This document shows positions 1 through 64,000 of a stretch of 64,000 bases of DNA, piece after piece. Source of the DNA: Myxococcota bacterium (GTDB lineage: Bacteria > Myxococcota_A > UBA9160 > UBA6930); NCBI GenBank assembly GCA_965223415.1, contig OZ245002.1:1184001-1248000 (forward strand). The letters run 5' to 3'. The notes below the pieces were generated by a model. That model was given only the letters and a program-made list of their open reading frames with translations, made no database searches and was not told the origin of the DNA. The position numbers and the translations under genes are program-made. The stretch's first letter is position 1. Each line of letters begins with the position of its first letter.

Positions 1-924
1 GCTCTCCGAAGCCTGGCCGCCGCTCGCCGCCGATCCCAGGTTGAGGAGCACCGGCGGCCCGAGCGCGGCGAAAGTGCCGATGGCGAGCACCTTCACCCGC
101 TGGCGGGCCTCGAAGCTCACCGGGCGAACCCAGGCGTGCACCTGGGCCACGAGCATGGCGACGAGACCGGCGCCGAAGCCGGCTACCGCCGCCCGGTGCG
201 TGAGCGTGTAGACGGGCGGATCGTGCAGGCCGATCTGGTTCGCCACCGCGAGGAGACCCGACGTGGCGTACACCGCTGGCAGGACCCACCGCCGCTTCAG
301 GATCGAGCGCGGATTCGGGAAGACCAGGGCGGCGTGCACGGTGGCGGCGAACAGGAAGCACTCGAAGACTGCGTGAAGCCGAAAGAGGTGATAGTCGCCG
401 TAGAGATCCATCGCCGTCGTGGCGAACATGCCGCTGATCCACAGGGGCCAGGCGATGCCGCCGGCGGCCCGGGCCTCGCCTCCGCGCAGCCAGCGGATCG
501 TGAGGGCGACGCCGCCCAGGCTCAGCCCGCACAGCAGGAACGCGCCGAAGAGCAGCACGTAGTCGGTGCGGGTGAACAGGCGCGTCTCGACGATACGTCC
601 ATGCACCGGGCCCTCGCCGGAGCGGAAGCGCATGGGCACCGGAGAGCCCACCGGCAGCCCGCGGACGTGGCGGCGGAGCCGCCGGGCCTCGAGGAGCGGC
701 TCTCCGTCCACGGCGACCAGCTCGTGCTGGAAGATCTCGCCGCCGGCGATGGCCGGCCAGTGGGCGAGCCCGGCCGAGGCGACGACCCGGTTCTCCAGGA
801 GCAGGAGCCCCGAGAACGGCCGGTCCACGAATTCGAGGGACGAGCGGATTCCGACGACCGTCGCGAGAAGCCACAGGGCCGCTCCGACCCACAGGACCCC
901 GTCCCTCGCCCCACGCGCCGCCAT
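1..924 (-). CDS. Multi-pass membrane sensor-type protein, N-terminal part (runs off window edge)
   Basis: Not in the ORF track. Manual translation from ATG 924 is open to position 1 (MAARGARDGVLWVGAALWLLATVVG...ELVAVDGEPL...): a PDZ-like segment then several hydrophobic helices. Confidence 0.65.
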   Translation of the reverse strand, partial: MAARGARDGVLWVGAALWLLATVVGIRSSLEFVDRPFSGLLLLENRVVASAGLAHWPAIAGGEIFQHELVAVDGEPLLEARRLRRHVRGLPVGSPVPMRFRSGEGPVHGRIVETRLFTRTDYVLLFGAFLLCGLSLGGVALTIRWLRGGEARAAGGIAWPLWISGMFATTAMDLYGDYHLFRLHAVFECFLFAATVHAALVFPNPRSILKRRWVLPAVYATSGLLAVANQIGLHDPPVYTLTHRAAVAGFGAGLVAMLVAQVHAWVRPVSFEARQRVKVLAIGTFAALGPPVLLNLGSAASGGQASES

Positions 925-991
925 CGTTAGCGGTTTCGGACGATTGCGCCCCCGACTCAAGCCACACCTGCACACGGACGATGGGCCCCCG

Positions 992-2527
992 GTGGGTCGC
1001 TTGACCGCCGTCTTCGCCTCGGCCCTGGCCTACGGCGCGCTGTGCTTTCCGCCGTGGTCCTTCGACGGGCTGGCGTGGGTCGTACTCGTGCCCCTGCTCC
1101 TGGTGCTGCGCGGGCTCGAGCCGCGGAAGGCCTTCGTGTGGGCCGCGGGTTGGGGCTATCTCGCGACGGTCTCCGTAATCGCATGGCTGATGCCCACCCT
1201 CACGGGCCACTTCGAGTGGTCCGAGCCGCGGGGCCTGGGCTTCCTGGTGGCCTTCGCCGTGGTCGCTGCCGCTCCCTTCTACGGCGCGGGGGGCGCACTC
1301 TACGCGGCCGGCGCACGGGGCCGGGGCCCCCTGCTGGGCGCCCTCCTGTTCGCGGCCTGCTGGGTGGCGGGCGAGCTGGCGCGCACGCACCTGGGCTTCC
1401 GCACGCCCTGGGCGTTGCTAGGCGACACCCAGGCGGAGGCGGTGCGCATCCGCCAGCTGGCGGACCTCGGGGGCGTCTACGCGGTGACGGCGCTGGTGGC
1501 CTTCGCCAACGGGTGTGTGGCCGAGATCGTTCTCGCCGCCTGGCGCCTCCTGCGCCGCGACCGATCCCAGCTCGTTCACGCGCGGCGCGCGCTGGTGGGT
1601 CTCGCCGTCGTGCTGCTCGCCGCGACCGTCTACGGCGAGGTGCAGCGGCGGCGCTTCGCGCCTCGCGAAGGCCAGTTCGTCGTCGCCATCGTCCAGGGAA
1701 ACGTGCCGCCCCAGCTGCGCTGGCGAAGCGGAATGGCCGGCCACGTGGTCCGCCGCTACGGCAGCCTCACCCGCGATCTCCTCCTCGGCCGCGTGAAGCA
1801 GGACCCGCAGCTCATCCTCTGGCCGGAGAACGCGATCCAGACGCCCCTCGACCACCCGACCTACGGCGCCGCCGTGCGACGGGTCGCGGCCCGAACGCCG
1901 GTCCTGCTGGGCGCTCCGCGCAACGAGGAGCGGGACGGCCGCCGGATCGCCTACAACAGCGCGCTGCTGGTCGACGGCCACGGCCTCGTCGGCGCCTACG
2001 ACAAGCGCCGGCTGCTTCCCTTCAGCGAGACGCGCCCGCTCGGCGGCTGGCTCCAGCTCGGCGAGCGGGGCGACCTGGATGCCGGCGAGTACGCGCCCGG
2101 TTCCTCGGCGGGCGTCTTCCAGGTCGGCGCCGAGACCGTGGGCGTGCTCATCTGCATGGAGGGTCTCTACCCGGAGCTCTCGCGCGAGGCGGTGCGCGCC
2201 GGCGCCAGCGTGCTCGTGAACCTGTCGAACGATGGCTGGTACCGCGGGCTCGGAGGGGCCGAGCAGCACCTGCACCAGGTGGTGTTCCGCGCCATCGAGA
2301 ACAGGCGTCCGCTCCTGCGGGCGACGACCACCGGCATCTCTGCGGTCGTGGGCCCGGACGGGACCATCGTGGCGAGCCTTCCCGAGGACCGGACGGCCGT
2401 GCTCGAGCAGGCCGTGCCCGAGGCGCCGAACGAGCTCTCGCCCTACGGGCGGGTGGGCGACCTGTTCGCCTGGTCCTGTGTGGCGTGGGCAGCGCTGTGC
2501 GTGCGAGGGGGAAGCGGCCGCAACTGA
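992..2527 (+). CDS. lnt: Apolipoprotein N-acyltransferase
   Basis: N-terminal TM helices; nitrilase-fold E-K-C triad motifs WPENA, YDKRRLLPFSE, LICMEG; also QGNVP and NLSNDGWY. Start GTG 992 inferred. Confidence 0.9.
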   Translation: MGRLTAVFASALAYGALCFPPWSFDGLAWVVLVPLLLVLRGLEPRKAFVWAAGWGYLATVSVIAWLMPTLTGHFEWSEPRGLGFLVAFAVVAAAPFYGAGGALYAAGARGRGPLLGALLFAACWVAGELARTHLGFRTPWALLGDTQAEAVRIRQLADLGGVYAVTALVAFANGCVAEIVLAAWRLLRRDRSQLVHARRALVGLAVVLLAATVYGEVQRRRFAPREGQFVVAIVQGNVPPQLRWRSGMAGHVVRRYGSLTRDLLLGRVKQDPQLILWPENAIQTPLDHPTYGAAVRRVAARTPVLLGAPRNEERDGRRIAYNSALLVDGHGLVGAYDKRRLLPFSETRPLGGWLQLGERGDLDAGEYAPGSSAGVFQVGAETVGVLICMEGLYPELSREAVRAGASVLVNLSNDGWYRGLGGAEQHLHQVVFRAIENRRPLLRATTTGISAVVGPDGTIVASLPEDRTAVLEQAVPEAPNELSPYGRVGDLFAWSCVAWAALCVRGGSGRN

Positions 2528-2592
2528 GCCCGCGGTACCCTCGACGCGCCGGGCGCGCCTTCGCGCGGCCGCCGAAGGAGAGAGGCCGCGCT

Positions 2593-3786
2593 TTGACTTC
2601 CTGGCTGGCCGAGGACCCCTCGCGCATCGATCTCGGGCAGGCGATCCGCACCCTCTCCTTCGAGAGCCCGACGGGCGCGCCTGGCGCCGCCGGCGAGGCC
2701 TTCGGCGGACGCAAGGGCGCACCGAACAAGCTGCTCGCCCCCGGCGAGCGGGTGGTGCTGGGCGACGTGGAAGGCCCGGGCACGATCCGCCACGTCTGGA
2801 TGACCTTTCCGCCGATGCCGCCGGAGGACATGCGCGCCCTCTGGATGGAGATCACCTGGGACGAGGCGCCGGGGCCGAGCGTCTCGGTCCCGTGCCTGGA
2901 CTTCTTCGGCCTGCCCCACGGACGGCCGGCGCCCCTCGCCTCGGCCCTGGTCGCCGCCCAGGAGGGGCGCGGCTTCAACGCCTGGATCCCGATGCCGTTC
3001 CGGCGCCGCGCGCGCATCGAGCTCACCAACGGCTCGAAGCGCCGCTTCCCGCTCTACTACCAGATCGCCTACACGCTCGGTGCGGTGGCCGAGGACGCAG
3101 GCCTGCTGCACGCGACCTTCCGGCGCGAGAACCCGACCCGGCTGGCCCGCGACTTCAGCATCGCCGAAGGCCTGGAAGGGCCGGGCCGCTTCCTCGGCTG
3201 CAACATCGGCCTGCGCATCCTGCACGAGGAGGGCTTCTCCTGGTACGGAGAGGGTGAGGTGAAGATGTACGTCGACGGCGACGACGCGCTCCCCACCTGG
3301 TGCGGAACCGGCCTCGAGGACTACGTGGGCACCGCCTGGGGCATGGGCGAGCACCAGGTGCCGCTGCAGGGCGTGCCCCTGAGCCTCTCGGACCCGACGG
3401 CCGGCCGTCCCATGCCCGACTTCGTGAGCTTCTACCGCTGGCACCTGCCGGACCCGATCGTGTTCCGCGAGCGGCTGCGCGTGACCCTCCAGCAGATCGG
3501 CGCGGTCCCGGTCCCCCGCGGCCAGAGCGCGCTCCGCGAACGCCTCGACGCGGCGGGCCGCATCGCCGGCAGCGGCTGGCTCGAGCTCGGCCCGGACGGC
3601 CCCCTGGAGGCCTTCGGCATCTGCGAGCGCCAGGACGACGTCTGCGCCACCGCCTACCTCTACGCCCGCACGCCCCAGCCCGTCCCCAGGCTCGACCTCC
3701 CCGGCGCCCTCGCCGACATCCAGCGCCGCCCCTACGAGCACCCCAGCGACTTCGAACGCGCCCTCGCCCCCGTCGTATCCCGCTAG
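2593..3786 (+). CDS. DUF2961 / GH172-like protein
   Basis: SFESPTG, GPGTIRHVWMT, WYGEGEVKMYVDGD, GTGLEDY, SFYRWHLPDPI motifs; TTG start after purine-rich RBS. Confidence 0.8.
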   Translation: MTSWLAEDPSRIDLGQAIRTLSFESPTGAPGAAGEAFGGRKGAPNKLLAPGERVVLGDVEGPGTIRHVWMTFPPMPPEDMRALWMEITWDEAPGPSVSVPCLDFFGLPHGRPAPLASALVAAQEGRGFNAWIPMPFRRRARIELTNGSKRRFPLYYQIAYTLGAVAEDAGLLHATFRRENPTRLARDFSIAEGLEGPGRFLGCNIGLRILHEEGFSWYGEGEVKMYVDGDDALPTWCGTGLEDYVGTAWGMGEHQVPLQGVPLSLSDPTAGRPMPDFVSFYRWHLPDPIVFRERLRVTLQQIGAVPVPRGQSALRERLDAAGRIAGSGWLELGPDGPLEAFGICERQDDVCATAYLYARTPQPVPRLDLPGALADIQRRPYEHPSDFERALAPVVSR

Positions 3787-3841
3787 CCGTTAAGAGAGGG
3801 GCCGGTTCCGTTTGTTGAGTTCCCCACGGGGCCCAGCCCGG

Positions 3842-4615
3842 TCAGGCCATGATGAGGCCGCCGTTGGGCGAGATCCACTGGCCGGTGATGAAGCTGCTCT
3901 CGTCGCTGGCGAGAAAGACGGCCGTGTTCGCAATGTCCTCGGGCTCGCCCAGGCGCTGGAGCGGGGCCGCCGCAGCGAGGTTCTTGCGGATCGGCTCGGC
4001 GAGCTGCTGGGTCATCGGCGTGTCGATCGCCCCGGGGCAGATGGCGTTCACCCGGATCCCCCTGGGGCCAAGCTCTCGGGCACAGGAGCGGGTCAGCCCG
4101 ATCACGGCGGACTTCGAGGCGGCGTAGTGGGGCCCACCTTGTTGCGAAATCCCCGCGATACTCGACATGTTGATGATCGAACCGCCGCGCTCCTCCCGGA
4201 GCATTCGGTTCGCGGCCTCGCGAGAGCACAGGAACACGCCGGTCACGTTGATGGCCATCACCCGCTCGAAGGCCTCTGCGCTCATGTGTACGAGCTGCTG
4301 GCCCGTCTTCATGAGCTGGTCGAAGCCGTCTCCGGGCCAGCGATCGACGCCCGCGTTGTTCACGAGGACGTCGAGCCGGCCGTGGGCGCGGTCCGCCTCC
4401 TCGAAGAGGGCGACGACGCTGCCCTCGTCGGCCACGTCCCCCTCCACGGCCCGGTGGCCGCCGCCCGAGAGGCTCTTCACGGTCTCCTCGGCGGTCTCCC
4501 CCCGAAGGTCACTGACCACCAGGTGAGCGCCCTCCGCGGCGTAGGCGCGGGCGATCGCCCGGCCCAGGCCCGACCCCCCACCGGTGACCAGCGCGACGCG
4601 ACCTTCCAATCTCAT
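3842..4615 (-). CDS. SDR family oxidoreductase (FabG-like)
   Basis: TGGGSGLG, NNAG, YAASK motifs. Confidence 0.9.
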   Translation of the reverse strand: MRLEGRVALVTGGGSGLGRAIARAYAAEGAHLVVSDLRGETAEETVKSLSGGGHRAVEGDVADEGSVVALFEEADRAHGRLDVLVNNAGVDRWPGDGFDQLMKTGQQLVHMSAEAFERVMAINVTGVFLCSREAANRMLREERGGSIINMSSIAGISQQGGPHYAASKSAVIGLTRSCARELGPRGIRVNAICPGAIDTPMTQQLAEPIRKNLAAAAPLQRLGEPEDIANTAVFLASDESSFITGQWISPNGGLIMA

Positions 4616-4745
4616 GTCATCTCCCTGCCTGGGCCCCCGCCCCGTGGTAGCATGAGCCGCCGCTGAAACGCATCGGGCTCGACCGGCATCTTCCCATTGC
4701 GTTTCCCGTGCTGCTCCACATCCATTCATCCACGAGGAGGATGCA

Positions 4746-6050
4746 ATGACCCGCCTTCTGATCACCCTGTTCGCGCTCCTGGCCCTGGCCCTTCCGGCCA
4801 CTGCCCAGGAAGACGCGGGCGCCGCGCCCTCCTTCTCGGAAGGCGACGTCATCACGATGGACCAGATCGACAAGCTGAAGCCCTTCCTGCCGGAAGAGTT
4901 CTGGGCCAACCGGGACTTCTTCTTCTACGAGGGCATGCAGCTCGAGATCGGCCCGTCCTTCTTCGACTACAGCCCGCCGCAGGTCTACAAGGACGCCACG
5001 CAGAAGTACGCGGGCCAGGTGAAGCTCGGCCCCGAGAACAGCCTGGTCGGTTTCCGCGCCGGCCAGCCCTTCCCGATGGAAGAGGTCGACTGCAAGGGTG
5101 ACCCGCAGGCTGGCGCCAAGATCGCCTGGAACTTCGTGCAGCGCTGGGAGGGTGCCGGCGGCTCGGCGCGCTTCTACTACAGCTACTGGGATCGCGGCGA
5201 GGAGCTGCCCCTCTACTACGAGGGCAACAGCTCCGGCGTGAGCCTCGCGTTCCGGCCCGAGCCCCAGTACGAGGAGACCGAGGGCGATCTCTTCCGCGGC
5301 GAGAAGCGGTACACGGCCGGCGGCCCGAACGTCGAGGCGCCCTTCGACGCCCGCGGCATCATGCTGCTGACCTACCGCTACAAGGACTCCTACAAGCCCG
5401 AGGCCGAGGCCAAGAACGACGACACCTGGGTGTACGTCCCGACCCTCCGCCGGGTGCGCCGCATCTCGACCGCTCAGCGGACGGACGCGGTGTCCGGCAC
5501 GGACTTCACCTTCGACGACCTGTTCAGCTTCAACGGCATCGTCCCGCAGTACGACTGGGAGTGCCTGGGCGAGATGGACCTGATCGCACCGATCAACACC
5601 AAGCAGATGGCCTTCCCGTTCAACCGGGACCACAACTTCGGCCCCTACGGCCTCTCCTTCGCGGACGACCGCTGGGAGATGCGCAAGGCCATCAAGTTCC
5701 GCTTCGTCCCCACCAACGCGGATCATCCCTACAAGTACAAGGACATCTACATCGACATCAACTCGATGGAGCCCCTGTACTCCTTCGCCTACGACCGCAA
5801 GGGCGAGCTGTGGAAGATCCTCTGGCACAACCACCGCTGGAGCGAGAACGATGACTTCGTCGAGTACACCGGCTGGGAGGGCGTCGGCGACCAGGCGCGT
5901 GACAACACGGTGGTGGCCGACATCATCGTGAACGTGCAGACCGGTACCGGCAACCGGATCGAGTTCTGGGATCGCAACGGCGTTCCGATGAAGAGCAAGG
6001 GCAAGATCCGGCGCTACATCGACGTGGGCCGCCTGACCAAGGGCCGCTAG
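4746..6050 (+). CDS. Secreted DUF1329-family protein
   Basis: Signal peptide; GQPFP...DPQAGAKIAWN and DDTWVYVPTLRRVRRIS motifs. Confidence 0.8.
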   Translation: MTRLLITLFALLALALPATAQEDAGAAPSFSEGDVITMDQIDKLKPFLPEEFWANRDFFFYEGMQLEIGPSFFDYSPPQVYKDATQKYAGQVKLGPENSLVGFRAGQPFPMEEVDCKGDPQAGAKIAWNFVQRWEGAGGSARFYYSYWDRGEELPLYYEGNSSGVSLAFRPEPQYEETEGDLFRGEKRYTAGGPNVEAPFDARGIMLLTYRYKDSYKPEAEAKNDDTWVYVPTLRRVRRISTAQRTDAVSGTDFTFDDLFSFNGIVPQYDWECLGEMDLIAPINTKQMAFPFNRDHNFGPYGLSFADDRWEMRKAIKFRFVPTNADHPYKYKDIYIDINSMEPLYSFAYDRKGELWKILWHNHRWSENDDFVEYTGWEGVGDQARDNTVVADIIVNVQTGTGNRIEFWDRNGVPMKSKGKIRRYIDVGRLTKGR

Positions 6051-6072
6051 GCGGATCCGAGGTCGTCTGATG

Positions 6073-6101
6073 ACGGGCCGGGGCCTCGCGCCCCGGCCCG
6101 T
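6073..6101. terminator. GC-rich hairpin between convergent genes (probable bidirectional terminator)
   Basis: ACGGGCCGGGGC / GCCCCGGCCCGT 12-bp stem, 5-nt loop. Confidence 0.6.
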
Positions 6102-6107
6102 TCTCAT

Positions 6108-6935
6108 TCAGGCCCCGGGGCCGAGCCTGTAGACCCGGCCCGCGTTGGCGCCGAAGATCAGCGCCCGCTCGGCCGCGCTGCAGCCGGCGGTGACGGCGCG
6201 GCCCGCGTCGAGCAGCTCGGCGTAGCCCCGGCCGCGCAGGGACACGGGCCAGTTCGTCGCCCAGATCATGCGCGAGGGGCCGAAGTGCTCCAGGGCGTGG
6301 TCGACGTAGCGCTGCCAGCGGGCGGGATCGGCCGCTCCGATGGTCATGTCGAGGCCCGAGATCTTCACGTGGGCCCGCGGGTTGGCGGCGGCCGCGGCGA
6401 AGGCGCTGGCCCAGGGCTCCCACTGCTCCTCGTTCAGCCGCGGGACGCCCAGGTGGCAGATCACCACGTCGAGCTCGGACAGCTCCTCGGCGAAGGTGCG
6501 GACGTGCTCCAGGTGCCGGGGCTCGAAGGCCGAGAGGTCGAAGGGCATGCCGCGCCGTGCGAGCTCGCCCAGGGATTCGAGCACCGGGCGCTGCACGACC
6601 CAGTCCGGGTCCGGCTCGTCGTGGATCAGGTGGCGGACGCCGGAGAGCCCGCGGTGCCGATCGAGGGCGCGCACGGCGGCCTCCGGCTCCGCCAGCGGCA
6701 CCCAGCCCACCACCCCCGCCACCCAGCCCGTGCGCGCCGCCGCTTGGAGCAGGAAGACCGTCTCCTCCTCGCAGTCCGCGGCCTGCACGGCCACGGTGGC
6801 GTCGACGCCGGCCGCCTCCCGCAGTGGCGCCAGCTCCTCCGGGCCGGTGAAGCGATCCAGCTCGGGGAGGAAGCGCAGGAACGGGTAGTCGATGCGCTTC
6901 GGATCCAGGAAGTGGTGATGGGCATCGACGATCAC
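6108..6935 (-). CDS. Amidohydrolase_2 family protein (L-fuconolactonase-like)
   Basis: IVDAHHHF, GVRHLIHDEPD, HLGVP, FGPSRMIWATNWP motifs. Confidence 0.85.
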   Translation of the reverse strand: MIVDAHHHFLDPKRIDYPFLRFLPELDRFTGPEELAPLREAAGVDATVAVQAADCEEETVFLLQAAARTGWVAGVVGWVPLAEPEAAVRALDRHRGLSGVRHLIHDEPDPDWVVQRPVLESLGELARRGMPFDLSAFEPRHLEHVRTFAEELSELDVVICHLGVPRLNEEQWEPWASAFAAAAANPRAHVKISGLDMTIGAADPARWQRYVDHALEHFGPSRMIWATNWPVSLRGRGYAELLDAGRAVTAGCSAAERALIFGANAGRVYRLGPGA

Positions 6936-6969
6936 GGCCCCAGCGTGGCGCGTGATACGATCCCCCGCC

Positions 6970-8460
6970 ATGCCCGAAGTGCCGATCCACGTCGTCCCCC
7001 ATGCCGACGTCCCCGCCTGGGGACACCGCTTCGCGCGGGCCCTGGACGACGCGGGCGTACCCCAGCGCGGCGTCGTCGCGGTGCTCCTCACCAACACGCC
7101 GGAGTTCCCGTTCGTCGATCGGGGCGTCGCCTGGAGCGGACGCCGACTCGTCCCGATGAGCTGGCGCTGGACGCCGGAGGAGGCGGCCTACGTGCTGGAG
7201 AACTGTGGCGCGGACGTGCTGGTGGCGGACGCGCGCTTCGCCGAGGCCGCCGTGCAGGCGGCGGAGACCGCGAGGCCTGCGCTGCGTTTCGCCGTGGGAG
7301 GCGACCTGCCGGGCTTCCGGCCCTTCGAGGAGGTGGCCGCCTGCTCCCCGGACGAGCTCGCCGAGCCGATCGCCGGCGACGTCATGATGTACACCTCCGG
7401 CACCACCGGCCGGCCCAAGGGCGTGAAGCGGCCCGAGCGGCCGCCGGGCCCGCCGCCCAACGAGGTCGGCGGACCGGGAGCCGCGATGCTCCAGGCGTTC
7501 GTGCCCGATGCCGGCGACGGCGCGCACCTCGTCACCGCCCCCCTGTACCACGCAGGCCCGATGACCTACAGCCAGGGCGCGGTGCTGCTCGGTGCCGACC
7601 TGGTGCTCATGGAGCGCTTCGACCCGGAGGAGGCGTTGCGCCTGATCGAGGCCCACCGCGTGCGCTCCACGTTCATGGTACCGACCCACTTCGTGCGCCT
7701 GCTCCAACTTCCCGAGGAGACGCGCCGGCGCTACGACCTCTCCTCCCTGCAGCTCGTCGCCCACGGGGCGGCGCCGGTCGCCCCGGACGTGAAGCGGCGC
7801 ATGATCGAATGGCTCGGCCCGATCCTCTTCGAGTTCTACGGCGGCAGCGAAGGCGGGGGCTGCATGATCAGCTCCGAGGAATGGCTGCGGAAGCCCGGCT
7901 CCGTCGGCCGAGCGCGGCCGGGCGTCGACGTGTGCATCCTGGACGAGGACGGCAACCGGGTGCCCGCCGGCACCGAGGGCGGCGTCTACTTCAACCTCGA
8001 GGCCACGCCCTTCGAGTACAAGGACGACACGGAGAAGACCGAAGCCAGCCGCCGCGGCGGTCTCTTCACCATCGGCGACGTCGGCTACCTGGACGAGGAC
8101 AGCTACCTCTTCCTCTGCGACCGCAGCGCCGACGTGATCGTGAGCGGCGGGGTGAACCTCTACCCCGCCCAGATCGAAGCCGTGCTGCTGGAGCTGCCCT
8201 TCGTCGTCGACTGCTGCGTGGTCGGCACGCCCGATGACGAGTGGGGCGAGCGGGTGACGGCGGTGCTGCAGGTGGCCGAGGACGCGACGCCCGCGAACCT
8301 AGAGGACGCCGTCCTCGACCACTGCCGCAAGCGCCTCTCCGGCCACCAGGTTCCCCGCGCCGTCGTTCTCCACCCGGACCTGCCGCGCACCGAGACGGGC
8401 AAGCTCGCCCGCCGCACGATCCGCGCACCCTACTGGGAGGGGCGGAAGCGCCGGATCTGA
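6970..8460 (+). CDS. Acyl-CoA synthetase (AMP-binding)
   Basis: YTSGTTGRPKG, YGGSEG, GDVGYLD, LPRTETGK motifs. Confidence 0.9.
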   Translation: MPEVPIHVVPHADVPAWGHRFARALDDAGVPQRGVVAVLLTNTPEFPFVDRGVAWSGRRLVPMSWRWTPEEAAYVLENCGADVLVADARFAEAAVQAAETARPALRFAVGGDLPGFRPFEEVAACSPDELAEPIAGDVMMYTSGTTGRPKGVKRPERPPGPPPNEVGGPGAAMLQAFVPDAGDGAHLVTAPLYHAGPMTYSQGAVLLGADLVLMERFDPEEALRLIEAHRVRSTFMVPTHFVRLLQLPEETRRRYDLSSLQLVAHGAAPVAPDVKRRMIEWLGPILFEFYGGSEGGGCMISSEEWLRKPGSVGRARPGVDVCILDEDGNRVPAGTEGGVYFNLEATPFEYKDDTEKTEASRRGGLFTIGDVGYLDEDSYLFLCDRSADVIVSGGVNLYPAQIEAVLLELPFVVDCCVVGTPDDEWGERVTAVLQVAEDATPANLEDAVLDHCRKRLSGHQVPRAVVLHPDLPRTETGKLARRTIRAPYWEGRKRRI

Positions 8461-8467
8461 CGCCGAC

Positions 8468-8551
8468 GTGAAGAAACGGGGCCAGAGTTAAGAATTCAGT
8501 TACGCCCCTTGGGGCGTAACTGAATTCTTAACTCTGGCCCCGTTTCTTCAC
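8468..8551. repeat. Perfect 41-bp inverted repeat with 2-nt spacer (REP/REPIN- or MITE-like)
   Basis: GTGAAGAAACGGGGCCAGAGTTAAGAATTCAGTTACGCCCC (8468-8508), TT, exact reverse complement (8511-8551). Confidence 0.9.
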
Positions 8552-9772
8552 TCAGAGGGGGAGGCGGCCGGTGGCGGCTTTGACGTTGCCGTCGCGCAGG
8601 TAGGCCTGGATCGAGCGCTCGGCGATGCGCCACTGGTGCACCTCGTCGGCACCGTCGGCGAAGCGGGCCCAGCGGGCCTGGGTGGCCATCTTGGCCAGCG
8701 GCGTGTCGGTGGAGTAGCCGAGGGCGCCGTGCACCTGAATGGCGCGGTCGATGATCCGGTTCAGCGCGTTCGCGACGAAGTGTTTGGCCATCGACACCTC
8801 GGTGCGGAAGTCGACGCCCTTGTCGATCAGGTAGGCCGCGTGTAGCACCATCAGCTTCGCCTGGTAGAGCTCCATCGAGCTGTCGGCGATCATCCACTGG
8901 ATGCCCTGCTTCTCCGAGAGGAGCGAGCCGTGGGCGAAGCGCTTGGTGGCGCGGTCGATCATCATCTCGAGCGCCGTCTCCGCCTGGCCGAGCCAACGCA
9001 TGCAGTGGGCGAGGCGCGCCGGCCCGAGCCGCGCCTGGCCGAGCAGGTGCCCCTGGCCCGGACCGCCCAGCATTTGGCTGTCGGGGACGCGCAGGTTCGT
9101 GATGCGGATCTCGCAGTGGTTGTGCGCACCGCTCATGGTGTGGACGTCGCGGACGGTCTCCCAGCCCTCGGAGGGCAGGTCCACGAGGAACGCGCTGTTC
9201 GCAGCCTGGGGCGTCTCGGGCCCGTCCTCGGTGCGCGCGATCAGGATCGCGAACTTCGCGCCGCTCGCGCCGGAGATGAACCACTTGTGGCCGTTGATCA
9301 CCCAGTCGTCGCCGTCGCGCACGGCCTTCGTCTGGATCAGTGTCGGGTCGGAGCCCGCGACCTCCGGCTCGGTCATGGCGAAGCACGAGCGCATCGTGCC
9401 GTCGCACAGGCCGCGCAGGTACCTGGCGTTCTGCTCTTTCGTGCCCCAGTGAAGGAGGGTGTGCATGTTGCCTTCGTCGGGCGCCTGGCAGTTCATGGCG
9501 AAGGGACCGAAGCGCGACTTCGCGGCCTCGGCCGACACCGCCGCCATGGCGACGTGCCCCAGCCCCATCCCGCCCCACTCCTCGGGCATGTGCGGCAGCC
9601 ACAAGCCTCGCTGGTGGGCCTCCTTGCGCATCTTGATGACGCCGGCGACGAGGGAATCGCGATCCTCCTCGTCCATCTCGTCCTCGGTGGGCTTCACCAC
9701 CTCGGCGATGAAGCTGCGCACGCGGCCGAGCAGGTCTTCGAGCTCAGGAGGGAAGCTGAAGTCGATGGGCAT
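8552..9772 (-). CDS. Acyl-CoA dehydrogenase
   Basis: NCQAPDEGNM, FAMTEPEVAGSD, INGHKWFISG, AIQVHGALG, RFADGADEVH motifs. Confidence 0.92.
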   Translation of the reverse strand: MPIDFSFPPELEDLLGRVRSFIAEVVKPTEDEMDEEDRDSLVAGVIKMRKEAHQRGLWLPHMPEEWGGMGLGHVAMAAVSAEAAKSRFGPFAMNCQAPDEGNMHTLLHWGTKEQNARYLRGLCDGTMRSCFAMTEPEVAGSDPTLIQTKAVRDGDDWVINGHKWFISGASGAKFAILIARTEDGPETPQAANSAFLVDLPSEGWETVRDVHTMSGAHNHCEIRITNLRVPDSQMLGGPGQGHLLGQARLGPARLAHCMRWLGQAETALEMMIDRATKRFAHGSLLSEKQGIQWMIADSSMELYQAKLMVLHAAYLIDKGVDFRTEVSMAKHFVANALNRIIDRAIQVHGALGYSTDTPLAKMATQARWARFADGADEVHQWRIAERSIQAYLRDGNVKAATGRLPL

Positions 9773-9836
9773 GGGGCGTTTCTCCTCTCCACGGGAAGCA
9801 GGCGGAAGCGCGCAGGGTAGGACGAGGCACGAGGGA

Positions 9837-11141
9837 ATGCCTACCTTCTCGCGCCTCATGGACGTCTTCGAGCTCCTCGGTCGTGTTCCCCTCCCCTTCC
9901 TCGCTCGCTGCCGGGTGCCGTCGGACCCGGGCACCGTCGCCTCTCGCGGCGAGGAGGTGAGCCCCTGGGATACCGGCGCCGACCCGAAGGCGCTGGACCG
10001 GGTCTGGGAGGCCGCCGAGGCCCTCTACCGCACGGGCGTGACGCCGGCGCTCCAGCTCTGCATCCGTCACCGGGGCGAGGTCGTGCTCGACCGCACCCTC
10101 GGCCACGTGAGCGGGAACGCGCCCCACGTGGACCCGCGCGCGCCGAAGATCCTCGCTACGCCGGACACCCCCTTCTGCCTGTTCTCGTCGTCGAAGCTCG
10201 TCACCGCCATGATGATCCACAAGCTCGACGAGCGCGGGCTGGTCCACCTGGAGGACCGGGTCGCCGACTACGTGCCGGGCTTCGAGCGCCACGGCAAGCA
10301 GTGGATCACGCTGCGGCACCTGCTCGCCCACACGGCCGGCATCCCGAACCTCCCCTCGGACGCGATGGACCTCGATCTCCTCGCCCACCCGGAACACGTG
10401 GCCGAGCTGATCTGCGACATGCGGCCGTCGACCCGTGCGGGACGCCTCGTCGCCTATCACGCGATCAGCGGCGGGTTCGTGCTCGGCGAGGTCGTTCGCC
10501 AGGTGACCGGCAAGACGATCCGCGAGTTCCTGGCGGCGGAGGTCTGCGAGCCCCTGGGCCTGCGCTGGATGAACTACGGCGTGTCCGAGGACGACCTGGA
10601 CAAGGTCGCCGAGAATGCCTTCACCGGGCCGCCGGTGCCCCCGCCGGGCGGCACCCTCCTGCGCCGAGCGCTCGGCAAGGACCTCGACGAGATCATCGAG
10701 CTCTCCAACGACCCGCGCTTCCTCCGCGGCATCATCCCCTCCGGCAACGTGGTCTCGAACGCGCGGGAGCTCTCGCTCTTCCTCCAGTGCCTGGCCGACG
10801 GGGGCAGCGTGGGCGACGTTCGCATCTTCGAGCCGCGCACCGTGCGCCACGCCCTCGCCGAGCAGAGCTACCGGGAGATCGACCTCACCCTGTTCATGCC
10901 CCTCCGCTACGGCCTGGGCCCGATGCTGGGCGACGACCCGGTCGGCATCTTCGGCCTCTCCAGCGGGCGGGCCTTCGGACACCTGGGCTTCACGAACGTC
11001 TTCCCCTGGGCCGACCCCGCCCGGGAGATCTCCGTGGCGCTGCTCACCAGCGGCAAGCCGGTGCTGAGCGCGCACGTCGTCCGGCTCTTCCAGCTCCTGG
11101 GGGCGATCGGCAACGCCTTCCCGCGCCAAGATCGCCCCTGA
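9837..11141 (+). CDS. Serine hydrolase, beta-lactamase-like esterase/lipase family
   Basis: SxxK (FSSSK), LLAHTAG, AYHA, FGHLGF motifs. Confidence 0.85.
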   Translation: MPTFSRLMDVFELLGRVPLPFLARCRVPSDPGTVASRGEEVSPWDTGADPKALDRVWEAAEALYRTGVTPALQLCIRHRGEVVLDRTLGHVSGNAPHVDPRAPKILATPDTPFCLFSSSKLVTAMMIHKLDERGLVHLEDRVADYVPGFERHGKQWITLRHLLAHTAGIPNLPSDAMDLDLLAHPEHVAELICDMRPSTRAGRLVAYHAISGGFVLGEVVRQVTGKTIREFLAAEVCEPLGLRWMNYGVSEDDLDKVAENAFTGPPVPPPGGTLLRRALGKDLDEIIELSNDPRFLRGIIPSGNVVSNARELSLFLQCLADGGSVGDVRIFEPRTVRHALAEQSYREIDLTLFMPLRYGLGPMLGDDPVGIFGLSSGRAFGHLGFTNVFPWADPAREISVALLTSGKPVLSAHVVRLFQLLGAIGNAFPRQDRP

Positions 11142-11212
11142 TGGTGATTTCCCTCACTGTTTGAGGCACTCTCGGTCCCGATGGTTCTGTTGCACCTCAC
11201 CGGGAGACCTCC

Positions 11213-11863
11213 ATGCTGCGTCTGATCGTCCTGCTCCTCAGCCTCGGCCTCGTGTGGGCCGGTCCGGCCACCGAGGCGGAAGCCAAGAAGCGACGCCGCC
11301 GGGTCGTCCACCAGCAGTACGTGATTCCCTTCACCTGCGGGAACAACGCGGCGGATACCAGCGGAGCGCTCCCGGGCGACTACGCCATCGCCATCGACGT
11401 GCTGAACGGCGGCGCCACGGACGTCACCCTGGACGAGCAGGTCCACCTGACCTTCCCGCCCGGCGGCCAGATGCCGGGCTACGTCTCCGACGTCTTGACC
11501 CAGACCCTGGCCGGCGAGACGGCCCTCCAGATCAGCTGCGACGACCTGACCGGCGCCGCTTTCGTCTACCCGAACCCCCCGCCGGCGACGACCTACGTGC
11601 AGGGCCTGCTGCTCATCACCGCCAGCAGCCCGGTCCACGTCTCCGCGACCCGCACCAGCCAGGGCGCGGCGGGCGATCTCTCGGTGGAGACCGAGAAGGT
11701 CGAGCCGATGCCGGTGGCGCCCGTGGCCGACGACCCCGCCGGCCAGATGACGATCTGCCACGTCCCCCCGGGCAATCCGGCTGCCGCCCACACGATCACC
11801 GTGGGCGTGCCCTCCTGGCCGGCCCACCAGGGCCACGGCGATACCCAGGGCGTCTGCCCGTAG
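11213..11863 (+). CDS. Secreted hypothetical protein (QYxxPFTCG family, C-terminal TICHVPPGNP...HGD module)
   Basis: Signal peptide, RBS GGGAG; paralogous to 12575-13102. Confidence 0.7.
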   Translation: MLRLIVLLLSLGLVWAGPATEAEAKKRRRRVVHQQYVIPFTCGNNAADTSGALPGDYAIAIDVLNGGATDVTLDEQVHLTFPPGGQMPGYVSDVLTQTLAGETALQISCDDLTGAAFVYPNPPPATTYVQGLLLITASSPVHVSATRTSQGAAGDLSVETEKVEPMPVAPVADDPAGQMTICHVPPGNPAAAHTITVGVPSWPAHQGHGDTQGVCP

Positions 11864-11873
11864 CCGCGTAGGG

Positions 11874-12422
11874 CTAGCGGAACGAGCGCTCGAAGAGCTC
11901 GTCGATGGCGCGCTGGCCGCTCGCCTCGAGCAGTCGTGTGCCGGTGCCGGCGAAGCGCGTATGCGTGATGACCGGCTCGCCGGCGGGCTCGAAGCTCTCT
12001 CCGTTCCAGTGGTGCCAGGCGCCGCCGGGCTGGTCGAAGACGAAGAGGAGCTTGTTGCAGAGCTTCGCGAACTCGGCGCCCCAGCCGGTACCGCCCTTCA
12101 CCGTGCCGTCGTCCTTGATCTGCCCGACGACGTAGATCTCCTGGCCGCTGTTCACCTGGTGCCAGATGCTCTGGAGCACCTTGCGAAAGAGCGGCGTGTC
12201 CCGGTACTCGCGGTGCATGAGCTTGCCCACGTAGGCCAGGCTCACGTCGCCCTGCTGGAGCTCCGCCGGGGTGAGCACACGGATGCCGCGGGTGCGGGCG
12301 TCGTTGTGGCCCTCGAAGGTGAAGTTCACCTCCGCCACGCCGTGGCGCTCGGCGGCCGCGCCGAACGCGGCCTCGGCGCCGTTCGCCGCTCCGCTGTACA
12401 GGACGCACTCTTCGGGCTTCAT
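11874..12422 (-). CDS. SLOG-like (Rossmann-fold) conserved protein
   Basis: LYSGAANGAEAAFG, KGGTGW, FAGTGTR motifs; family assignment is inference. Confidence 0.65.
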   Translation of the reverse strand: MKPEECVLYSGAANGAEAAFGAAAERHGVAEVNFTFEGHNDARTRGIRVLTPAELQQGDVSLAYVGKLMHREYRDTPLFRKVLQSIWHQVNSGQEIYVVGQIKDDGTVKGGTGWGAEFAKLCNKLLFVFDQPGGAWHHWNGESFEPAGEPVITHTRFAGTGTRLLEASGQRAIDELFERSFR

Positions 12423-12574
12423 CCCACTTCCTCCTCGCGAGCGGGCACAGCATGACAGCCCGGGCCGGGGTTGCCAGCGCCGACCGGTGGAACCTCCCAC
12501 GCGACCTCAGGCCTCTCCCCGAGCCCCTCGGGTGAAGCGTCAAGCCGCCGCCCGCGGGCGTCGAAAGAGGGAGC

Positions 12575-13102
12575 ATGCATCGCCCCACCGCCCTCCTCCT
12601 CGGCGTCCTGGCCCTGCTCGCGATGGCGCTGACCCCTTCCACCGCCTTCGCCAAGAAGAAGAAGGTCTTCTGGTACCAGTACGCCGTGCCCTTCACCTGT
12701 GGCACCAACGCCACCGACCCGGGCCGCACCCTGATGGGCGACCACGCCACGGTCATCCACGCCGTGAACGGGAACCCGGTGGACGCGACCCTCCACGTGG
12801 GCCTGTCGCTCACCTTCCCGGGCGGGAACCTCAGCGAGGGCTGGAGGTCGGAGCGGGCCGAAGTCACGCTCTCGGCCGGCGCGGCGACCCAGGCGAGCTG
12901 CCAGGACGCCCTCGACCTGGCCAGCCTCATGGTCCCGCCGCCCTTCCCGATCCCGCCCTACGTGCAGGGCTACGCGGTGATCCAGAGCAGCCGGCCCCTC
13001 GACGTCCAGCGCAGTCACGCGGTGGAGATGGCCGGCGGCCAGGTCGCCCTGACCAGCCAGGCGATCGCCGGCCGGCCGATCGTTCCGCCGCCGGCTCCCT
13101 AG
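12575..13102 (+). CDS. Secreted hypothetical protein, paralog of 11213-11863
   Basis: Signal peptide; shares QY-x-x-PFTCG, LTFP, SC-x-D and YVQG blocks. Confidence 0.7.
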   Translation: MHRPTALLLGVLALLAMALTPSTAFAKKKKVFWYQYAVPFTCGTNATDPGRTLMGDHATVIHAVNGNPVDATLHVGLSLTFPGGNLSEGWRSERAEVTLSAGAATQASCQDALDLASLMVPPPFPIPPYVQGYAVIQSSRPLDVQRSHAVEMAGGQVALTSQAIAGRPIVPPPAP

Positions 13103-13108
13103 GCCAGG

Positions 13109-14824
<1,716 letters not shown>

Positions 14825-14841
14825 GGGAGAGCCTCCTGGAG

Positions 14842-14857
14842 TTGAAACGTGTTCCAA
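14842..14857. promoter_or_regulatory. Palindromic operator matching TnnAACnnGTTnnA (TetR/KstR-type)
   Basis: TTGAAACGTGTTCCAA, 17 bp upstream of the deacylase start codon. Confidence 0.45.
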
Positions 14858-14975
14858 TTCTACCCGAGGCGGGCTGATTTCTGCCGGCCCCCCGAGGGGG
14901 GCAACTCCCTGAAACGGGGGGTGCGCCGCTCGTGTCATAGTGAGGTGGCGGAAGGCGTTTCTGGGGGAGCGCAGC

Positions 14976-15590
14976 ATGAGCAGCACGACGACGAGCCCGA
15001 TGACCGGACGCATCAGCACCGCCGGCCCGGCCGATGCCGAGCTGGAGCAGCGCTGGCTGGCAGGGGACGAGGGGGCCCTGGCGGAGGTCCACGGCCGCTA
15101 CCGAAGGCGGCTCGAGGGCGTCGCCTACCGGATCGTCGGCAACCGGGCCGATGCCGAGGACGTGGTCCAGCGCGTCTTCGTGGCCCTGCCGCGGGCGGCC
15201 TACGCGGGGACCGCGAGCCTCTGGTCGTACCTCTACCGGGCCGCCGTGAACGGCTCCGTCAACCTGCTGCGCTCGCGCCGGCGCCGGGCCGGCCTGGAGC
15301 GGGAGGTGCTCGCCCAGTCGCGGATGAACGGCCAGACCGCCTCCAGCCCCGAGGCCCAGGTGCTGGAGGGGGAGATCCTCGCCGTCGTCGCGAAAGCCCT
15401 GCTGCAGGTGAAGCACCAGCACCGGCGGGCGCTGGTCCTACGGATCCACCACGGCCTCTCGAACGTGGAGATCGCCGAGCGCGAGGGCGTGCCGCCGGCC
15501 ACCGTCGGTACCTGGCTGCGGCGGGGCCGGGAAGAGCTCCGCCACGCGCTCGAACCGATGCTGCGGGACATGGGGAGGGGAACGTCGTGA
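14976..15590 (+). CDS. ECF sigma-70 factor
   Basis: Region 2 (ADAEDVVQRVF...LWSYLYRAAVN) and region 4 HTH (GLSNVEIAEREGVPPATVGTWLRRGR). Confidence 0.9.
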   Translation: MSSTTTSPMTGRISTAGPADAELEQRWLAGDEGALAEVHGRYRRRLEGVAYRIVGNRADAEDVVQRVFVALPRAAYAGTASLWSYLYRAAVNGSVNLLRSRRRRAGLEREVLAQSRMNGQTASSPEAQVLEGEILAVVAKALLQVKHQHRRALVLRIHHGLSNVEIAEREGVPPATVGTWLRRGREELRHALEPMLRDMGRGTS

Positions 15591-16015
15591 TCCACTGGAA
15601 CGCCCGGCGTCTGCTGCCCCAGGTGCTGGACGGCACCCTCCCGCCCCTGGAAGAAGGTCTCGTCCGCGAGCACGCCGGCGGCTGCCGCCGCTGCGGGCGG
15701 GTGCTGGCGGAGCTCGAGGCCTGTGAGCGGCTGCTCCAACAGCTGCCGGTCTCCCTCGTCCCCCTGGAAGAGCCCGCAGGCCGGGTCGACCGCCTGATGG
15801 CGCTCTCGCGCTGGATCCTCGACCCGGAGCCGAGCTGGGGAGAGCGCCTCGGCATGTCCGCCCTGGGTGCTTTCGCGGCCGCCGCCGTGCTGGCCGTCGC
15901 GCTCACCGGCGGGAGCTTGCCGCCGCCTCACCAGGCGCCGGAGAGCCCCCTCGCCCTGGCCAGCGTGGTGGCCTTCCCGGACTCGGAGCTGGTCATGATG
16001 GGCCGCTGGCGCTGA
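15587..16015 (+). CDS. Zinc-binding (zf-HC2) membrane anti-sigma factor
   Basis: HAGGCRRC (HxxxCxxC), one TM helix, GTGA overlap with the sigma gene. Confidence 0.8.
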   Translation: MIHWNARRLLPQVLDGTLPPLEEGLVREHAGGCRRCGRVLAELEACERLLQQLPVSLVPLEEPAGRVDRLMALSRWILDPEPSWGERLGMSALGAFAAAAVLAVALTGGSLPPPHQAPESPLALASVVAFPDSELVMMGRWR

Positions 16016-16221
16016 CCCGCCGGTCGAGTCGGCGGCCGAATCGGGTGACATTCCACCCACCCGGCGACACGACCCCAGCTACCCCTCAACCGGTTGTTTT
16101 CGCAGCGGAATCTCCGCCCCCCCGGGCTCTGTGGGGTTCTGCGGACTTCGCCGGGGCGGCCTTCGGCCGCTACCATCGCCGGATCGCCCGGCCGGGCGAG
16201 CACGTCGAGGCACCCCCCGCC

Positions 16222-16467
16222 ATGAACCGCATTCGCGCTGCGCGACAGGCACGCGGCTGGACACAGGCCGAGCTGGCCGAGCGCGCGCAGGTTTCCCCGC
16301 GCACGATTCATGCGATCGAGAAGGGACAGGCGTGTCGCCAGGCGACGAAGCGCAAGATCCTTACCGCGCTGGGTGTGCCGTGGGAGATGCGCGAGGACTA
16401 CTTCCCGCGGCCCGTGCGCGTGCCGGTGCGGCAGCCCGCCGTCAGTGTCGTCGGCGAGAGCGCCTGA
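16222..16467 (+). CDS. XRE-family HTH regulator
   Basis: IRAARQARGWTQAELAERAQVSPRTIHAIEKG. Confidence 0.85.
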   Translation: MNRIRAARQARGWTQAELAERAQVSPRTIHAIEKGQACRQATKRKILTALGVPWEMREDYFPRPVRVPVRQPAVSVVGESA

Positions 16468-17290
16468 GAAGGCGACGCTCCTCGCCGCCCTGGCGGCGTT
16501 CCTGCTCGGTTGCGGCGAGTCCGACCACGGCCTCGACGCTGGCGTGTGGCTGGGACGCGGCGTTCCGCCGATCGAACGGGCGTGGAACCTCGCAGCCACG
16601 GAACGGGCGCTCGTGGTCGTCGCTCGAGCGGCGCCGAACGAGCTGCCGCGGCTCGGCCCCGACGCGCATTCGGACCTCCTCCCGAAGCTGCGCGACGCGC
16701 TCCGCGGCAACGGGTGGATGGACGCCTGCGGCGACCCACCGGATCTCGAGTGCTTCGAGCGCTTCGTCGTGGCGTCGGGCCGCCTGGCGCGCACCTACGG
16801 CCGCGCGGTGGAAGCGGGCGCACCCCGTGAGCGGGAGCTCGTGGCGCTTCTGGGCGATTTCTTCCGCGCCAACGGGGCGAGCTACCGCTGGGCCCAGGCC
16901 GCCGCGAGCCACGACGTGCGCGCCGCCCTGCTCGCCGAGCTGGTCCAGCCGGAGCACGCCGCGCCGAGCATGCGCGCCCAGGTGGAGCGGCTGCGCACCA
17001 CCGGTGCGCGGGCAGAGCCGGCCCACGCACGAATCGCTTCGCGACTGGCCGGAAACCACGCCGCCCTGCTCGAGGAGCTGTGCCTGTGGATCGGACAGGG
17101 CGTGCTCGCGCCGGAGCACGAACGGACGCTGGCCTCGGAGGTGGAACGAGAGGTCCTCGCCACGCTGAGCGAGCTGGGCCGCTTCCCCGGTGCTGCACCC
17201 GCCGCCGCGGTGGATGAAGCGCGGAAGCGCCTGAAGGATCCGGACGCGCGCTCGGCCCTCGAACGGACCCTGCAGCGGCTGGACGGCTAG
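16445..17290 (+). CDS. Hypothetical lipoprotein
   Basis: Lipobox-like LLAALAAFLLGC; start uncertain. Confidence 0.5.
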   Translation: MSSARAPEKATLLAALAAFLLGCGESDHGLDAGVWLGRGVPPIERAWNLAATERALVVVARAAPNELPRLGPDAHSDLLPKLRDALRGNGWMDACGDPPDLECFERFVVASGRLARTYGRAVEAGAPRERELVALLGDFFRANGASYRWAQAAASHDVRAALLAELVQPEHAAPSMRAQVERLRTTGARAEPAHARIASRLAGNHAALLEELCLWIGQGVLAPEHERTLASEVEREVLATLSELGRFPGAAPAAAVDEARKRLKDPDARSALERTLQRLDG

Positions 17291-18840
17291 GAGCCCGACT
17301 CAAGCGCGAGCGCGTCGGCCAGGCGGCGGACGAGCTCGTCCAGGGCGTTCGCCTCGTCTACCACGCCGAACACGTAGCGATCGGGCCGTACGATCGCCGC
17401 CGGATGCCGCTCGAACAGGTGGTCGAGCTTGCCCTCCACGATCTCCAGCTCGCCCACCGGGACGCAGGGGGCCTCCAGGGCCTCCAGGATGCGTCGGCTC
17501 CCTTCGGAGACGGCGAGGGCCGCCTCGTCCCAGCCGTAGACGGCAAAGCCCGGACCGCCGAGCTCGTCGAGGCGCCGCGCGTCACCGCGCCCGGTTCGCA
17601 CCGTGGGCTGACTGAAGAGGAAGCCCGTGAAGCCGTCGGGCGAGACCTGCTCGCGGATCAACGCGCCGCCTCGCAGGGGCGGAACGGTGCGGCCCTGGCC
17701 GTAGCCCGAGCGCTGCTGCTCTTCGGACGGCCCCTCCGGTGTCTCGCCCGCCTCCGCCGCCGCGAGCGCCTCCATCAGCTTGCCGATCGTCACGGCCCAC
17801 TCGACGAGATCCCGCGCGTGGCCGTCGCGCTCCGCGGCGTAGGTCTCGAGGAGCGCCGGCGCGCAGCGCCCCTGGATCACGAGCGGCAGCTTCCAGCCCA
17901 GGTTGATGGCATCGCGGAACCCGGCGTTCAGCCCCTGGCCGAGGAAGGGCGGCGTCTGGTGGGCCGCGTCGCCGGCCAGGAAGACGCGGCGGTCCCGCCA
18001 GCGCGAGGCCGTCGCCGCGTGGAATTGGTAGACGGCGGCCCGGCGGATCTCGTAGTGCTCGCGGGGAAGCCAGTCGTCGAGGAGGGCCTGCACGCGCTCG
18101 GGGCGCGTCATCTCCTCGCGGGTCTCGCCGGGGCGGAGCTGGAATTCCCAGCGTCGGTTCGGGTCCCGTACGCAGACGTAGGTCGTCAGGCGGGCGGGAT
18201 CGCAGACCTGCATCGACACGAGGGGAAGATCGGCCTCCGGCCCGATCACGATGTCGACGACGAGCCAGTCCTGGTCGTAGCCGAGGCTCTCCCAGGCGAT
18301 GCCCAGGGAATCGCGCACGAAGCTCGAGGCGCCGTCACAGCCGATCACGTAGGAGGCGCTCAGCTCCCGGGTCTCGCCGCTGGCCAGCTCCTGGGCGCGG
18401 AGCCGGACATGGTCGTCCGCCTGGACCAGGGCCTGCACCTCGTGGCCGAGGCGCAGGTCGACCTTGCCGTCCGCGACGATCATCTCCCGGACCACCGCTT
18501 CGAGCTCCGGCTGATCGAAGAAGGCGATGTCCCGCCAGCCGTTCACACCGACGGGCGGGAAGTCCGCGCCGAACAGGGGCTCGCGCTTGGAGTTGGTGAA
18601 GCGAATGGAGTCCGGGTTCCGGTACGGCTGCAGGATCTCCGCGACCGGGTCGGCGCGGCGGATGCGCTGGAACGCGCGCACCACCTCGCCGTCGAGGCCG
18701 ACGGCCCGGGGGATGTCGACGATCTCGGTGGTGCGCTCGAGCACCGCCACCCGCAGACCGGCGTCCGAGAGGAGCAGGGCTGCACCGGCGCCGACCGGCC
18801 CGTAGCCCACGATCGCCACGTCGAAGTCCGGTCGGGTCAT
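17287..18840 (-). CDS. FAD-dependent aromatic monooxygenase (MhpA-like)
   Basis: GYGPVG, IGCDGASS, LAGDAAHQTPPFLGQG, VRPDRY motifs. Confidence 0.88.
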   Translation of the reverse strand: MTRPDFDVAIVGYGPVGAGAALLLSDAGLRVAVLERTTEIVDIPRAVGLDGEVVRAFQRIRRADPVAEILQPYRNPDSIRFTNSKREPLFGADFPPVGVNGWRDIAFFDQPELEAVVREMIVADGKVDLRLGHEVQALVQADDHVRLRAQELASGETRELSASYVIGCDGASSFVRDSLGIAWESLGYDQDWLVVDIVIGPEADLPLVSMQVCDPARLTTYVCVRDPNRRWEFQLRPGETREEMTRPERVQALLDDWLPREHYEIRRAAVYQFHAATASRWRDRRVFLAGDAAHQTPPFLGQGLNAGFRDAINLGWKLPLVIQGRCAPALLETYAAERDGHARDLVEWAVTIGKLMEALAAAEAGETPEGPSEEQQRSGYGQGRTVPPLRGGALIREQVSPDGFTGFLFSQPTVRTGRGDARRLDELGGPGFAVYGWDEAALAVSEGSRRILEALEAPCVPVGELEIVEGKLDHLFERHPAAIVRPDRYVFGVVDEANALDELVRRLADALALESGS

Positions 18841-19541
18841 GGGGCGGGCGTCCTCGCGAAGGTGAGCCAGTGGGTCTCGTCCTCGCCGATGACGGCGTTG
18901 TGGAAGGTGAGCGGCTCGGGCCAGACCTCGGCGAAGACGTCGCGGAGGAGCGCCTCGAAGTGCGGGCTCTCGGCGTAGGACCAGAAGCCGAAGACCCCGC
19001 CGAGAGCCAGGTGACGACTCATGCGGCGCAGGCCCTCGCGGGTGTAGAACCCATCGCTCGAACGCCCGAGGCGCTCGTCGGGCGAGTGGTCCACGTCGAT
19101 CAGGAGCAGGTCGAACCTCTCCCCGGGCGCCGCCGCGAGGCGCCGGAACACGTCGTCCTGCTCCACCTCGAAGCGCGGATCGGCCCGCAGCTCACCGGCC
19201 TGGGGCAGGAGCCCGCGCTCCAGCCAGTCGATCAGGGGGGCGAGCAGCTCGACCACCGCCAGCCGGGCGACCCGCCGCGAGCGCAGGAGCTCCCGTGCGG
19301 TGATCCCGAGCCCCAAGCCCCCCACGAGCGCCCGAAGGCCGTCGCCACCGTGCCGGGCGAGGCCCCGCTCGGCCAGGGCCCGCTCCGAGGCGCTGCTGTG
19401 GCTGCTCATCAGGAATTGGTGGTCGAGGGTGAGCTCGGTGACGCGGGTGGCCGGATCTCCCGCCATGCCGCGCTGCTGGAGGCAGATCCCCCCGAGCGGC
19501 GTGGGTTCGAAAGCCAGTACTTCGAGATCGTCGACGTCCAT
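18837..19541 (-). CDS. Spermidine synthase-like SAM-binding protein
   Basis: LVGGLGLG, VVEL, DLLLIDVDHSP motifs. Confidence 0.75.
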   Translation of the reverse strand: MDVDDLEVLAFEPTPLGGICLQQRGMAGDPATRVTELTLDHQFLMSSHSSASERALAERGLARHGGDGLRALVGGLGLGITARELLRSRRVARLAVVELLAPLIDWLERGLLPQAGELRADPRFEVEQDDVFRRLAAAPGERFDLLLIDVDHSPDERLGRSSDGFYTREGLRRMSRHLALGGVFGFWSYAESPHFEALLRDVFAEVWPEPLTFHNAVIGEDETHWLTFARTPAP

Positions 19542-19737
19542 GGGCTGCGGAGGGTTCCGTGCTGAAGAGCGGTGTGCAAGGCGGCGCAGCGGCCCAGTTG
19601 ACCCCACGAGGCAGTGGGGTGGGGAGCTGCGCCCCAGTTGGACTCCGCGTCAGGCCAGCCTCGGCTCGCCGCACCCGGAATGCCCCTTGCAGTCCGCATG
19701 ACGAGCCATGGCCGTGATCGCCATGCGGAGGGAGACG

Positions 19738-22041
19738 ATGTCGAACCGGACGACGACGAATTGGATCCAGGGACTGGGCCTCGCCCTGCTGGGCGCGGCC
19801 TTCCTGGTCGGGGCGAGCCCGGCCGCCAGCGAGACACTCCAGCAGGTGATGAAGGACCGCGGCCTCACCCAGCAGAATCTGTTGGCGGCAGCCAAGACCT
19901 ACGTTCCCACGGGAAAGCGGGACGAGTTCATCGCCTTCTCGTCCGGCGGCCAGAGCGGCCACGTGATCGTGTACGGGATCCCCTCCATGCGGATCCTCAA
20001 GTACATCGCGGTCTTCACCCCCGAGCCCTGGCAGGGCTACGGCTACGAGGACGAGTCGAAGGAGGTGCTGAATCAGGGCCGCATCAACGGGCGGGACATC
20101 ACGTGGGGAGATACCCACCATCCCGCCCCGTCGGAGACGAACGGGGACTACGACGGTGAGTTCCTGTTCATCAACGACAAGGCCAACCCGCGCATCGCGG
20201 TGATCGACCTCAAGGACTTCGAGACGAAGCAGATCGTCGTGAACCCGGTCTTCCAGAGCGAGCATGGCGGGGCGTTCGTCAGCGAGAACACGGAATGGCT
20301 GCTGGAGCCCGCCCAGTACGCGGCGCCCCTGGGCGGCGAGTACGCGCCCCTCGAGCTCTTCAACGAGAAGTACCGGGGCGGCCTCACCTACTGGAAGTTC
20401 AACCGGGAGAAGGGCCTGATCGAGCCGGAGAATTCCTTCTCGATCGAGCTGCCGCCCTACAGCCAGGACCTCTCGGACTTCGGCAAGGGCGCGAGCTCGG
20501 GCTGGAGCTTCATCAACTCCTTCTGCTCCGAGCGCTACGTCGGCGGGATCGAGCGGGATCGCCCGCCCTTCGAGGCCGGCTGCTCGGCGAAGGACACCGA
20601 CTACCTGCACGTCGTCAACTGGAAGAAGGCGGCGCAGGTGGCGGCGGCGGGCAAGGTGAAGAAGATCAACGGCCACTCGGTGATCACGCTCGAGACCGTC
20701 GTCGCCGAGGGCCTGGTCCACCTGATCCCGGAGCCCAAGAGCCCCCACGGCATCGACGTGAGCCCGGACGGTGAGTACCTGGTGGTGTCGGGCAAGCTCG
20801 ACACGCACACCTCCGTCTTCAAGTGGTCGAAGGTGAAGGCCCTGATCGACGCCAAGGACTACGCGGGAACGGATCCCTACGGCCTGCCGATCCTGGACAT
20901 GAAGAAGAGCCTGCACACCCAGGTGCAGCTGGGCCTCGGGCCGCTCCACACCCAATACGACGCGAAGAAGGGCGTGGCCTACACCTCGCTCTACGTCGAC
21001 TCGATGGTGGCCCGCTGGAACTACATCGAAGGCAAGCTGCTGAGCCGGATCCCGATCCACTACAACATCGGTCACCTGATGACGATGCACGGCGACACCG
21101 TGAACCCGCGCGGGAAGTACCTGGTGTCGTTGAACAAGCTGGCCATCGACCGCTTCAACCCGGTCGGCCCGCTGCATCCGCAGAACCACCAGCTGATCGA
21201 CATCGGCGGCGACGAGATGTCGCTCCTGGCGGACATGCCGCTGCCCCTGGGCGAGCCGCACTACGCGACCGCCATCGACGCGTCGATCCTGAAGCCGAAG
21301 ATCCGCTACAAGAGCGGCACCAACACCCGCACGGGTGAGATCTCGCCGCACAAGACACGGGCCGGCGAGGAGCGCACGGTCAAAACGGGCAACAAGGTCG
21401 AGGTCTGGGGCACGCTCATCCGATCCCACATCACCCCGGAGATCATCGAGGTCGACGAGGGTGACGAGGTGGTCGTCCACCTCACGAACCTGGAGCGGGC
21501 CGAGGACGAGACCCACGGCTTCACCATCGGCAAGTACAACGTGCATGGGTCGTTCGAGCCCGGTGAGACCGCGAGCGTGAGCTTCGTGGCCGACACCCCC
21601 GGCGTGTACCCCTACTACTGCACCGAGTTTTGCTCGGCGCTCCACCTGGAGATGCAGGGGTACCTGCTGGTCAAGCCGAAGGGATACAAGGAGCAGGTCG
21701 GCGAGCTGATGCCGAAGGACGAGTACAGCAAGGCCGACTACGACAAGCAGGTCGCCACGAACGTGGCGACCCAGGCGACCATCGACGAGGTCGTGGGCTT
21801 CATCACCAGCCACAACTACAAGGACTTCCCGGACGTGGTGGCGCTGGTGGAGGACGCGACGGATCAGCTCGGTCGGGCCGGAGAGGCGAAGAAGCGGGCC
21901 GAAGAGGAGGCCGCCAAGGAGGCCTGGAACAGCGCCACGCTCTGGGCGGGTCAGTGGTGGCAGTACCAGGTGAAGGCGGCCGACATCGGGCTTCGCGCCA
22001 AGACCTACCTGGAGCAGCACGGCGCGAAGAAGGTGGAGTAG
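19738..22041 (+). CDS. nosZ: Nitrous-oxide reductase, clade II (Sec-type signal peptide)
   Basis: SSGGQSG; CuZ His motifs DTHH, PHG, GPLHT, NIGHL, EPH; CuA motif CTEFCSALHLEM; no twin-arginine; C-terminal extension without CxxCH. Confidence 0.96.
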   Translation: MSNRTTTNWIQGLGLALLGAAFLVGASPAASETLQQVMKDRGLTQQNLLAAAKTYVPTGKRDEFIAFSSGGQSGHVIVYGIPSMRILKYIAVFTPEPWQGYGYEDESKEVLNQGRINGRDITWGDTHHPAPSETNGDYDGEFLFINDKANPRIAVIDLKDFETKQIVVNPVFQSEHGGAFVSENTEWLLEPAQYAAPLGGEYAPLELFNEKYRGGLTYWKFNREKGLIEPENSFSIELPPYSQDLSDFGKGASSGWSFINSFCSERYVGGIERDRPPFEAGCSAKDTDYLHVVNWKKAAQVAAAGKVKKINGHSVITLETVVAEGLVHLIPEPKSPHGIDVSPDGEYLVVSGKLDTHTSVFKWSKVKALIDAKDYAGTDPYGLPILDMKKSLHTQVQLGLGPLHTQYDAKKGVAYTSLYVDSMVARWNYIEGKLLSRIPIHYNIGHLMTMHGDTVNPRGKYLVSLNKLAIDRFNPVGPLHPQNHQLIDIGGDEMSLLADMPLPLGEPHYATAIDASILKPKIRYKSGTNTRTGEISPHKTRAGEERTVKTGNKVEVWGTLIRSHITPEIIEVDEGDEVVVHLTNLERAEDETHGFTIGKYNVHGSFEPGETASVSFVADTPGVYPYYCTEFCSALHLEMQGYLLVKPKGYKEQVGELMPKDEYSKADYDKQVATNVATQATIDEVVGFITSHNYKDFPDVVALVEDATDQLGRAGEAKKRAEEEAAKEAWNSATLWAGQWWQYQVKAADIGLRAKTYLEQHGAKKVE

Positions 22042-22066
22042 CCCCCCGCGCGCCTCGGCCCGATCC

Positions 22067-22106
22067 GGGTGAGGGGGAGGGCCAACTCCCCCTCACCCCC
22101 CTTTTT
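22067..22106 (+). terminator. Intrinsic terminator-like hairpin inside nos operon
   Basis: GGGTGAGGGGGAG / CTCCCCCTCACCC 13-bp stem followed by CCCTTTTT. Confidence 0.65.
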
Positions 22107-22132
22107 CACGCCTCGAGACGGAGGAACGGGAG

Positions 22133-22459
22133 ATGACCATCCGAAGCTCGATCCTGGCCCTGGGGGCCCTGGTACTGCTGGTCCCTGCCCTCCCGGCGGC
22201 GGCCGAAGAGCTGGACGGGGCTACACTCTGGGCCCAGCGCACCTGCATCGCCTGTCACGGTGCGGATGCCAAGACCACGATCCTGCCCGATTACCCCAAG
22301 CTCGCGGGCCAGAACGCCGCCTATGCTCTCCAGCAGATGAAGGACATCAAGAGCGGTGCGCGGGCCAACGGACAGACCGCGGCCATGAAGGGCGTCATGC
22401 ATCTCGTCACGGACGAGGAGATGCAGGTGCTCGCCGATTGGCTCTCGACCCTGGAGTAG
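22133..22459 (+). CDS. Monoheme cytochrome c (c553-like)
   Basis: Signal peptide, CIACH, YPKLAGQ, distal Met. Confidence 0.9.
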   Translation: MTIRSSILALGALVLLVPALPAAAEELDGATLWAQRTCIACHGADAKTTILPDYPKLAGQNAAYALQQMKDIKSGARANGQTAAMKGVMHLVTDEEMQVLADWLSTLE

Positions 22460-22470
22460 GAGGAATGCCG

Positions 22471-23169
22471 ATGCGATTCGCGATCATTCTCGCCCTGGCG
22501 GCCCTGTTGCCGGCCGCGGCGTGGACCCAGCCCCAGCCCAAGGAAGAGGGCATCGAGGCCGAGGGATACGTGTGGAACGAGGCCAAGGGCGAGAAGATCG
22601 AAGCCCTGGAGCTCGTCGGGGACCCGGAGAACGGAGAGGAAATCTACGAGATCTGCTCCGCTTGCCACCTGCCCAGCGGAGCCGGGCGTCCGGACGGCAC
22701 CTTTCCCCAGCTCGCCGGACAGCACAGCACGGTGCTGATCAAGCAGATGGCCGACATCCGCCTGGGGCTGCGGGACAACCCGATCATGTATCCCTTCGCG
22801 AAGACCATGACCGACTCCCGAGAGCTAGCGGACGTCTCCGCCTACATCCAGACGCTGCCGATCCCCGGTGACAACGGTCGCGGCCCTGGGACGAACCTGG
22901 AGCGCGGCAAGGAGCTCTACGACGCGAATTGCGTCTCCTGCCATGGCGACTACGGTGAGGGCGCCGAGAAGGAGTTCTACCCGGTCCTCGCCGGCCAGCA
23001 CTACAAGTACATGCTGCGCCAGATCACGGACATCCGGGACGGCCGCCGGCGCAACGCCAACCCCGACATGGTCGAGGTCGTGAAGAAGTACTCGGACGAG
23101 GATCTGGATGCCGTCGTCGACTACATGTCGCGCCTCGAGTGGCCCGAGCGGCAGGCAAAGAGCGAGTAG
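22471..23169 (+). CDS. Diheme cytochrome c (c4-like)
   Basis: CSACH and CVSCH, two PxLAGQH repeats. Confidence 0.9.
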   Translation: MRFAIILALAALLPAAAWTQPQPKEEGIEAEGYVWNEAKGEKIEALELVGDPENGEEIYEICSACHLPSGAGRPDGTFPQLAGQHSTVLIKQMADIRLGLRDNPIMYPFAKTMTDSRELADVSAYIQTLPIPGDNGRGPGTNLERGKELYDANCVSCHGDYGEGAEKEFYPVLAGQHYKYMLRQITDIRDGRRRNANPDMVEVVKKYSDEDLDAVVDYMSRLEWPERQAKSE

Positions 23170-23172
23170 ACC

Positions 23173-23796
23173 GTGGCATTCCGGGGACTCACGGTTCTGG
23201 GCCTGCTGCTGATGGCGTGGGCGTACTTCGCGCCCATGTGGTGGGTCTCGCTCACGGCGCCGAACTACCCGGAGCACACCTTCCCGGACGGCGTGCGCAT
23301 CCACATGCACTGGGACTCCGTCAAGAACGGCTGCAAGCTGGTCGTTCGCGAGGAGGTCGAGGAGGACGAACCCCTCGACTGCGTCCACGAGATGAACACG
23401 ATCAACCACTACATCGGGATGCATCCGATCGAGAAGGGGGCCCAGCTGGAGTTCGCTGCGGCCCCTTACCTGTTCCTGGCTTTCGGCGTGGCCCTGATCG
23501 TGATGCTCTTCTATCGCGGGCCGTTCTGGTGGTTGTTGGCCCTGCCGGCCATCCTGGCGCCCGTCGCGTTCCTGGTCGACTTCACCGCCTGGCTCTGGTG
23601 GTTCGGCCACAACCTGCACGACTGGGCGGCGTTCACCGTGAAGCCCTTCATGCCGACGGTGCTCGGGGAGGGCAAGGTCGCCCAGTTCAGCACCTACGCC
23701 TATCCCCACTACGGCTTCGCGCTCTCGGTCCTGTCCTCGCTGACGCTGATCGTGGCCGTCCTGCTGCGGCGGAAAGAGCTCCGGGCGGGCTCGTGA
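23173..23796 (+). CDS. nosB: Clade II nos membrane protein NosB
   Basis: PMWWVSLTAPNYP, EMNTINHYIGM, WWFGHNL; four TM helices; lies between nosZ and nosD. Confidence 0.8.
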   Translation: MAFRGLTVLGLLLMAWAYFAPMWWVSLTAPNYPEHTFPDGVRIHMHWDSVKNGCKLVVREEVEEDEPLDCVHEMNTINHYIGMHPIEKGAQLEFAAAPYLFLAFGVALIVMLFYRGPFWWLLALPAILAPVAFLVDFTAWLWWFGHNLHDWAAFTVKPFMPTVLGEGKVAQFSTYAYPHYGFALSVLSSLTLIVAVLLRRKELRAGS

Positions 23797-25022
23797 GGGC
23801 CTGGGGGGCGGCCATCGCCTTCCTACTGGCGGCCCTCGCGGCGGGCGCCGAGACGCCAAGGAGCCTGCAGGCGCGGGTCGACGCCACGCCCGCCGGCGGC
23901 GAGCTCCGCCTCGAGCCGGGTACCTACGCGGGGCCGGTCGTCGTCCGGAGGCCCATCACGATCGACGGCGGTGGCGAAGCCGTGGTCGATGCCGGCGGCA
24001 AGGGCTCCGTCTTCGTGCTCGAGACCGACGGCGCCACCCTGCGCGGCCTTTTGATCCGCGGCTCCGGCGAGAACCACGACGGGCTGGACGCCGGCGTGCA
24101 GGTCCGGGGCGATCGCAATGTCGTCGAGGACAACGTGGTCGAGGACTGCCTGTTCGGCATCGACCTGGCCCAGGCCGATGACAACGTTGTGGGGAACAAC
24201 CACATCCGCTCGAAAGAGCTCGATCTGGGAGTCCGCGGCGATGCGATCCGCCTGTGGTACAGCCAGCGCAACGAGATCGTCGGCAACCGGATCGAGAACG
24301 CCCGCGACACCGTGGTCTGGTACTCCGGAGACAACCGAATCGCTCGCAACCGGGTCCGCGGCAGCCGCTACGCCCTCCATTTCATGTATGCCAAGCGCAA
24401 CGAAGTGGAGGAGAACGACTTCGCCGACAACATGGTCGGCATCTTTCTGATGTACAGCGACGGCGTCCAGATCCGCCGCAACCGGATCGCCGGCGCCCAG
24501 GGCGCTACCGGCATGGGGGTGGGCTTCAAGGAAAGCAGCGGCGTGGTCCTCGAGGACAACGAGATCTTCTACTGCGCGAAGGGGATCTACCTCGACATCT
24601 CGCCCTACGAGACCGATCGGGAGAACCTCTTCCGGCGCAATCTCCTCGCCTACAACGGCGTGGGCGTCCTCTTCCACAGCCAATGGCGGGGCAACGTCTT
24701 CGAGGAGAACGACTTCACCGGCAACTTCACCCAGGTGGCCGTGCGCGGTGGCGGCCACGCGATGGCCCATCGCTGGAAGGGAAACCACTGGGACGACTAC
24801 CAGGGCTTCGATCGCGACGGCGACGGCATCGGCGACCGCCCCCACCAGGCATTCGCCTACGCCGATCGGATGTGGATGCAGACCCCGGAGGCCGCCTTCT
24901 TCCGTGCCTCGCCGGTCTTCGAGACGTTGGACTTCCTGGACCGGCTGGCGCCCTTCACGAACCCGCTGCAGGTGCTCGAGGATCCGTCTCCCCGCTACGA
25001 GCCGTGGAGCCGAAGGCCGTGA
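23793..25022 (+). CDS. nosD: Periplasmic maturation protein NosD
   Basis: Beta-helix repeats; GDAIRLWYS, RYALHFMY, GNHWDDYQGFDRDGDGIGD. Confidence 0.92.
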   Translation: MRAWGAAIAFLLAALAAGAETPRSLQARVDATPAGGELRLEPGTYAGPVVVRRPITIDGGGEAVVDAGGKGSVFVLETDGATLRGLLIRGSGENHDGLDAGVQVRGDRNVVEDNVVEDCLFGIDLAQADDNVVGNNHIRSKELDLGVRGDAIRLWYSQRNEIVGNRIENARDTVVWYSGDNRIARNRVRGSRYALHFMYAKRNEVEENDFADNMVGIFLMYSDGVQIRRNRIAGAQGATGMGVGFKESSGVVLEDNEIFYCAKGIYLDISPYETDRENLFRRNLLAYNGVGVLFHSQWRGNVFEENDFTGNFTQVAVRGGGHAMAHRWKGNHWDDYQGFDRDGDGIGDRPHQAFAYADRMWMQTPEAAFFRASPVFETLDFLDRLAPFTNPLQVLEDPSPRYEPWSRRP

Positions 25023-25777
25023 GCGAGCCGTCCCGGAGGAAGCGGCCGAGGCGCCGCCTCAGTCGCAAGGAGGAGAGCCGCCGGCGCTTCCTGCGGGCCG
25101 GCATCGTGACGGGCGCGGTCCTCGCACTCCAGCCCATCGCGCTGTGGGTGGGCCGCAAGCTCGGCATCGCCCGCATGCGCCCGCCGGGGGCGCTGGAGGA
25201 AGAGACCTTCCTCGGCGCCTGCATCAAGTGCGGCCAGTGCGTGCAGGTGTGCCCGGTCGAGGCCATTCGCCTGGCCGACCTCGACGACGGCTTGGGACAC
25301 GGCGCCCCCTACATCGCGCCTCGGGACCAGGCCTGCGACTTCTCCTGCGACGCCCTGTCCTGCATCCTCGCCTGCCCGACCGGCGCGCTCAGCCACGAGC
25401 TTGGCGCCAAGGAGGAGGTGGCGATCGGCGTCGCGGAGCTGGTGCGCCCGAATGCCTGCTTGGCCCGCCGGGGCGAGGGCTTCCGGGGGCGCTCCCGCGG
25501 CCCGCGCTTCCGCGGACGCCTGCGCTACGAGGAGGTGGACCGCTGGAACCCCCAGCCCGTCCGCGAGCACGAGTACGACGCACCTCTGTGCGACCTGTGC
25601 GTCCGGGAGTGCCCGATCGGAGCGACGGCCCTGAAGCTCGAGCCGCGGGGAAGGGGTCGGGGAAGCACCCCGGTCGTCGGCGAAGCCTGTGTCGGCTGCG
25701 GTGTGTGCGAGATGATCTGCCCCGTCGAGCCGGCCTGCATCGAGATCGTCCCGGCCGTGGAAGGCCGCACGGCATGA
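25019..25777 (+). CDS. nosG: NapG-like 4Fe-4S protein
   Basis: Tat-like SRRRFL, RPPGA, CIKCGQCVQVCP and further ferredoxin Cys motifs. Confidence 0.85.
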   Translation: MSEPSRRKRPRRRLSRKEESRRRFLRAGIVTGAVLALQPIALWVGRKLGIARMRPPGALEEETFLGACIKCGQCVQVCPVEAIRLADLDDGLGHGAPYIAPRDQACDFSCDALSCILACPTGALSHELGAKEEVAIGVAELVRPNACLARRGEGFRGRSRGPRFRGRLRYEEVDRWNPQPVREHEYDAPLCDLCVRECPIGATALKLEPRGRGRGSTPVVGEACVGCGVCEMICPVEPACIEIVPAVEGRTA

Positions 25778-26736
25778 GCTTGCTGGGCGACATGGGCGTG
25801 ATGCTGGGGCACGCTCCCCAGAAGCCGAAGCACAAGACCGACGCCGCGGAGATCCTCCATGCCCGCAAGCGCGGCAAGGGTGGGGTGAACATCGCGCGGC
25901 TGATCGAGGAGATCGCCGGGGCGAAGAGCGTCCACACCTGGCGCAACCGGCGTTGGGCTGTGCTCGTCTCGGTGAACCTACTCTTCACCCTCTCCTTCAT
26001 CCTCGACATCCAGATCCTCGAGGGCTCGCTCACAGCGTCGCGCTTCCTGGGGTTCCACATGGCGGACATCTACTCGTCCATCCTCGTGATGCTGGCCGAG
26101 AAGCACGTCGCCGTGAACCTGGTGATCGGAATGGTCACGGTGCTCCTACTCTGGGCGCTCATCGGCGGCCGCGCCTTCTGCTCCTGGGTGTGCCCCTACC
26201 ACCTGGTCGCCGAGTGGGCCGAGATGCTGCACGTCCGGCTGGCGGAGATGGGGGTCGTGCAGGACCACGCCCTCCACCGCGGCGTGCGTGTGGTCTTCTG
26301 GATCGCCTTCGCGCTGCTGGCCTTCGCCACCGGCCAGGCGCTCTTCCTCACCCTGAACCCGATCGGCGTGCTGAGCCGGGCACTGGTCTACGGACCCAGC
26401 CTGGCCCTGGGCTGGGTCGTGCTCCTGCTGGCCTTCGAGGTCACGTACTCGCGGCGCGCCTGGTGCCGCTACGTCTGTCCGATCGGCCTCACCTACGGCG
26501 TGCTCGGCGCGGCGGCCCCCGTTCGCGTCCGTTATCACCTGGAGGCCTGTGCCCACGAGGGCGAGTGCCGGAAGGTGTGCGAGGTTCCCCACGTGCTCGA
26601 CCTAACGATCAAGGGCCGCGCGGCGAAGCCCCACCTGGACGTGGGGCCGGATTGCACGCGCTGCGGCCTGTGCGTGGACATCTGCCCGACGAGTTCATTG
26701 CGCTTCAACGTGAAGGGATTGGACAGGATCCTGTGA
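25774..26736 (+). CDS. nosH: NapH-like membrane Fe-S quinol dehydrogenase subunit
   Basis: GGRAFCSWVCP, WCRYVCPIG, CTRCGLCVDICP. Confidence 0.88.
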   Translation: MSLLGDMGVMLGHAPQKPKHKTDAAEILHARKRGKGGVNIARLIEEIAGAKSVHTWRNRRWAVLVSVNLLFTLSFILDIQILEGSLTASRFLGFHMADIYSSILVMLAEKHVAVNLVIGMVTVLLLWALIGGRAFCSWVCPYHLVAEWAEMLHVRLAEMGVVQDHALHRGVRVVFWIAFALLAFATGQALFLTLNPIGVLSRALVYGPSLALGWVVLLLAFEVTYSRRAWCRYVCPIGLTYGVLGAAAPVRVRYHLEACAHEGECRKVCEVPHVLDLTIKGRAAKPHLDVGPDCTRCGLCVDICPTSSLRFNVKGLDRIL

Positions 26737-27596
26737 TGATCGAAGCCCGCAACGTGACGAAGCGGTTCGACGGCACACCGGTGCTGGACGACCTCAGCCT
26801 CGATGTCGCCGCAGGCGAGCGGATCGCGCTGGTCGGCGCCAACGGGGCCGGGAAGACGACCCTGGTGCGCTGCCTGCTGGGCGAGTACCGCCACGAGGGC
26901 CGGGTCAGGGTCGACGGCCTCGAGCCGCGGGAGGCGCGGCGCCAGGTGCTGCAGCAGATCGGCTTCGTCCCCCAGCTCCCCCCTCCCCTGCGGATGACGG
27001 CCCGCCACCTGATCGACTTCACCGCGCGGCTCGCGGGCTGCGAGGCCGAGCGCATCGACGAGACCGCGGGCCGGCTGGGCCTCGACGTGGGCAGCCTCTC
27101 CCGGCGGCCCTTCGTGAAGCTCTCCGGGGGCCAGAAACAGAAGCTGCTGATCGCCTGCGCGCTGGGCCGGCCCTGCAGCCTCCTCTTCCTCGACGAGCCG
27201 GCGGCGAATCTCGACCCGGAGGCGCGCGGCGCCTTCTTCGAGCTGCTCGACGAGCGGGTGGGCCGGGCGACGATGCTCCTCTCGAGCCACCGGCTGGACG
27301 AGGTCGCGCCGCTGGTCGGCCGCGTGGTCGAGCTCGATCTCGGCAAGGTCGTCCTCGACGATCGCGTCGCGGACGCTGGCGCCGTGGGCGGCCGCTTCCG
27401 CTGCACCGTCGAGCTGGTCCGCCCGGACGAGGCCTGCCGCGCCGCGCTCCTCGAGTGGCACCTCACCGGCGACGAGAGCGGCCTGCGCTACGAAGGCGAG
27501 ATCGCGTCCCCGGACCGGCTCCGCTTCCTCGGCACGGCGGCCCGCTACTCCGGCGCGATCCGGCGCCTGGAGCTCGACGCGAAGGAGTCCTCGTGA
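26736..27596 (+). CDS. nosF: ABC transporter ATPase
   Basis: GANGAGKTT, LSGGQ, LFLDEP; nos context. Confidence 0.85.
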   Translation: MIEARNVTKRFDGTPVLDDLSLDVAAGERIALVGANGAGKTTLVRCLLGEYRHEGRVRVDGLEPREARRQVLQQIGFVPQLPPPLRMTARHLIDFTARLAGCEAERIDETAGRLGLDVGSLSRRPFVKLSGGQKQKLLIACALGRPCSLLFLDEPAANLDPEARGAFFELLDERVGRATMLLSSHRLDEVAPLVGRVVELDLGKVVLDDRVADAGAVGGRFRCTVELVRPDEACRAALLEWHLTGDESGLRYEGEIASPDRLRFLGTAARYSGAIRRLELDAKESS

Positions 27597-28021
27597 TGCT
27601 GACGCGCGGTGCGCTCCTCGCGCTGCTCGCCCTCCTCCTCATTTCCTGCGGCGGAGTACCGGAGACCGGGCCCGTCGAGCCGGTCTGGGACCGAGACACC
27701 TGCGAGCACTGCCGCATGACGGTGAGCGACCGGCACTTCGCAGCCCAGGTGCGCTCCGCCGCCGACGGCAGGATTCGCCACTTCGACGACGCGGGTTGCG
27801 CCGTCCTCTTCGGCCCCGGAGCGGAGGACGAGATCTGGGTGCGCAGCCGCGACGGCGCGGATTGGCTCGACGCGAGGACCGCGCGCTTCTCCCACGGGCA
27901 CAAGACGCCGATGGGCTACGGCTTCGGGGCGGGGCGGAGCGGCGAGGGTCTCGACTGGGATGCCATGGTTGCACGAATCCACGAGCGGGAAGATGAGCGA
28001 AGAGAGCACACTGGGCACTGA
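27596..28021 (+). CDS. nosL: Copper-chaperone lipoprotein NosL-like
   Basis: Lipobox LISC, CEHCRM, FDDAGC, TPMGYG. Confidence 0.82.
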   Translation: MLTRGALLALLALLLISCGGVPETGPVEPVWDRDTCEHCRMTVSDRHFAAQVRSAADGRIRHFDDAGCAVLFGPGAEDEIWVRSRDGADWLDARTARFSHGHKTPMGYGFGAGRSGEGLDWDAMVARIHEREDERREHTGH

Positions 28022-28895
28022 GGTCGCCGCGCTGGCCGGGGAGAGCGAGCCGGTGCCGCCGGCTCCGAACGGCCAGCTGCGCCACGTGATCGGCCTCGAG
28101 CTGGCCGAGAGCCTGCGCGCACGCTGGTTCTGGATCTACGCCCTGCTCTTCCCGGGCCTCGTCGCCCTGCTCTTCGGCTTCGCCCTCACGGAATCGCGGA
28201 TCCTCGGCTTCATGGGCCTCTCGCGGCTCCTCGTCACCTACATCCAGGTGTGCATGGCGATCCTGCCGATCTTCGTCCTCGTCACCACCGTGCGCTCCGT
28301 CGCCGGCGATCGGGAGGCGGGCATTTTCGAGTACCTGCTGGCGTTGCCCGTCGGCCTCGGCGCCTGGTACTGGGGGCGCGTGCTGGCGCGCTTCGGCCTG
28401 GTCTTCCTGCCTGTCTTCCTCGCGCTCCTCGGTGCCACGGCCTGGGGCTGGCTCCGGGAGATCCCCTTCGAGGTGTCCACCCTGGCGCTCTACTCGGCGC
28501 TGCTCCTCGCCCTGACCGCCTGCTTCCTCGGCATCGGCATGCTGATCTCCGTCCTCGCCCGCTCCGTCGACGCGGCCCAAGGCGCCGCCTTCGCCCTGTG
28601 GCTCGCGCTCGTGCTGTTCCTCGACCTGATCCTGCTCGGCACCCTGATCGAGGAGCGCGTCGCCGCGGAGACCGCCGTCACGATCGCCCTGGCCAACCCG
28701 CTCCAGGTGTTCCGCACGGCCGCCATGGCGCTCTTCGACCCGGACCTCGTGCTCCTCGGCCCCGCCGCCTTCGTGATCCTCGACCTCTTCGGCGCAAAGG
28801 GCTTCCTCGCCTGGGCGGTGGGCTACCCGACCGCCCTCGGCGCAGTATGCGCCTGGATCGGCTACTGGCGCTTCGCCCGCTCGGATCTTCCCTAG
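27993..28895 (+). CDS. nosY: ABC transporter permease
   Basis: DREAGIFEYLLALP, LANPLQVFR, multiple TM helices; nos context. Confidence 0.85.
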   Translation: MSEESTLGTEVAALAGESEPVPPAPNGQLRHVIGLELAESLRARWFWIYALLFPGLVALLFGFALTESRILGFMGLSRLLVTYIQVCMAILPIFVLVTTVRSVAGDREAGIFEYLLALPVGLGAWYWGRVLARFGLVFLPVFLALLGATAWGWLREIPFEVSTLALYSALLLALTACFLGIGMLISVLARSVDAAQGAAFALWLALVLFLDLILLGTLIEERVAAETAVTIALANPLQVFRTAAMALFDPDLVLLGPAAFVILDLFGAKGFLAWAVGYPTALGAVCAWIGYWRFARSDLP

Positions 28896-29728
28896 ATCAC
28901 GTAGCCGTCACCGGACGCCCGTACCGTCAGATCGCTGATCGAGACGCCCCAGGGCTGGTCGATCGCGAACACGATCTGGTCCGCCAGGATCTCGGGAGCG
29001 AGGCTGAAGTAGCCGATGCGCTCCGGCGAGGTCAGCTCCTCCGGCGGGCTCTCGCCGAGCACGACGCCCATGGTCTGCATGAAGCTCGCCGCGCCCGCGC
29101 CGAGGATGCCGACGATCGCCCCCTGGTTCACGACGCCCTCGCCCAGGGAGGTGCCGGGCACGCCGGTCGGCCGGATCGTGGTCACCTTGATCTTTCCCTG
29201 GGATTCCTGGCGCAGCGCTTCCGAGAGAAAGTTCACCGCGGCCTTCGTCGCTCCGTACACGCCCGCCCCGGCGACCGGCTGGTTGCCGTAGATCGAGGAG
29301 AGGTTGACCACGTGACCACGCCCCTGGCGGATCATCGGGTCGTGCACGGCGGCGATGCCATTCAACACGCCCTTGAAGTTGATGTCGATGCAGCGTTCCC
29401 AGGCGTCCGAGGCCTCGGCATGATCGGCGTAGAAGGCCAGCGGCATCACGCCCGCATTGTTGACCATCACGTCGATGGCGCCGAAGCGCTCCAGGGCGAA
29501 GGCGGCGAGGGCGTGCATCCGGGAGCGGTCCGTGACGTCGGCAATGAAGCCTTCGGCCACGCCGCCGGTCGCCCCGATCGAAGCGACCGTCTCCTCCAGG
29601 CCGGCTTCGTCGACGTCGGATCCGACCACCCGAGCGCCCCGCGCCGCGGTCTTCTGCGCGACCAGCCGGCCGAAGCCCCCGGCCGCACCGGTGATGATGA
29701 TGACTCTTCCGTCGACGTGGCTCGGCAC
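28892..29728 (-). CDS. SDR family oxidoreductase
   Basis: TGAAGGFG, NNAGVMP, YGATK; RBS AGGAGG before GTG 29728. Confidence 0.88.
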   Translation of the reverse strand: MPSHVDGRVIIITGAAGGFGRLVAQKTAARGARVVGSDVDEAGLEETVASIGATGGVAEGFIADVTDRSRMHALAAFALERFGAIDVMVNNAGVMPLAFYADHAEASDAWERCIDINFKGVLNGIAAVHDPMIRQGRGHVVNLSSIYGNQPVAGAGVYGATKAAVNFLSEALRQESQGKIKVTTIRPTGVPGTSLGEGVVNQGAIVGILGAGAASFMQTMGVVLGESPPEELTSPERIGYFSLAPEILADQIVFAIDQPWGVSISDLTVRASGDGYVI

Positions 29729-29868
29729 AGCCCACCTCCTCCCTGGCGTGAGGTGGGGTGGTAGCTCAGATGTCGCAGGACGTGATATTCGAGGGCTAAG
29801 AGGACACGTAGATTTGCGCACCTCCTGTTGAGCCGCTGCGCGGCACGTTCCCCGTGAGGGAGGGGGGC

Positions 29869-31140
29869 GTGGGGCAGCGGCGACTGAGGCAGGAGGAAGT
29901 GATGACGATCGAAGTGCTGCACGAGCGGGGGTGCTCGAACCGGGAGATCGCCCGCCAGCTGGGGATCCGGGAGAGCGCGGTGCGCTACCGGCTGAAGCGG
30001 CTGGCGGAGGGGGCGCGAGACGGCCGGAGCGGGAAGCCCTTCCTGGCCGAGGCGGTCCACGAGGTGATCGCGGAGTGGCTGGAGGCGAGCTCGGGAGGCC
30101 GTGGCGTGAACCTGCAGGAGCTTCACGAGTTCCTGGTGGAGGAGCACGGGTACACGGGGAGCTCCAAGAGCGTGCAGCGGTACGTGCGGGCCCGGTTCCC
30201 GAGACCGAAGGTGCGGAGCCGGCGTCGGGTGGAGACACCGCCCGGGGCGCAGGGTCAGGTGGACTGGGGCGAGTTTCCGGGCGTGCGGATCGGGGGCCAG
30301 GAGGTGGACCTGCATGCCTTCCACCTGGTGCTCTCGCACTCGCGGCGAGAAGCGGTGGTGTGGTCGGAGCGGGCGGACACGCTGGCGTGGCTGGACGTGC
30401 ACAACCGGGCCTTCGAGCGGCTGGGCGGGGTGCCGGCGGTGCTGCGGGTCGACAACGTGAAGACAGCGGTGGCGAAGGGGGCGGGGCCATGGGGGACGGT
30501 GAACCCGGCTTACGCGAGCTATGCCGGGGCCCTTCGCTTCCACGTGGACGCCACCCGTCCCCGCCAGCCGCAGGAGAAGGGGAAGGTGGAGCGTCGGATC
30601 CTGGGGCACCGGCGGGGCTTCGATCCGCGTCGGCGGGAGCACGAGAGCCTGGAGTCGCTGCAAGCGTGGACGGACGGCCAGGTGGCGCGCTCGAGCCACC
30701 GGCGGCAGTGCCCGGCGACGGGCACGACGGTCTTCCAGGCGTGGGAGGCGGAGAAGCCCCATCTCGGGGCCCTGCCCGAGCGGCTTCCCGAGCCCTTCGA
30801 CCTGGCCGTGATGCGACGTGTCGGGCGCGACGCCACGGTGCGCTTCGAGGGGCGTACCTACAGCGTCCCCTTCCGCTTCGTCGAGCAGAGCGTCGAGGTG
30901 CGCGGCTGCGCCCGGCAGGTGCAGGTCTGGGCCGAGGGCTCGGTGGTGGCCGCGCACCCGCGCCACACGCGAAGCCGCCTGCTGCTGGACCCGAGCCACT
31001 ACGAGGGGCCGAGCACGGAGGGGGTGGAGGCGCCCGTACCGCTCGGGCGCATGGGTCGACGCCTCCAGGAGCTGTGGGCGATGGAGCCGGAGCAGCGGCC
31101 GATCGACCTCTATGCCGATCTGGCGGAGGTGGCGCGATGA
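29869..31140 (+). CDS. istA: IS21 transposase
   Basis: N-terminal HTH, ETPPGAQGQVDWG, VDNVKT, EKGKVER; start GTG 29869 or ATG 29902. Confidence 0.93.
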   Translation: MGQRRLRQEEVMTIEVLHERGCSNREIARQLGIRESAVRYRLKRLAEGARDGRSGKPFLAEAVHEVIAEWLEASSGGRGVNLQELHEFLVEEHGYTGSSKSVQRYVRARFPRPKVRSRRRVETPPGAQGQVDWGEFPGVRIGGQEVDLHAFHLVLSHSRREAVVWSERADTLAWLDVHNRAFERLGGVPAVLRVDNVKTAVAKGAGPWGTVNPAYASYAGALRFHVDATRPRQPQEKGKVERRILGHRRGFDPRRREHESLESLQAWTDGQVARSSHRRQCPATGTTVFQAWEAEKPHLGALPERLPEPFDLAVMRRVGRDATVRFEGRTYSVPFRFVEQSVEVRGCARQVQVWAEGSVVAAHPRHTRSRLLLDPSHYEGPSTEGVEAPVPLGRMGRRLQELWAMEPEQRPIDLYADLAEVAR

Positions 31141-31937
31141 CGGCGGGAAACCCGGTGCCCAAGAAGGGCGGCAAGGTGGATCTCGACCCGACCCGCGAGC
31201 GGCTCGTGCGCCTCGGCCTCCATCACGCGGCCGAGCACATCGGCGAGGAGCTGGCCCGAGCGACCAAGGACGACCTCGTGCCCCACCGCTTCCTCGACCT
31301 GCTGCTCGAGGCCGAGCTGCAGCACCGCGAGGAGCGGAGGATGAAGACCTCGCTCCGTCTCTCGGGCCTTCCCACGGGGCAGACCCTCGGCAACTTCGAC
31401 TTCGCCTTCCAGCCGAGTGTGGAGCGGAGCCGGATCGAGACGCTGGGCACCTGCGCGTGGATCCGGGCCAAGGAGAGTCTGCTGATCCAGGGTCCGCCGG
31501 GAGTGGGCAAGACCCACCTGGCGGTGGCCCTGGGGGTGCGGGCCGTGGAGAACGGCTTCTCCGTGGCCTTCCATCGCCTCGAGGACCTGCTGGCGGCCCT
31601 CAAGCGCGACGCCGAGATCAGCCCGCAACGGCTGCGGCGGCGCAAGCACATGAACGTGGCGCTCCTCGTCATCGACGAGGTCGGCTTCGAGCCCATGACG
31701 CGCCAGGAGGCGAGCCTCTTCTTCCGGCTCGTCTCCTACCGCTATGGGAGGGGCTCGATCCTGATCACCACGAACAAGGGCATCGCCGACTGGCCCGAGG
31801 TGCTGGCGGGCGACGAGGTGCTGGCCACCGCCATCCTCGATCGCCTCCTCCACCACAGCCAGGTGCTCAACATCTCGGGGCGGAGCTACCGGCTCCGCGA
31901 GCTCGAGCAGGCCGCGGGGCAAAGCGCCCAGCGTTGA
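31137..31937 (+). CDS. istB: IS21 helper ATPase
   Basis: GPPGVGKT, LLVIDEVG, AILDRLLHH, SYR; ATGA overlap. Confidence 0.95.
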   Translation: MTAGNPVPKKGGKVDLDPTRERLVRLGLHHAAEHIGEELARATKDDLVPHRFLDLLLEAELQHREERRMKTSLRLSGLPTGQTLGNFDFAFQPSVERSRIETLGTCAWIRAKESLLIQGPPGVGKTHLAVALGVRAVENGFSVAFHRLEDLLAALKRDAEISPQRLRRRKHMNVALLVIDEVGFEPMTRQEASLFFRLVSYRYGRGSILITTNKGIADWPEVLAGDEVLATAILDRLLHHSQVLNISGRSYRLRELEQAAGQSAQR

Positions 31938-32111
31938 GGCCCCAGAGGGCGGCCTGACGGCCGTGCTCTCCTTCGGAGAGCGGAAGAGAAGAAGGAAGAA
32001 CCGAACATCAACCCAGGGGGGTGCGCAAAACTAGCCGTCCTCTTAGCGCGCAAGAGATGACGTCCCTCGACACTCAGACACCCGCATGGAACAGCGGGCG
32101 GGCCGCTCCAG

Positions 32112-32765
32112 CTAGGCTTCGGGGTGGGACAGGCGGCTGGCCGCCTTCCGGAAAGCCGCCAGCTCCCGGCTCGAGGCCGGCGGCAGGTCCGGCTCGCCGC
32201 CGTGCATGGCCACCCGCTCGAGCTCGTCGGTGATGTGACGCATGGGTCGCAGCAGGCCGCCCCGGACCAGCACGAAGATCACTCCGGAGAAGGCAGCGGA
32301 CGCCACAACCACGGCGATGAGCAGATCGATGATGAGCCGAACCGAGTCGCGCTTCAGCACCGCGATGTCGTACTTCGTCTCGAGGCGCCAGTGCGTGCCG
32401 TCGGCCGCGCGAACCGGCGGCGCGGTGTAGGTGAGGGTCGTCCCGTCGACGTCGCTCTGCCCGCGCCCCCAGTCTTCCGAGGCCCTGGCCTCGGTCGGCG
32501 GCAGCGGCTCCAGGCGGATGCCGGCGTCGGAGATGCTGCGGAGCCGCTCGAGCAGCACGTCCACGTCGGTCCCGTTCTCGAGGGCCCGGGCGACGGAGGC
32601 GTGCACGAGCCCCGACGTGCGGTGGGCGTAGAGCTTCGCGTTGCGGATGTCGCGCTCGTACAGCCGGTAGGGCAGGATGGCCAGCGTGCCGACGATCGCG
32701 ATCACGGCGATCACGCCGAGTGCCAGGAGGAGCCGGCGCTCGAAGCTCGGTAGGTCGGTCACCAT
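32112..32765 (-). CDS. Membrane protein with two TM helices and C-terminal HAMP-like segment (host gene)
   Basis: MVTDLPSFERRLLLALGV..., LLRPMRHIT...SSREL; RBS-like CAGGAAGG upstream; in frame with the integrase ORF. Confidence 0.6.
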   Translation of the reverse strand: MVTDLPSFERRLLLALGVIAVIAIVGTLAILPYRLYERDIRNAKLYAHRTSGLVHASVARALENGTDVDVLLERLRSISDAGIRLEPLPPTEARASEDWGRGQSDVDGTTLTYTAPPVRAADGTHWRLETKYDIAVLKRDSVRLIIDLLIAVVVASAAFSGVIFVLVRGGLLRPMRHITDELERVAMHGGEPDLPPASSRELAAFRKAASRLSHPEA

Positions 32766-34280
32766 GGCGCTGCCTTCCTGCTGTCCCCGGGGTCGAGGGT
32801 ACCGCGCCGTGGCGCCCTCGCGATGGGGCAGCGCGCCCCTCCGTGTCGGGCGGACGCGGCGGCCCCGCGCGCCTCGACGAATCGCCGGTGGGTGGCCAGC
32901 GGGAAGATCAGGTCCAGCTCGATGGACTCGATCGCGAAACCCTGGGCGGCCGCGCCTCGGCGCGGGAATTTGACGGCGGTCCCCGGGTTCCCGAGACTCC
33001 TCGGGGCTCACGCGCCGGTAGCTCAGCTGGATAGAGCACCAGGCTTCGAACCTGGGGGTCGGGGGTTCGAATCCCTCCCGGCGTGCCAAAGATTCCGCGT
33101 ACTTGGAGAGCTCACGAGTACGCTCCCTATCGGCCGGTGCCGAATAGTGCCGTCCGGTGCCGCTTGGAAACTCCGCAAACGTCAGGTCCGTCTCTTCCTC
33201 GCGCATCGCGTGCGCGTAGACCCGAAGCGTGAGCGCCGGGTCGGCGTGCCCGAGGACGTCAGCGACCCAGCGGACAGACTTCCCCGATTGAAGCGCGAAC
33301 GTGGCCCAGGTGTGGCGGGTGGCGTGAAGCTTCAGAGGGCGAACTCCGTAGGCCTCCTGTGCCTTCTCTCGAACACGCTCCCAGGTTCGGCTGAGATTCC
33401 GGGGCGTGATGGGGGTTCCGTTTCGAGTCGAGAAGACCCACGGCGGCGCATCCTGGCCGCGCTCGGAGGCCGTGGCGCGGGCTTTCGCGAGGACATCGAA
33501 CAAGTCCTCAGCGAGGGCTTCTGTCATCGGGACGCGCCTCGACTTGCCGCTCTTCGGCGCGGTGATTCCCTGCTGAAGCAGCGAGCGGCGAATCCAGATT
33601 CTCCGGGAATCGAAATCGACGTCACTCCACCTGAGCGCCAGGACCTCGCCGCGGCGGACTCCGGTCGAAAGGAGCGTGGAGAGGATGGGTGCGAATTCAG
33701 GCTCAGAATCTCGGGCAGTCTGGAGGAGACTCTCAATCTCTTCGCGGGTCCAGTGCTCCGTGACTTCGGCGCCAGTGGAGCCAGCGCGCGAGACGCGGCG
33801 CATGAGCTCACCTACGTGCGAAGCCGGATTCCGCTCGAGCCTTCCCTCTCGAACGAGGAGAGTGCACACCCGGCGAAGTACGCCGAGCGCGTTCAGAATC
33901 GTCTTCGGGGACAGTCCATCGTCTAGCTTCGCCCTTACGAACCGAAGGAGGTCTGCCTCCTTGACCGCTCGAAGGTCCTTCGAGCGAAAGAACGGGATGA
34001 GATGATGTTCGATGAGCCCGTGGCTCAGTTCTGCCGTGGAGGGCTTGAGCGTCGCCGAGTACGCCTTGAACCAAGCGCGAAGCTCCGCATCAGCTCGAAG
34101 CGGCTTCTCGCCGTGCGGGTCGAAGGTGCCGAGTGCAAGCGAGGCGTTGACCTTTGCAGCGATGGTCTCCGCCGTGGCCTTGTCGCGCTTCGTGGGACCA
34201 ACGCGCTTCGTGGTCCGGGTGGAGCGGTAGTGGGTCACGACCCACCAAGCGCTGCGCATCCACTTGACCTTGGCTGCCAC
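32112..34280 (-). CDS. Tyrosine integrase (catalytic domain ends ~33200; ORF has no stop until 32112)
   Basis: Catalytic set TGVRRGE, PKSG, LHATRH, LGHAD, LRVYAH; adjacent to tRNA; reads antisense through the tRNA. Confidence 0.88.
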   Translation of the reverse strand: MAAKVKWMRSAWWVVTHYRSTRTTKRVGPTKRDKATAETIAAKVNASLALGTFDPHGEKPLRADAELRAWFKAYSATLKPSTAELSHGLIEHHLIPFFRSKDLRAVKEADLLRFVRAKLDDGLSPKTILNALGVLRRVCTLLVREGRLERNPASHVGELMRRVSRAGSTGAEVTEHWTREEIESLLQTARDSEPEFAPILSTLLSTGVRRGEVLALRWSDVDFDSRRIWIRRSLLQQGITAPKSGKSRRVPMTEALAEDLFDVLAKARATASERGQDAPPWVFSTRNGTPITPRNLSRTWERVREKAQEAYGVRPLKLHATRHTWATFALQSGKSVRWVADVLGHADPALTLRVYAHAMREEETDLTFAEFPSGTGRHYSAPADRERTRELSKYAESLARREGFEPPTPRFEAWCSIQLSYRRVSPEESREPGDRRQIPAPRRGRPGFRDRVHRAGPDLPAGHPPAIRRGARGRRVRPTRRGALPHREGATARYPRPRGQQEGSAMVTDLPSFERRLLLALGVIAVIAIVGTLAILPYRLYERDIRNAKLYAHRTSGLVHASVARALENGTDVDVLLERLRSISDAGIRLEPLPPTEARASEDWGRGQSDVDGTTLTYTAPPVRAADGTHWRLETKYDIAVLKRDSVRLIIDLLIAVVVASAAFSGVIFVLVRGGLLRPMRHITDELERVAMHGGEPDLPPASSRELAAFRKAASRLSHPEA
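33012..33088 (+). tRNA. tRNA-Arg(TCG), probable integration site
   Basis: Cloverleaf: acceptor GCGCCGG/CCGGCGT, D-arm GCTC/GAGC, anticodon stem CCAGG/CCTGG with loop CT-TCG-AA, TTCGAAT T-loop, encoded CCA. Confidence 0.96.
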
Positions 34281-34292
34281 GTTCTGGCTCCC

Positions 34293-34664
34293 CTACTCGC
34301 GTTCCCGGCGGTTTCGACTACCGGCCGGAAGCGAACCCTCGTCGCCGAAACTGGGGTCAGAGAGGGCCGAGAGAGCTTCTCCGACGGCGTCATGGACCTC
34401 GCCGTCCTGGGCGGTGATGAGCGAGTGGAGCCAGTCCCTCAGCGCAGCGAGCGGATAGACCCGAATCCGGGTGCCGGGCAGATACACTCCGGGCACGTGG
34501 TGAGAGATCTCGCGGAACTTCCTGGGGCTAATCCCTAGGGCCGCCGCAGCCTCAGGGGCGCGAAGGGCAATCGGTTCGATGGTCCTCTCGGGTGATTCGG
34601 CCACGGCTTGGGGGTCCTGCGCTCGGTGCACCCAAGAGGGTATGCAGACCCGGATGGCCGTCAA
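34293..34664 (-). CDS. Excisionase-like HTH protein
   Basis: ALRAPEAAAALGISPRKF...RVYPLAALRDWL directly upstream of int; start uncertain. Confidence 0.7.
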   Translation of the reverse strand: MTAIRVCIPSWVHRAQDPQAVAESPERTIEPIALRAPEAAAALGISPRKFREISHHVPGVYLPGTRIRVYPLAALRDWLHSLITAQDGEVHDAVGEALSALSDPSFGDEGSLPAGSRNRRERE

Positions 34665-35761
34665 CTAGCTGTTTTAGATGGAGAATCTCGGGAGAGGCTC
34701 TCCCGGGAACGCCACTCAGAGAACGACGGAATGCCCAGATCGGGCTCCAGAAGCCGATAGAGCTCGATTCGAACCAAGGTGGCCTCAGCCATCGGCTTCT
34801 CCCCGAACTCGGCGGAAACGGCTCGAGAGGCGGCCTCAACGAGACGCGCTCGCTCGCCATCAGGGAGCCGGTCGGCGGCGGCGCGAATCTCGTTCCGCTT
34901 CCACGCCTCGTAGCGAACGCGGGCGTCGTCCTCGGCGAGGCGTCGGGTTTGGTGCGCGTCACGGACCGAGCGAGCGAGTGCCTTGTCGAAGTCGGCCACG
35001 GCATCTTCGGCGTAGTCCATCACAGCCCCGAAGTGCTGCATCGGGTACTTGGTTCGCTGCGCCTCACAAAGCGCGTACTCAACGACATAGCGAGACTTCT
35101 CCTCGCCGTAGCTCTCAATGAGCGAGTGGGCCTGGTCAAGCTCGCGTGACTTCGGCTTCCGATGGGTTCGACCAAAGTGGTCATGAAAGAGCCGAACGAG
35201 TTCCCCTCCCCCTCCCTCGAGCACACCCCGTGTGTTCTTCTTCTCTACACACTTCTTGTTTATGTCGGGCCGGCCTGACACAGGCGTGCCTGACACTGGC
35301 CCAGTGTCAGGGCAAGCTGACACAGGCCCCTCGGGCGGCTTCGCTCGTCCGTACTTAAGCCCAGAAATCGGATGGATGAAGTACACGTTTCGGCCCCACC
35401 TAGTCGAGCCATCTGGGGCCGTCTCACGGCGGCGCTTCGTTGAAAGAACCGGGCGTCCTCGAAACCTGTACCTCTCGAGCCGGTTGATTCTGCCGTTCGC
35501 CCCTTGTCGGCTTATTCCGAGGTCTCGACCGATACGAGCCTGGCTCGGGCTGCAGTAGCCGTCTTCATCCACGTAGAGGGCCATCGCTGAGAGCGTCTTC
35601 CAGAGGTCATCGGGGATGTCGGCCAGAAGCCCAGAATCGCGCGCCTCGGTGTACATCTTTACGAACCGACGCTTGACCCGGTCTCCGGTCGACAGGTCGA
35701 CTTCGGTCTGAAACTCAACCGTGAGAAATGGGCTCTCCTGTGGGGTTCCTTTCTTTCGCAT
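34661..35761 (-). CDS. Putative replication initiator (HTH_36-type wHTH)
   Basis: YCSPSQARIGRDLGISRQGANGRINRL HTH; internal iteron-like repeats; lies between par and xis/int. Confidence 0.65.
   Translation of the reverse strand: MRKKGTPQESPFLTVEFQTEVDLSTGDRVKRRFVKMYTEARDSGLLADIPDDLWKTLSAMALYVDEDGYCSPSQARIGRDLGISRQGANGRINRLERYRFRGRPVLSTKRRRETAPDGSTRWGRNVYFIHPISGLKYGRAKPPEGPVSACPDTGPVSGTPVSGRPDINKKCVEKKNTRGVLEGGGGELVRLFHDHFGRTHRKPKSRELDQAHSLIESYGEEKSRYVVEYALCEAQRTKYPMQHFGAVMDYAEDAVADFDKALARSVRDAHQTRRLAEDDARVRYEAWKRNEIRAAADRLPDGERARLVEAASRAVSAEFGEKPMAEATLVRIELYRLLEPDLGIPSFSEWRSRESLSRDSPSKTAS
35274..35326. repeat. Four 11-bp iteron-like repeats inside rep gene
   Basis: CCTGACACAGG 35274, CCTGACACTGG 35289, inverted CCAGTGTCAGG 35301, GCTGACACAGG 35316. 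Confidence 0.7.
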
Positions 35762-35866
35762 ATCAGTTCCTGCCTAGGGCGAGATTCACCGTTGACGGTC
35801 CGTACGGATTCGGAGTAGGTAGGAGTTAATCCAGTTCTACCGCCGGGGTGCTGTCACACCCCGCTC

Positions 35867-35905
35867 CGAAAAGAGCGACCCGACTAGTCGGAGTCGCTTT
35901 TTTCG
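35867..35905 (+). terminator. Terminator-like hairpin between parB-like and rep genes
   Basis: AGCGAC-CCGA[CTAG]TCGG-A-GTCGCT followed by a T run; A run on the other side. Confidence 0.65.
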
Positions 35906-36027
35906 TCTCTGGTGTCCGCGTAGTCTGTTCAATCCAAGTGCATCACCAGTCTCGGTGAGCACTACTTCTGGTTTAACCTGCTTGAAGTAGCTCTCGCAAT
36001 CGGGTTTCTCTGCGATTACGCCGTCGC

Positions 36028-36390
36028 CTACTTCCGCTTCGGCCTACCGGTTCGAAGGGGACCCTCGCGCTCCTTGAATGGCCTTCGGTCGTTGTGCTCC
36101 CGCTCTAGCTTCTTGACGTGTGCCATGAGCGCTTCGTCCGCGAACTCAGAAAGTGTGTACCGGTGAGGTGGTCCCGATAGTGCATCCACGGCGTTTCGAA
36201 CCCGCTCAATCGTGGAGGCTCGAATCCAGTAACCCTCCTTCTGCTTAAGTGGCGGAGGGTCCGCACTGGGAGGGCTCGACTGAGGTTCCTTCGTTCGCTG
36301 GCTAGAAGCAGCGCCGAACTTCTTCTTTCCCGAGGGAAACCCGCCCTTTAGGGCCTGAAGTGGGCTATCGGAGATGGCCTTCCTACTCAT
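36028..36390 (-). CDS. Small centromere-binding protein (ParB_C/RHH-like)
   Basis: Overlaps parA stop; C-terminal TLSEFADEAL...LEREHNDRRPF...LRTGRP. Confidence 0.65.
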   Translation of the reverse strand: MSRKAISDSPLQALKGGFPSGKKKFGAASSQRTKEPQSSPPSADPPPLKQKEGYWIRASTIERVRNAVDALSGPPHRYTLSEFADEALMAHVKKLEREHNDRRPFKEREGPLRTGRPKRK

Positions 36391-37201
36391 TGGCTGCATT
36401 CCCGGCCGGGGCTTCAAGGGCGACCTTAGAAACGAACTCATCTGCGAGCGCCCCGTAGTCCAGTGCTCCAGAGCTCTTCGGTCGATGATGGTCAATCGGG
36501 AGCTTCGCCTGAGAAGCGCGCTTCAAGTCGACGTTCATCCGGATGACCGTCTCAAAGACAAGCTCTCCGAAGTGCGCCCGAATGTCCTCTAACGCGGCGA
36601 TGCTCATCGACTCTCTAACGTCGAGCTTCGTTCCAAGCACCCCGCAGATTGGTATCTCGGCTCTAGCGTCTCGCTCGGTCTCGGTGATGAACTGAACGAC
36701 CATCGCGGTTGGCTCGAGCGAGAGATAGGCGAGCTCGACGGGAAGAAGGACAGAATCCGAGGCAAGGAGCGCGCACTGAGTGTCGATTCCGAGGCTTCCC
36801 GGCGTATCGATTAGAACGAGGTCCCAGTCTGCACCGGGAACGCTTCGAAGCCCTTCCAGAGCATCGCGGAGGACGAACTCAGGCCGGGCCTTAAGCGAGG
36901 CCAGAGCAGTTTCAAGCGTCAGCAGGTCGAGGCTACTTGGGACAACGTCTACTCCCGACGGGGTTTCATAGACGAGAGCCTCAAGGCCTTGGCGAGCTAC
37001 AAGGGCTTCCACCAGCGCTTGGCCGTGGCTTCTCTCGGTCTCTGACGAAGGCGTTCGAAGCCAGTCGGTGGTCTGGTGTTGCCTATCGAGGTCGATTGCT
37101 AGAACGCGCCAGCCCCGTCGAGCGAGGGCGCTCGCGAGGTTCACCACCGTTGTGGTCTTCCCCACTCCACCTTTTGTGTTCAATACAGAGACCGTCTGCA
37201 C
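36383..37201 (-). CDS. parA: ParA/Soj-family ATPase
   Basis: KGGVGKTT deviant Walker A, IDLDRQ, LIDTPG, FETVIR. Confidence 0.92.
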   Translation of the reverse strand: MQTVSVLNTKGGVGKTTTVVNLASALARRGWRVLAIDLDRQHQTTDWLRTPSSETERSHGQALVEALVARQGLEALVYETPSGVDVVPSSLDLLTLETALASLKARPEFVLRDALEGLRSVPGADWDLVLIDTPGSLGIDTQCALLASDSVLLPVELAYLSLEPTAMVVQFITETERDARAEIPICGVLGTKLDVRESMSIAALEDIRAHFGELVFETVIRMNVDLKRASQAKLPIDHHRPKSSGALDYGALADEFVSKVALEAPAGNAANE

Positions 37202-37257
37202 GGAACTCTCCCCAGAAACAAGACCTCAGGAGCGGAGGAGCGCCCGCTCAGCTCCGT

Positions 37258-37490
37258 TTCGCCCGATATGCCCACCATCTGATTCGGGCGACTTTCCGTC
37301 AATAGGGAAACTTCGCCCGCCAGGGTCGCTGGGAGAACTCGGCGAACTGGGGTCGGGGGGAACAACGCACCCGGTGGGCGAACCGGGGGAGATGGGAGCG
37401 AAGCCACCGGTTCGCCCGATTGGAGAACCGGCACCAGTTGACCCAGGAGCCAGCGAGACCAGAGAAGACCGAGCGGGCCCAGTGGGCGAA
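37258..37490. repeat. Cluster of GGGCGAA heptamers upstream of parA (candidate parS/operator)
   Basis: Exact copies at 37258, 37312, 37411 (as TTCGCCC) and 37376, 37484, plus several near-matches. Confidence 0.5.
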
Positions 37491-37505
37491 ACGACCCCGT
37501 TTCGA

Positions 37506-38096
37506 CTAGGCAGCTCGACTTGTCTGTCTTCGGATGGACGCAGGCGCCTGGCGAAGTGTTGCGTAGACGCGCCGTTGGATGGGAGCGGCCGAGTAGGAGC
37601 GCGAAACCCGATACCGGATGAGGGGGACGCCCGCCGCGGCCAGGGCTGCATCTACAAAGCGGTCACGTTCTCTTCGGTCGGGCCGCCTGTGGGAAGCGTC
37701 ATCGAGCTCGATGCAGCAAGCCACTCGAAGCGAGTGTGGGTTCACGAGCGTGAAATCAAGGTGCTTTGAGGCGATTGGAGGGCCGTAGCCGTTCGACCAC
37801 TCGTCGTCAGAACAGTGAATCACGTCCGCGAGACGGACCTTGGGACACACCTTTAGGCCTGGCTCTACTGCATCGCGCAAGGCCGCGTAGAAGCGCGCTT
37901 CGGCCTTGGTGGCTAGGAAGGGGCGAGCCGAGTAGGGGAGCTCTGCCGGGTTGTTGGTGCGGTGAATCCTCCTGTAGCGCTCGTCTCGAAACTCATGAGC
38001 CCTGACGCCGGTGAGATAGAGAAACGTGACGACAATGAGGGCGCCAGTGAGCGAAAAGGGAAACACCGCGTGAAGTGCTGGAAGAAACGTCTCCAT
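37506..38096 (-). CDS. DUF2726 domain protein
   Basis: N-terminal TM; AEARFY, PKVRLADVI, KHLDF, IELDDASH, RDRFVD motifs. Confidence 0.85.
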   Translation of the reverse strand: METFLPALHAVFPFSLTGALIVVTFLYLTGVRAHEFRDERYRRIHRTNNPAELPYSARPFLATKAEARFYAALRDAVEPGLKVCPKVRLADVIHCSDDEWSNGYGPPIASKHLDFTLVNPHSLRVACCIELDDASHRRPDRRERDRFVDAALAAAGVPLIRYRVSRSYSAAPIQRRVYATLRQAPASIRRQTSRAA

Positions 38097-38139
38097 GGCC
38101 CAGAGTCTCACCAATCCAGAATCTACGCAAACACCACGC

Positions 38140-39835
38140 GTGAGGTGAGTAGCGCCTCGGAGTGTGAGATGGTGCTCCGATGTAGGTCGCGAGACTCGTT
38201 ATGCACATGCACACGAGCTTGGCGATGTTCCTCATCGAGCACGGTGACGGGAAACAGGCACTACCAACGCCTGATAACCGGAAGCCTAACCAGCTTCGCT
38301 CGTCCGTGTCCTCGACGCGCCGGATGCATCGAGAGGTGCTTGTCCGGTGGAAGGAGGAGCTCTACGGGGAGAGCGCGAGCTCTCCGGAAACCCCTACCTG
38401 CAAGGTCAAACCAACGCCCCACGTGGGCAGACGAGAATGGAGGAAACGTTTTTGCTCTGCCGCATGGCAGAACTGTCTTTCTGGGGAAGTTCCCCAAGGA
38501 AGACCCGCCAGGAGGCGATTGACCACAGTAGGGACGGAATCCCGTAGTTCGACCTCATCAACCTCGGCCGCGAGTCGAGGAACTGGGGCGACCCTGAAAT
38601 CGTGTCGAGGGGAGACCTTCGGTGCGCGCGTGTTTCAAAGTCGAGACGAGAGTCTCGATGTTCCATGGCTGCGGCCTTGGGGCAGAGGTTTGAATCCTCT
38701 CAAGGGGAGAGTCCGTCGTGGTGTGGCTTGCTATCCACGGGCGGTGACGGCTGCGATGCCCAACTCACCTTGCTAGGCGCGGGAGTCAGTCTCGAGCAAT
38801 CGAGAGTGCCGGAAGTTGTCACTTCCGGGTGACCTTGGACCATGGTTTCACCATGAGGTCAAGGCACACGAATAGCTCAACGCGTTCATGGGCGAATGGA
38901 TGAAGCCCTACCTAGTACGGAATCTTGGAAGACGGGGGGTACCCGAAGGAAGTCGCGCGAAAACGGCGCGACTTCCCAAGCGGTACTGAAGGCCGAATCG
39001 TGAGAACCGGACTGTGACTACTTGGTAAGCGGGTGCTTTGTGGTTCTACCCGCCGAAAGCGTCTCCGCGGAGATGTGATTCCGATGACCTCGAGTGGGAG
39101 GCACGGACCCAGTACCGGAGTGCCCGTACGGGCTATGCGACGTGAGCCAAGATTCGATGATGCACGCTAAAGGGGGAGTCTCCTTCTGGGGACCGATGGT
39201 GGTTCATCGGTAAGCGGAGTGACGTCCGTTGGCGGTTCTTCGGAACCGACCCTTGAAGGAGAGGGAGCTCGACTGAGTAGGATGGCTCTGGGACTCGGAG
39301 TGAAACCATGGGGGTGGTTCCCGATGGTCACGCTCTTTCTGCTGGCAGTGGAAGGTCCTCTCCGTTTGAGCCTGGGTGGTACCAGGTGAGGAGCTAACGA
39401 AAGGTCGTTCGAGGACCTGGCGACAGGTCTCGGTGAGAACTAGCCAGAAGGCGCTTCGAACGAGAAGCGCGGGCAAGTGGCCACGAGAGGTTCTCCGGGA
39501 GGAGGCCTCTCGTGGCAGCTGGCACCAGCGAGAGCCGGAGTGATAGCTCCTGCTCTCGCACAAGTTGGGCGGAACCATCATGGAACATGATGGAGCTGTC
39601 TCTTCGTGGAACCACAGCTCTTGGCGCGAAGCGCCTGCACGATGCTGTGGCAACGGTCCGAAAACGAGGAAGGAGGTTTCAAGAACTGCGGCGAAACGGG
39701 GCCGTGGGCGAGCGCTGAAGTGAAGGGAGGCGAGACGATGGAAGGTCCATCGTCTCGCGCCGGCCCGGGGGCAGAAGGTTTGAGACGAAGGTCCGGGCAT
39801 TCGTGGAGTTGGCCGGCAACCTAACTCCACCCCTT
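38140..39835 (+). ncRNA. Candidate giant structured non-coding RNA (family not recognised; ends approximate)
   Basis: No credible ORF; dozens of hairpins, many with GNRA or UUCG loops on the + strand; nested long-range helices; terminal hairpin 39803-39830. Confidence 0.7.
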
Positions 39836-39915
39836 TCTCGGCTGTCGCATGCGGCGGTGGAGGACGGTGAGTTCGATGTTGATTCGCGACCTGACTTCGT
39901 GCGATGACGGGGGCT

Positions 39916-40389
39916 ATGGGAAAGGTTCGGCTTTCTTTCGAAGTCGACGAGGATGATGCCGCGGAGCTTTGCGAGGCAGCCACCGTGTGGTGCGAGGACG
40001 ACGTTCCAGGGCTCCTTCGACAGCTCGTCGGAAACCTTGCGAGTTGGTGTCGAGGGAATCGCGACTACGCTGAGGACCCCGATGAGTGGGCGGCATTCCT
40101 CGCATGGGACCCGGCGAACTTCGAATTCCTCGGGGACTTCGTTCGGGCGAACGCTCCGGCGTTCGAGACAGACTACGACCTCTCGCTAGGCGAGCTCCGG
40201 TACGGAAAGCAGATTTCGACGCGCGACTTCGCTGCTCTGAAACTCGAGGACGGCTCCATTTTTGTCTTCGATGACGGAAAGGCGTGGTTCCTTCGCGCCC
40301 CACGATTCGACCATCCGACGCTCTCAGCGCGGGCGCGTGATTCCATCCGGCGATTCACTGAGGCCAAGGTGGTGTCGTCGTGGAACTAG
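39916..40389 (+). CDS. Hypothetical protein
   Basis: Acidic, globular-looking ORF; no motif recognised. Confidence 0.6.
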   Translation: MGKVRLSFEVDEDDAAELCEAATVWCEDDVPGLLRQLVGNLASWCRGNRDYAEDPDEWAAFLAWDPANFEFLGDFVRANAPAFETDYDLSLGELRYGKQISTRDFAALKLEDGSIFVFDDGKAWFLRAPRFDHPTLSARARDSIRRFTEAKVVSSWN

Positions 40390-40503
40390 CGGCTGCAAGC
40401 TACTCCACCGCATCGCACTGGAAGGAGCTCCGCAACCATCGCTGGAACGGCAAGAACCGGGGTGGTTGCTTGAGTAGGAACCGGGTTAGGTGCAGAATCG
40501 GCC

Positions 40504-41310
40504 ATGGCGACCGAACCTGCTTTCCCAACCGAATGCCCATCTATCGAAGCGCTTGTGCAGCGCGTGGTGAACCTTGCTGGCCACGGGTACTTCTACTTCT
40601 GTAATGGTGAGCTCGGAAAGGGAGACAACCGGAGTGAGCTCGACCGAAAGATGGTCGAGAAGTACTGCCTCCTCAAGCACGGCTGCCGCGCTCTCTCGAA
40701 ACCGAGGCGCTCTCGTCGCCGGAAAAATGGCCTCGCAAATGTCGACTACTTTCGCTTCCGGTACGGCTTTGTTCTGATGGCCACCGAAGGCCTGGTCGCC
40801 ATGGGAGTCGACGACCCGGACACCTTCCGAGACATTCGAGAGAGCCCGCTTCGCTTTGGCGACTACCAGGTAGCGGTGACGAACGTCGGGTTCTCAGAGG
40901 GGGGGGCACTCTCTGCGAAGGTCTGGACAGAACTCACGGACGTGGCGCTTCAGGCCCTTCGCCGCGAGTTCATGGCCCGAGCAGGCGACAGGCGAGCGGG
41001 TTGGCTTGAGAGCGAGTTCTACTCGGTTCAGTACAACTGCTACCGAGGAATTCGCGTTCAGCTTCGTTCAATTCTGGACGAGGTGAACCGCTATCGCAGG
41101 GTGAGGGGACTAGGAACACTCTCCCCTGGCTGCATCAAGTTCACACGGGAACTCCCGAAGCACTTCTCCGATGAACGGTTTAGTGCGTCGGATGCAAATG
41201 TGGTGCCTACTCAGACTCTCGCTGCTCCCAAACCGGCGGAAGCTCGACGCCAAGAACCAACCTGTAGAGCGAGAGCGTGGCGAGGTGAATCTCTACCGCA
41301 GCGCGCCTGA
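40504..41310 (+). CDS. Basic hypothetical protein
   Basis: HGYFYF...LDRKMVEKY...RRSRRRKNGLANVDYFR...FVLMATEG; resembles an uncharacterised mobile-element family from memory only. Confidence 0.65.
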   Translation: MATEPAFPTECPSIEALVQRVVNLAGHGYFYFCNGELGKGDNRSELDRKMVEKYCLLKHGCRALSKPRRSRRRKNGLANVDYFRFRYGFVLMATEGLVAMGVDDPDTFRDIRESPLRFGDYQVAVTNVGFSEGGALSAKVWTELTDVALQALRREFMARAGDRRAGWLESEFYSVQYNCYRGIRVQLRSILDEVNRYRRVRGLGTLSPGCIKFTRELPKHFSDERFSASDANVVPTQTLAAPKPAEARRQEPTCRARAWRGESLPQRA

Positions 41311-41734
41311 CATCCGTTGAACTGAGGGCCTCAACCGAGGTCTTGAGCTTCCCGCGAGCTGAACCCGTGGCAATCAGGTGGTGTCCCGATCCGTCTGGGG
41401 CGATTCCGTCGTGCATGAAGCGATTCCTCTTTCGCTGGGCAACGCGGAGCTTCGAGAGCACTTCCTCATGCCCAAGAAGACGCGGGTCGTGCGGTCCGAG
41501 TTGCTCACATAGCGAACCAAGCGCATCGAGCTTCTGAGGGAAGCTCATGTGGTTGAAGAGGATGAAGGGAGTTGGGTCGTGCACCTCGTCGAAGCCAGCG
41601 AGCTTCCCGAGACAGAGGTTCATGAGCGAATCGAGCGTCGTCCAGAGAGACGCTACACGCCCAAGTTCCTCTAGGAAGTCGGCGGGTAGGGGCCATCCAG
41701 AGAGGTCGAGTGAGTCGAGCTCTGCGTTCTTCAT
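41207..41734 (-). CDS. HEPN-like protein
   Basis: Helical protein with RNRFMH (Rx4H) and N-terminal ELGRV...W...D pattern. Confidence 0.55.
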   Translation of the reverse strand: MKNAELDSLDLSGWPLPADFLEELGRVASLWTTLDSLMNLCLGKLAGFDEVHDPTPFILFNHMSFPQKLDALGSLCEQLGPHDPRLLGHEEVLSKLRVAQRKRNRFMHDGIAPDGSGHHLIATGSARGKLKTSVEALSSTDVRRAAVEIHLATLSLYRLVLGVELPPVWEQRESE

Positions 41735-41901
41735 ACCACTCCCTATTGCGCCCTTGTATTGGCATCGAACAACGCGATTCTGCCCCAACGCGAGATGCGC
41801 CGTCTCGTCAAGTTTGCCCCACCCAAACGGGTGGAGGGAGAGCGATAGCGCCCGCTTGTGGCTCAACGGCTATCGTCGAGGACTTGAACCGGAGGTCCGT
41901 T

Positions 41902-43668
41902 GTGTATATCTCCAGGTTAGTTGTCCGCAATCTTCGAAACTTTGAACGGTGTGACGTTGAGCTCCGCGATGGGGCGACTTGTGTCGTGGGCGAGAACAAC
42001 AGCGGAAAGTCCAACCTTCTCTATGCGATTCGGCTGGTTCTTGACCAGTCACTTCCGAACTACACCAGGGTCCTCACGGAGGACGACGTCCACTCAGGTT
42101 GCGATATCTCGCACCCTTCCGACGTATTGGTGTCTGTGGAGTTCCGGAACTGGGCTGATTCGGTGAAGGCTTCTGCGCTCGTTGGTGAGTGGGAAGTTGA
42201 GCCTGACCGAGCGCGGCTTACCTACCGGTTCCGCCCCCGGAAAGCTGTCCGAGATGACCTTGATGCGGGGGAGAGGCGGCCCGGGAGCCTGTCTATTGGT
42301 GACTACGGGTGGGAGCTCCGCGGCGGTGGCGCGGTGGACCCAGTGGAGCTCACTTGGGATGTCGACACCGGGACCAGCCCCCGGCCAGGGCATCTCCAGG
42401 CGTTCCAGGTCTCTTTCCTTCACCCACTCAGAGACGTGGAGAGAGACCTTAGGGCCGTCCGGACGTCCCCGCTGAATCGGATTCTGGAGGTTGTGGGGAT
42501 TCCAGATGCGGAGAAGGAGAAGCTTGTCGCACTACTCGCCAAGGCCAACGAGGAGATCGCAGCCTCTAAGACCGTTACGGAGGTAGGCAAGGACATCTCG
42601 AGCTCCTTCGGGGAAACCTCGGGGCCCGCCTCCAAGCTGGACTTGAAGCTGGGAGTCGCAGCACCGTCCTTCTCTACGGTGACCCGTGCCCTGCGGGTGT
42701 TGTTGTCGGATTCGGCCCTCTCAGACTTCGACACCTCGAGAAACGGGCTTGGGCTCAACAACGTGCTCTACATCAGCATGCTGCTTCAGGACTTCGAGGC
42801 TCGAGCGAAGACCGATGGAGTGGCCGGACAGCTGCTCTTGGTTGAGGAGCCCGAAGCTCATCTTCATCCGCAACTCCAGCGGACTCTGTACGACGTACTC
42901 GCGGAGAAGGACTTCCAGTCGATTCTCACGACGCACAGCACTCACGTCACCTCGAAGGCCAAGCTCAACTCGGTAGTGACGCTTGCTCGAACGGGCGGAC
43001 CAGCTGTGTCTGTGGCTCAACCGGGCCGCGTCGCCGGAGTAGCGGCGAAGGAAGTCGCGGACCTAGAGCGCTATCTCGACGCTACCCGCTCAACGCTGCT
43101 GTACGCGCGAGCGGTGATGCTCGTAGAGGGCCCTGCGGAACTGTTCCTCATCCCAGAGCTCGCTCTTTCCGTGATGGGGAAAGACCTCGACCGGGAGGGT
43201 ATTTCAGTCATCCCCATCTATGGGACCCACTTCGCGGCGTACGCACCCCTCTTCCGTGATGGGTCCATGAAGAAGCGCTGCGCGATTGTCGGAGACAAAG
43301 ACCTGAAGCCGTCTGACGCCGAGGATGCTCCTGACCCCGCGCGCGTAACCGAGCTTCTGGCACTTCAAAGCGACACCGTGAAGGTATTCTTGGGCGATAC
43401 CACCTTTGAACGCGAGCTCGCGGTTTCCGGCATGGTAGGGCCGCTGCTCGCTGCCGCGAAGGAGTTCAACGCAACGTCACTGATTGCAGAGGCGGAGGAA
43501 TCACAGCAGGCGGGTGAACCGACCGACGAGCTGGCCGAGCGAATCCTCGCAACGGCGCGACGCGTCGGGAAAGCCCGGTTCGCACAGGCGCTCTCGAAGC
43601 ACGTCGGCGATGCCACGGCGATGCCCGAGTACGTCAAGCAAGCGGTGGACTTCCTGGTGGCAGAGTAG
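41902..43668 (+). CDS. gajA: OLD-family ATP-dependent nuclease (Gabija GajA-like)
   Basis: GENNSGKS, LVEEPEAHLHP, TTHS; TOPRIM LVEGPAE and DKD; RBS GGAGG. Confidence 0.82.
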   Translation: MYISRLVVRNLRNFERCDVELRDGATCVVGENNSGKSNLLYAIRLVLDQSLPNYTRVLTEDDVHSGCDISHPSDVLVSVEFRNWADSVKASALVGEWEVEPDRARLTYRFRPRKAVRDDLDAGERRPGSLSIGDYGWELRGGGAVDPVELTWDVDTGTSPRPGHLQAFQVSFLHPLRDVERDLRAVRTSPLNRILEVVGIPDAEKEKLVALLAKANEEIAASKTVTEVGKDISSSFGETSGPASKLDLKLGVAAPSFSTVTRALRVLLSDSALSDFDTSRNGLGLNNVLYISMLLQDFEARAKTDGVAGQLLLVEEPEAHLHPQLQRTLYDVLAEKDFQSILTTHSTHVTSKAKLNSVVTLARTGGPAVSVAQPGRVAGVAAKEVADLERYLDATRSTLLYARAVMLVEGPAELFLIPELALSVMGKDLDREGISVIPIYGTHFAAYAPLFRDGSMKKRCAIVGDKDLKPSDAEDAPDPARVTELLALQSDTVKVFLGDTTFERELAVSGMVGPLLAAAKEFNATSLIAEAEESQQAGEPTDELAERILATARRVGKARFAQALSKHVGDATAMPEYVKQAVDFLVAE

Positions 43669-45426
43669 GTGAAACTCACCAACGACCAGCGAGATGCGAC
43701 CCGGATTCCGGGCGACGTCTTGCTCGAGGCCTGCCCCGGAAGCGGCAAGACGACCACCCTCATCGCGAAGCTCCTGCGATGTGCCGACGATGTCCGCGAC
43801 TCGGTACGGCGTGTCGGGTGCATCACCTACACAAACGCAGCAGTTCATGAAATTGAGCACCGTCTTCGACTCTACGCCATCGCGGATGACGAAGAGCGAT
43901 TCGACATCGCGACGATTCACTCATTCTGTCTACGCAACATCCTTGGGCCGTTCCATTGGATGCTCCCCGAGTACCGAGACGGCTTCGAGGTTGCGGCGCC
44001 CGACAGCGAGGCGTTTCAAAGCCGGGCCGATACGGTGGCGGATGACTTCTTGCTCAACCACCGCTCAGCTCGCGAGAGCTTCGAAGTCGCTAACCGACTT
44101 CCGGATGGCTCCCCGGTTGTGCGCCCTCCCACGCCACCCGAAGCGGTGCTTCAGTTCTGGGACTCTCTGTCTAGCGACGGCCTTATCGACTTCACCAACA
44201 TCGTGTTTCGTTCGTTCGAGCTCCTCACTCAGCACCCAAGCCTCCTCTCCAGCATCCAGGCGAAGTACGCCTGGGTTCTCCTAGACGAGTTCCAGGACAC
44301 GACAGCACTTCAGGTCGAGCTCTTGAAGCTCATCGCAGATGGCGAAAGGACGAGGTTCTTCCTCGTAGGGGACACACGCCAGTCCATCTTCGGCTTCGCT
44401 GGTAGCGACCCTTCGCTCATGTCCGAGTTCGGCAACCACGTTGGCGCCACCCAGGGCCCGCCGCTGGTCGAGAACTTTCGGTCGAGCTGGAAGGTCGTAG
44501 AGCACGCCGAGAGACTCCTCGAAGGCTCCGCGCCGATGGAAGCGAAGGGCGAATGGGCGGATTACGGCGCAGAGCCCAAGCTAGTCGAGTGTGAGAATCC
44601 CTTTGTCTCCATCACGGACCACTTTCTTCCCGCGCTTGCCGACCATGGAATCGGGTACGGCGATGCGGCGGTTCTTGCCGCCCAGTGGTTCAGCCTCTAT
44701 CCGCTTGCGGGCCGACTGCGGGAGTTCGGAGTACCCGTGGTAGGGCCCGGTGCGCGACCGTATCGACGTTTGCACTTCTACGCGTCACTGGCGGAGCAGC
44801 TTTGTGCTCAAGCTGAGAACCCTCGACCGGACCGCATTAGGCAGGTGGAACGCGAGGTCTTCTTCCTGCTGAACGACCTCACGGGCGATGCACTAAACAG
44901 CGTTTACTCCTTCCGCGGCCGCATGGTGATTGAGCGGCTCATCCGCCTCGCGCATGAGAAGCGAGAACAACACGACGGGGCACTGGCCTGGTTGCGGGAG
45001 TCAGCGGAGGAAGTCGGTGCGGTACTCCAGCATGAAGGATGGCTCGGGTCGGCGGACGTGACTCGCTTGGTGGAGTCTGTGGACGGCATGGTGGCCGACA
45101 TGGAGAAGAACGACGTCGACGTCGAGAATCTCCTTGTGTCGGACCTGGGGATGTTCGCGGACCCAGCGGAGAGCCTGAAGCTCCTGACTCTCCATCGGGC
45201 CAAGGGGAGAGAGTTCGACGCCGTTGCGATAATCGACGTGCACGATGGGATGATTCCACACTCGTCGGCCAAGACTGAGGAGGCGGTCGACGAAGGCAGG
45301 CGCTTGTTCTACGTGGGTATTACGCGAGCGAAGAGGCTTCTCTTCTACTTCACAAGCAGCGAGAACTGGCGACCACTGAGCAGGTTCTTGGGCCCGGGAG
45401 AGCTCGAGTTGCTGGACGCCCCTTAG
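43669..45426 (+). CDS. gajB: UvrD-like helicase (Gabija GajB-like)
   Basis: ACPGSGKT, LLDEFQD, VGDTRQSIFGF, ENFRS, TLHRAKGREF, FYVGITRAK; abuts the OLD gene. Confidence 0.82.
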   Translation: MKLTNDQRDATRIPGDVLLEACPGSGKTTTLIAKLLRCADDVRDSVRRVGCITYTNAAVHEIEHRLRLYAIADDEERFDIATIHSFCLRNILGPFHWMLPEYRDGFEVAAPDSEAFQSRADTVADDFLLNHRSARESFEVANRLPDGSPVVRPPTPPEAVLQFWDSLSSDGLIDFTNIVFRSFELLTQHPSLLSSIQAKYAWVLLDEFQDTTALQVELLKLIADGERTRFFLVGDTRQSIFGFAGSDPSLMSEFGNHVGATQGPPLVENFRSSWKVVEHAERLLEGSAPMEAKGEWADYGAEPKLVECENPFVSITDHFLPALADHGIGYGDAAVLAAQWFSLYPLAGRLREFGVPVVGPGARPYRRLHFYASLAEQLCAQAENPRPDRIRQVEREVFFLLNDLTGDALNSVYSFRGRMVIERLIRLAHEKREQHDGALAWLRESAEEVGAVLQHEGWLGSADVTRLVESVDGMVADMEKNDVDVENLLVSDLGMFADPAESLKLLTLHRAKGREFDAVAIIDVHDGMIPHSSAKTEEAVDEGRRLFYVGITRAKRLLFYFTSSENWRPLSRFLGPGELELLDAP

Positions 45427-45601
45427 CACTGCCCACTCGTAGCTCCCGATGCTCTAGACTCAGGCGGGTGGTTGCCCGGGGCCACCCCCCTCGCGTCTCT
45501 GGCAGGGGAGCGGGGGGAATGAGCCCGGGCAGCATCCAACCGGTGGCTTCGGCAGATGCCCCACTTGAGACGCCCCGGGGTCTAGGCCCCGGGGCGCTGC
45601 A

Positions 45602-46096
45602 CTATCTGGAGAAATCAAACGGCTCGTCGTCGTCTAGCTCGTCCTTCTCCCACTTCTGGAGGGGTGCGGCCTCCTTCAACGCCTCGAGGAAGCCCGCCAA
45701 GTCAACGCTGAGGCCTGCCTTTGTCCTTCTGACGGAGACCCACCCCTTTCTATCGAGCTCGCGAAGTCGCTTCTCGAATCGTTCAACGGAGAGCCCAGCC
45801 AGGAACGCGAGATACTCAGTGCTCGGTGGCCGGCTGACCCGCGGCCGGCGGTAGTCGACGATGGCAAGGAGCACGGCAAGTTGCTCCGCTTCAGGCCGCC
45901 CACCGAATAGCCCTGAGAGACCTCGGAGAAGCCTCTTCGGGAACGGGACAAACCCCTCGACAAGGACCTTCCCTGGCCATTTCTCGAGCAACACGGGCGT
46001 GAGGCTGCTCGCCGCCACCCGCTGACGTTCGAACTCGTCCTCGGCAAACGGGTCGTCTGCCTCAGGGTCAAGGCTGTCTCTCGGGTCCTTGCTCAT
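45602..46096 (-). CDS. Winged-HTH protein
   Basis: PPSTEYLAFLAGLSVERFEKRLRELDRKGWV. Confidence 0.65.
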   Translation of the reverse strand: MSKDPRDSLDPEADDPFAEDEFERQRVAASSLTPVLLEKWPGKVLVEGFVPFPKRLLRGLSGLFGGRPEAEQLAVLLAIVDYRRPRVSRPPSTEYLAFLAGLSVERFEKRLRELDRKGWVSVRRTKAGLSVDLAGFLEALKEAAPLQKWEKDELDDDEPFDFSR

Positions 46097-46368
46097 TCGA
46101 ACTCGCCTCGTAGTTCTAAGGCTAATTAGTAGCTAAGACCTGCGTTCGTCGCCAAGAGCCGGCCAAGGCGCTCGTGCTCCCAGGACGCCGGCTACCGGGC
46201 GGGGGAGAATAAGTTTCAACAAAAACGATGACTTAGCCCCGGGCCTGCGGTCCAAGCCGAGCTTCCAATCAGGTCGAGGGCGGAATGAGCCTCGCTTGAG
46301 CCGACGCCTCCGACTCGCTTGCCCCGCGATTAACCGTGCTTAGACATTGCTCTATGGGGTGAGAGCGC

Positions 46369-49300
46369 ATGGCCGAAGGCCTGAGGACCATCAGAACGCC
46401 TGAGCTTTCGTGGCGCCGCCGCCACGACGTGGGGGAGTTCTGGCACGTCGTCGAACCGGCACGAGAGCGGCCAATCACGAAGAGCGACACCACGCTCGTC
46501 TCGGCCAAGGTCGAACAGCCCCTGCTGACCCTCGATGGCGATGAGGCCTTCGTCGTCACGGACCGGCGAAGGTGCCCGCACCCCAAAGGCGCCCGCGGTG
46601 TCTTGCGCAATGGACCCGAGGGCGAGCTTGAGTGGCTCTCTCACAAGCTCATCCCATCGACTGACCCGCCGCCTGCGCAGTGGAAAGAGCGCCGCGCCCA
46701 GGCGACAAAGTCCTGGGAAGCTGGAATTCGCTATGTCGCCGAAGACCCGGAAGACCCCATATCGAAGGGGTTTCGGCCACCGCAGCTCGGCGCACTCCAT
46801 GGACTTGGTTCGCACTGGAGTTCCACCTTTTCCGCGGCCACGGTTGTCATGCCGACCGGCACTGGAAAGACCGAAGCAGCGCTTGCTCTTCTCATCGCTC
46901 AGGCCCGAGGGACACTTCTCGTGGTGGTCCCCAACCGCGCGCTTCGAGACCAGACTGTTCGAAAGTTTAAGACGCTCGGGCTTCTCCGTGAGCTCGAGGT
47001 GGTCGACCCACACGTGTTGAACCCAGTGGTGGGTGTCCTCACCAAGCGCCCGCGAACTACCGGGGACCTCGACATCTTCGAGGACTCGAACGTGGTCGTC
47101 GCAACGATGGACGCCATCGGCTACGGCACCGCCCTCCCGCTCGCCTCGGAGATTGCGGCCAGAGTGGACATGCTCGTGGTCGATGAGGCGCACCACATTC
47201 CGGCCAAGGGCTGGCAGACGTTTCGAGACGCCTTCGCCGACAAGGTCCGGGTGGTTCAGTTCACGGCGACCCCGTTTCGACGGGACCAGAAGCTCGTCGA
47301 AGGCGAAGTGGCCTACGAGTACACGCTTCGCCAAGCCCAGAAGGCCGGCTACTTCAAGCCTATCCACTTCGACCCGGTGTTCGAAGTCGACTCAGATGAT
47401 GGCGACAAGGCCATCGCGGAGAAAGCGGTCGCGAAGCTCGAGGCGGATATCGCTGGCGGGCTTGACCACCTGCTGATGGCGCGGTGCAAGAGCATCGAGC
47501 GGGCGCGAGGCCTACACGCCCTCTACGAGCGTATCGCCGCCAAGCACTCTCCCATCCTCGTTCACTCGCAAGAGGCCGACTCGGCGAAGCGGATTCAGCA
47601 GCTCTTCTCGCGCGATAGCCGAATCGTGGTTTGCGTAGACATGCTGGGTGAGGGGTTTGACCTCCCGGAGCTAAAGGTTGCCGCCGTCCACGACATGCAC
47701 CAGAGCCTCCCTGTGCTGCTCCAGTTCGCTGGTCGATTCGTTCGGACCGCAGGAGACACCGTTGGCGACGCGACGGTCATCGCGAACATCGCCGATGTCG
47801 AAGTCTCCGACGCACTCGAGCAGCTCTACGGCGACGACGCGGACTGGAACCACCTTCTCTCCGAGCTCAGCTCGCAGGCGGCCAGAGAACACAAAGCACT
47901 CGTGGACTTCCTCAACGAGTCCGAGGCCATCCACGAAGAGAGCGAGGTTCCCCTCCAGTCGCTCTCGAGCAGTTTGCTTCGCCCGAAGCTCAGCGCCGTC
48001 GCCTACCGGGCGACTAGCTTCTACCCCCGGCGCTTCATCGACGCCGTGGCGAAGGGCACGGAGGTGCACTCCGTCTGGCTCCACTCGGACTCGAACACGC
48101 TCTACTTCGTGACGCGAACCGAGCCGGCCGTACCGTGGACGCGCTCCAAGGAGGTGCGCGACCGGCAGTGGGACCTCTTCGTGGTCCACCACGAGCCCGA
48201 GCTTGGGCTTCTCTTCATCAACTCGAGCGACAAGAACTCGCTCCACAAGGAACTCGCCGCCGCCGTCTCAGACGATGAGCCGACGCTCATCAACGGGGAC
48301 GCCGTCTTTAGGTCGCTCTCGAACGTGAAGCGGCTTCGGATTCCGAACCTTGGGGTGAGCCGACACGCTCGGCGAAACCTCCGCCACGCCCAGTACATGG
48401 GTGCAGACGTGAAGCAAGGCCTCGACAACGCACAGCTCGTGGGCGCAACGAAGTCCAACTTGAGCGCCACGGGGTTTGAAGAGGGGCGGCCCGTGAACCT
48501 CGGATGCTCCTACAAGGGGCGCGTGTGGTCGGTGAAGAACGGCGTCATCCCCGAGCTACTCGACTGGTGCGGCCACGTCGGCCGAAAGCTCGTCGATGAG
48601 AGCATCAACACGAACGAAATCATCGACAACGTGATGATTCCCGAGGAGGTCGCGGAGCTTCCGGATGCGGAGGTTCTGAGCCTTGAATGGCCGCTCGAGC
48701 TCCTCAACAAGCCCGAAGAGCGCGTGACCGTCAGAACCGCCGACAACGAGACCCCGCTTGCGTTCACTGAGCTCGTGTTCGATGAGCTCCGCCGGGCTGA
48801 TAGCGTGGTCGCGTTCCACGTCGAAGGTCCCGAGGGAAGGGCTGACCTAGAACTTCGAATCGGAGTCCAGGCGGGGTTTGAGGTGCACCAGGTGGCTGGC
48901 CCTCAAGCCAACATCGCCTTCGGGCGAACCGACAAGCCTCTGGCTGACTACCTCTCGGACTACCCGCCGCTTGTTCGCTTCGTCGACCTGAGTGAGCTCG
49001 ACGGACACCTCCTCGTTCGCCCGAAGGACATCTCCGAGCTCACCTTCCCGGCGGAAAGGTTCGAGGTCTGGGACTGGACGGGCGTAAACGTCAAGACCGA
49101 GTCCATCTGGAAGTACGGAGAGAGACGCGAGAACTCGATTCAGGAGCGGGTCGCCCAACACTTCATCGAGGGCGGCTTCGACATCGTCTTCGACGATGAC
49201 GATGCTGGCGAGGCCGCGGACTTGGTCTGCATGAAGGCAGAGGAAGACCACATTCGGCTCGTGCTCGTCCACTGCAAGTTCACCAAGAGCCCCTCTGGCG

Positions 49301-49632
49301 AGCGTGTGAAGGATGTCGTGGAGGTCTGCTCCCAGGCCGTCCGGTCTGCCCACTGGCTCTGGAAGTTCCGAACGCTCTGCCGGCATCTCTCAAAGCGCGA
49401 GAAAGACAACCTCGCTGGACGCGGAACGAGGTTCCTGAAGGGCGACGCCCAAGAGCTCAACAAGCTGCTCCGGCTGAGCCGCTTCCAGGAGGTCCGCGGC
49501 GAAATCGTCGTCGCGCAGCCCGGCGTCTCCGAAGCGAGTCACACCCCCGACCAGGTCGCCGTGCTCTCCGCTGCTCACTCGTTCCTGTTGGATACGGTGG
49601 GGCGACCGCTCGACGTCATCTGCGGCGCCTAG
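46369..49632 (+). CDS. SF2 (type III Res-like) helicase with C-terminal PD-(D/E)XK-like nuclease
   Basis: MPTGTGKT, VDEAHH, TATP, MLGEGFD, QFAGRFVR; C-terminal DDDAGEAADLV...VHCK. Confidence 0.82.
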   Translation: MAEGLRTIRTPELSWRRRHDVGEFWHVVEPARERPITKSDTTLVSAKVEQPLLTLDGDEAFVVTDRRRCPHPKGARGVLRNGPEGELEWLSHKLIPSTDPPPAQWKERRAQATKSWEAGIRYVAEDPEDPISKGFRPPQLGALHGLGSHWSSTFSAATVVMPTGTGKTEAALALLIAQARGTLLVVVPNRALRDQTVRKFKTLGLLRELEVVDPHVLNPVVGVLTKRPRTTGDLDIFEDSNVVVATMDAIGYGTALPLASEIAARVDMLVVDEAHHIPAKGWQTFRDAFADKVRVVQFTATPFRRDQKLVEGEVAYEYTLRQAQKAGYFKPIHFDPVFEVDSDDGDKAIAEKAVAKLEADIAGGLDHLLMARCKSIERARGLHALYERIAAKHSPILVHSQEADSAKRIQQLFSRDSRIVVCVDMLGEGFDLPELKVAAVHDMHQSLPVLLQFAGRFVRTAGDTVGDATVIANIADVEVSDALEQLYGDDADWNHLLSELSSQAAREHKALVDFLNESEAIHEESEVPLQSLSSSLLRPKLSAVAYRATSFYPRRFIDAVAKGTEVHSVWLHSDSNTLYFVTRTEPAVPWTRSKEVRDRQWDLFVVHHEPELGLLFINSSDKNSLHKELAAAVSDDEPTLINGDAVFRSLSNVKRLRIPNLGVSRHARRNLRHAQYMGADVKQGLDNAQLVGATKSNLSATGFEEGRPVNLGCSYKGRVWSVKNGVIPELLDWCGHVGRKLVDESINTNEIIDNVMIPEEVAELPDAEVLSLEWPLELLNKPEERVTVRTADNETPLAFTELVFDELRRADSVVAFHVEGPEGRADLELRIGVQAGFEVHQVAGPQANIAFGRTDKPLADYLSDYPPLVRFVDLSELDGHLLVRPKDISELTFPAERFEVWDWTGVNVKTESIWKYGERRENSIQERVAQHFIEGGFDIVFDDDDAGEAADLVCMKAEEDHIRLVLVHCKFTKSPSGERVKDVVEVCSQAVRSAHWLWKFRTLCRHLSKREKDNLAGRGTRFLKGDAQELNKLLRLSRFQEVRGEIVVAQPGVSEASHTPDQVAVLSAAHSFLLDTVGRPLDVICGA

Positions 49633-49680
49633 GTCCAGACGAAAAGGTGGGACCTGGCCCGGCAGGGAGGGGTATCGGCA

Positions 49681-50185
49681 GCCTCATCGAGCGACCCAGA
49701 TGGGGACTCGCTCTCGTTCGACTGGTCCGGTCCGTTTGGCTCTGCTCAAGGCGAACAGGTTGATGTCATCTCGCCACTAGGCGAACAAGAGATAGTGCTG
49801 GTGGTCACCGACTCGCACGGAGCAACCGCGTCAGACTCCCTAACAGTCACTGTGGAGGACTCAACTCCGCCGGTTCTGGGTGTGGCGGTATCGCCTGAAA
49901 TCCTATGGCCGCCGAACCACGTACTCGTAGCTGTAGAGCCGACTCTAAACGTAGTGAACTCGTGCGACCCCAACCCCGGGGCTCAGCTGATTCGTGTTGT
50001 CTCGAGTGAAGGCGAGACGACAAACACCGACGACCCAACTTCGACTCCTCTCCCGGTGTAGGACTCACAAGTGATGACGATGTCTACGACACTGCGGGTG
50101 GGCTCTGGCTACGAGCCGAACGTCTGGGAACCGGCGAAGGCCGCACATACTCGATTGAGTTCGCGGCCACCGACAAGTTCGTCGG
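49681..50185 (+). pseudogene. Fragment of PKD/Ig-like repeat surface protein
   Basis: SSDPDGDSLSFDW...LVVTD...LWPPNH, stop at 50059-50061, then LWLRAERLGTGEGRTY in another frame; no start seen. Confidence 0.7.
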
Positions 50186-50543
50186 CGAGTTGTGCACAGA
50201 TTTCGCTCGACGAGTCAGAGGGTGCGAAGTAGACCTCGGAGTCTGCGGATGGTAGCCCGGCTGCCGAAGGAAGTGCGTGCGCTTCGACGCCGCGTGGTCC
50301 GCCTTGAGGCTCTCGAGAACCTGGGCCCCTTCATCGACTGGCGGCGATTGGTAGGGCTCGAGCTCTAGGAAAGGAAGCCATGCTGCAAGATGTGGCTTCC
50401 AGGATGACGCCGCCAAACAGGCTCCGTCAGAGGAACTCTACACGCCGCCTGTCGGGATACCGACGGAACACCGCTTGTGCGACGACGACTGGCCGGCGCC
50501 CGCTGATACCCCGCCAAGTCAAGAGGGGAGGGGGTTAGTTGGG

Positions 50544-52159
50544 CTACCTCGGAAACCGAAAGAACTTCCAAAGGGAAAGCGCTTCGAGCTCCTTAGCTTC
50601 ATCTCCACCAAGGCGCGAGTCTAGTCTACCAACTGCCTCGTCGAGCTCGTTGCCCTGCAGCTCTTGGAAGCCGAGAAGAGCTCCGGTGTGGCTGTTCAGC
50701 TCGACGGCATGCGCTGCAGCGGCCTGGCCAGCGTAGAACCCAGCCTCGCACGCCGCGCGCTTCTCGCGGGGCTGTGATGCAATCACCTCCTCAGCCGCAC
50801 GAAACATCGTCCGTATTCTGACCGCCGGATGACCATGGGTCTGTCGTCCCCCGGGCTCAATGCCATCAAGAGATGAGTAGAGCATCACCATCGCGAATGA
50901 CCAGAGCATCCATAGCGAGTAGTCGTCGTATGGCTCCTGGTCCGGCATCTCATACGTGAGTGTCCGCCGGTCGACCAATCCCCGCGACGGGAATTGCAGT
51001 AGCATGACCGCTGCGTGCCTGTCAGCGAGCGCCTCGGCGGTCAGACTCACCCAAGACGGGTTCTCACCTACCTGCGCAATGCGTGAGCTCCCAAGTTTCG
51101 CCCCGTACTCGAGATGACCATCGAGGATGTGCGAGAGCTCATGCGAGAACATCGCATCGAGCGCGAAGTCAACCATCAGCCGGGCGGCATAGGTTCGCAC
51201 TCTTCCTCTAACTGCCGGAGTGCTGTTCCAGAATGCGCCGAGCAACACGGCTTCAAGGTTGAAGGCGGAGCCCTGTTCCTCTCCTGGCTTCCCGATATCG
51301 GGGAGAACATCGGGAATGCTCATGAGATATGAGAAGGCGTTGGTGAACCTGACTAGGCTCCCAATGCTGAGGCCGATGAAATACTGGCCATACCCCCCGC
51401 GCATTGAGCAGCTATGTCGAGGGAGGTGACCGGTGAGAAGTGGATGCTCACGCCAGGACCGAAGTAGTGTCCGAGCTCTCGCAGCAGACTGTTGAAGCCT
51501 TCGTCCATTCGGCGGACATCTTCGCTGTAGGCGCCGCAATCCTCGGGACGCACTCGTCCCCCAAGGTCCAAGAAGTGGCGATTGAAGACCACCTGGTTGG
51601 CGACCTCGACGTTCCCGGGGTAGCCAATCGGCTGTGGCGCACTCCCCGCCCCGACTGACCGACGGCGCCTCGCGTAGTCATCGTGGCGGAAGTGTGGCAC
51701 TTCCGCGAGCAGGCGGTCGAACTCAGCGGCCCGAACTTCACTCGAAGGCTCCCTGAGACTCCTCAACGTCTGGCGCATATATCCGAGGAACGCATGCGCG
51801 AACTCCGAGTAGGAGTACACAAGAACGCCCTCGCTCTCGAGCGACCTCCGCCTGGCTGTGGTGATTCGAGTGCCGTACACGAACGCGAACGTCTGGAACC
51901 TGGACTTGGCCCGTACATGTTGGATTTTGTGCAGCAGCGAGTTCGATGAGCGCTTTCGCTGCTGACATTCGACCAAGTACTCAGACCGCTCATGTGGAAG
52001 GTCAAGGACGACCGAGAAGTCTGGAACCACGATGTCGCCGCTTTGAAGCTCCAGCCGAGGTTGACGAGCAAACGAGAAATTCGAGGGGAACGCTGCTGCG
52101 AGCGATTCTACGAGCGCCTCGACGCGGGCTTCGAGGGCATAGCCGTCGGCTTGGCTCAT
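50544..52159 (-). pseudogene. PD-(D/E)XK nuclease fused to Lit/U49-like HExxH peptidase, split by a frameshift at a G6 tract
   Basis: 5' ORF has VPDF...LVECQ; 3' ORF has SHELSHILDGH, EALADRHA, HP..R. One extra G at 51393-51398 joins them in frame. Confidence 0.65.
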
Positions 52160-52220
52160 CTCTTCTCCGACACCCACCAGAGCGTGTCTGCACCATACTG
52201 CACGGGACCCCGATTGGTGC

Positions 52221-52784
52221 CTAGCCGTATGTGCTCGGGTCGTCCGATTCTACGCTTGCCTCGCGTTGGGCGTTCTCTTCGTCCTGTGCTCGTTGCGCCG
52301 CGGCTTGACGGTCGCTGTCCCTCGCATAGGCCTCTTGCTGCGCTCGGCGCGCATCGTCTTCCGTCCAAGGACGGAGTGGGGGCGGAGGTCCACCGAATCG
52401 CACGGCAGCTGCGTCCCAGATGATTGCGGCGACGAACGGGAAGAAGATGATGCTGAGATACACCAGCCAGTAGCTAAGTGGCATCTCGGCGCGCATCCTT
52501 GAGAGCATGGCGGGAAGGAAGGTCCACGCCGCTGCGAGCGCCGCACCAACACAGACCGCGACCGCGGCCGGACGTGCTATGCGCGCCGCACCAACTCGAG
52601 CAGCGTCGAGGAGCAAGCGCAGACGGAACAGAATCGGCGTCGGCCCAGGGCCGCCGTCGGTGACCATTCGAAGGCCCCCCAACTGGGATAGCGCGCGATT
52701 GCGTCGGGCTCCCGCAAAGGGCGGGCCCTCCGTCAGGCGCACAATTGCACCCGGTTCAGATTGTACGCCTTGCGGCTCCTTCAT
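52221..52784 (-). CDS. Hypothetical membrane protein
   Basis: Two hydrophobic segments; start uncertain. Confidence 0.4.
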   Translation of the reverse strand: MKEPQGVQSEPGAIVRLTEGPPFAGARRNRALSQLGGLRMVTDGGPGPTPILFRLRLLLDAARVGAARIARPAAVAVCVGAALAAAWTFLPAMLSRMRAEMPLSYWLVYLSIIFFPFVAAIIWDAAAVRFGGPPPPLRPWTEDDARRAQQEAYARDSDRQAAAQRAQDEENAQREASVESDDPSTYG

Positions 52785-52798
52785 AAAAGTGGTTATGA
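52781..52798. other. dif-like recombination site 1
   Basis: TCATAA-AAGTGG-TTATGA, 30 bp upstream of a tyrosine recombinase. Confidence 0.6.
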
Positions 52799-52828
52799 TG
52801 TGTCAATTGCCACCCTCAAGAACGACCT

Positions 52829-53893
52829 GTGAGCGGAGAACTCGTACCCAAAGCCCAAGCCGGAGCCCCTAAGCCGGCCGCCTCGATGAAGGCCCTCCCC
52901 GTCCTGGTCCAGCGAGCGGGTGGTCGAGCCACCAAGCGCTTCATCGAGTTCTTCGCAGCCCAGTACCGGAACCGAAACACCCGCGAGGCCTACGCCCGGG
53001 CAGTGTCGGTTTTCTTCGATTGGTGTGAAGCCAGCGGAACTCAGGACCTAGGCGACATCGAACCGCTCACCGTTGCGGCCTACATCGAGCTCCTCGAGAC
53101 CCAAGGTCTTCCGGCGAGCTTCCTTCTTCCCAGATGGAGCGGGCGCGGAAGGCCTCCGCTTGCAGACACGCCGTACTCGAAGCCCACGGTGAAGCAGCAC
53201 CTGGCAGCGATTCGAAAGTGCTTCGATTGGCTCGTGACGGGTGGGATTCTCTCCATCAACCCCGCTGCTTCTGTCCAAGCACCCAAGTACCGAGTGACCA
53301 AGGGGCTCACACCGGTTCTCTCTGATGAGGAGGCAAGGCAGCTCTTTCGAGCGATTCCGCCTGACACTCCGGCCGGGGTTCGAGACAGAGCGCTAGTCGC
53401 TGTGATGCTACATAGCTTCGCTCGAATCGGTGCCGTCGTCTCAATGAACGTGGAGGACTACTTCTACGAGAACCACAAGCACTGGTTCCGTCTCCACGAG
53501 AAGAACTCAGTCTTTCATGCGGTACCGGCCCACCACACAGCGAGAGAGCTTCTCGAGAAGTACCTCGAGGTCGCTGGAATCGCTGACCAGAAGAAGACAC
53601 CGCTCTTTAGAAGCGTGAGCAGGCGACGCGAGTTCACGGAAAGCGCCCTCACCCGAAACGATGCACTTCGGATGTGTAAGCGCCGAGCCCGAGACGCGGG
53701 GCTCGAGGTTGATATCTGCAATCACAGCTTCAGAGCCACTGGGATTACGAACTTCGTTCAAAACGGTGGCGATGTCGACGAAGCACAGAAGATTGCAGCG
53801 CACGCGGACAAACGAACGACTGCTCTCTACGTGAGGACCCAGGACGAAATCACGCTAGACGAGATAGAACGGATTCGGATACTGAGCGAGTAG
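52829..53893 (+). CDS. Xer-like tyrosine recombinase/resolvase
   Basis: FARIGA, HEK, HSFRATG, AHAD, ALY catalytic motifs; N-terminal RNRNTREAY. Confidence 0.9.
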   Translation: MSGELVPKAQAGAPKPAASMKALPVLVQRAGGRATKRFIEFFAAQYRNRNTREAYARAVSVFFDWCEASGTQDLGDIEPLTVAAYIELLETQGLPASFLLPRWSGRGRPPLADTPYSKPTVKQHLAAIRKCFDWLVTGGILSINPAASVQAPKYRVTKGLTPVLSDEEARQLFRAIPPDTPAGVRDRALVAVMLHSFARIGAVVSMNVEDYFYENHKHWFRLHEKNSVFHAVPAHHTARELLEKYLEVAGIADQKKTPLFRSVSRRREFTESALTRNDALRMCKRRARDAGLEVDICNHSFRATGITNFVQNGGDVDEAQKIAAHADKRTTALYVRTQDEITLDEIERIRILSE

Positions 53894-53919
53894 CCTCCCC
53901 AGTCCGACGAGGAGCCTCG

Positions 53920-54483
53920 ATGGGAACAGTCACAGATGACGAGACAGTACTCGCTACCTCGCTACAGGGCATGCTCACTCCGGAGACTGAGCTAGTCCTC
54001 ATCGACGGGTTCGGCGGCTCAGGAAAGACGACTCTCTCAGAGAGCCTCGCTTCCGCCCTAGGTCTCCCCTTGGTGCATCTAGACAGTTCCTTCACCAAAC
54101 ACCAAGGCTCGTTCCTTCAACACCTGAACATCCAGTCTGTCAAAGCTGATTTGGCCCAGAAGTCGAGGGGCGGTGGGCCCGTTCTAGTAGAGGGCATCTG
54201 TGGTCTCGCAGCGCTCGAACTAGCTGAGAAGGCGCACGACCTCCTCATCCATGTTGCAAAGGAACAAGGAGGCGAGTGGGCGGATGAGGTCCATATTCCG
54301 CGGTCACTCTCAGACGAAGAGCTACTGGATTGCTACGGCCCCGAGATTCCGCCTGGCTCCTTGCCGCCGGGGCCACCTCGGCTCTTTCCAGGAAGCGTGA
54401 GCGTGACCACCGAGGTAGGCATCTACCATTTCGACTACAAGCCTCACAAGAGGTACGACCTGGGCTTTGGTCGAAAGGCGTAG
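53920..54483 (+). CDS. P-loop nucleoside/nucleotide kinase-like protein
   Basis: IDGFGGSGKTT, HLDS, LVEG. Confidence 0.65.
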   Translation: MGTVTDDETVLATSLQGMLTPETELVLIDGFGGSGKTTLSESLASALGLPLVHLDSSFTKHQGSFLQHLNIQSVKADLAQKSRGGGPVLVEGICGLAALELAEKAHDLLIHVAKEQGGEWADEVHIPRSLSDEELLDCYGPEIPPGSLPPGPPRLFPGSVSVTTEVGIYHFDYKPHKRYDLGFGRKA

Positions 54484-54690
54484 ATGGAGCTGTCCTCAGA
54501 CGGGGCGAGAGCCCGCTGGGTGGCGGCAACGAGCTTGGCGACCACTGGCCTTATGTGTCAGATGTTCGCAAGGATTTGGAGGCTTGTGGTCGCCAAGCCG
54601 CGTAGGCCTCACTGAAGCGGTTTATTCCCCACCTAGGTATGAGCCAACACACCCGCAGCGTGGGTGGAGGGAGCGGGCCCGCGCTCTCTT

Positions 54691-54708
54691 TCATAGCCAC
54701 TCTTATGA
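54691..54708. other. dif-like recombination site 2 (inverted relative to site 1)
   Basis: Reverse complement TCATAA-GAGTGG-CTATGA; 16/18 identical to site 1. Confidence 0.55.
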
Positions 54709-54902
54709 GCGGCCAACAAGAAGATGAAATCTGACCCGAGGGGATTGCTCGAGAGGATTCCGGAAAAGACACGCGCAAGCGGAGTTCATGTTGCGCGTGG
54801 GGTCACCCTAGAGCCACCGGTCGCCAAGACACGCCTCAGGCGAGTCGAACTTGGAGAGCTTGAACAACGGTCTGAACCGCCCCGGGTTCATCGGAGACTC
54901 GG

Positions 54903-56131
<1,229 letters not shown>

Positions 56132-56181
56132 GACTCCATTCTCTCAAGAATTGGAGCCTCCGGGAAACCCGGGGCGGTTCA

Positions 56182-57200
56182 GTCTGTGGGTCACCTTCCC
56201 AAGGGATGTAGAGCTTGTCGCGCAGCAGTGGCAGCGCCTCAAGGACCTGGACGCGTTCGTTTTCGTCCCCGAGGAGGAGCGGGAGAATCTTGACCCCCCC
56301 TTCGGATGCTTCGAAGCCCAGTGCTGCCTGGAGTTCTCGTTGCGGCCAAGGCTTCGAAAGGAAGGAGGCCGAAAGCACGACAAGAACAAAGCGAGAGGTC
56401 CGCATGCCCTCATTGACTTGTTTGGTAAGCGAGTCGCCCCAGCGAACGTTCAGGCGGTCATACCAATAGGTGATTCCGGCGTCTTCAAGGGCCGAGCATA
56501 GAGGCTCAAGGACCTGTTCCTTGTCCTCACTTGCGTGGCAAAGGAACACGTCGCTCACGCCATCACGAGCGCCATCCGAAGATGAGCGGTCGCTGTAGGG
56601 AATACCGGTGGTGAGGTCGCTCATGACTTCGGCACTAAGAACCGGCGATTCCCCTTTGCCTTGGCGCTCTCGAATCCAATCGCTAAGTGCAACCGAGGAC
56701 TCCCTGGTTGGGTGAAGACGCGCAGGCAGCAATGACTCCGCTGCTTCAACTAGTTCAAACATCCCACACCTAGAGCACTCGAACGAGTGGCTTCCTCCTT
56801 CCGTCGGCAGGGCGGGGGCAAGGAGTGCCTCGCTGCAGACGGGGCACGAGGCAAACTGCCTCCCCTCATTGGTCAGGTCGAAGAATGCGCCAGCATATTC
56901 CGACCCAAGCAGCCTGGGCAACCACCTACTCGGAGTCCACTGAATGAAGACCAGTCGGTGGTAGCTAAGCGCCTTGATGTCGCGAAGTATTGTGTGGCGC
57001 CAGGGGAGTTCGGGGTGGGAGAGAGATATTTCGTCCTCCTCCTTGTAGGGACGGAGGTCAAGGAAGTCCACGCGCGAGTCCGGTCGACGGATCAAGAACG
57101 GGTGTCTGTCCCCGTGCCGGTCGTGGCGGCGTTTGTCGGCTTCGACAACCGCAGCCAGCAGACGGAACTGCTCCAGGGTGACGGGGAAGGACGCCCTCAT
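56182..57200 (-). pseudogene. TIR-domain protein with Zn ribbon, C-terminus cut by IS3
   Basis: CPVC...CSRC; TIR DVFLCHASEDK, WYD, VLSASF, WPQREL; the last residues lie beyond the IS at 54836-54869. Confidence 0.8.
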
Positions 57201-57392
57201 TTGAGTTGACCGTACCGCTTCTCCACAAGTCAAAGCGAGCGTCGTAGCCCACGCCCGGAGATGCTAGGAATTGACTGAGTGCACGACGTAACTAGTGGAA
57301 ATGGCTGGGTTTCTCATCCTGCATCAGGCAGCGGCGACCAAGAACGATCGCTAATACTTGCGAATTATTAGTGTTCATGCGATACTGGGACC

Positions 57393-57668
57393 ATGGCAGA
57401 ACAAGACCTAGAGACCTGGTCCGTACCGGTGCCAAGCGATTTCGCTGCTGAGCTCAAGAACGCGATGCAAGCCGAGGGCTTCAACTCGAAGGCTGAGTTC
57501 ACGCGCGCAGCGCTTCGCGAGAAACTCGAGCGCTCGGCCAGGCGCCGCCTCGAAACGGCGCTTCTAGAGGGCATCGGAAGCGGCGTCTCAAGCGAGTCAA
57601 CCGAGGACTTCTTTGCGCGGCTTCGGCGAATCGCGCGCGGCGAGGAATCGTCGGACGGAGGGTCGTGA
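57393..57668 (+). CDS. parD: ParD-like (RHH) antitoxin
   Basis: GFNSKAEFTRAALR...LETALLEGIGSG; GTGA overlap with the toxin. Confidence 0.8.
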   Translation: MAEQDLETWSVPVPSDFAAELKNAMQAEGFNSKAEFTRAALREKLERSARRRLETALLEGIGSGVSSESTEDFFARLRRIARGEESSDGGS

Positions 57669-57991
57669 AACGACTCCCTGTCGTCCGAACGAACAGAGCA
57701 GACCGTGATGTGGCGGAGGCCGTCTCGTACCTGGCCGAGCAAGCGAGCCAAGAGGTGGCGCTTCGCTTTGTCGAGGAGCTCGAAGGGACCTTCGCCCTAC
57801 TCTCTTCGGAGCCAGAGGTCGGGAGTATCTACCGCCCAAACAACCCCGAGCTTGGCGGCGTCCGCGCGTGGCGAGTTCACCGCTTCGAGCGCTACCTCAT
57901 CTTCTATCGCGTACTAGACGAGGCGCTCGAAATAGAGCGCGTCCTCCACGGCTCGCGCGACATCTGGTCTCTTCTCGGTCTCGAGGAGTAG
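57665..57991 (+). CDS. parE: ParE/RelE-family toxin
   Basis: ADRDV, PEVG, YLIFYR, IERVLHGSRD. Confidence 0.88.
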   Translation: MKRLPVVRTNRADRDVAEAVSYLAEQASQEVALRFVEELEGTFALLSSEPEVGSIYRPNNPELGGVRAWRVHRFERYLIFYRVLDEALEIERVLHGSRDIWSLLGLEE

Positions 57992-57994
57992 GCG

Positions 57995-58183
57995 ATGCCC
58001 CGATTCTCTCGCGCGAACCACAAGCTCGACCACTGCTTAGCCTGTCGAAAACGGAGGAGCGAGTGCAGGCGCACCTTTCGAGTAGGCGAGGGAATCGTCT
58101 GCCAAGAGTGCGTCGAGCTCCTGCACGGGATGCTCGAAGAAGACAAGGCTCGGGCGCTTACGCTCGACCCGCCTCGGAGCTAG
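57995..58183 (+). CDS. Small ClpX-type C4 zinc-finger protein
   Basis: C-x2-C-x18-C-x2-C followed by VELL; RBS GAGGAG. Confidence 0.65.
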   Translation: MPRFSRANHKLDHCLACRKRRSECRRTFRVGEGIVCQECVELLHGMLEEDKARALTLDPPRS

Positions 58184-58717
58184 CGGAGAAGCAGGTAGAC
58201 CTCGGCTCCCCTTCGCTTCTCGAACTCGGCTTCGACGAGGGCCGAGGCAAGGCGAAGAAGGGAACCCCCAGAATCCGGGCGGAAGGCGGGCCCCCTCATC
58301 CAGCGCGCGGACGCAGTCGGCCCAGCGCGAGCTGGTTTGACCAGGTCAATTCAGGAGCTTCGCCGAGCTCATGAACGGGGAGACGGCGTCGAGGTATTCG
58401 CGCATCGTCGGGTTCTGCGGAATTTTAGCGCCTGCTTCGACCGCGGCGGCTTCCGCTTGCGCGACCCAGTTCTCGGCATCCGCTGTGGGCGCGTAGTAGC
58501 CGTCTTTCGTCCGAACCAGGAGCCCCGCCCCTCAGGCATCGGCAAGGAGCTGGTCGAGCTCGGCATCGCTCGGGCTGGAACCAGTTTCGCTATCAGGCTT
58601 TTTCGTTTGCCCCCCTCGGGTCCGGCGGCCAAGAGCCGCTGCTCAAGGAGGTAGTCCTGAAGCCGAACTTCCACAGCGGGAAAGCGCAGCTCCGTGCGAG
58701 GGACCGAGAGCAACGCG

Positions 58718-59455
58718 CTAGTGGAGACAGCGGCGAAGGCCGAATGCGAGAGCGCCTGAGGCGAAGAGCAGCAACGTGGCCGGCTCGGGGACGGTGTTGA
58801 GGGTCAGGCTGAAATTGTCGTAGCCGCCCGTGATATCGAAGATGCCGCCAGAGTTGGCTGTGAAGAACCCCCACTCGATTGGCGAGCCGGATGCGGAGAA
58901 GTCGGGACCGCCCGGGGCCGTGTGACTAAAGAAGTGAGTCGCGTCGATAGGCTCACACGTGAACCCGATGTCGAGGTAGAACTGCAGACAGGGCGTCGGA
59001 CTCCCCAACCCCACCACATTCTCAAAATGGATTCGCTCCCATACTCCCAACTGCCCGACGCTTCCGCCGTGGAGAAAGACGTGGCCGTCCTGGCGAAAGG
59101 CGAGCCCCGCGGCCTGGGTCTGGCCCGGAAGGGCCGCGAGGAGCGCCCCATCCATTCCGCCAGTCAGGTCCTGAATAGCACCCTGAGTTGAGGGGTCGTA
59201 GAGCATCCCATCGAGGGCATGGAAGACCCAGATGTTATCCCCGCCAGCGGTCGTGCTGAGGTTCACGCGCAGGTACGAATCGGGATTGCCGCCGGTCGGC
59301 AGCTGGTCGGCGACGAAACCCGAGAACGCCGTGGCGGTGATTACCTGGGAATCGACGTTTGCGAACTCGGTATCTGAGAACAGGATGGTGGCCGCAGACG
59401 CCGGCTGAGCGAGACCAAGGCATACAAGAGCAAGGGTGCAGAGGAATCGGCGCAT
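58718..59455 (-). CDS. PEP-CTERM sorting-domain protein
   Basis: Signal peptide; C-terminal VPEPATLLLFASGALAFGLRR. Confidence 0.88.
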   Translation of the reverse strand: MRRFLCTLALVCLGLAQPASAATILFSDTEFANVDSQVITATAFSGFVADQLPTGGNPDSYLRVNLSTTAGGDNIWVFHALDGMLYDPSTQGAIQDLTGGMDGALLAALPGQTQAAGLAFRQDGHVFLHGGSVGQLGVWERIHFENVVGLGSPTPCLQFYLDIGFTCEPIDATHFFSHTAPGGPDFSASGSPIEWGFFTANSGGIFDITGGYDNFSLTLNTVPEPATLLLFASGALAFGLRRCLH

Positions 59456-59492
59456 CGGGCCCTCCACGGATGGGTGCTTCGGGCCACAGATA

Positions 59493-59511
59493 ATATCTAC
59501 CTTTTAGATAT
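59493..59511. promoter_or_regulatory. AT-rich palindrome, candidate XRE operator
   Basis: ATATCTA-N5-TAGATAT between divergent PEP-CTERM and XRE genes. Confidence 0.5.
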
Positions 59512-59553
59512 CTGCAAACGGCATCGAATCTCTGGGCGTCCGGAGACGCCCCG

Positions 59554-59787
59554 ATGCCGAGCTCCCTTCACAGCAAGAGGTACCGAGTTCTTGTCGCTCG
59601 ACTCCGCGAAGCGAGGATTGCTGCAGGGCTGACCCAAGAGCAGGTCGCAAAGAAAATGAGGCGACCCCAGAGCTGGATTTCTCGCTGTGAGAGCCGAAAG
59701 CGACGCATCGACCTAGTGGAGCTAGAAGACCTCGCGGACCTCTATGGGGTCCCGCTCGACTTCTTCAGGACCAGCCGGCGGCGGTAG
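59554..59787 (+). CDS. XRE-family HTH regulator
   Basis: LREARIAAGLTQEQVA...QSWISRCE...RRIDLVEL. Confidence 0.88.
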   Translation: MPSSLHSKRYRVLVARLREARIAAGLTQEQVAKKMRRPQSWISRCESRKRRIDLVELEDLADLYGVPLDFFRTSRRR

Positions 59788-59912
59788 AGCCCACGTCATA
59801 ACTCACGCCGCCAGGGCCTCTGGCGCCTCTTCCGCAGGCGCTCGAAGAGCTCCTTCCGGAGCGCTTCGGCTAGAGCTCGCGCGTTTCCGGCTCCAGTAGC
59901 CCGGCGAGGGCG

Positions 59913-60251
59913 CTACTCGTCGAGCGGGACCTCTTGATAGAGATACTGGCCCTCGGGGCCTGCCGTCCGCTCGAGGCGGGTCCCTCTCTCCTTCATGGTT
60001 CGTTGGACGTCGCGCATCGCGCGGGCTTCAGCAAGTTCGTCCCGCCGCTCGTCCATAGCAACCCTGTTTCGAGCCACCCAGTCGAGGAGCTCCCGCCAGA
60101 TCTGCTCGGGCGGTGCTTCGTCGGACCACTCCGGGCAGGAACGGCAAAGCATCGCATAGAAGAGCTCCCCAGGGTTGTCGCAACCGGCTTCATCCGCGAA
60201 ATCGACGATCCACCTGGCAATGAAGTCTTCGTCTGGAAGTCCAAATGGCAT
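59913..60251 (-). CDS. Hypothetical protein
   Basis: ATG with GGAAGG RBS; part of a run of minus-strand ORFs. Confidence 0.5.
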   Translation of the reverse strand: MPFGLPDEDFIARWIVDFADEAGCDNPGELFYAMLCRSCPEWSDEAPPEQIWRELLDWVARNRVAMDERRDELAEARAMRDVQRTMKERGTRLERTAGPEGQYLYQEVPLDE

Positions 60252-60435
60252 GCCTTCCGAATCGCACGGAACCGGTTTGAAGTCAAAGCCCCTCGGCTCA
60301 AAGCCGAGAGCCCGGGCTTTCGGCGACAACCAACCCTCCCCACACCCCGAAGGCGGGGTCAAGAACTTATCGACGCGCAACGCGCGCCCGAAGGGGAATC
60401 GAGAAGTCCTTGATGCCGACGAAGTGGTGTGGTCC

Positions 60436-60726
60436 CTAGCCCTCTCGCTGCGCGTGGCGGGCCAGTACGCGCCGCTCCCACTGCTCGACCGCGGCGCGGA
60501 GCTTGAACGGTTCGAGCTCCTCGGGGAGCTTTCCTCCGCACTCCCACTCGTAGAGCATCCGCTTCACAACCTCGTAGACGGTTCGGCCAGTGTCTCGCGC
60601 ACAACCAAGTGCGCCCTCCCAACGGGGGAACCCGTGGAGGAGCCAGGCGGCAAAGAGCGGCTCCCAATCGCGCATCATCTCGGCCTGGAGAAGGCCTGGG
60701 GTGTATGGGTCTGGTTCCCTGGGCAT
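60436..60726 (-). CDS. Hypothetical protein
   Basis: Co-oriented small ORF. Confidence 0.45.
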   Translation of the reverse strand: MPREPDPYTPGLLQAEMMRDWEPLFAAWLLHGFPRWEGALGCARDTGRTVYEVVKRMLYEWECGGKLPEELEPFKLRAAVEQWERRVLARHAQREG

Positions 60727-60808
60727 GCTCAATCGTTGCCCAAGACGCGCTCGCTAAGCAAGCGAAGAGTAAGGTGCGCCAGGTGGAGTTGACGCATGAG
60801 GATTGTCG

Positions 60809-61057
60809 TTACGCCGCCCCTCGAAGCCTGTCGGCCATCTTCTGGAAGATGAAGCCAACGGCATCGGGGATGCACCGAACGAGCGAGAGAAGGTCGTAGA
60901 AGGAGTAACTGTCCGTATCGTGATACTCGCCGTCCTTCTTGTACTGGACCTTGAAGGTGGTGTTGTAGAACGCCCCTTCGCTCCCGTGGTTCTCCCAGAC
61001 CGCGACCTGGACTCTGCCGTGCCTCGCGTCGAACGCGGGCTTTCGTTTCTCCGTCAT
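60809..61057 (-). CDS. Small beta-rich protein, possibly ssDNA-binding
   Basis: GRVQVAVWEN...FYNTTFKVQYKKDGEYHDTDSYS; RBS GAGAGG; function inferred. Confidence 0.6.
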   Translation of the reverse strand: MTEKRKPAFDARHGRVQVAVWENHGSEGAFYNTTFKVQYKKDGEYHDTDSYSFYDLLSLVRCIPDAVGFIFQKMADRLRGAA

Positions 61058-61333
61058 GTAGTAGTACCTCTCTGGCGAGACGTTCGTAGCGAACACCTCG
61101 CGCGGGTCATAGCCACGCTCCCGAAGAAGCCTGGCAAGTTTCCAATCCGGAATCGGCCCTTGCTCGCCAACGACGAGCACGAACCGACGTCAGGTCGGCC
61201 TCCCGTCGCGCGCTTCCACGCGCTCGAGAAACCGTTCGACTGTCAGTGTTTCATGGTGGAGGTCCACCACGTGTATCACCTCCTTTCTCTGCGCCGTTTC
61301 CACCTGGGCGTAGGTGTTATGGGCGGGGAGGCG

Positions 61334-61777
61334 CTAAAGGTGACGGCCAAAGAGGAGCGCTTGAACGGGCTCGCCAAAGCACTCAATCCGAACAGAAAAC
61401 CCCGGGGCGGTCGAGACGAGGTCCCGAGAGAGGGACTCGAGCGTTTCCTCAAGCAACGCCCGCTCTTCCGCAGGAGCGTCTCGGTGCTCCAGGTGGGCGT
61501 CGACCGACCAGGTTTCGCTGTGCGCGTCGTAGCGAACGAAGAGGGTGGGCTTCTCACCGAGCGCCTCGCGCGCCTCTTCGGTGTAGTGCTCGAGGGTAGC
61601 CTCGAAACGCTTCGGAAGGTTCTCCCATTCGGGCACGTGGATGGTCGAAGCCTCGGGGGCCGGTGCGACGGTAGGGTGTTCGGAGCGGCGTTCGGTGGCC
61701 GACGCTTTTTCGGGGTCACGACGCTCGAGAAGGTCTCGAAGCGCTTCGAACGGGCGGTAGCGGTCTTCGTCTTCCAT
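61334..61777 (-). CDS. Hypothetical protein
   Basis: Operon-like spacing, RBS AGGAG. Confidence 0.55.
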   Translation of the reverse strand: MEDEDRYRPFEALRDLLERRDPEKASATERRSEHPTVAPAPEASTIHVPEWENLPKRFEATLEHYTEEAREALGEKPTLFVRYDAHSETWSVDAHLEHRDAPAEERALLEETLESLSRDLVSTAPGFSVRIECFGEPVQALLFGRHL

Positions 61778-61789
61778 GTTGGGGGTCTC

Positions 61790-62515
61790 CTAGCGGATGA
61801 TTCCGAAGTGGTTCTCGAAGTTCTGCTCATGGCCGAGCGCCTGGCTAACTTCCTTGCCGTTCGCGGAGAGGTCGAAATCCAAGTCCCCGTGCTTCGCAAG
61901 GAGCACCTCTCCATAGCTTCGAAGGCGGGCCTCGAGCCGCCCCTCAAGGTCTTCGGGCTCTTCAAGAGTCACCTTCACGGCGAGCGCCCCACCCGGCCGC
62001 TCGTAGACTGAAATCACGGGCGTTTCTCCGAGGTTCTCTCGGATGTTGGTCTCGATGTCGTGGGCGAGCTCTTTCACCTCCAGGAGCCGGCCGGAGGACT
62101 CGAGGAAGAAGCTCGTCTCGGCCCAGTGCTTGTGTTGATGGAGCTGGGCATCCTCCCTCCCTGCGAGGAGGAACTCGAACTCGAGCCGGTCGCCAGTGAG
62201 AAGTGTCAGATGCTCGTCGGCCTTTACGAGGACCTCACGAAGGGCCTCGGTATCCGCAACCCAGCGGGCGCTCTCGCGACCCTCGTAGACGCCTCGGGGG
62301 TTCACATCGACCGTCCACCGACCGTTATCTTCGGTGAGAAGAATCGCCGCCCTCCAGCCGAGCTCCTGTTCCGTGGTCTCTTCGACTGCGGTAAGGGCAT
62401 GGCGCAGTTCTTCGGGCATCTCCCCGGGAAAGCTCGGTTCCGAGCCAAACCACCTCTCGAGGTAGGTATCGAGGAGTTTCGAGAGAAACGGAAGCCGGTC
62501 GCGTTCGGCTTGCAT
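61790..62515 (-). CDS. Hypothetical protein
   Basis: Operon-like spacing, RBS AGGAG, acidic protein. Confidence 0.6.
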   Translation of the reverse strand: MQAERDRLPFLSKLLDTYLERWFGSEPSFPGEMPEELRHALTAVEETTEQELGWRAAILLTEDNGRWTVDVNPRGVYEGRESARWVADTEALREVLVKADEHLTLLTGDRLEFEFLLAGREDAQLHQHKHWAETSFFLESSGRLLEVKELAHDIETNIRENLGETPVISVYERPGGALAVKVTLEEPEDLEGRLEARLRSYGEVLLAKHGDLDFDLSANGKEVSQALGHEQNFENHFGIIR

Positions 62516-62527
62516 CGCGGGGTGCTC

Positions 62528-63346
62528 CTAGTAGAGGCAGGTTCGGGGAACGAACGTCTGGGCGTGGTCGCGGGCTGCTCGAAGGTCTCGGTCGAGCGTG
62601 CCGTTCCCGAAGAGCTCCGAATAGGCGCGCGTGGTGGCCTCGCTCGGCTTTTGGGCAAGCGCTTCGTTGAGTGTCTCCAAGCGTGTTTCGCCAAAGAACC
62701 CGGAACAGGTGGCTTTCGTGGAGCGGAGCCGTCGTCTAAGCGAGCGGGCTTGCTCCCGGTCGTGCCCCTTGACGATTGGAGCAAAGGGGAGCGGCACGGG
62801 CGCCTCTTTGGCTTGCGCCTCTTGCATGGCGCGCCGAATGGAGCGCCTGCGCGTTTCGGCGCGACGGTTTGCTTCCTCAAGCTCTCGCCATTCCTCTCGC
62901 TTCTTCTGGACGACCAGCGCCTCTTTCATCTTGTGGAGCTTCTCGAGGCAGATCGGGTCCCAGTGCCGTTCGCAGGAAGGCTCAATGCGGGCCCGGGCGT
63001 CCGATCGGGCCCGGGCAACCGCGTCTCGGAAGCCACGCCGGAAACGCGCCACCTTTTCTTGGTCGACCCCTTCGCCAATGGGAAGGAAAGGCGGAATGCC
63101 GACACCGCGCGCGATGTCACTGTCGGAAGGAATGGCGGAGAGCTCCAGACCGCCATAGCGGCGCTGCCCCTCGAGGTAACCGCCGCGATACCACTTGAGG
63201 AACGGGCCATCCGGGGCCCGCTGAACGTGAATGACATCGGGTCCGCTGGCACACGCGGTGACGAGCGCCAGAGCTAGGACGGCGACGACAGCACGTCGTT
63301 TCCGCGTCGCAGCTCCCAGGCGGCACGAGCGGTTTCGCCTTCGCAT
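62528..63346 (-). CDS. Hypothetical lipoprotein
   Basis: Basic N-region, hydrophobic stretch, lipobox-like VTAC. Confidence 0.55.
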   Translation of the reverse strand: MRRRNRSCRLGAATRKRRAVVAVLALALVTACASGPDVIHVQRAPDGPFLKWYRGGYLEGQRRYGGLELSAIPSDSDIARGVGIPPFLPIGEGVDQEKVARFRRGFRDAVARARSDARARIEPSCERHWDPICLEKLHKMKEALVVQKKREEWRELEEANRRAETRRRSIRRAMQEAQAKEAPVPLPFAPIVKGHDREQARSLRRRLRSTKATCSGFFGETRLETLNEALAQKPSEATTRAYSELFGNGTLDRDLRAARDHAQTFVPRTCLY

Positions 63347-63999
63347 GTATCGCTCCCAGAGGCCTCGAGGGCTCGTTGGGTTTGGGCCCAGCTTCTGACG
63401 TACTTCGCCGGGTCCTGCTGGATTTCCACAGGGCAGTCGCCGCGCTCGGCGACCCGGGCGACAAAGGAGATGTTGAGATAAGGAGCCGCAACAGTCGGTG
63501 CCTCCTCCCGCGCGGCCTCACGGAACGCCTCCTCCTGCTCTGACGAGAGGAGTCCCCAGTACACGAACGGGCCTTCGCGATACTCAGTCACGACGTCTCT
63601 AGCCCGAACCTCCGTCGGGATGAGATACGAAAGCAGCGCTCCCCAGAGAGAGGCGTTCGAGAACGGCACCTCAACGCGCTCTGGGTAGCGGCCCATCTGG
63701 CGCGCGCAGGCCGCGATCGCCGCAAAGGCGGCCGTCTGGCCGCGCTTCGATGCATCGGGCATGCGGACAGTGAATCCGTGGGCGGAGACCGTGGCGGGCC
63801 GGTCATCACCTTGGAAGTCCACCTGCTCGTCCCCGCCTCCTGCCTCGGAGACGTACCGGGCGGCGCTGCCAGCGACGCGGTGCTCACTCCGGGCGGGACG
63901 TTTCGTGGTAGGTCTCTCCGGGGGCGCGGCAAAGCGGCGGACCAGGGCGAGCAGGCCAGCCACAAAGACGAATGACGCGACGAGCGCAGGAAGGTGCCA
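63274..63999 (-). CDS. Hypothetical membrane-anchored protein (5' end beyond window)
   Basis: Frame open to the window edge: WHLPALVASFVFVAGLLALVRR... Confidence 0.5.
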   Translation of the reverse strand, partial: WHLPALVASFVFVAGLLALVRRFAAPPERPTTKRPARSEHRVAGSAARYVSEAGGGDEQVDFQGDDRPATVSAHGFTVRMPDASKRGQTAAFAAIAACARQMGRYPERVEVPFSNASLWGALLSYLIPTEVRARDVVTEYREGPFVYWGLLSSEQEEAFREAAREEAPTVAAPYLNISFVARVAERGDCPVEIQQDPAKYVRSWAQTQRALEASGSDTCEGETARAAWELRRGNDVLSSPS

Positions 64000-64000
64000 G

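Follow-up and report, generated by a model that had tools for sequence, protein, structure and literature searches.

A probable circularly permuted group II ribozyme gene with an AcpG-like protein gene on a bacterial tRNA-Arg integrative element

The DNA analysed here, a stretch of 64,000 nt that we call the window, includes a gene-free gap of about 1.7 kb (38140-39835) between a DUF2726 gene on the other strand and, downstream on the + strand, a 161-aa ORF and a gene for a 268-aa protein at 40504-41310. The RNA that we assign to this gap and the 268-aa protein form a pair that is carried by a tRNA-Arg integrative element and lies beside a Gabija defence system; no attR repeat of that element, at a length of at least 18 nt, was found inside the window. 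Among the related loci described below, two others also stand beside anti-phage systems, with BrxA in L037 and a PD-T4-6-like kinase in L040.

A hairpin-rich gap without genes

A sequence-only reading had reported no credible ORF in the gap, and our analysis agrees. The longest frames (38201-38776 and 37962-38522 on the + strand, 39204-39983 on the - strand) have no Pfam match, and their GC content over the three codon positions is flat, at 0.55-0.62, as against about 0.66/0.46/0.70 in every real neighbouring gene. The ORF list, Pfam and codon-position GC together reveal no protein gene inside the RNA, and the first two no intron-encoded reverse transcriptase (RT) ORF. That 38833-39203 has no ORF at all was a slight overstatement, since frames of 45-58 aa are present there, but none is a credible gene.

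Twelve hairpins had been listed for the gap and all 12 are present, ten as inverted repeats (38368-38385, 38641-38658, 38790-38805, 38809-38828, 38948-38976, 39192-39211, 39480-39516, 39575-39593, 39730-39758 and 39803-39830) and the other two in the minimum-energy fold (39233-39248 with a UUCG loop, 39414-39429 with a GCGA loop). Folding z-scores, computed on both strands for 200-nt segments with 30 dinucleotide shuffles each, show that the gap folds better than its shuffled controls: over the 17 segments starting at 38100-39700 the mean z was -2.5 on both strands, the lowest value being -8.4 on the + strand at 39400-39599, and 13 of the 17 had z <= -1.8 on the + strand, compared with 0 of 11 flanking coding segments at 39800-40800 and 0 of 12 at 36000-37100. 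The z-scores do not distinguish the strands; the + strand is indicated by its lower absolute folding energy (16 of 17 gap segments), by the G-over-C skew of the gap (0.151, the highest in the window) and by the homology matches, all of which lie on it.

The proposal of a large structured non-coding RNA gene on the + strand is borne out, and the gap is neither a repeat array nor a decayed protein gene. Its proposed boundaries are about right, with conservation beginning near 38248 and a terminator-like hairpin ending the RNA at 39830; scanning the RNA ends found no sigma-70-like promoter, and a simple terminator scan called no classic terminator there. The size of about 1.7 kb stands for the gene but not for a single, uniformly conserved giant fold: a conserved core of ~1.2 kb with lineage-specific insertions is followed by ~400 nt of variable hairpins.

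Permuted group II domains and their relatives

No Rfam family reaches its gathering score in the gap. GOLLD, ROOL, OLE and HEARO, the large RNAs to which it had been compared, give no match at gathering score or at E <= 10 in 37500-40500. The first clue to its identity came from below threshold, in a match of 27.1 bits (gathering score 40; E near 0.3 over the whole window) between 38315-38403 and RF00029, the group II D5-D6 family, whose alignment displays a CGC triad, a G.U wobble, a 2-nt bulge, a GNRA loop and a bulged A. The sole other Rfam match at E <= 10, malK-III at 16.5 bits, was taken as chance, and the Rfam D1-D4 models do not match the downstream core. Circularly permuted (CP) group II ribozymes, described by Roth, Weinberg, Vanderschuren, Murdock and Breaker in 2021 (PMC8637638), have no curated model in Rfam 15; Rfam silence on the gap is expected, because Rfam also misses the known CP RNAs. 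Examples of the class are those of T. thermophilus HB8 pTT8, Polaromonas pPNAP05 and G. diazotrophicus pGDIPal5I; roughly 290 CP RNAs have been described so far, with a published size of ~900 nt, and according to the Discussion of that paper all five that were tested were active. Our comparisons with the published CP alignment refer to its first 400 columns. We assign the parts of the RNA and the two downstream genes as follows.

38141..38242, + strand: 5' leader with two hairpins (38141-38159, 38172-38242), from the fold; no conservation in the six-sequence alignment; promoter presumed
38255..38273, + strand: P1 hairpin, CAGGC / GCCUG, loop ACUACCAAC; stem covaries among six sequences
38281..38297, + strand: P2 hairpin, GAAGC / GCUUC, loop CUAACCA, from covariation; loop complementary to downstream hairpin loops
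38318..38349, + strand: domain 5, with CGC triad (C-G, G.U, C-G), 5 bp, UU bulge, 5 bp and GAGA tetraloop, from the RF00029 match and covariation
38352..38555, + strand: domain 6, with 5' strand 38352-38358, 3' strand 38548-38555 and bulged branch adenosine 38552, from relatives and model R3
38559..38585, + strand: linker between the predicted 3' splice site (after U38558) and 5' splice site (before G38586), from alignment to the published class
38586..38599, + strand: putative 5' splice-site / domain 1 start motif GGGCGACCCUGAAA, from a motif search
38600..39404, + strand: conserved core, putative domains 1-3, from models R1 and R2, conserved blocks and covariation
39192..39211, + strand: hairpin with loop UGGUU, tentative candidate kissing partner of the P1/P2 loops, from loop complementarity of 5-7 nt
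39371..39386, + strand: hairpin CCUGG-GUGGUA-CCAGG, candidate pseudoknot partner of the P1 loop, from complementarity in 6/6 sequences
39405..39802, + strand: variable 3' extension, domain 4-like, with long hairpins, from fold and inverted repeats
39803..39842, + strand: terminal hairpin GUGGAGUU / AACUCCAC with C/U-rich tail, likely RNA 3' end, from the inverted repeat
39904..40389, + strand: 161-aa ORF between the RNA and the AcpG-like gene, with no counterpart in relatives and coding-like GC of 0.66/0.46/0.71
40504..41310, + strand: 268-aa AcpG-like protein, candidate inactivated reverse transcriptase / maturase, from synteny, profile and structure similarity

The order is thus permuted, running from D5 at 38318 through the 3' splice site at 38558 and GGGCGAC at 38586 to the core models at 38761 and 39025. 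The same succession of P1, P2, D5, D6, short linker, 5' splice-site motif and large conserved core is found in at least six other loci. The canonical D1-D6 order is absent from this locus, where only 200 nt and then the DUF2726 gene on the other strand lie upstream of D5.

The loop of P1 is of the type of the CUAACCA / CUGCCAA loops of P1/P2 in the published alignment, and that of P2 exactly matches the loop of P1, and also that of P2, in the published member NC_010124.1/23090-23958. Complementarity of the P1/P2 loops is kept in 6/6 sequences, with altered sequences in L037 and L004 (UCACG/CGUGA in L004); the YACCA / UGGUR type is common to the two loops and their two candidate partners, and for this reason no unique pseudoknot pairing is assignable. 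Domain 5 is nearly identical in L004, the Leptolyngbya plasmid pLBX, where its 47.6 bits exceed the gathering score of 40, and the first position of its triad changes on both sides together, being A-U in four sequences and C-G in two.

Domain 6 is interrupted by a lineage-specific insertion of ~190 nt (38359-38547), which includes the hairpin 38368-38385 and a subdomain at 38392-38533. Its block GGAAUCCC-N4-UUCGACCUCAU aligns with all relatives and with the published CP RNAs, the 3' strand reading UUCGACCUCAU here and UUCGACCC-AAU in the published alignment, and the alignment with both places the predicted branch A 38552 six nt before AU|C at 38558. In the Rfam alignment an alternative compact closure at 38393-38399 would make A 38396 the branch site, and the circle, closed from 38585 to 38404, would then measure 182 nt; domain 6 has these two possible closures, as well as an A.G mismatch beside the branch site. 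The linker that follows is 27 nt long with a small hairpin (38562-38566 / 38576-38580), the published class having its linker between AAU|C and GGGCGAC; by analogy, back-splicing is predicted to free it as a 27-nt circle. A search of the window with pattern GGGCGACNNNGAMA, which derives from the published alignment, gives a single match, at 38586 (0.17 expected), and the pattern is also present in all three of the published CP RNAs fetched.

The core, about 850 nt in all, contains insertions specific to the window, for example at 38640-38659 and ~38895-38978, and its naming as D1-D3 is provisional, being based on position and short shared motifs such as GAAUAGCUCAA, which lies in D1 of published CP RNAs and in the putative D1 of the gap RNA. 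In the 3' extension, hairpins lie at 39451-39470, 39480-39516, 39528-39559, 39575-39593, 39612-39650, 39686-39707 and 39730-39758; relatives have an extension of similar length and position and unrelated sequence. Hairpins analogous to that at 39803-39842 immediately precede the protein gene in L004, L037 and L067.

Relatives came from a genome scan that gave at least 123 stretches, with flanks fetched for 80. At least six other loci, from distant bacteria, have the same RNA order followed by a homologue of the 268-aa protein: tblastn placed homologues in L037, L074, L040, L067 and L004, on the strand of D5 and 1.0-1.5 kb downstream of it, and one also on the B. cereus plasmid L003. The hosts of these forms comprise Planctomycetota, Cyanobacteria, Hydrogenedentes, a Bacillus plasmid and the high-GC host of the window. 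An ORF with YxDD precedes D5 in none of the four relatives with enough upstream DNA and is present in 26 canonical loci. In a pairwise alignment of the two gaps, the Leptolyngbya sequence is conserved with the window at D5 and the branch site only.

Three covariance models of short blocks, R1, R2 and R3, were built from the relatives with the window left out, and each matches the window once, in colinear order: R3 at 38533-38649 (E 0.0014, R3 E-values being rough owing to short calibration), R1 at 38761-38894 (30 bits, E 1.3e-6) and R2 at 39025-39058 (22 bits, E 0.002). R3, whose training set held no published members, also matches the published RNAs of pTT8 (L001, E 0.0014) and pPNAP05 (L002, E 0.0031) at the homologous place, and weakly a third, L128 (E 0.41). 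R1 matched only its own training sequences over 82 loci, and no canonical intron (0 of the other 77 loci at E <= 0.01); against published CP RNAs it gave nothing above noise, the correct place in L002 scoring a noise-level 10.4 bits with filters off, and R2 had no match among them. The helices covary among the homologues, with compensatory changes at 27 of 56 pairs in alignment A5 (window excluded), 12 of 29 in A7 and 22 of 36 in A11. In A11, an alignment that was fitted to the model, 94.0% of cells are paired, as against 72.0 +/- 1.9 in shuffles (0/500 reach it) and 31.5-40.5% with partners slid. MAFFT on a trimmed six-sequence set misaligned the D6/linker region of the window, and the placement given above relies on the other six-sequence alignment and on R3.

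The partner protein

Judged from its sequence profile, the 268-aa protein is distantly homologous to AcpG, the companion protein of CP RNAs. BLASTP against AcpG of pTT8 finds nothing. With hhalign, its family (p268) and AcpG gave 71.6%, rising with larger alignments to 94.7% (E 5.6e-8, 178 columns, co-linear), and the best hmmsearch E-value between them was 5e-6 at Z = 1e6. Genes of the AcpG family adjoin CP group II RNAs in the window and in at least six other loci, and the p268 family has 1635 cluster representatives at E <= 1e-3. Searches of Pfam, NCBIfam, PADLOC and PDB sequences with the 268-aa protein gave nothing. The neighbouring 161-aa ORF has no homologue other than itself and no match in Pfam, NCBIfam, PADLOC or PDB sequences.

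A further reading, to which we give even odds, is that AcpG-type proteins are inactivated, shortened descendants of group II intron RT/maturases that have kept palm and thumb and lost YADD. It draws on fold searches, profile comparison and a language-model search, each of weak to moderate strength. The top Foldseek matches of the window protein and of Thermus-type AcpG alike are group II intron RTs (e.g. PDB 8t2r_D, 8fli_B, 6me0_C), at E >= 0.017. The p268 profile aligns with those of 26 intron RTs from RT motif 5 to motif 7 and on into the beginning of the thumb (71.6%, score 45.7, with a maximum of 15.7 among 16 controls); hhalign printed identical figures (71.64%, 3.5e-5) for two different comparisons, and we therefore place weight on scores relative to controls. 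Thermus-type AcpG alone gave no signal against intron RTs (0.3%), and Pfam RVT_1 matches none of 86 family members. The YADD aspartates are absent, F85-R86-Y87-G88 replacing YADD in the 268-aa protein.

Interpretation and comparison with known systems

Taken together, these results argue that the gap is a CP group II ribozyme gene and that 40504-41310 encodes its associated AcpG-family protein, a reading to which we assign a probability of about 0.8. The family was not recognised from the sequence-only reading; it belongs, in our interpretation, to a class already named (PMC8637638).

Were the RNA novel and giant, or two such RNAs in tandem, outside all known classes, as first suggested, one would understand why no Rfam family reaches threshold, why blastn of the gap against plasmids and phages gives no match, and why its 1.7 kb is about twice the published class size. 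Known CP RNAs are equally silent in Rfam, however, and the D5 score of L004, the AcpG profile match, the GGGCGACNNNGAMA motif and the R3 matches contradict this explanation, which we consider very improbable. We think just as little of a dead D5-D6 3' fragment of an ordinary group II intron beside unrelated hairpin-rich intergenic DNA. D5-D6 alone match Rfam, below threshold, and the DUF2726 gene occupies the other strand upstream of D5, so that no D1-D4 lies there; yet downstream of D5-D6 at least six other loci share both sequence and structure with the gap, with covariation, the P1/P2 pair upstream is conserved too, the partner gene is syntenic, and a CP-class 5' splice-site motif follows D6. 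Least probable of all is a decayed protein-coding gene: open frames of 186-259 aa exist in the region, but they have no Pfam match and flat codon-position GC, and what relatives keep is base pairs rather than reading frames.

The strongest competitor, unlikely in our view though well ahead of those three, is a descendant of CP group II RNAs that no longer back-splices and serves as scaffold or partner of the AcpG-like protein in an RNP with another activity. The ~190-nt insertion in D6 is without precedent in what we have seen and the A.G mismatch stands beside the branch site; the intron end would be AU after CCUC, as against CCC-AAU in the published alignment of the class; the circle would be just 27 nt; and ~400 nt of non-conserved hairpins follow the core. 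On the other hand, the hallmarks are intact and conserved in relatives (D5 triad, G.U wobble, 2-nt bulge, GNRA loop, bulged A and 5' motif), and 5/5 of the published CP RNAs that were tested are active (PMC8637638).

If the gap does encode an active CP group II ribozyme, the biochemistry published for the class suggests the following course. The transcript would fold into a group II active site, and the 2'-OH of the bulged D6 adenosine 38552 would attack the 5' splice site before G38586; nucleotide 38585, its 3'-OH now free, would then use it to attack the 3' splice site after U38558. The 27-nt linker would leave as a circle, and the remaining product would be a branched, T-shaped RNA whose two parts, the P1-D6 piece and the D1-D4 piece, are joined by a 2'-5' linkage. 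The AcpG-like protein, as a catalytically dead RT/maturase descendant with palm and thumb, may bind the RNA as a folding helper, for which the evidence is weak to moderate.

Few large bacterial ribozyme classes still lack a known biological role, and CP group II ribozymes are among them. The present findings replace a supposed novel giant RNA in the annotation by a named class, and they broaden that class, which now takes in a larger form of more canonical appearance, having a GNRA domain 5 and an RNA of 1.2-1.7 kb. They also tie a protein family of unknown function, with its 1635 cluster representatives, to CP group II RNAs. AcpG has been described as resembling no known protein; its relative here gains a testable origin and job, as it looks like a dead reverse transcriptase retaining an RNA-binding maturase role. 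If that is true, the RNA-protein pair would be a domesticated, immobile group II ribonucleoprotein rather than a naked ribozyme, and at least 1635 protein clusters would mark a CP population far larger and more diverse than the ~290 described. The anti-phage neighbours here and in L037 and L040 make a role in mobile-element conflicts worth testing.

Among known systems, GOLLD, ROOL, OLE and HEARO are likewise large structured bacterial non-coding RNAs, often on mobile elements, and differ in that their Rfam covariance models leave 37500-40500 unmatched. Canonical group II introns share the D5/D6 architecture and the presumed chemistry, and many have the same D5 stem sequence; unlike them, the gap RNA has D5-D6 first rather than last, carries no intron-encoded RT gene, has splice sites that face each other across 27 nt, interrupts no gene and is unmatched by Rfam D1-D4. 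Their RT/maturases are the top structural match of the window protein and of AcpG, and both kinds of protein accompany a group II-type RNA, whereas AcpG-like proteins have ~230-270 aa as against ~420-600 aa, YADD is replaced, and the similarity is statistically weak.

AcpG of the TTHC007 type from Thermus resembles the window protein in length, in adjoining the RNA, in co-linear profile similarity (94.7%) and in the predicted order of secondary-structure elements, which is the same in both models. It differs in showing no pairwise BLASTP similarity, in that the window's family is far larger (1635 cluster representatives), and in that the window gene lies downstream of the RNA on the same strand, whereas the Thermus gene is divergent and upstream. 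Compared with the published CP group II RNAs, as far as the sources cited above show them, the gap RNA is larger (~1.6-1.7 kb against ~900 nt) and has a D5 with a GNRA tetraloop and CGC triad where the published alignment shows, in most rows, a 6-nt loop together with AGC; it also has the 190-nt D6 insertion and the 400-nt 3' extension, its partner is only remotely similar to AcpG, and the D1/core models miss the published members. In common with them it has the order P1-P2-D5-D6-linker followed by a putative D1, CUAACCA-type P1/P2 loops, a D6 3' strand of the form UUCGAC..AU, a short hairpin-bearing linker, GGGCGAC..GAMA at the start of this D1 and GAAUAGCUCAA within it, an RNA free of internal ORFs with an AcpG-family gene adjoining, and plasmids or mobile elements as carriers.

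A strongly folded gap on an integrative element

Here we identify the locus as a divergent, enlarged circularly permuted (CP) group II ribozyme with an AcpG-family protein partner, and no new class of RNA. It lies on an element of ~60% GC inside a host of ~72% GC. The element starts, with its integrase, at a tRNA-Arg (TCG) gene (33012-33088), and its gene order from there (33012-34280 and onward) is tyrosine integrase, HTH protein, replication-like protein and ParB-like/ParA genes. GC falls from ~0.72 to ~0.60 at the element and stays low from the tRNA-Arg to the window end (64000), which gives the integrative element a length of at least 31 kb; it extends past that end, and inside the window its far boundary is not marked by any direct repeat of 18 nt or longer. 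The features of the locus are as follows.

Features of the RNA gene and its neighbours
37506-38114, - strand: DUF2726 gene, 5' flank of the gap
38115-39903: gap without a credible gene
38255-38273, + strand: hairpin P1
38281-38297, + strand: hairpin P2, loop CUAACCA
38318-38349, + strand: domain 5 (D5)
38352-38358, + strand: domain 6 (D6), 5' strand
38548-38555, + strand: putative D6 3' strand, branch A at 38552
after U38558, + strand: predicted 3' splice site
38559-38585, + strand: linker, 27 nt with a small hairpin
before G38586, + strand: predicted 5' splice site
to about 39404, + strand: conserved core
to 39802, + strand: variable extension
39803-39830, + strand: terminal hairpin
39904-40389, + strand: orphan 161-aa ORF
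40504-41310, + strand: 268-aa AcpG-like protein (p268)
41710-45426, + strand: Gabija system

The absence of a credible ORF, claimed in a sequence-only reading, held: open frames inside the gap had no Pfam match, and their GC was flat across codon positions (0.55-0.62, versus ~0.66/0.46/0.70 in every neighbouring gene). All 12 hairpins listed in that reading were also recovered, ten as inverted repeats and two (39233-39248 and 39414-39429) in the minimum-energy fold. In 200-nt windows, each compared with 30 dinucleotide shuffles, z averaged -2.5 on both strands over the 17 gap windows starting at 38100-39700, with a minimum of -8.4. On the + strand 13 of the 17 had z <= -1.8, versus 0/11 and 0/12 flanking coding windows. 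Folding was thus better than in shuffles, but the z-scores were alike for both strands and did not single one out. Energy was lower on the + strand in 16 of 17 gap windows, and the G-over-C skew of the region (0.151) is the strongest of the window. Outside the gap, better-than-shuffled folding on both strands (z -2.2 to -3.4) also marks the ~300 nt that separate parA from the DUF2726 gene (37202-37505), which may act as a partition site or encode a further small RNA.

The 161-aa ORF, which separates ribozyme and AcpG-like gene in this locus only, has a clear coding GC pattern, no family match, no homologue among 5.8 billion clustered proteins and no counterpart in the relatives. Right after the locus, PADLOC identified a complete Gabija system, consisting of GajA (OLD-type ATPase/TOPRIM; E 1.6e-213, match from ORF residue 66) and GajB (UvrD-like helicase; E 1e-212). 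Further along, a 1087-aa helicase-like protein is encoded at 46369-49632 (+); it weakly matches PbeA, Dpd and Dnd-type restriction components, and its gene may be the element's second one for defence.

Domain 5 and the conserved core

At gathering scores, the only Rfam matches anywhere in the window are one tRNA and one ALIL pseudoknot; the latter (55737-55853, - strand, 115.7 bits) provides the frameshift signal for an insertion sequence of the IS3 family. The Rfam match sought for the gap was found below threshold: the sole notable match of a relaxed search of 37500-40500 was RF00029 (group II intron D5-D6) at 38315-38403 (+), at 27.1 bits, where the gathering score is 40. The hairpin at 38318-38349 is a textbook domain 5, with a CGC triad (C-G, G.U, C-G), five pairs, a UU bulge, five pairs and a GAGA loop. 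An ordinary group II intron, with D1-D4 ahead of D5, is excluded by the position of D5 in the 5' end of the gap, where just 200 nt separate it from an opposite-strand gene upstream.

Relatives were collected through the p268 gene and through D5. A tblastn search of plasmids with p268 gave five records, four from Leptolyngbya boryana and one 6-kb Bacillus cereus plasmid, with ~1.4 kb free of annotated genes ahead of the p268 homologue. In the Leptolyngbya gap (plasmid pLBX, L004), RF00029 scores 47.6 bits, above the gathering threshold; its D5 is almost identical to that of the window and is followed ~1.0 kb 3', on the same strand, by the p268 homologue. A degenerate D5 pattern was found in at least 123 stretches of species-representative genomes, and flanks were examined for 80. 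Most of those listed are ordinary introns, and at least 26 of the 80 have a YxDD ORF of 300 aa or more before D5. At least four have a p268 homologue on the same strand 1.3-1.5 kb 3' of D5, in metagenome-assembled genomes (MAGs) of Planctomicrobium (L037), Hydrogenedentales (L074), Phycisphaerae (L040) and Gemmataceae (L067). None of the four p268-homologue loci with enough upstream DNA has a YxDD ORF before D5, and no Pfam reverse transcriptase was found upstream in L037 or L074. In the B. cereus plasmid (L003, AP022897.1), the CP group II-like RNA crosses the start of the circular record (~5400-6009 joined to 1-310), and the plasmid seems to be largely this RNA and an AcpG-like gene.

Six aligned sequences share conserved blocks whose order does not vary: a pair of hairpins, D5, the D6 5' strand, AAUCCC-N4-UUCNAYC..AU, a short variable linker, GGGCGAC..GAMA, a hairpin, a three-way junction closing with GAAUAGCUCAAC, then GGUGCUUC...CCCGAAAGC, CUAGCGACGUGA, CUAA, GGCAGUGG, a GGGUGGUGCC hairpin and ACGAAAGG. 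Beyond these come ~400 nt of unrelated hairpins and the terminal hairpin, directly ahead of the protein gene. Covariance models of three blocks, built from five relatives with the window left out, each match the window, colinear with their order in the relatives.

Matches of the covariance models in the window
R3, D6 3' strand to first D1 hairpin: 38533-38649, 21.1 bits, E 0.0014
R1, three-way junction: 38761-38894, 30 bits, E 1.3e-6
R2, GGUGCUUC hairpin block: 39025-39058, 22 bits, E 0.002

The runner-up matches have E 0.27 (R3) and 0.25 (R2), with none for R1 at E <= 10; the record start inside the L003 RNA split one model match. The homologues bore out the proposed covariation, with compensatory changes at 27 of 56 predicted pairs among the five relatives, 12 of 29 in the P1-P2-D5 block once the window is added, and 22 of 36 in the junction block. 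Paired cells make up 94.0% in the latter, whereas shuffles give 72.0 +/- 1.9 (0/500 reach 94.0%) and sliding the partners gives 31.5-40.5%; this alignment had been fitted to the model, a bias in its favour.

The two D6 strands of the window would be separated by an insertion of ~190 nt absent from the relatives, containing the first hairpin of the sequence-only reading and, in the fold, a self-contained subdomain (38392-38533). The Rfam alignment would instead close D6 compactly, at 38393-38399, with A38396 as the branch nucleotide. We consider the distal closure the likelier by about two to one, because the AAUCCC...UUCNAYC..AU block is kept in every relative and matched by R3. In planctomycete-type relatives the distal D6 holds two GUAAUCC copies (L037 3530-3615, L074 3530-3600, L067 735-815; oriented copies); the window retains one copy of this type, GGAAUCCC (38536-38543). 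Additionally, hairpins 39192-39211 and 39371-39386 have loops whose sequences complement those of P1 and P2. Such complementarity is kept in all six sequences, with altered sequence in L037 (UUACGA/UCGUAA) and L004 (UCACG/CGUGA), and fits the class-specific pseudoknots of Roth et al., the exact partners being ambiguous.

The AcpG-like protein and its possible likeness to reverse transcriptases

No Pfam, NCBIfam or PADLOC match to p268 was found, and a word-indexed search gave four close relatives. Its profile, run against 1.84 billion representatives, found 1635 at E <= 1e-3, 1099 at <= 1e-10 and 352 at <= 1e-30. The published account of CP group II RNAs (Roth et al. 2021, PMC8637638) describes AcpG as a ~260-aa protein often encoded near class members, without known relatives and resembling no known protein class. 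BLASTP of p268 against AcpG of the Thermus plasmid pTT8 gave nothing. Because profile comparison of the two families gave 71.6% with 8 versus 18 sequences and then 94.7% with 154 versus 81 (E 5.6e-8, 178 co-linear columns), p268 is taken to be a distant AcpG. The 3' part of its gene (40900-41199, +) has very strong local folding (z -7.4 at 41000-41199, -2.95 at 40900-41099), ending just ahead of an overlapping minus-strand ORF (41207-41866).

The AlphaFold model of p268 is confident (pLDDT 87.9, pTM 0.79). Foldseek found no PDB match at E <= 1e-3; the top of the list, all at E > 1e-3, is mostly group II intron-lineage reverse transcriptases: the intron proteins 8t2r_D (E 0.017, probability 0.66), 8t2s_D, 8h2h_D, 8fli_B, 7uim_D, 6ar3_D and 6me0_C, and also retrons Eco8 and Ec86, G2L4, DRT9 and DRT2. 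An independent model of a Thermus-type AcpG (pLDDT 92.2, pTM 0.89) again had an intron protein as best match (8fli_B, E 0.078, probability 0.44), and against 6me0_C it gave TM 0.43 and rmsd 5.9 over 288 columns; every other listed row had probability <= 0.11. Using a profile of 26 intron proteins from canonical loci, hhalign scored the p268 family at 45.7 (71.6%, P 3.5e-5); a control with the alignment reversed scored 14.9, and none of 15 controls with shuffled columns exceeded 15.7. The alignment places residues 43-158 on reverse transcriptase motif 5 through motif 7 and the thumb start, with the invariant R84 aligned to the R of VRYADD and F85-R86-Y87-G88 at the YADD position. The model has a beta-hairpin at residues 80-93 and three helices at 146-200, which may be read, short of a superposition, as the expected motif C hairpin and thumb. 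The nearest named cluster in a language-model atlas is RVT_1 (weak, 0.79). Two results count against a reverse transcriptase reading: Pfam RVT_1 matched 0 of 86 family members, and Thermus-type AcpG alone gave no profile signal against the intron proteins.

Descent of AcpG-type proteins from an intron reverse transcriptase/maturase is possible, and is the most interesting residue of this analysis, followed by the size and spread of a protein family that marks CP group II RNAs. Among the openly accessible papers found that name these RNAs, Roth et al. alone name AcpG, and no discussion of the protein was found in the available text of a 2026 NAR paper or a 2026 preprint.

Comparison with the published class and with canonical introns

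Roth et al. (PMC8637638) give the class ~900 nt, the order P1-P2-D5-D6-linker-D1-D2-D3-D4, splice sites usually < 100 nt apart, and a small circle and a branched RNA as products. We compared three plasmid members: pTT8 (L001), pPNAP05 (L002, NC_008761.1/33-834) and pGDIPal5I (L128, NC_010124.1/23090-23958). Neither L001 nor L002 has any Rfam match, RF00029 included; the silence of Rfam on the window is therefore expected. R3 matches L001 (5734-5832, - strand, E 0.0014) and L002 (192-314, +, E 0.0031) exactly at the 3' splice site-linker-5' splice site region, and L128 weakly (E 0.41). A single copy of the motif GGGCGACNNNGAMA, taken from the published alignment, lies in the window (at 38586), where 0.17 are expected; 15 of 100 shuffles hold one or more. 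Among 128 loci the motif is found in all three published members, L003, L004, L040, L067, L074 and one further (L022). In the same alignment, NC_010124.1 has the window's P2 loop, CUAACCA, in P1 as well as in P2, its D5 stem has the sequence of the window's family, and UUCGAC(C/U)C-AAU is matched by the window D6 3' strand, UUCGACCUCAU. Because R1 and R2 did not reach the published members and R1 did not match canonical introns, the label 'D1-D3' for the conserved core is our inference from position and short motifs.

The sequence-only reading was thus right that a large + strand structured RNA gene is present; its proposal of an unrecognised family gives way to the CP group II class, through the R3 matches, the shared motif, the P2 loop and the AcpG-family partner. 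Relatives also have defence genes as neighbours, with BrxA in L037 (5924-6904, +) and a PD-T4-6-like Ser/Thr kinase in L040 (3860-4852, +, locus coordinates) beside the ribozyme/AcpG-like pair; none was found in the examined flank of L074, and L001 and L003 carry the RNA on small plasmids. By analogy with the published class, the 27-nt linker would likely be back-spliced into a circle, leaving a branched RNA behind.

In canonical group II introns D1-D4 precede D5, whereas here D5 stands at the 5' end of the gap and the conserved core lies downstream. Like many class members as described, the window RNA has a small hairpin in its linker; compared with the ~900 nt of published members, it is enlarged and divergent.
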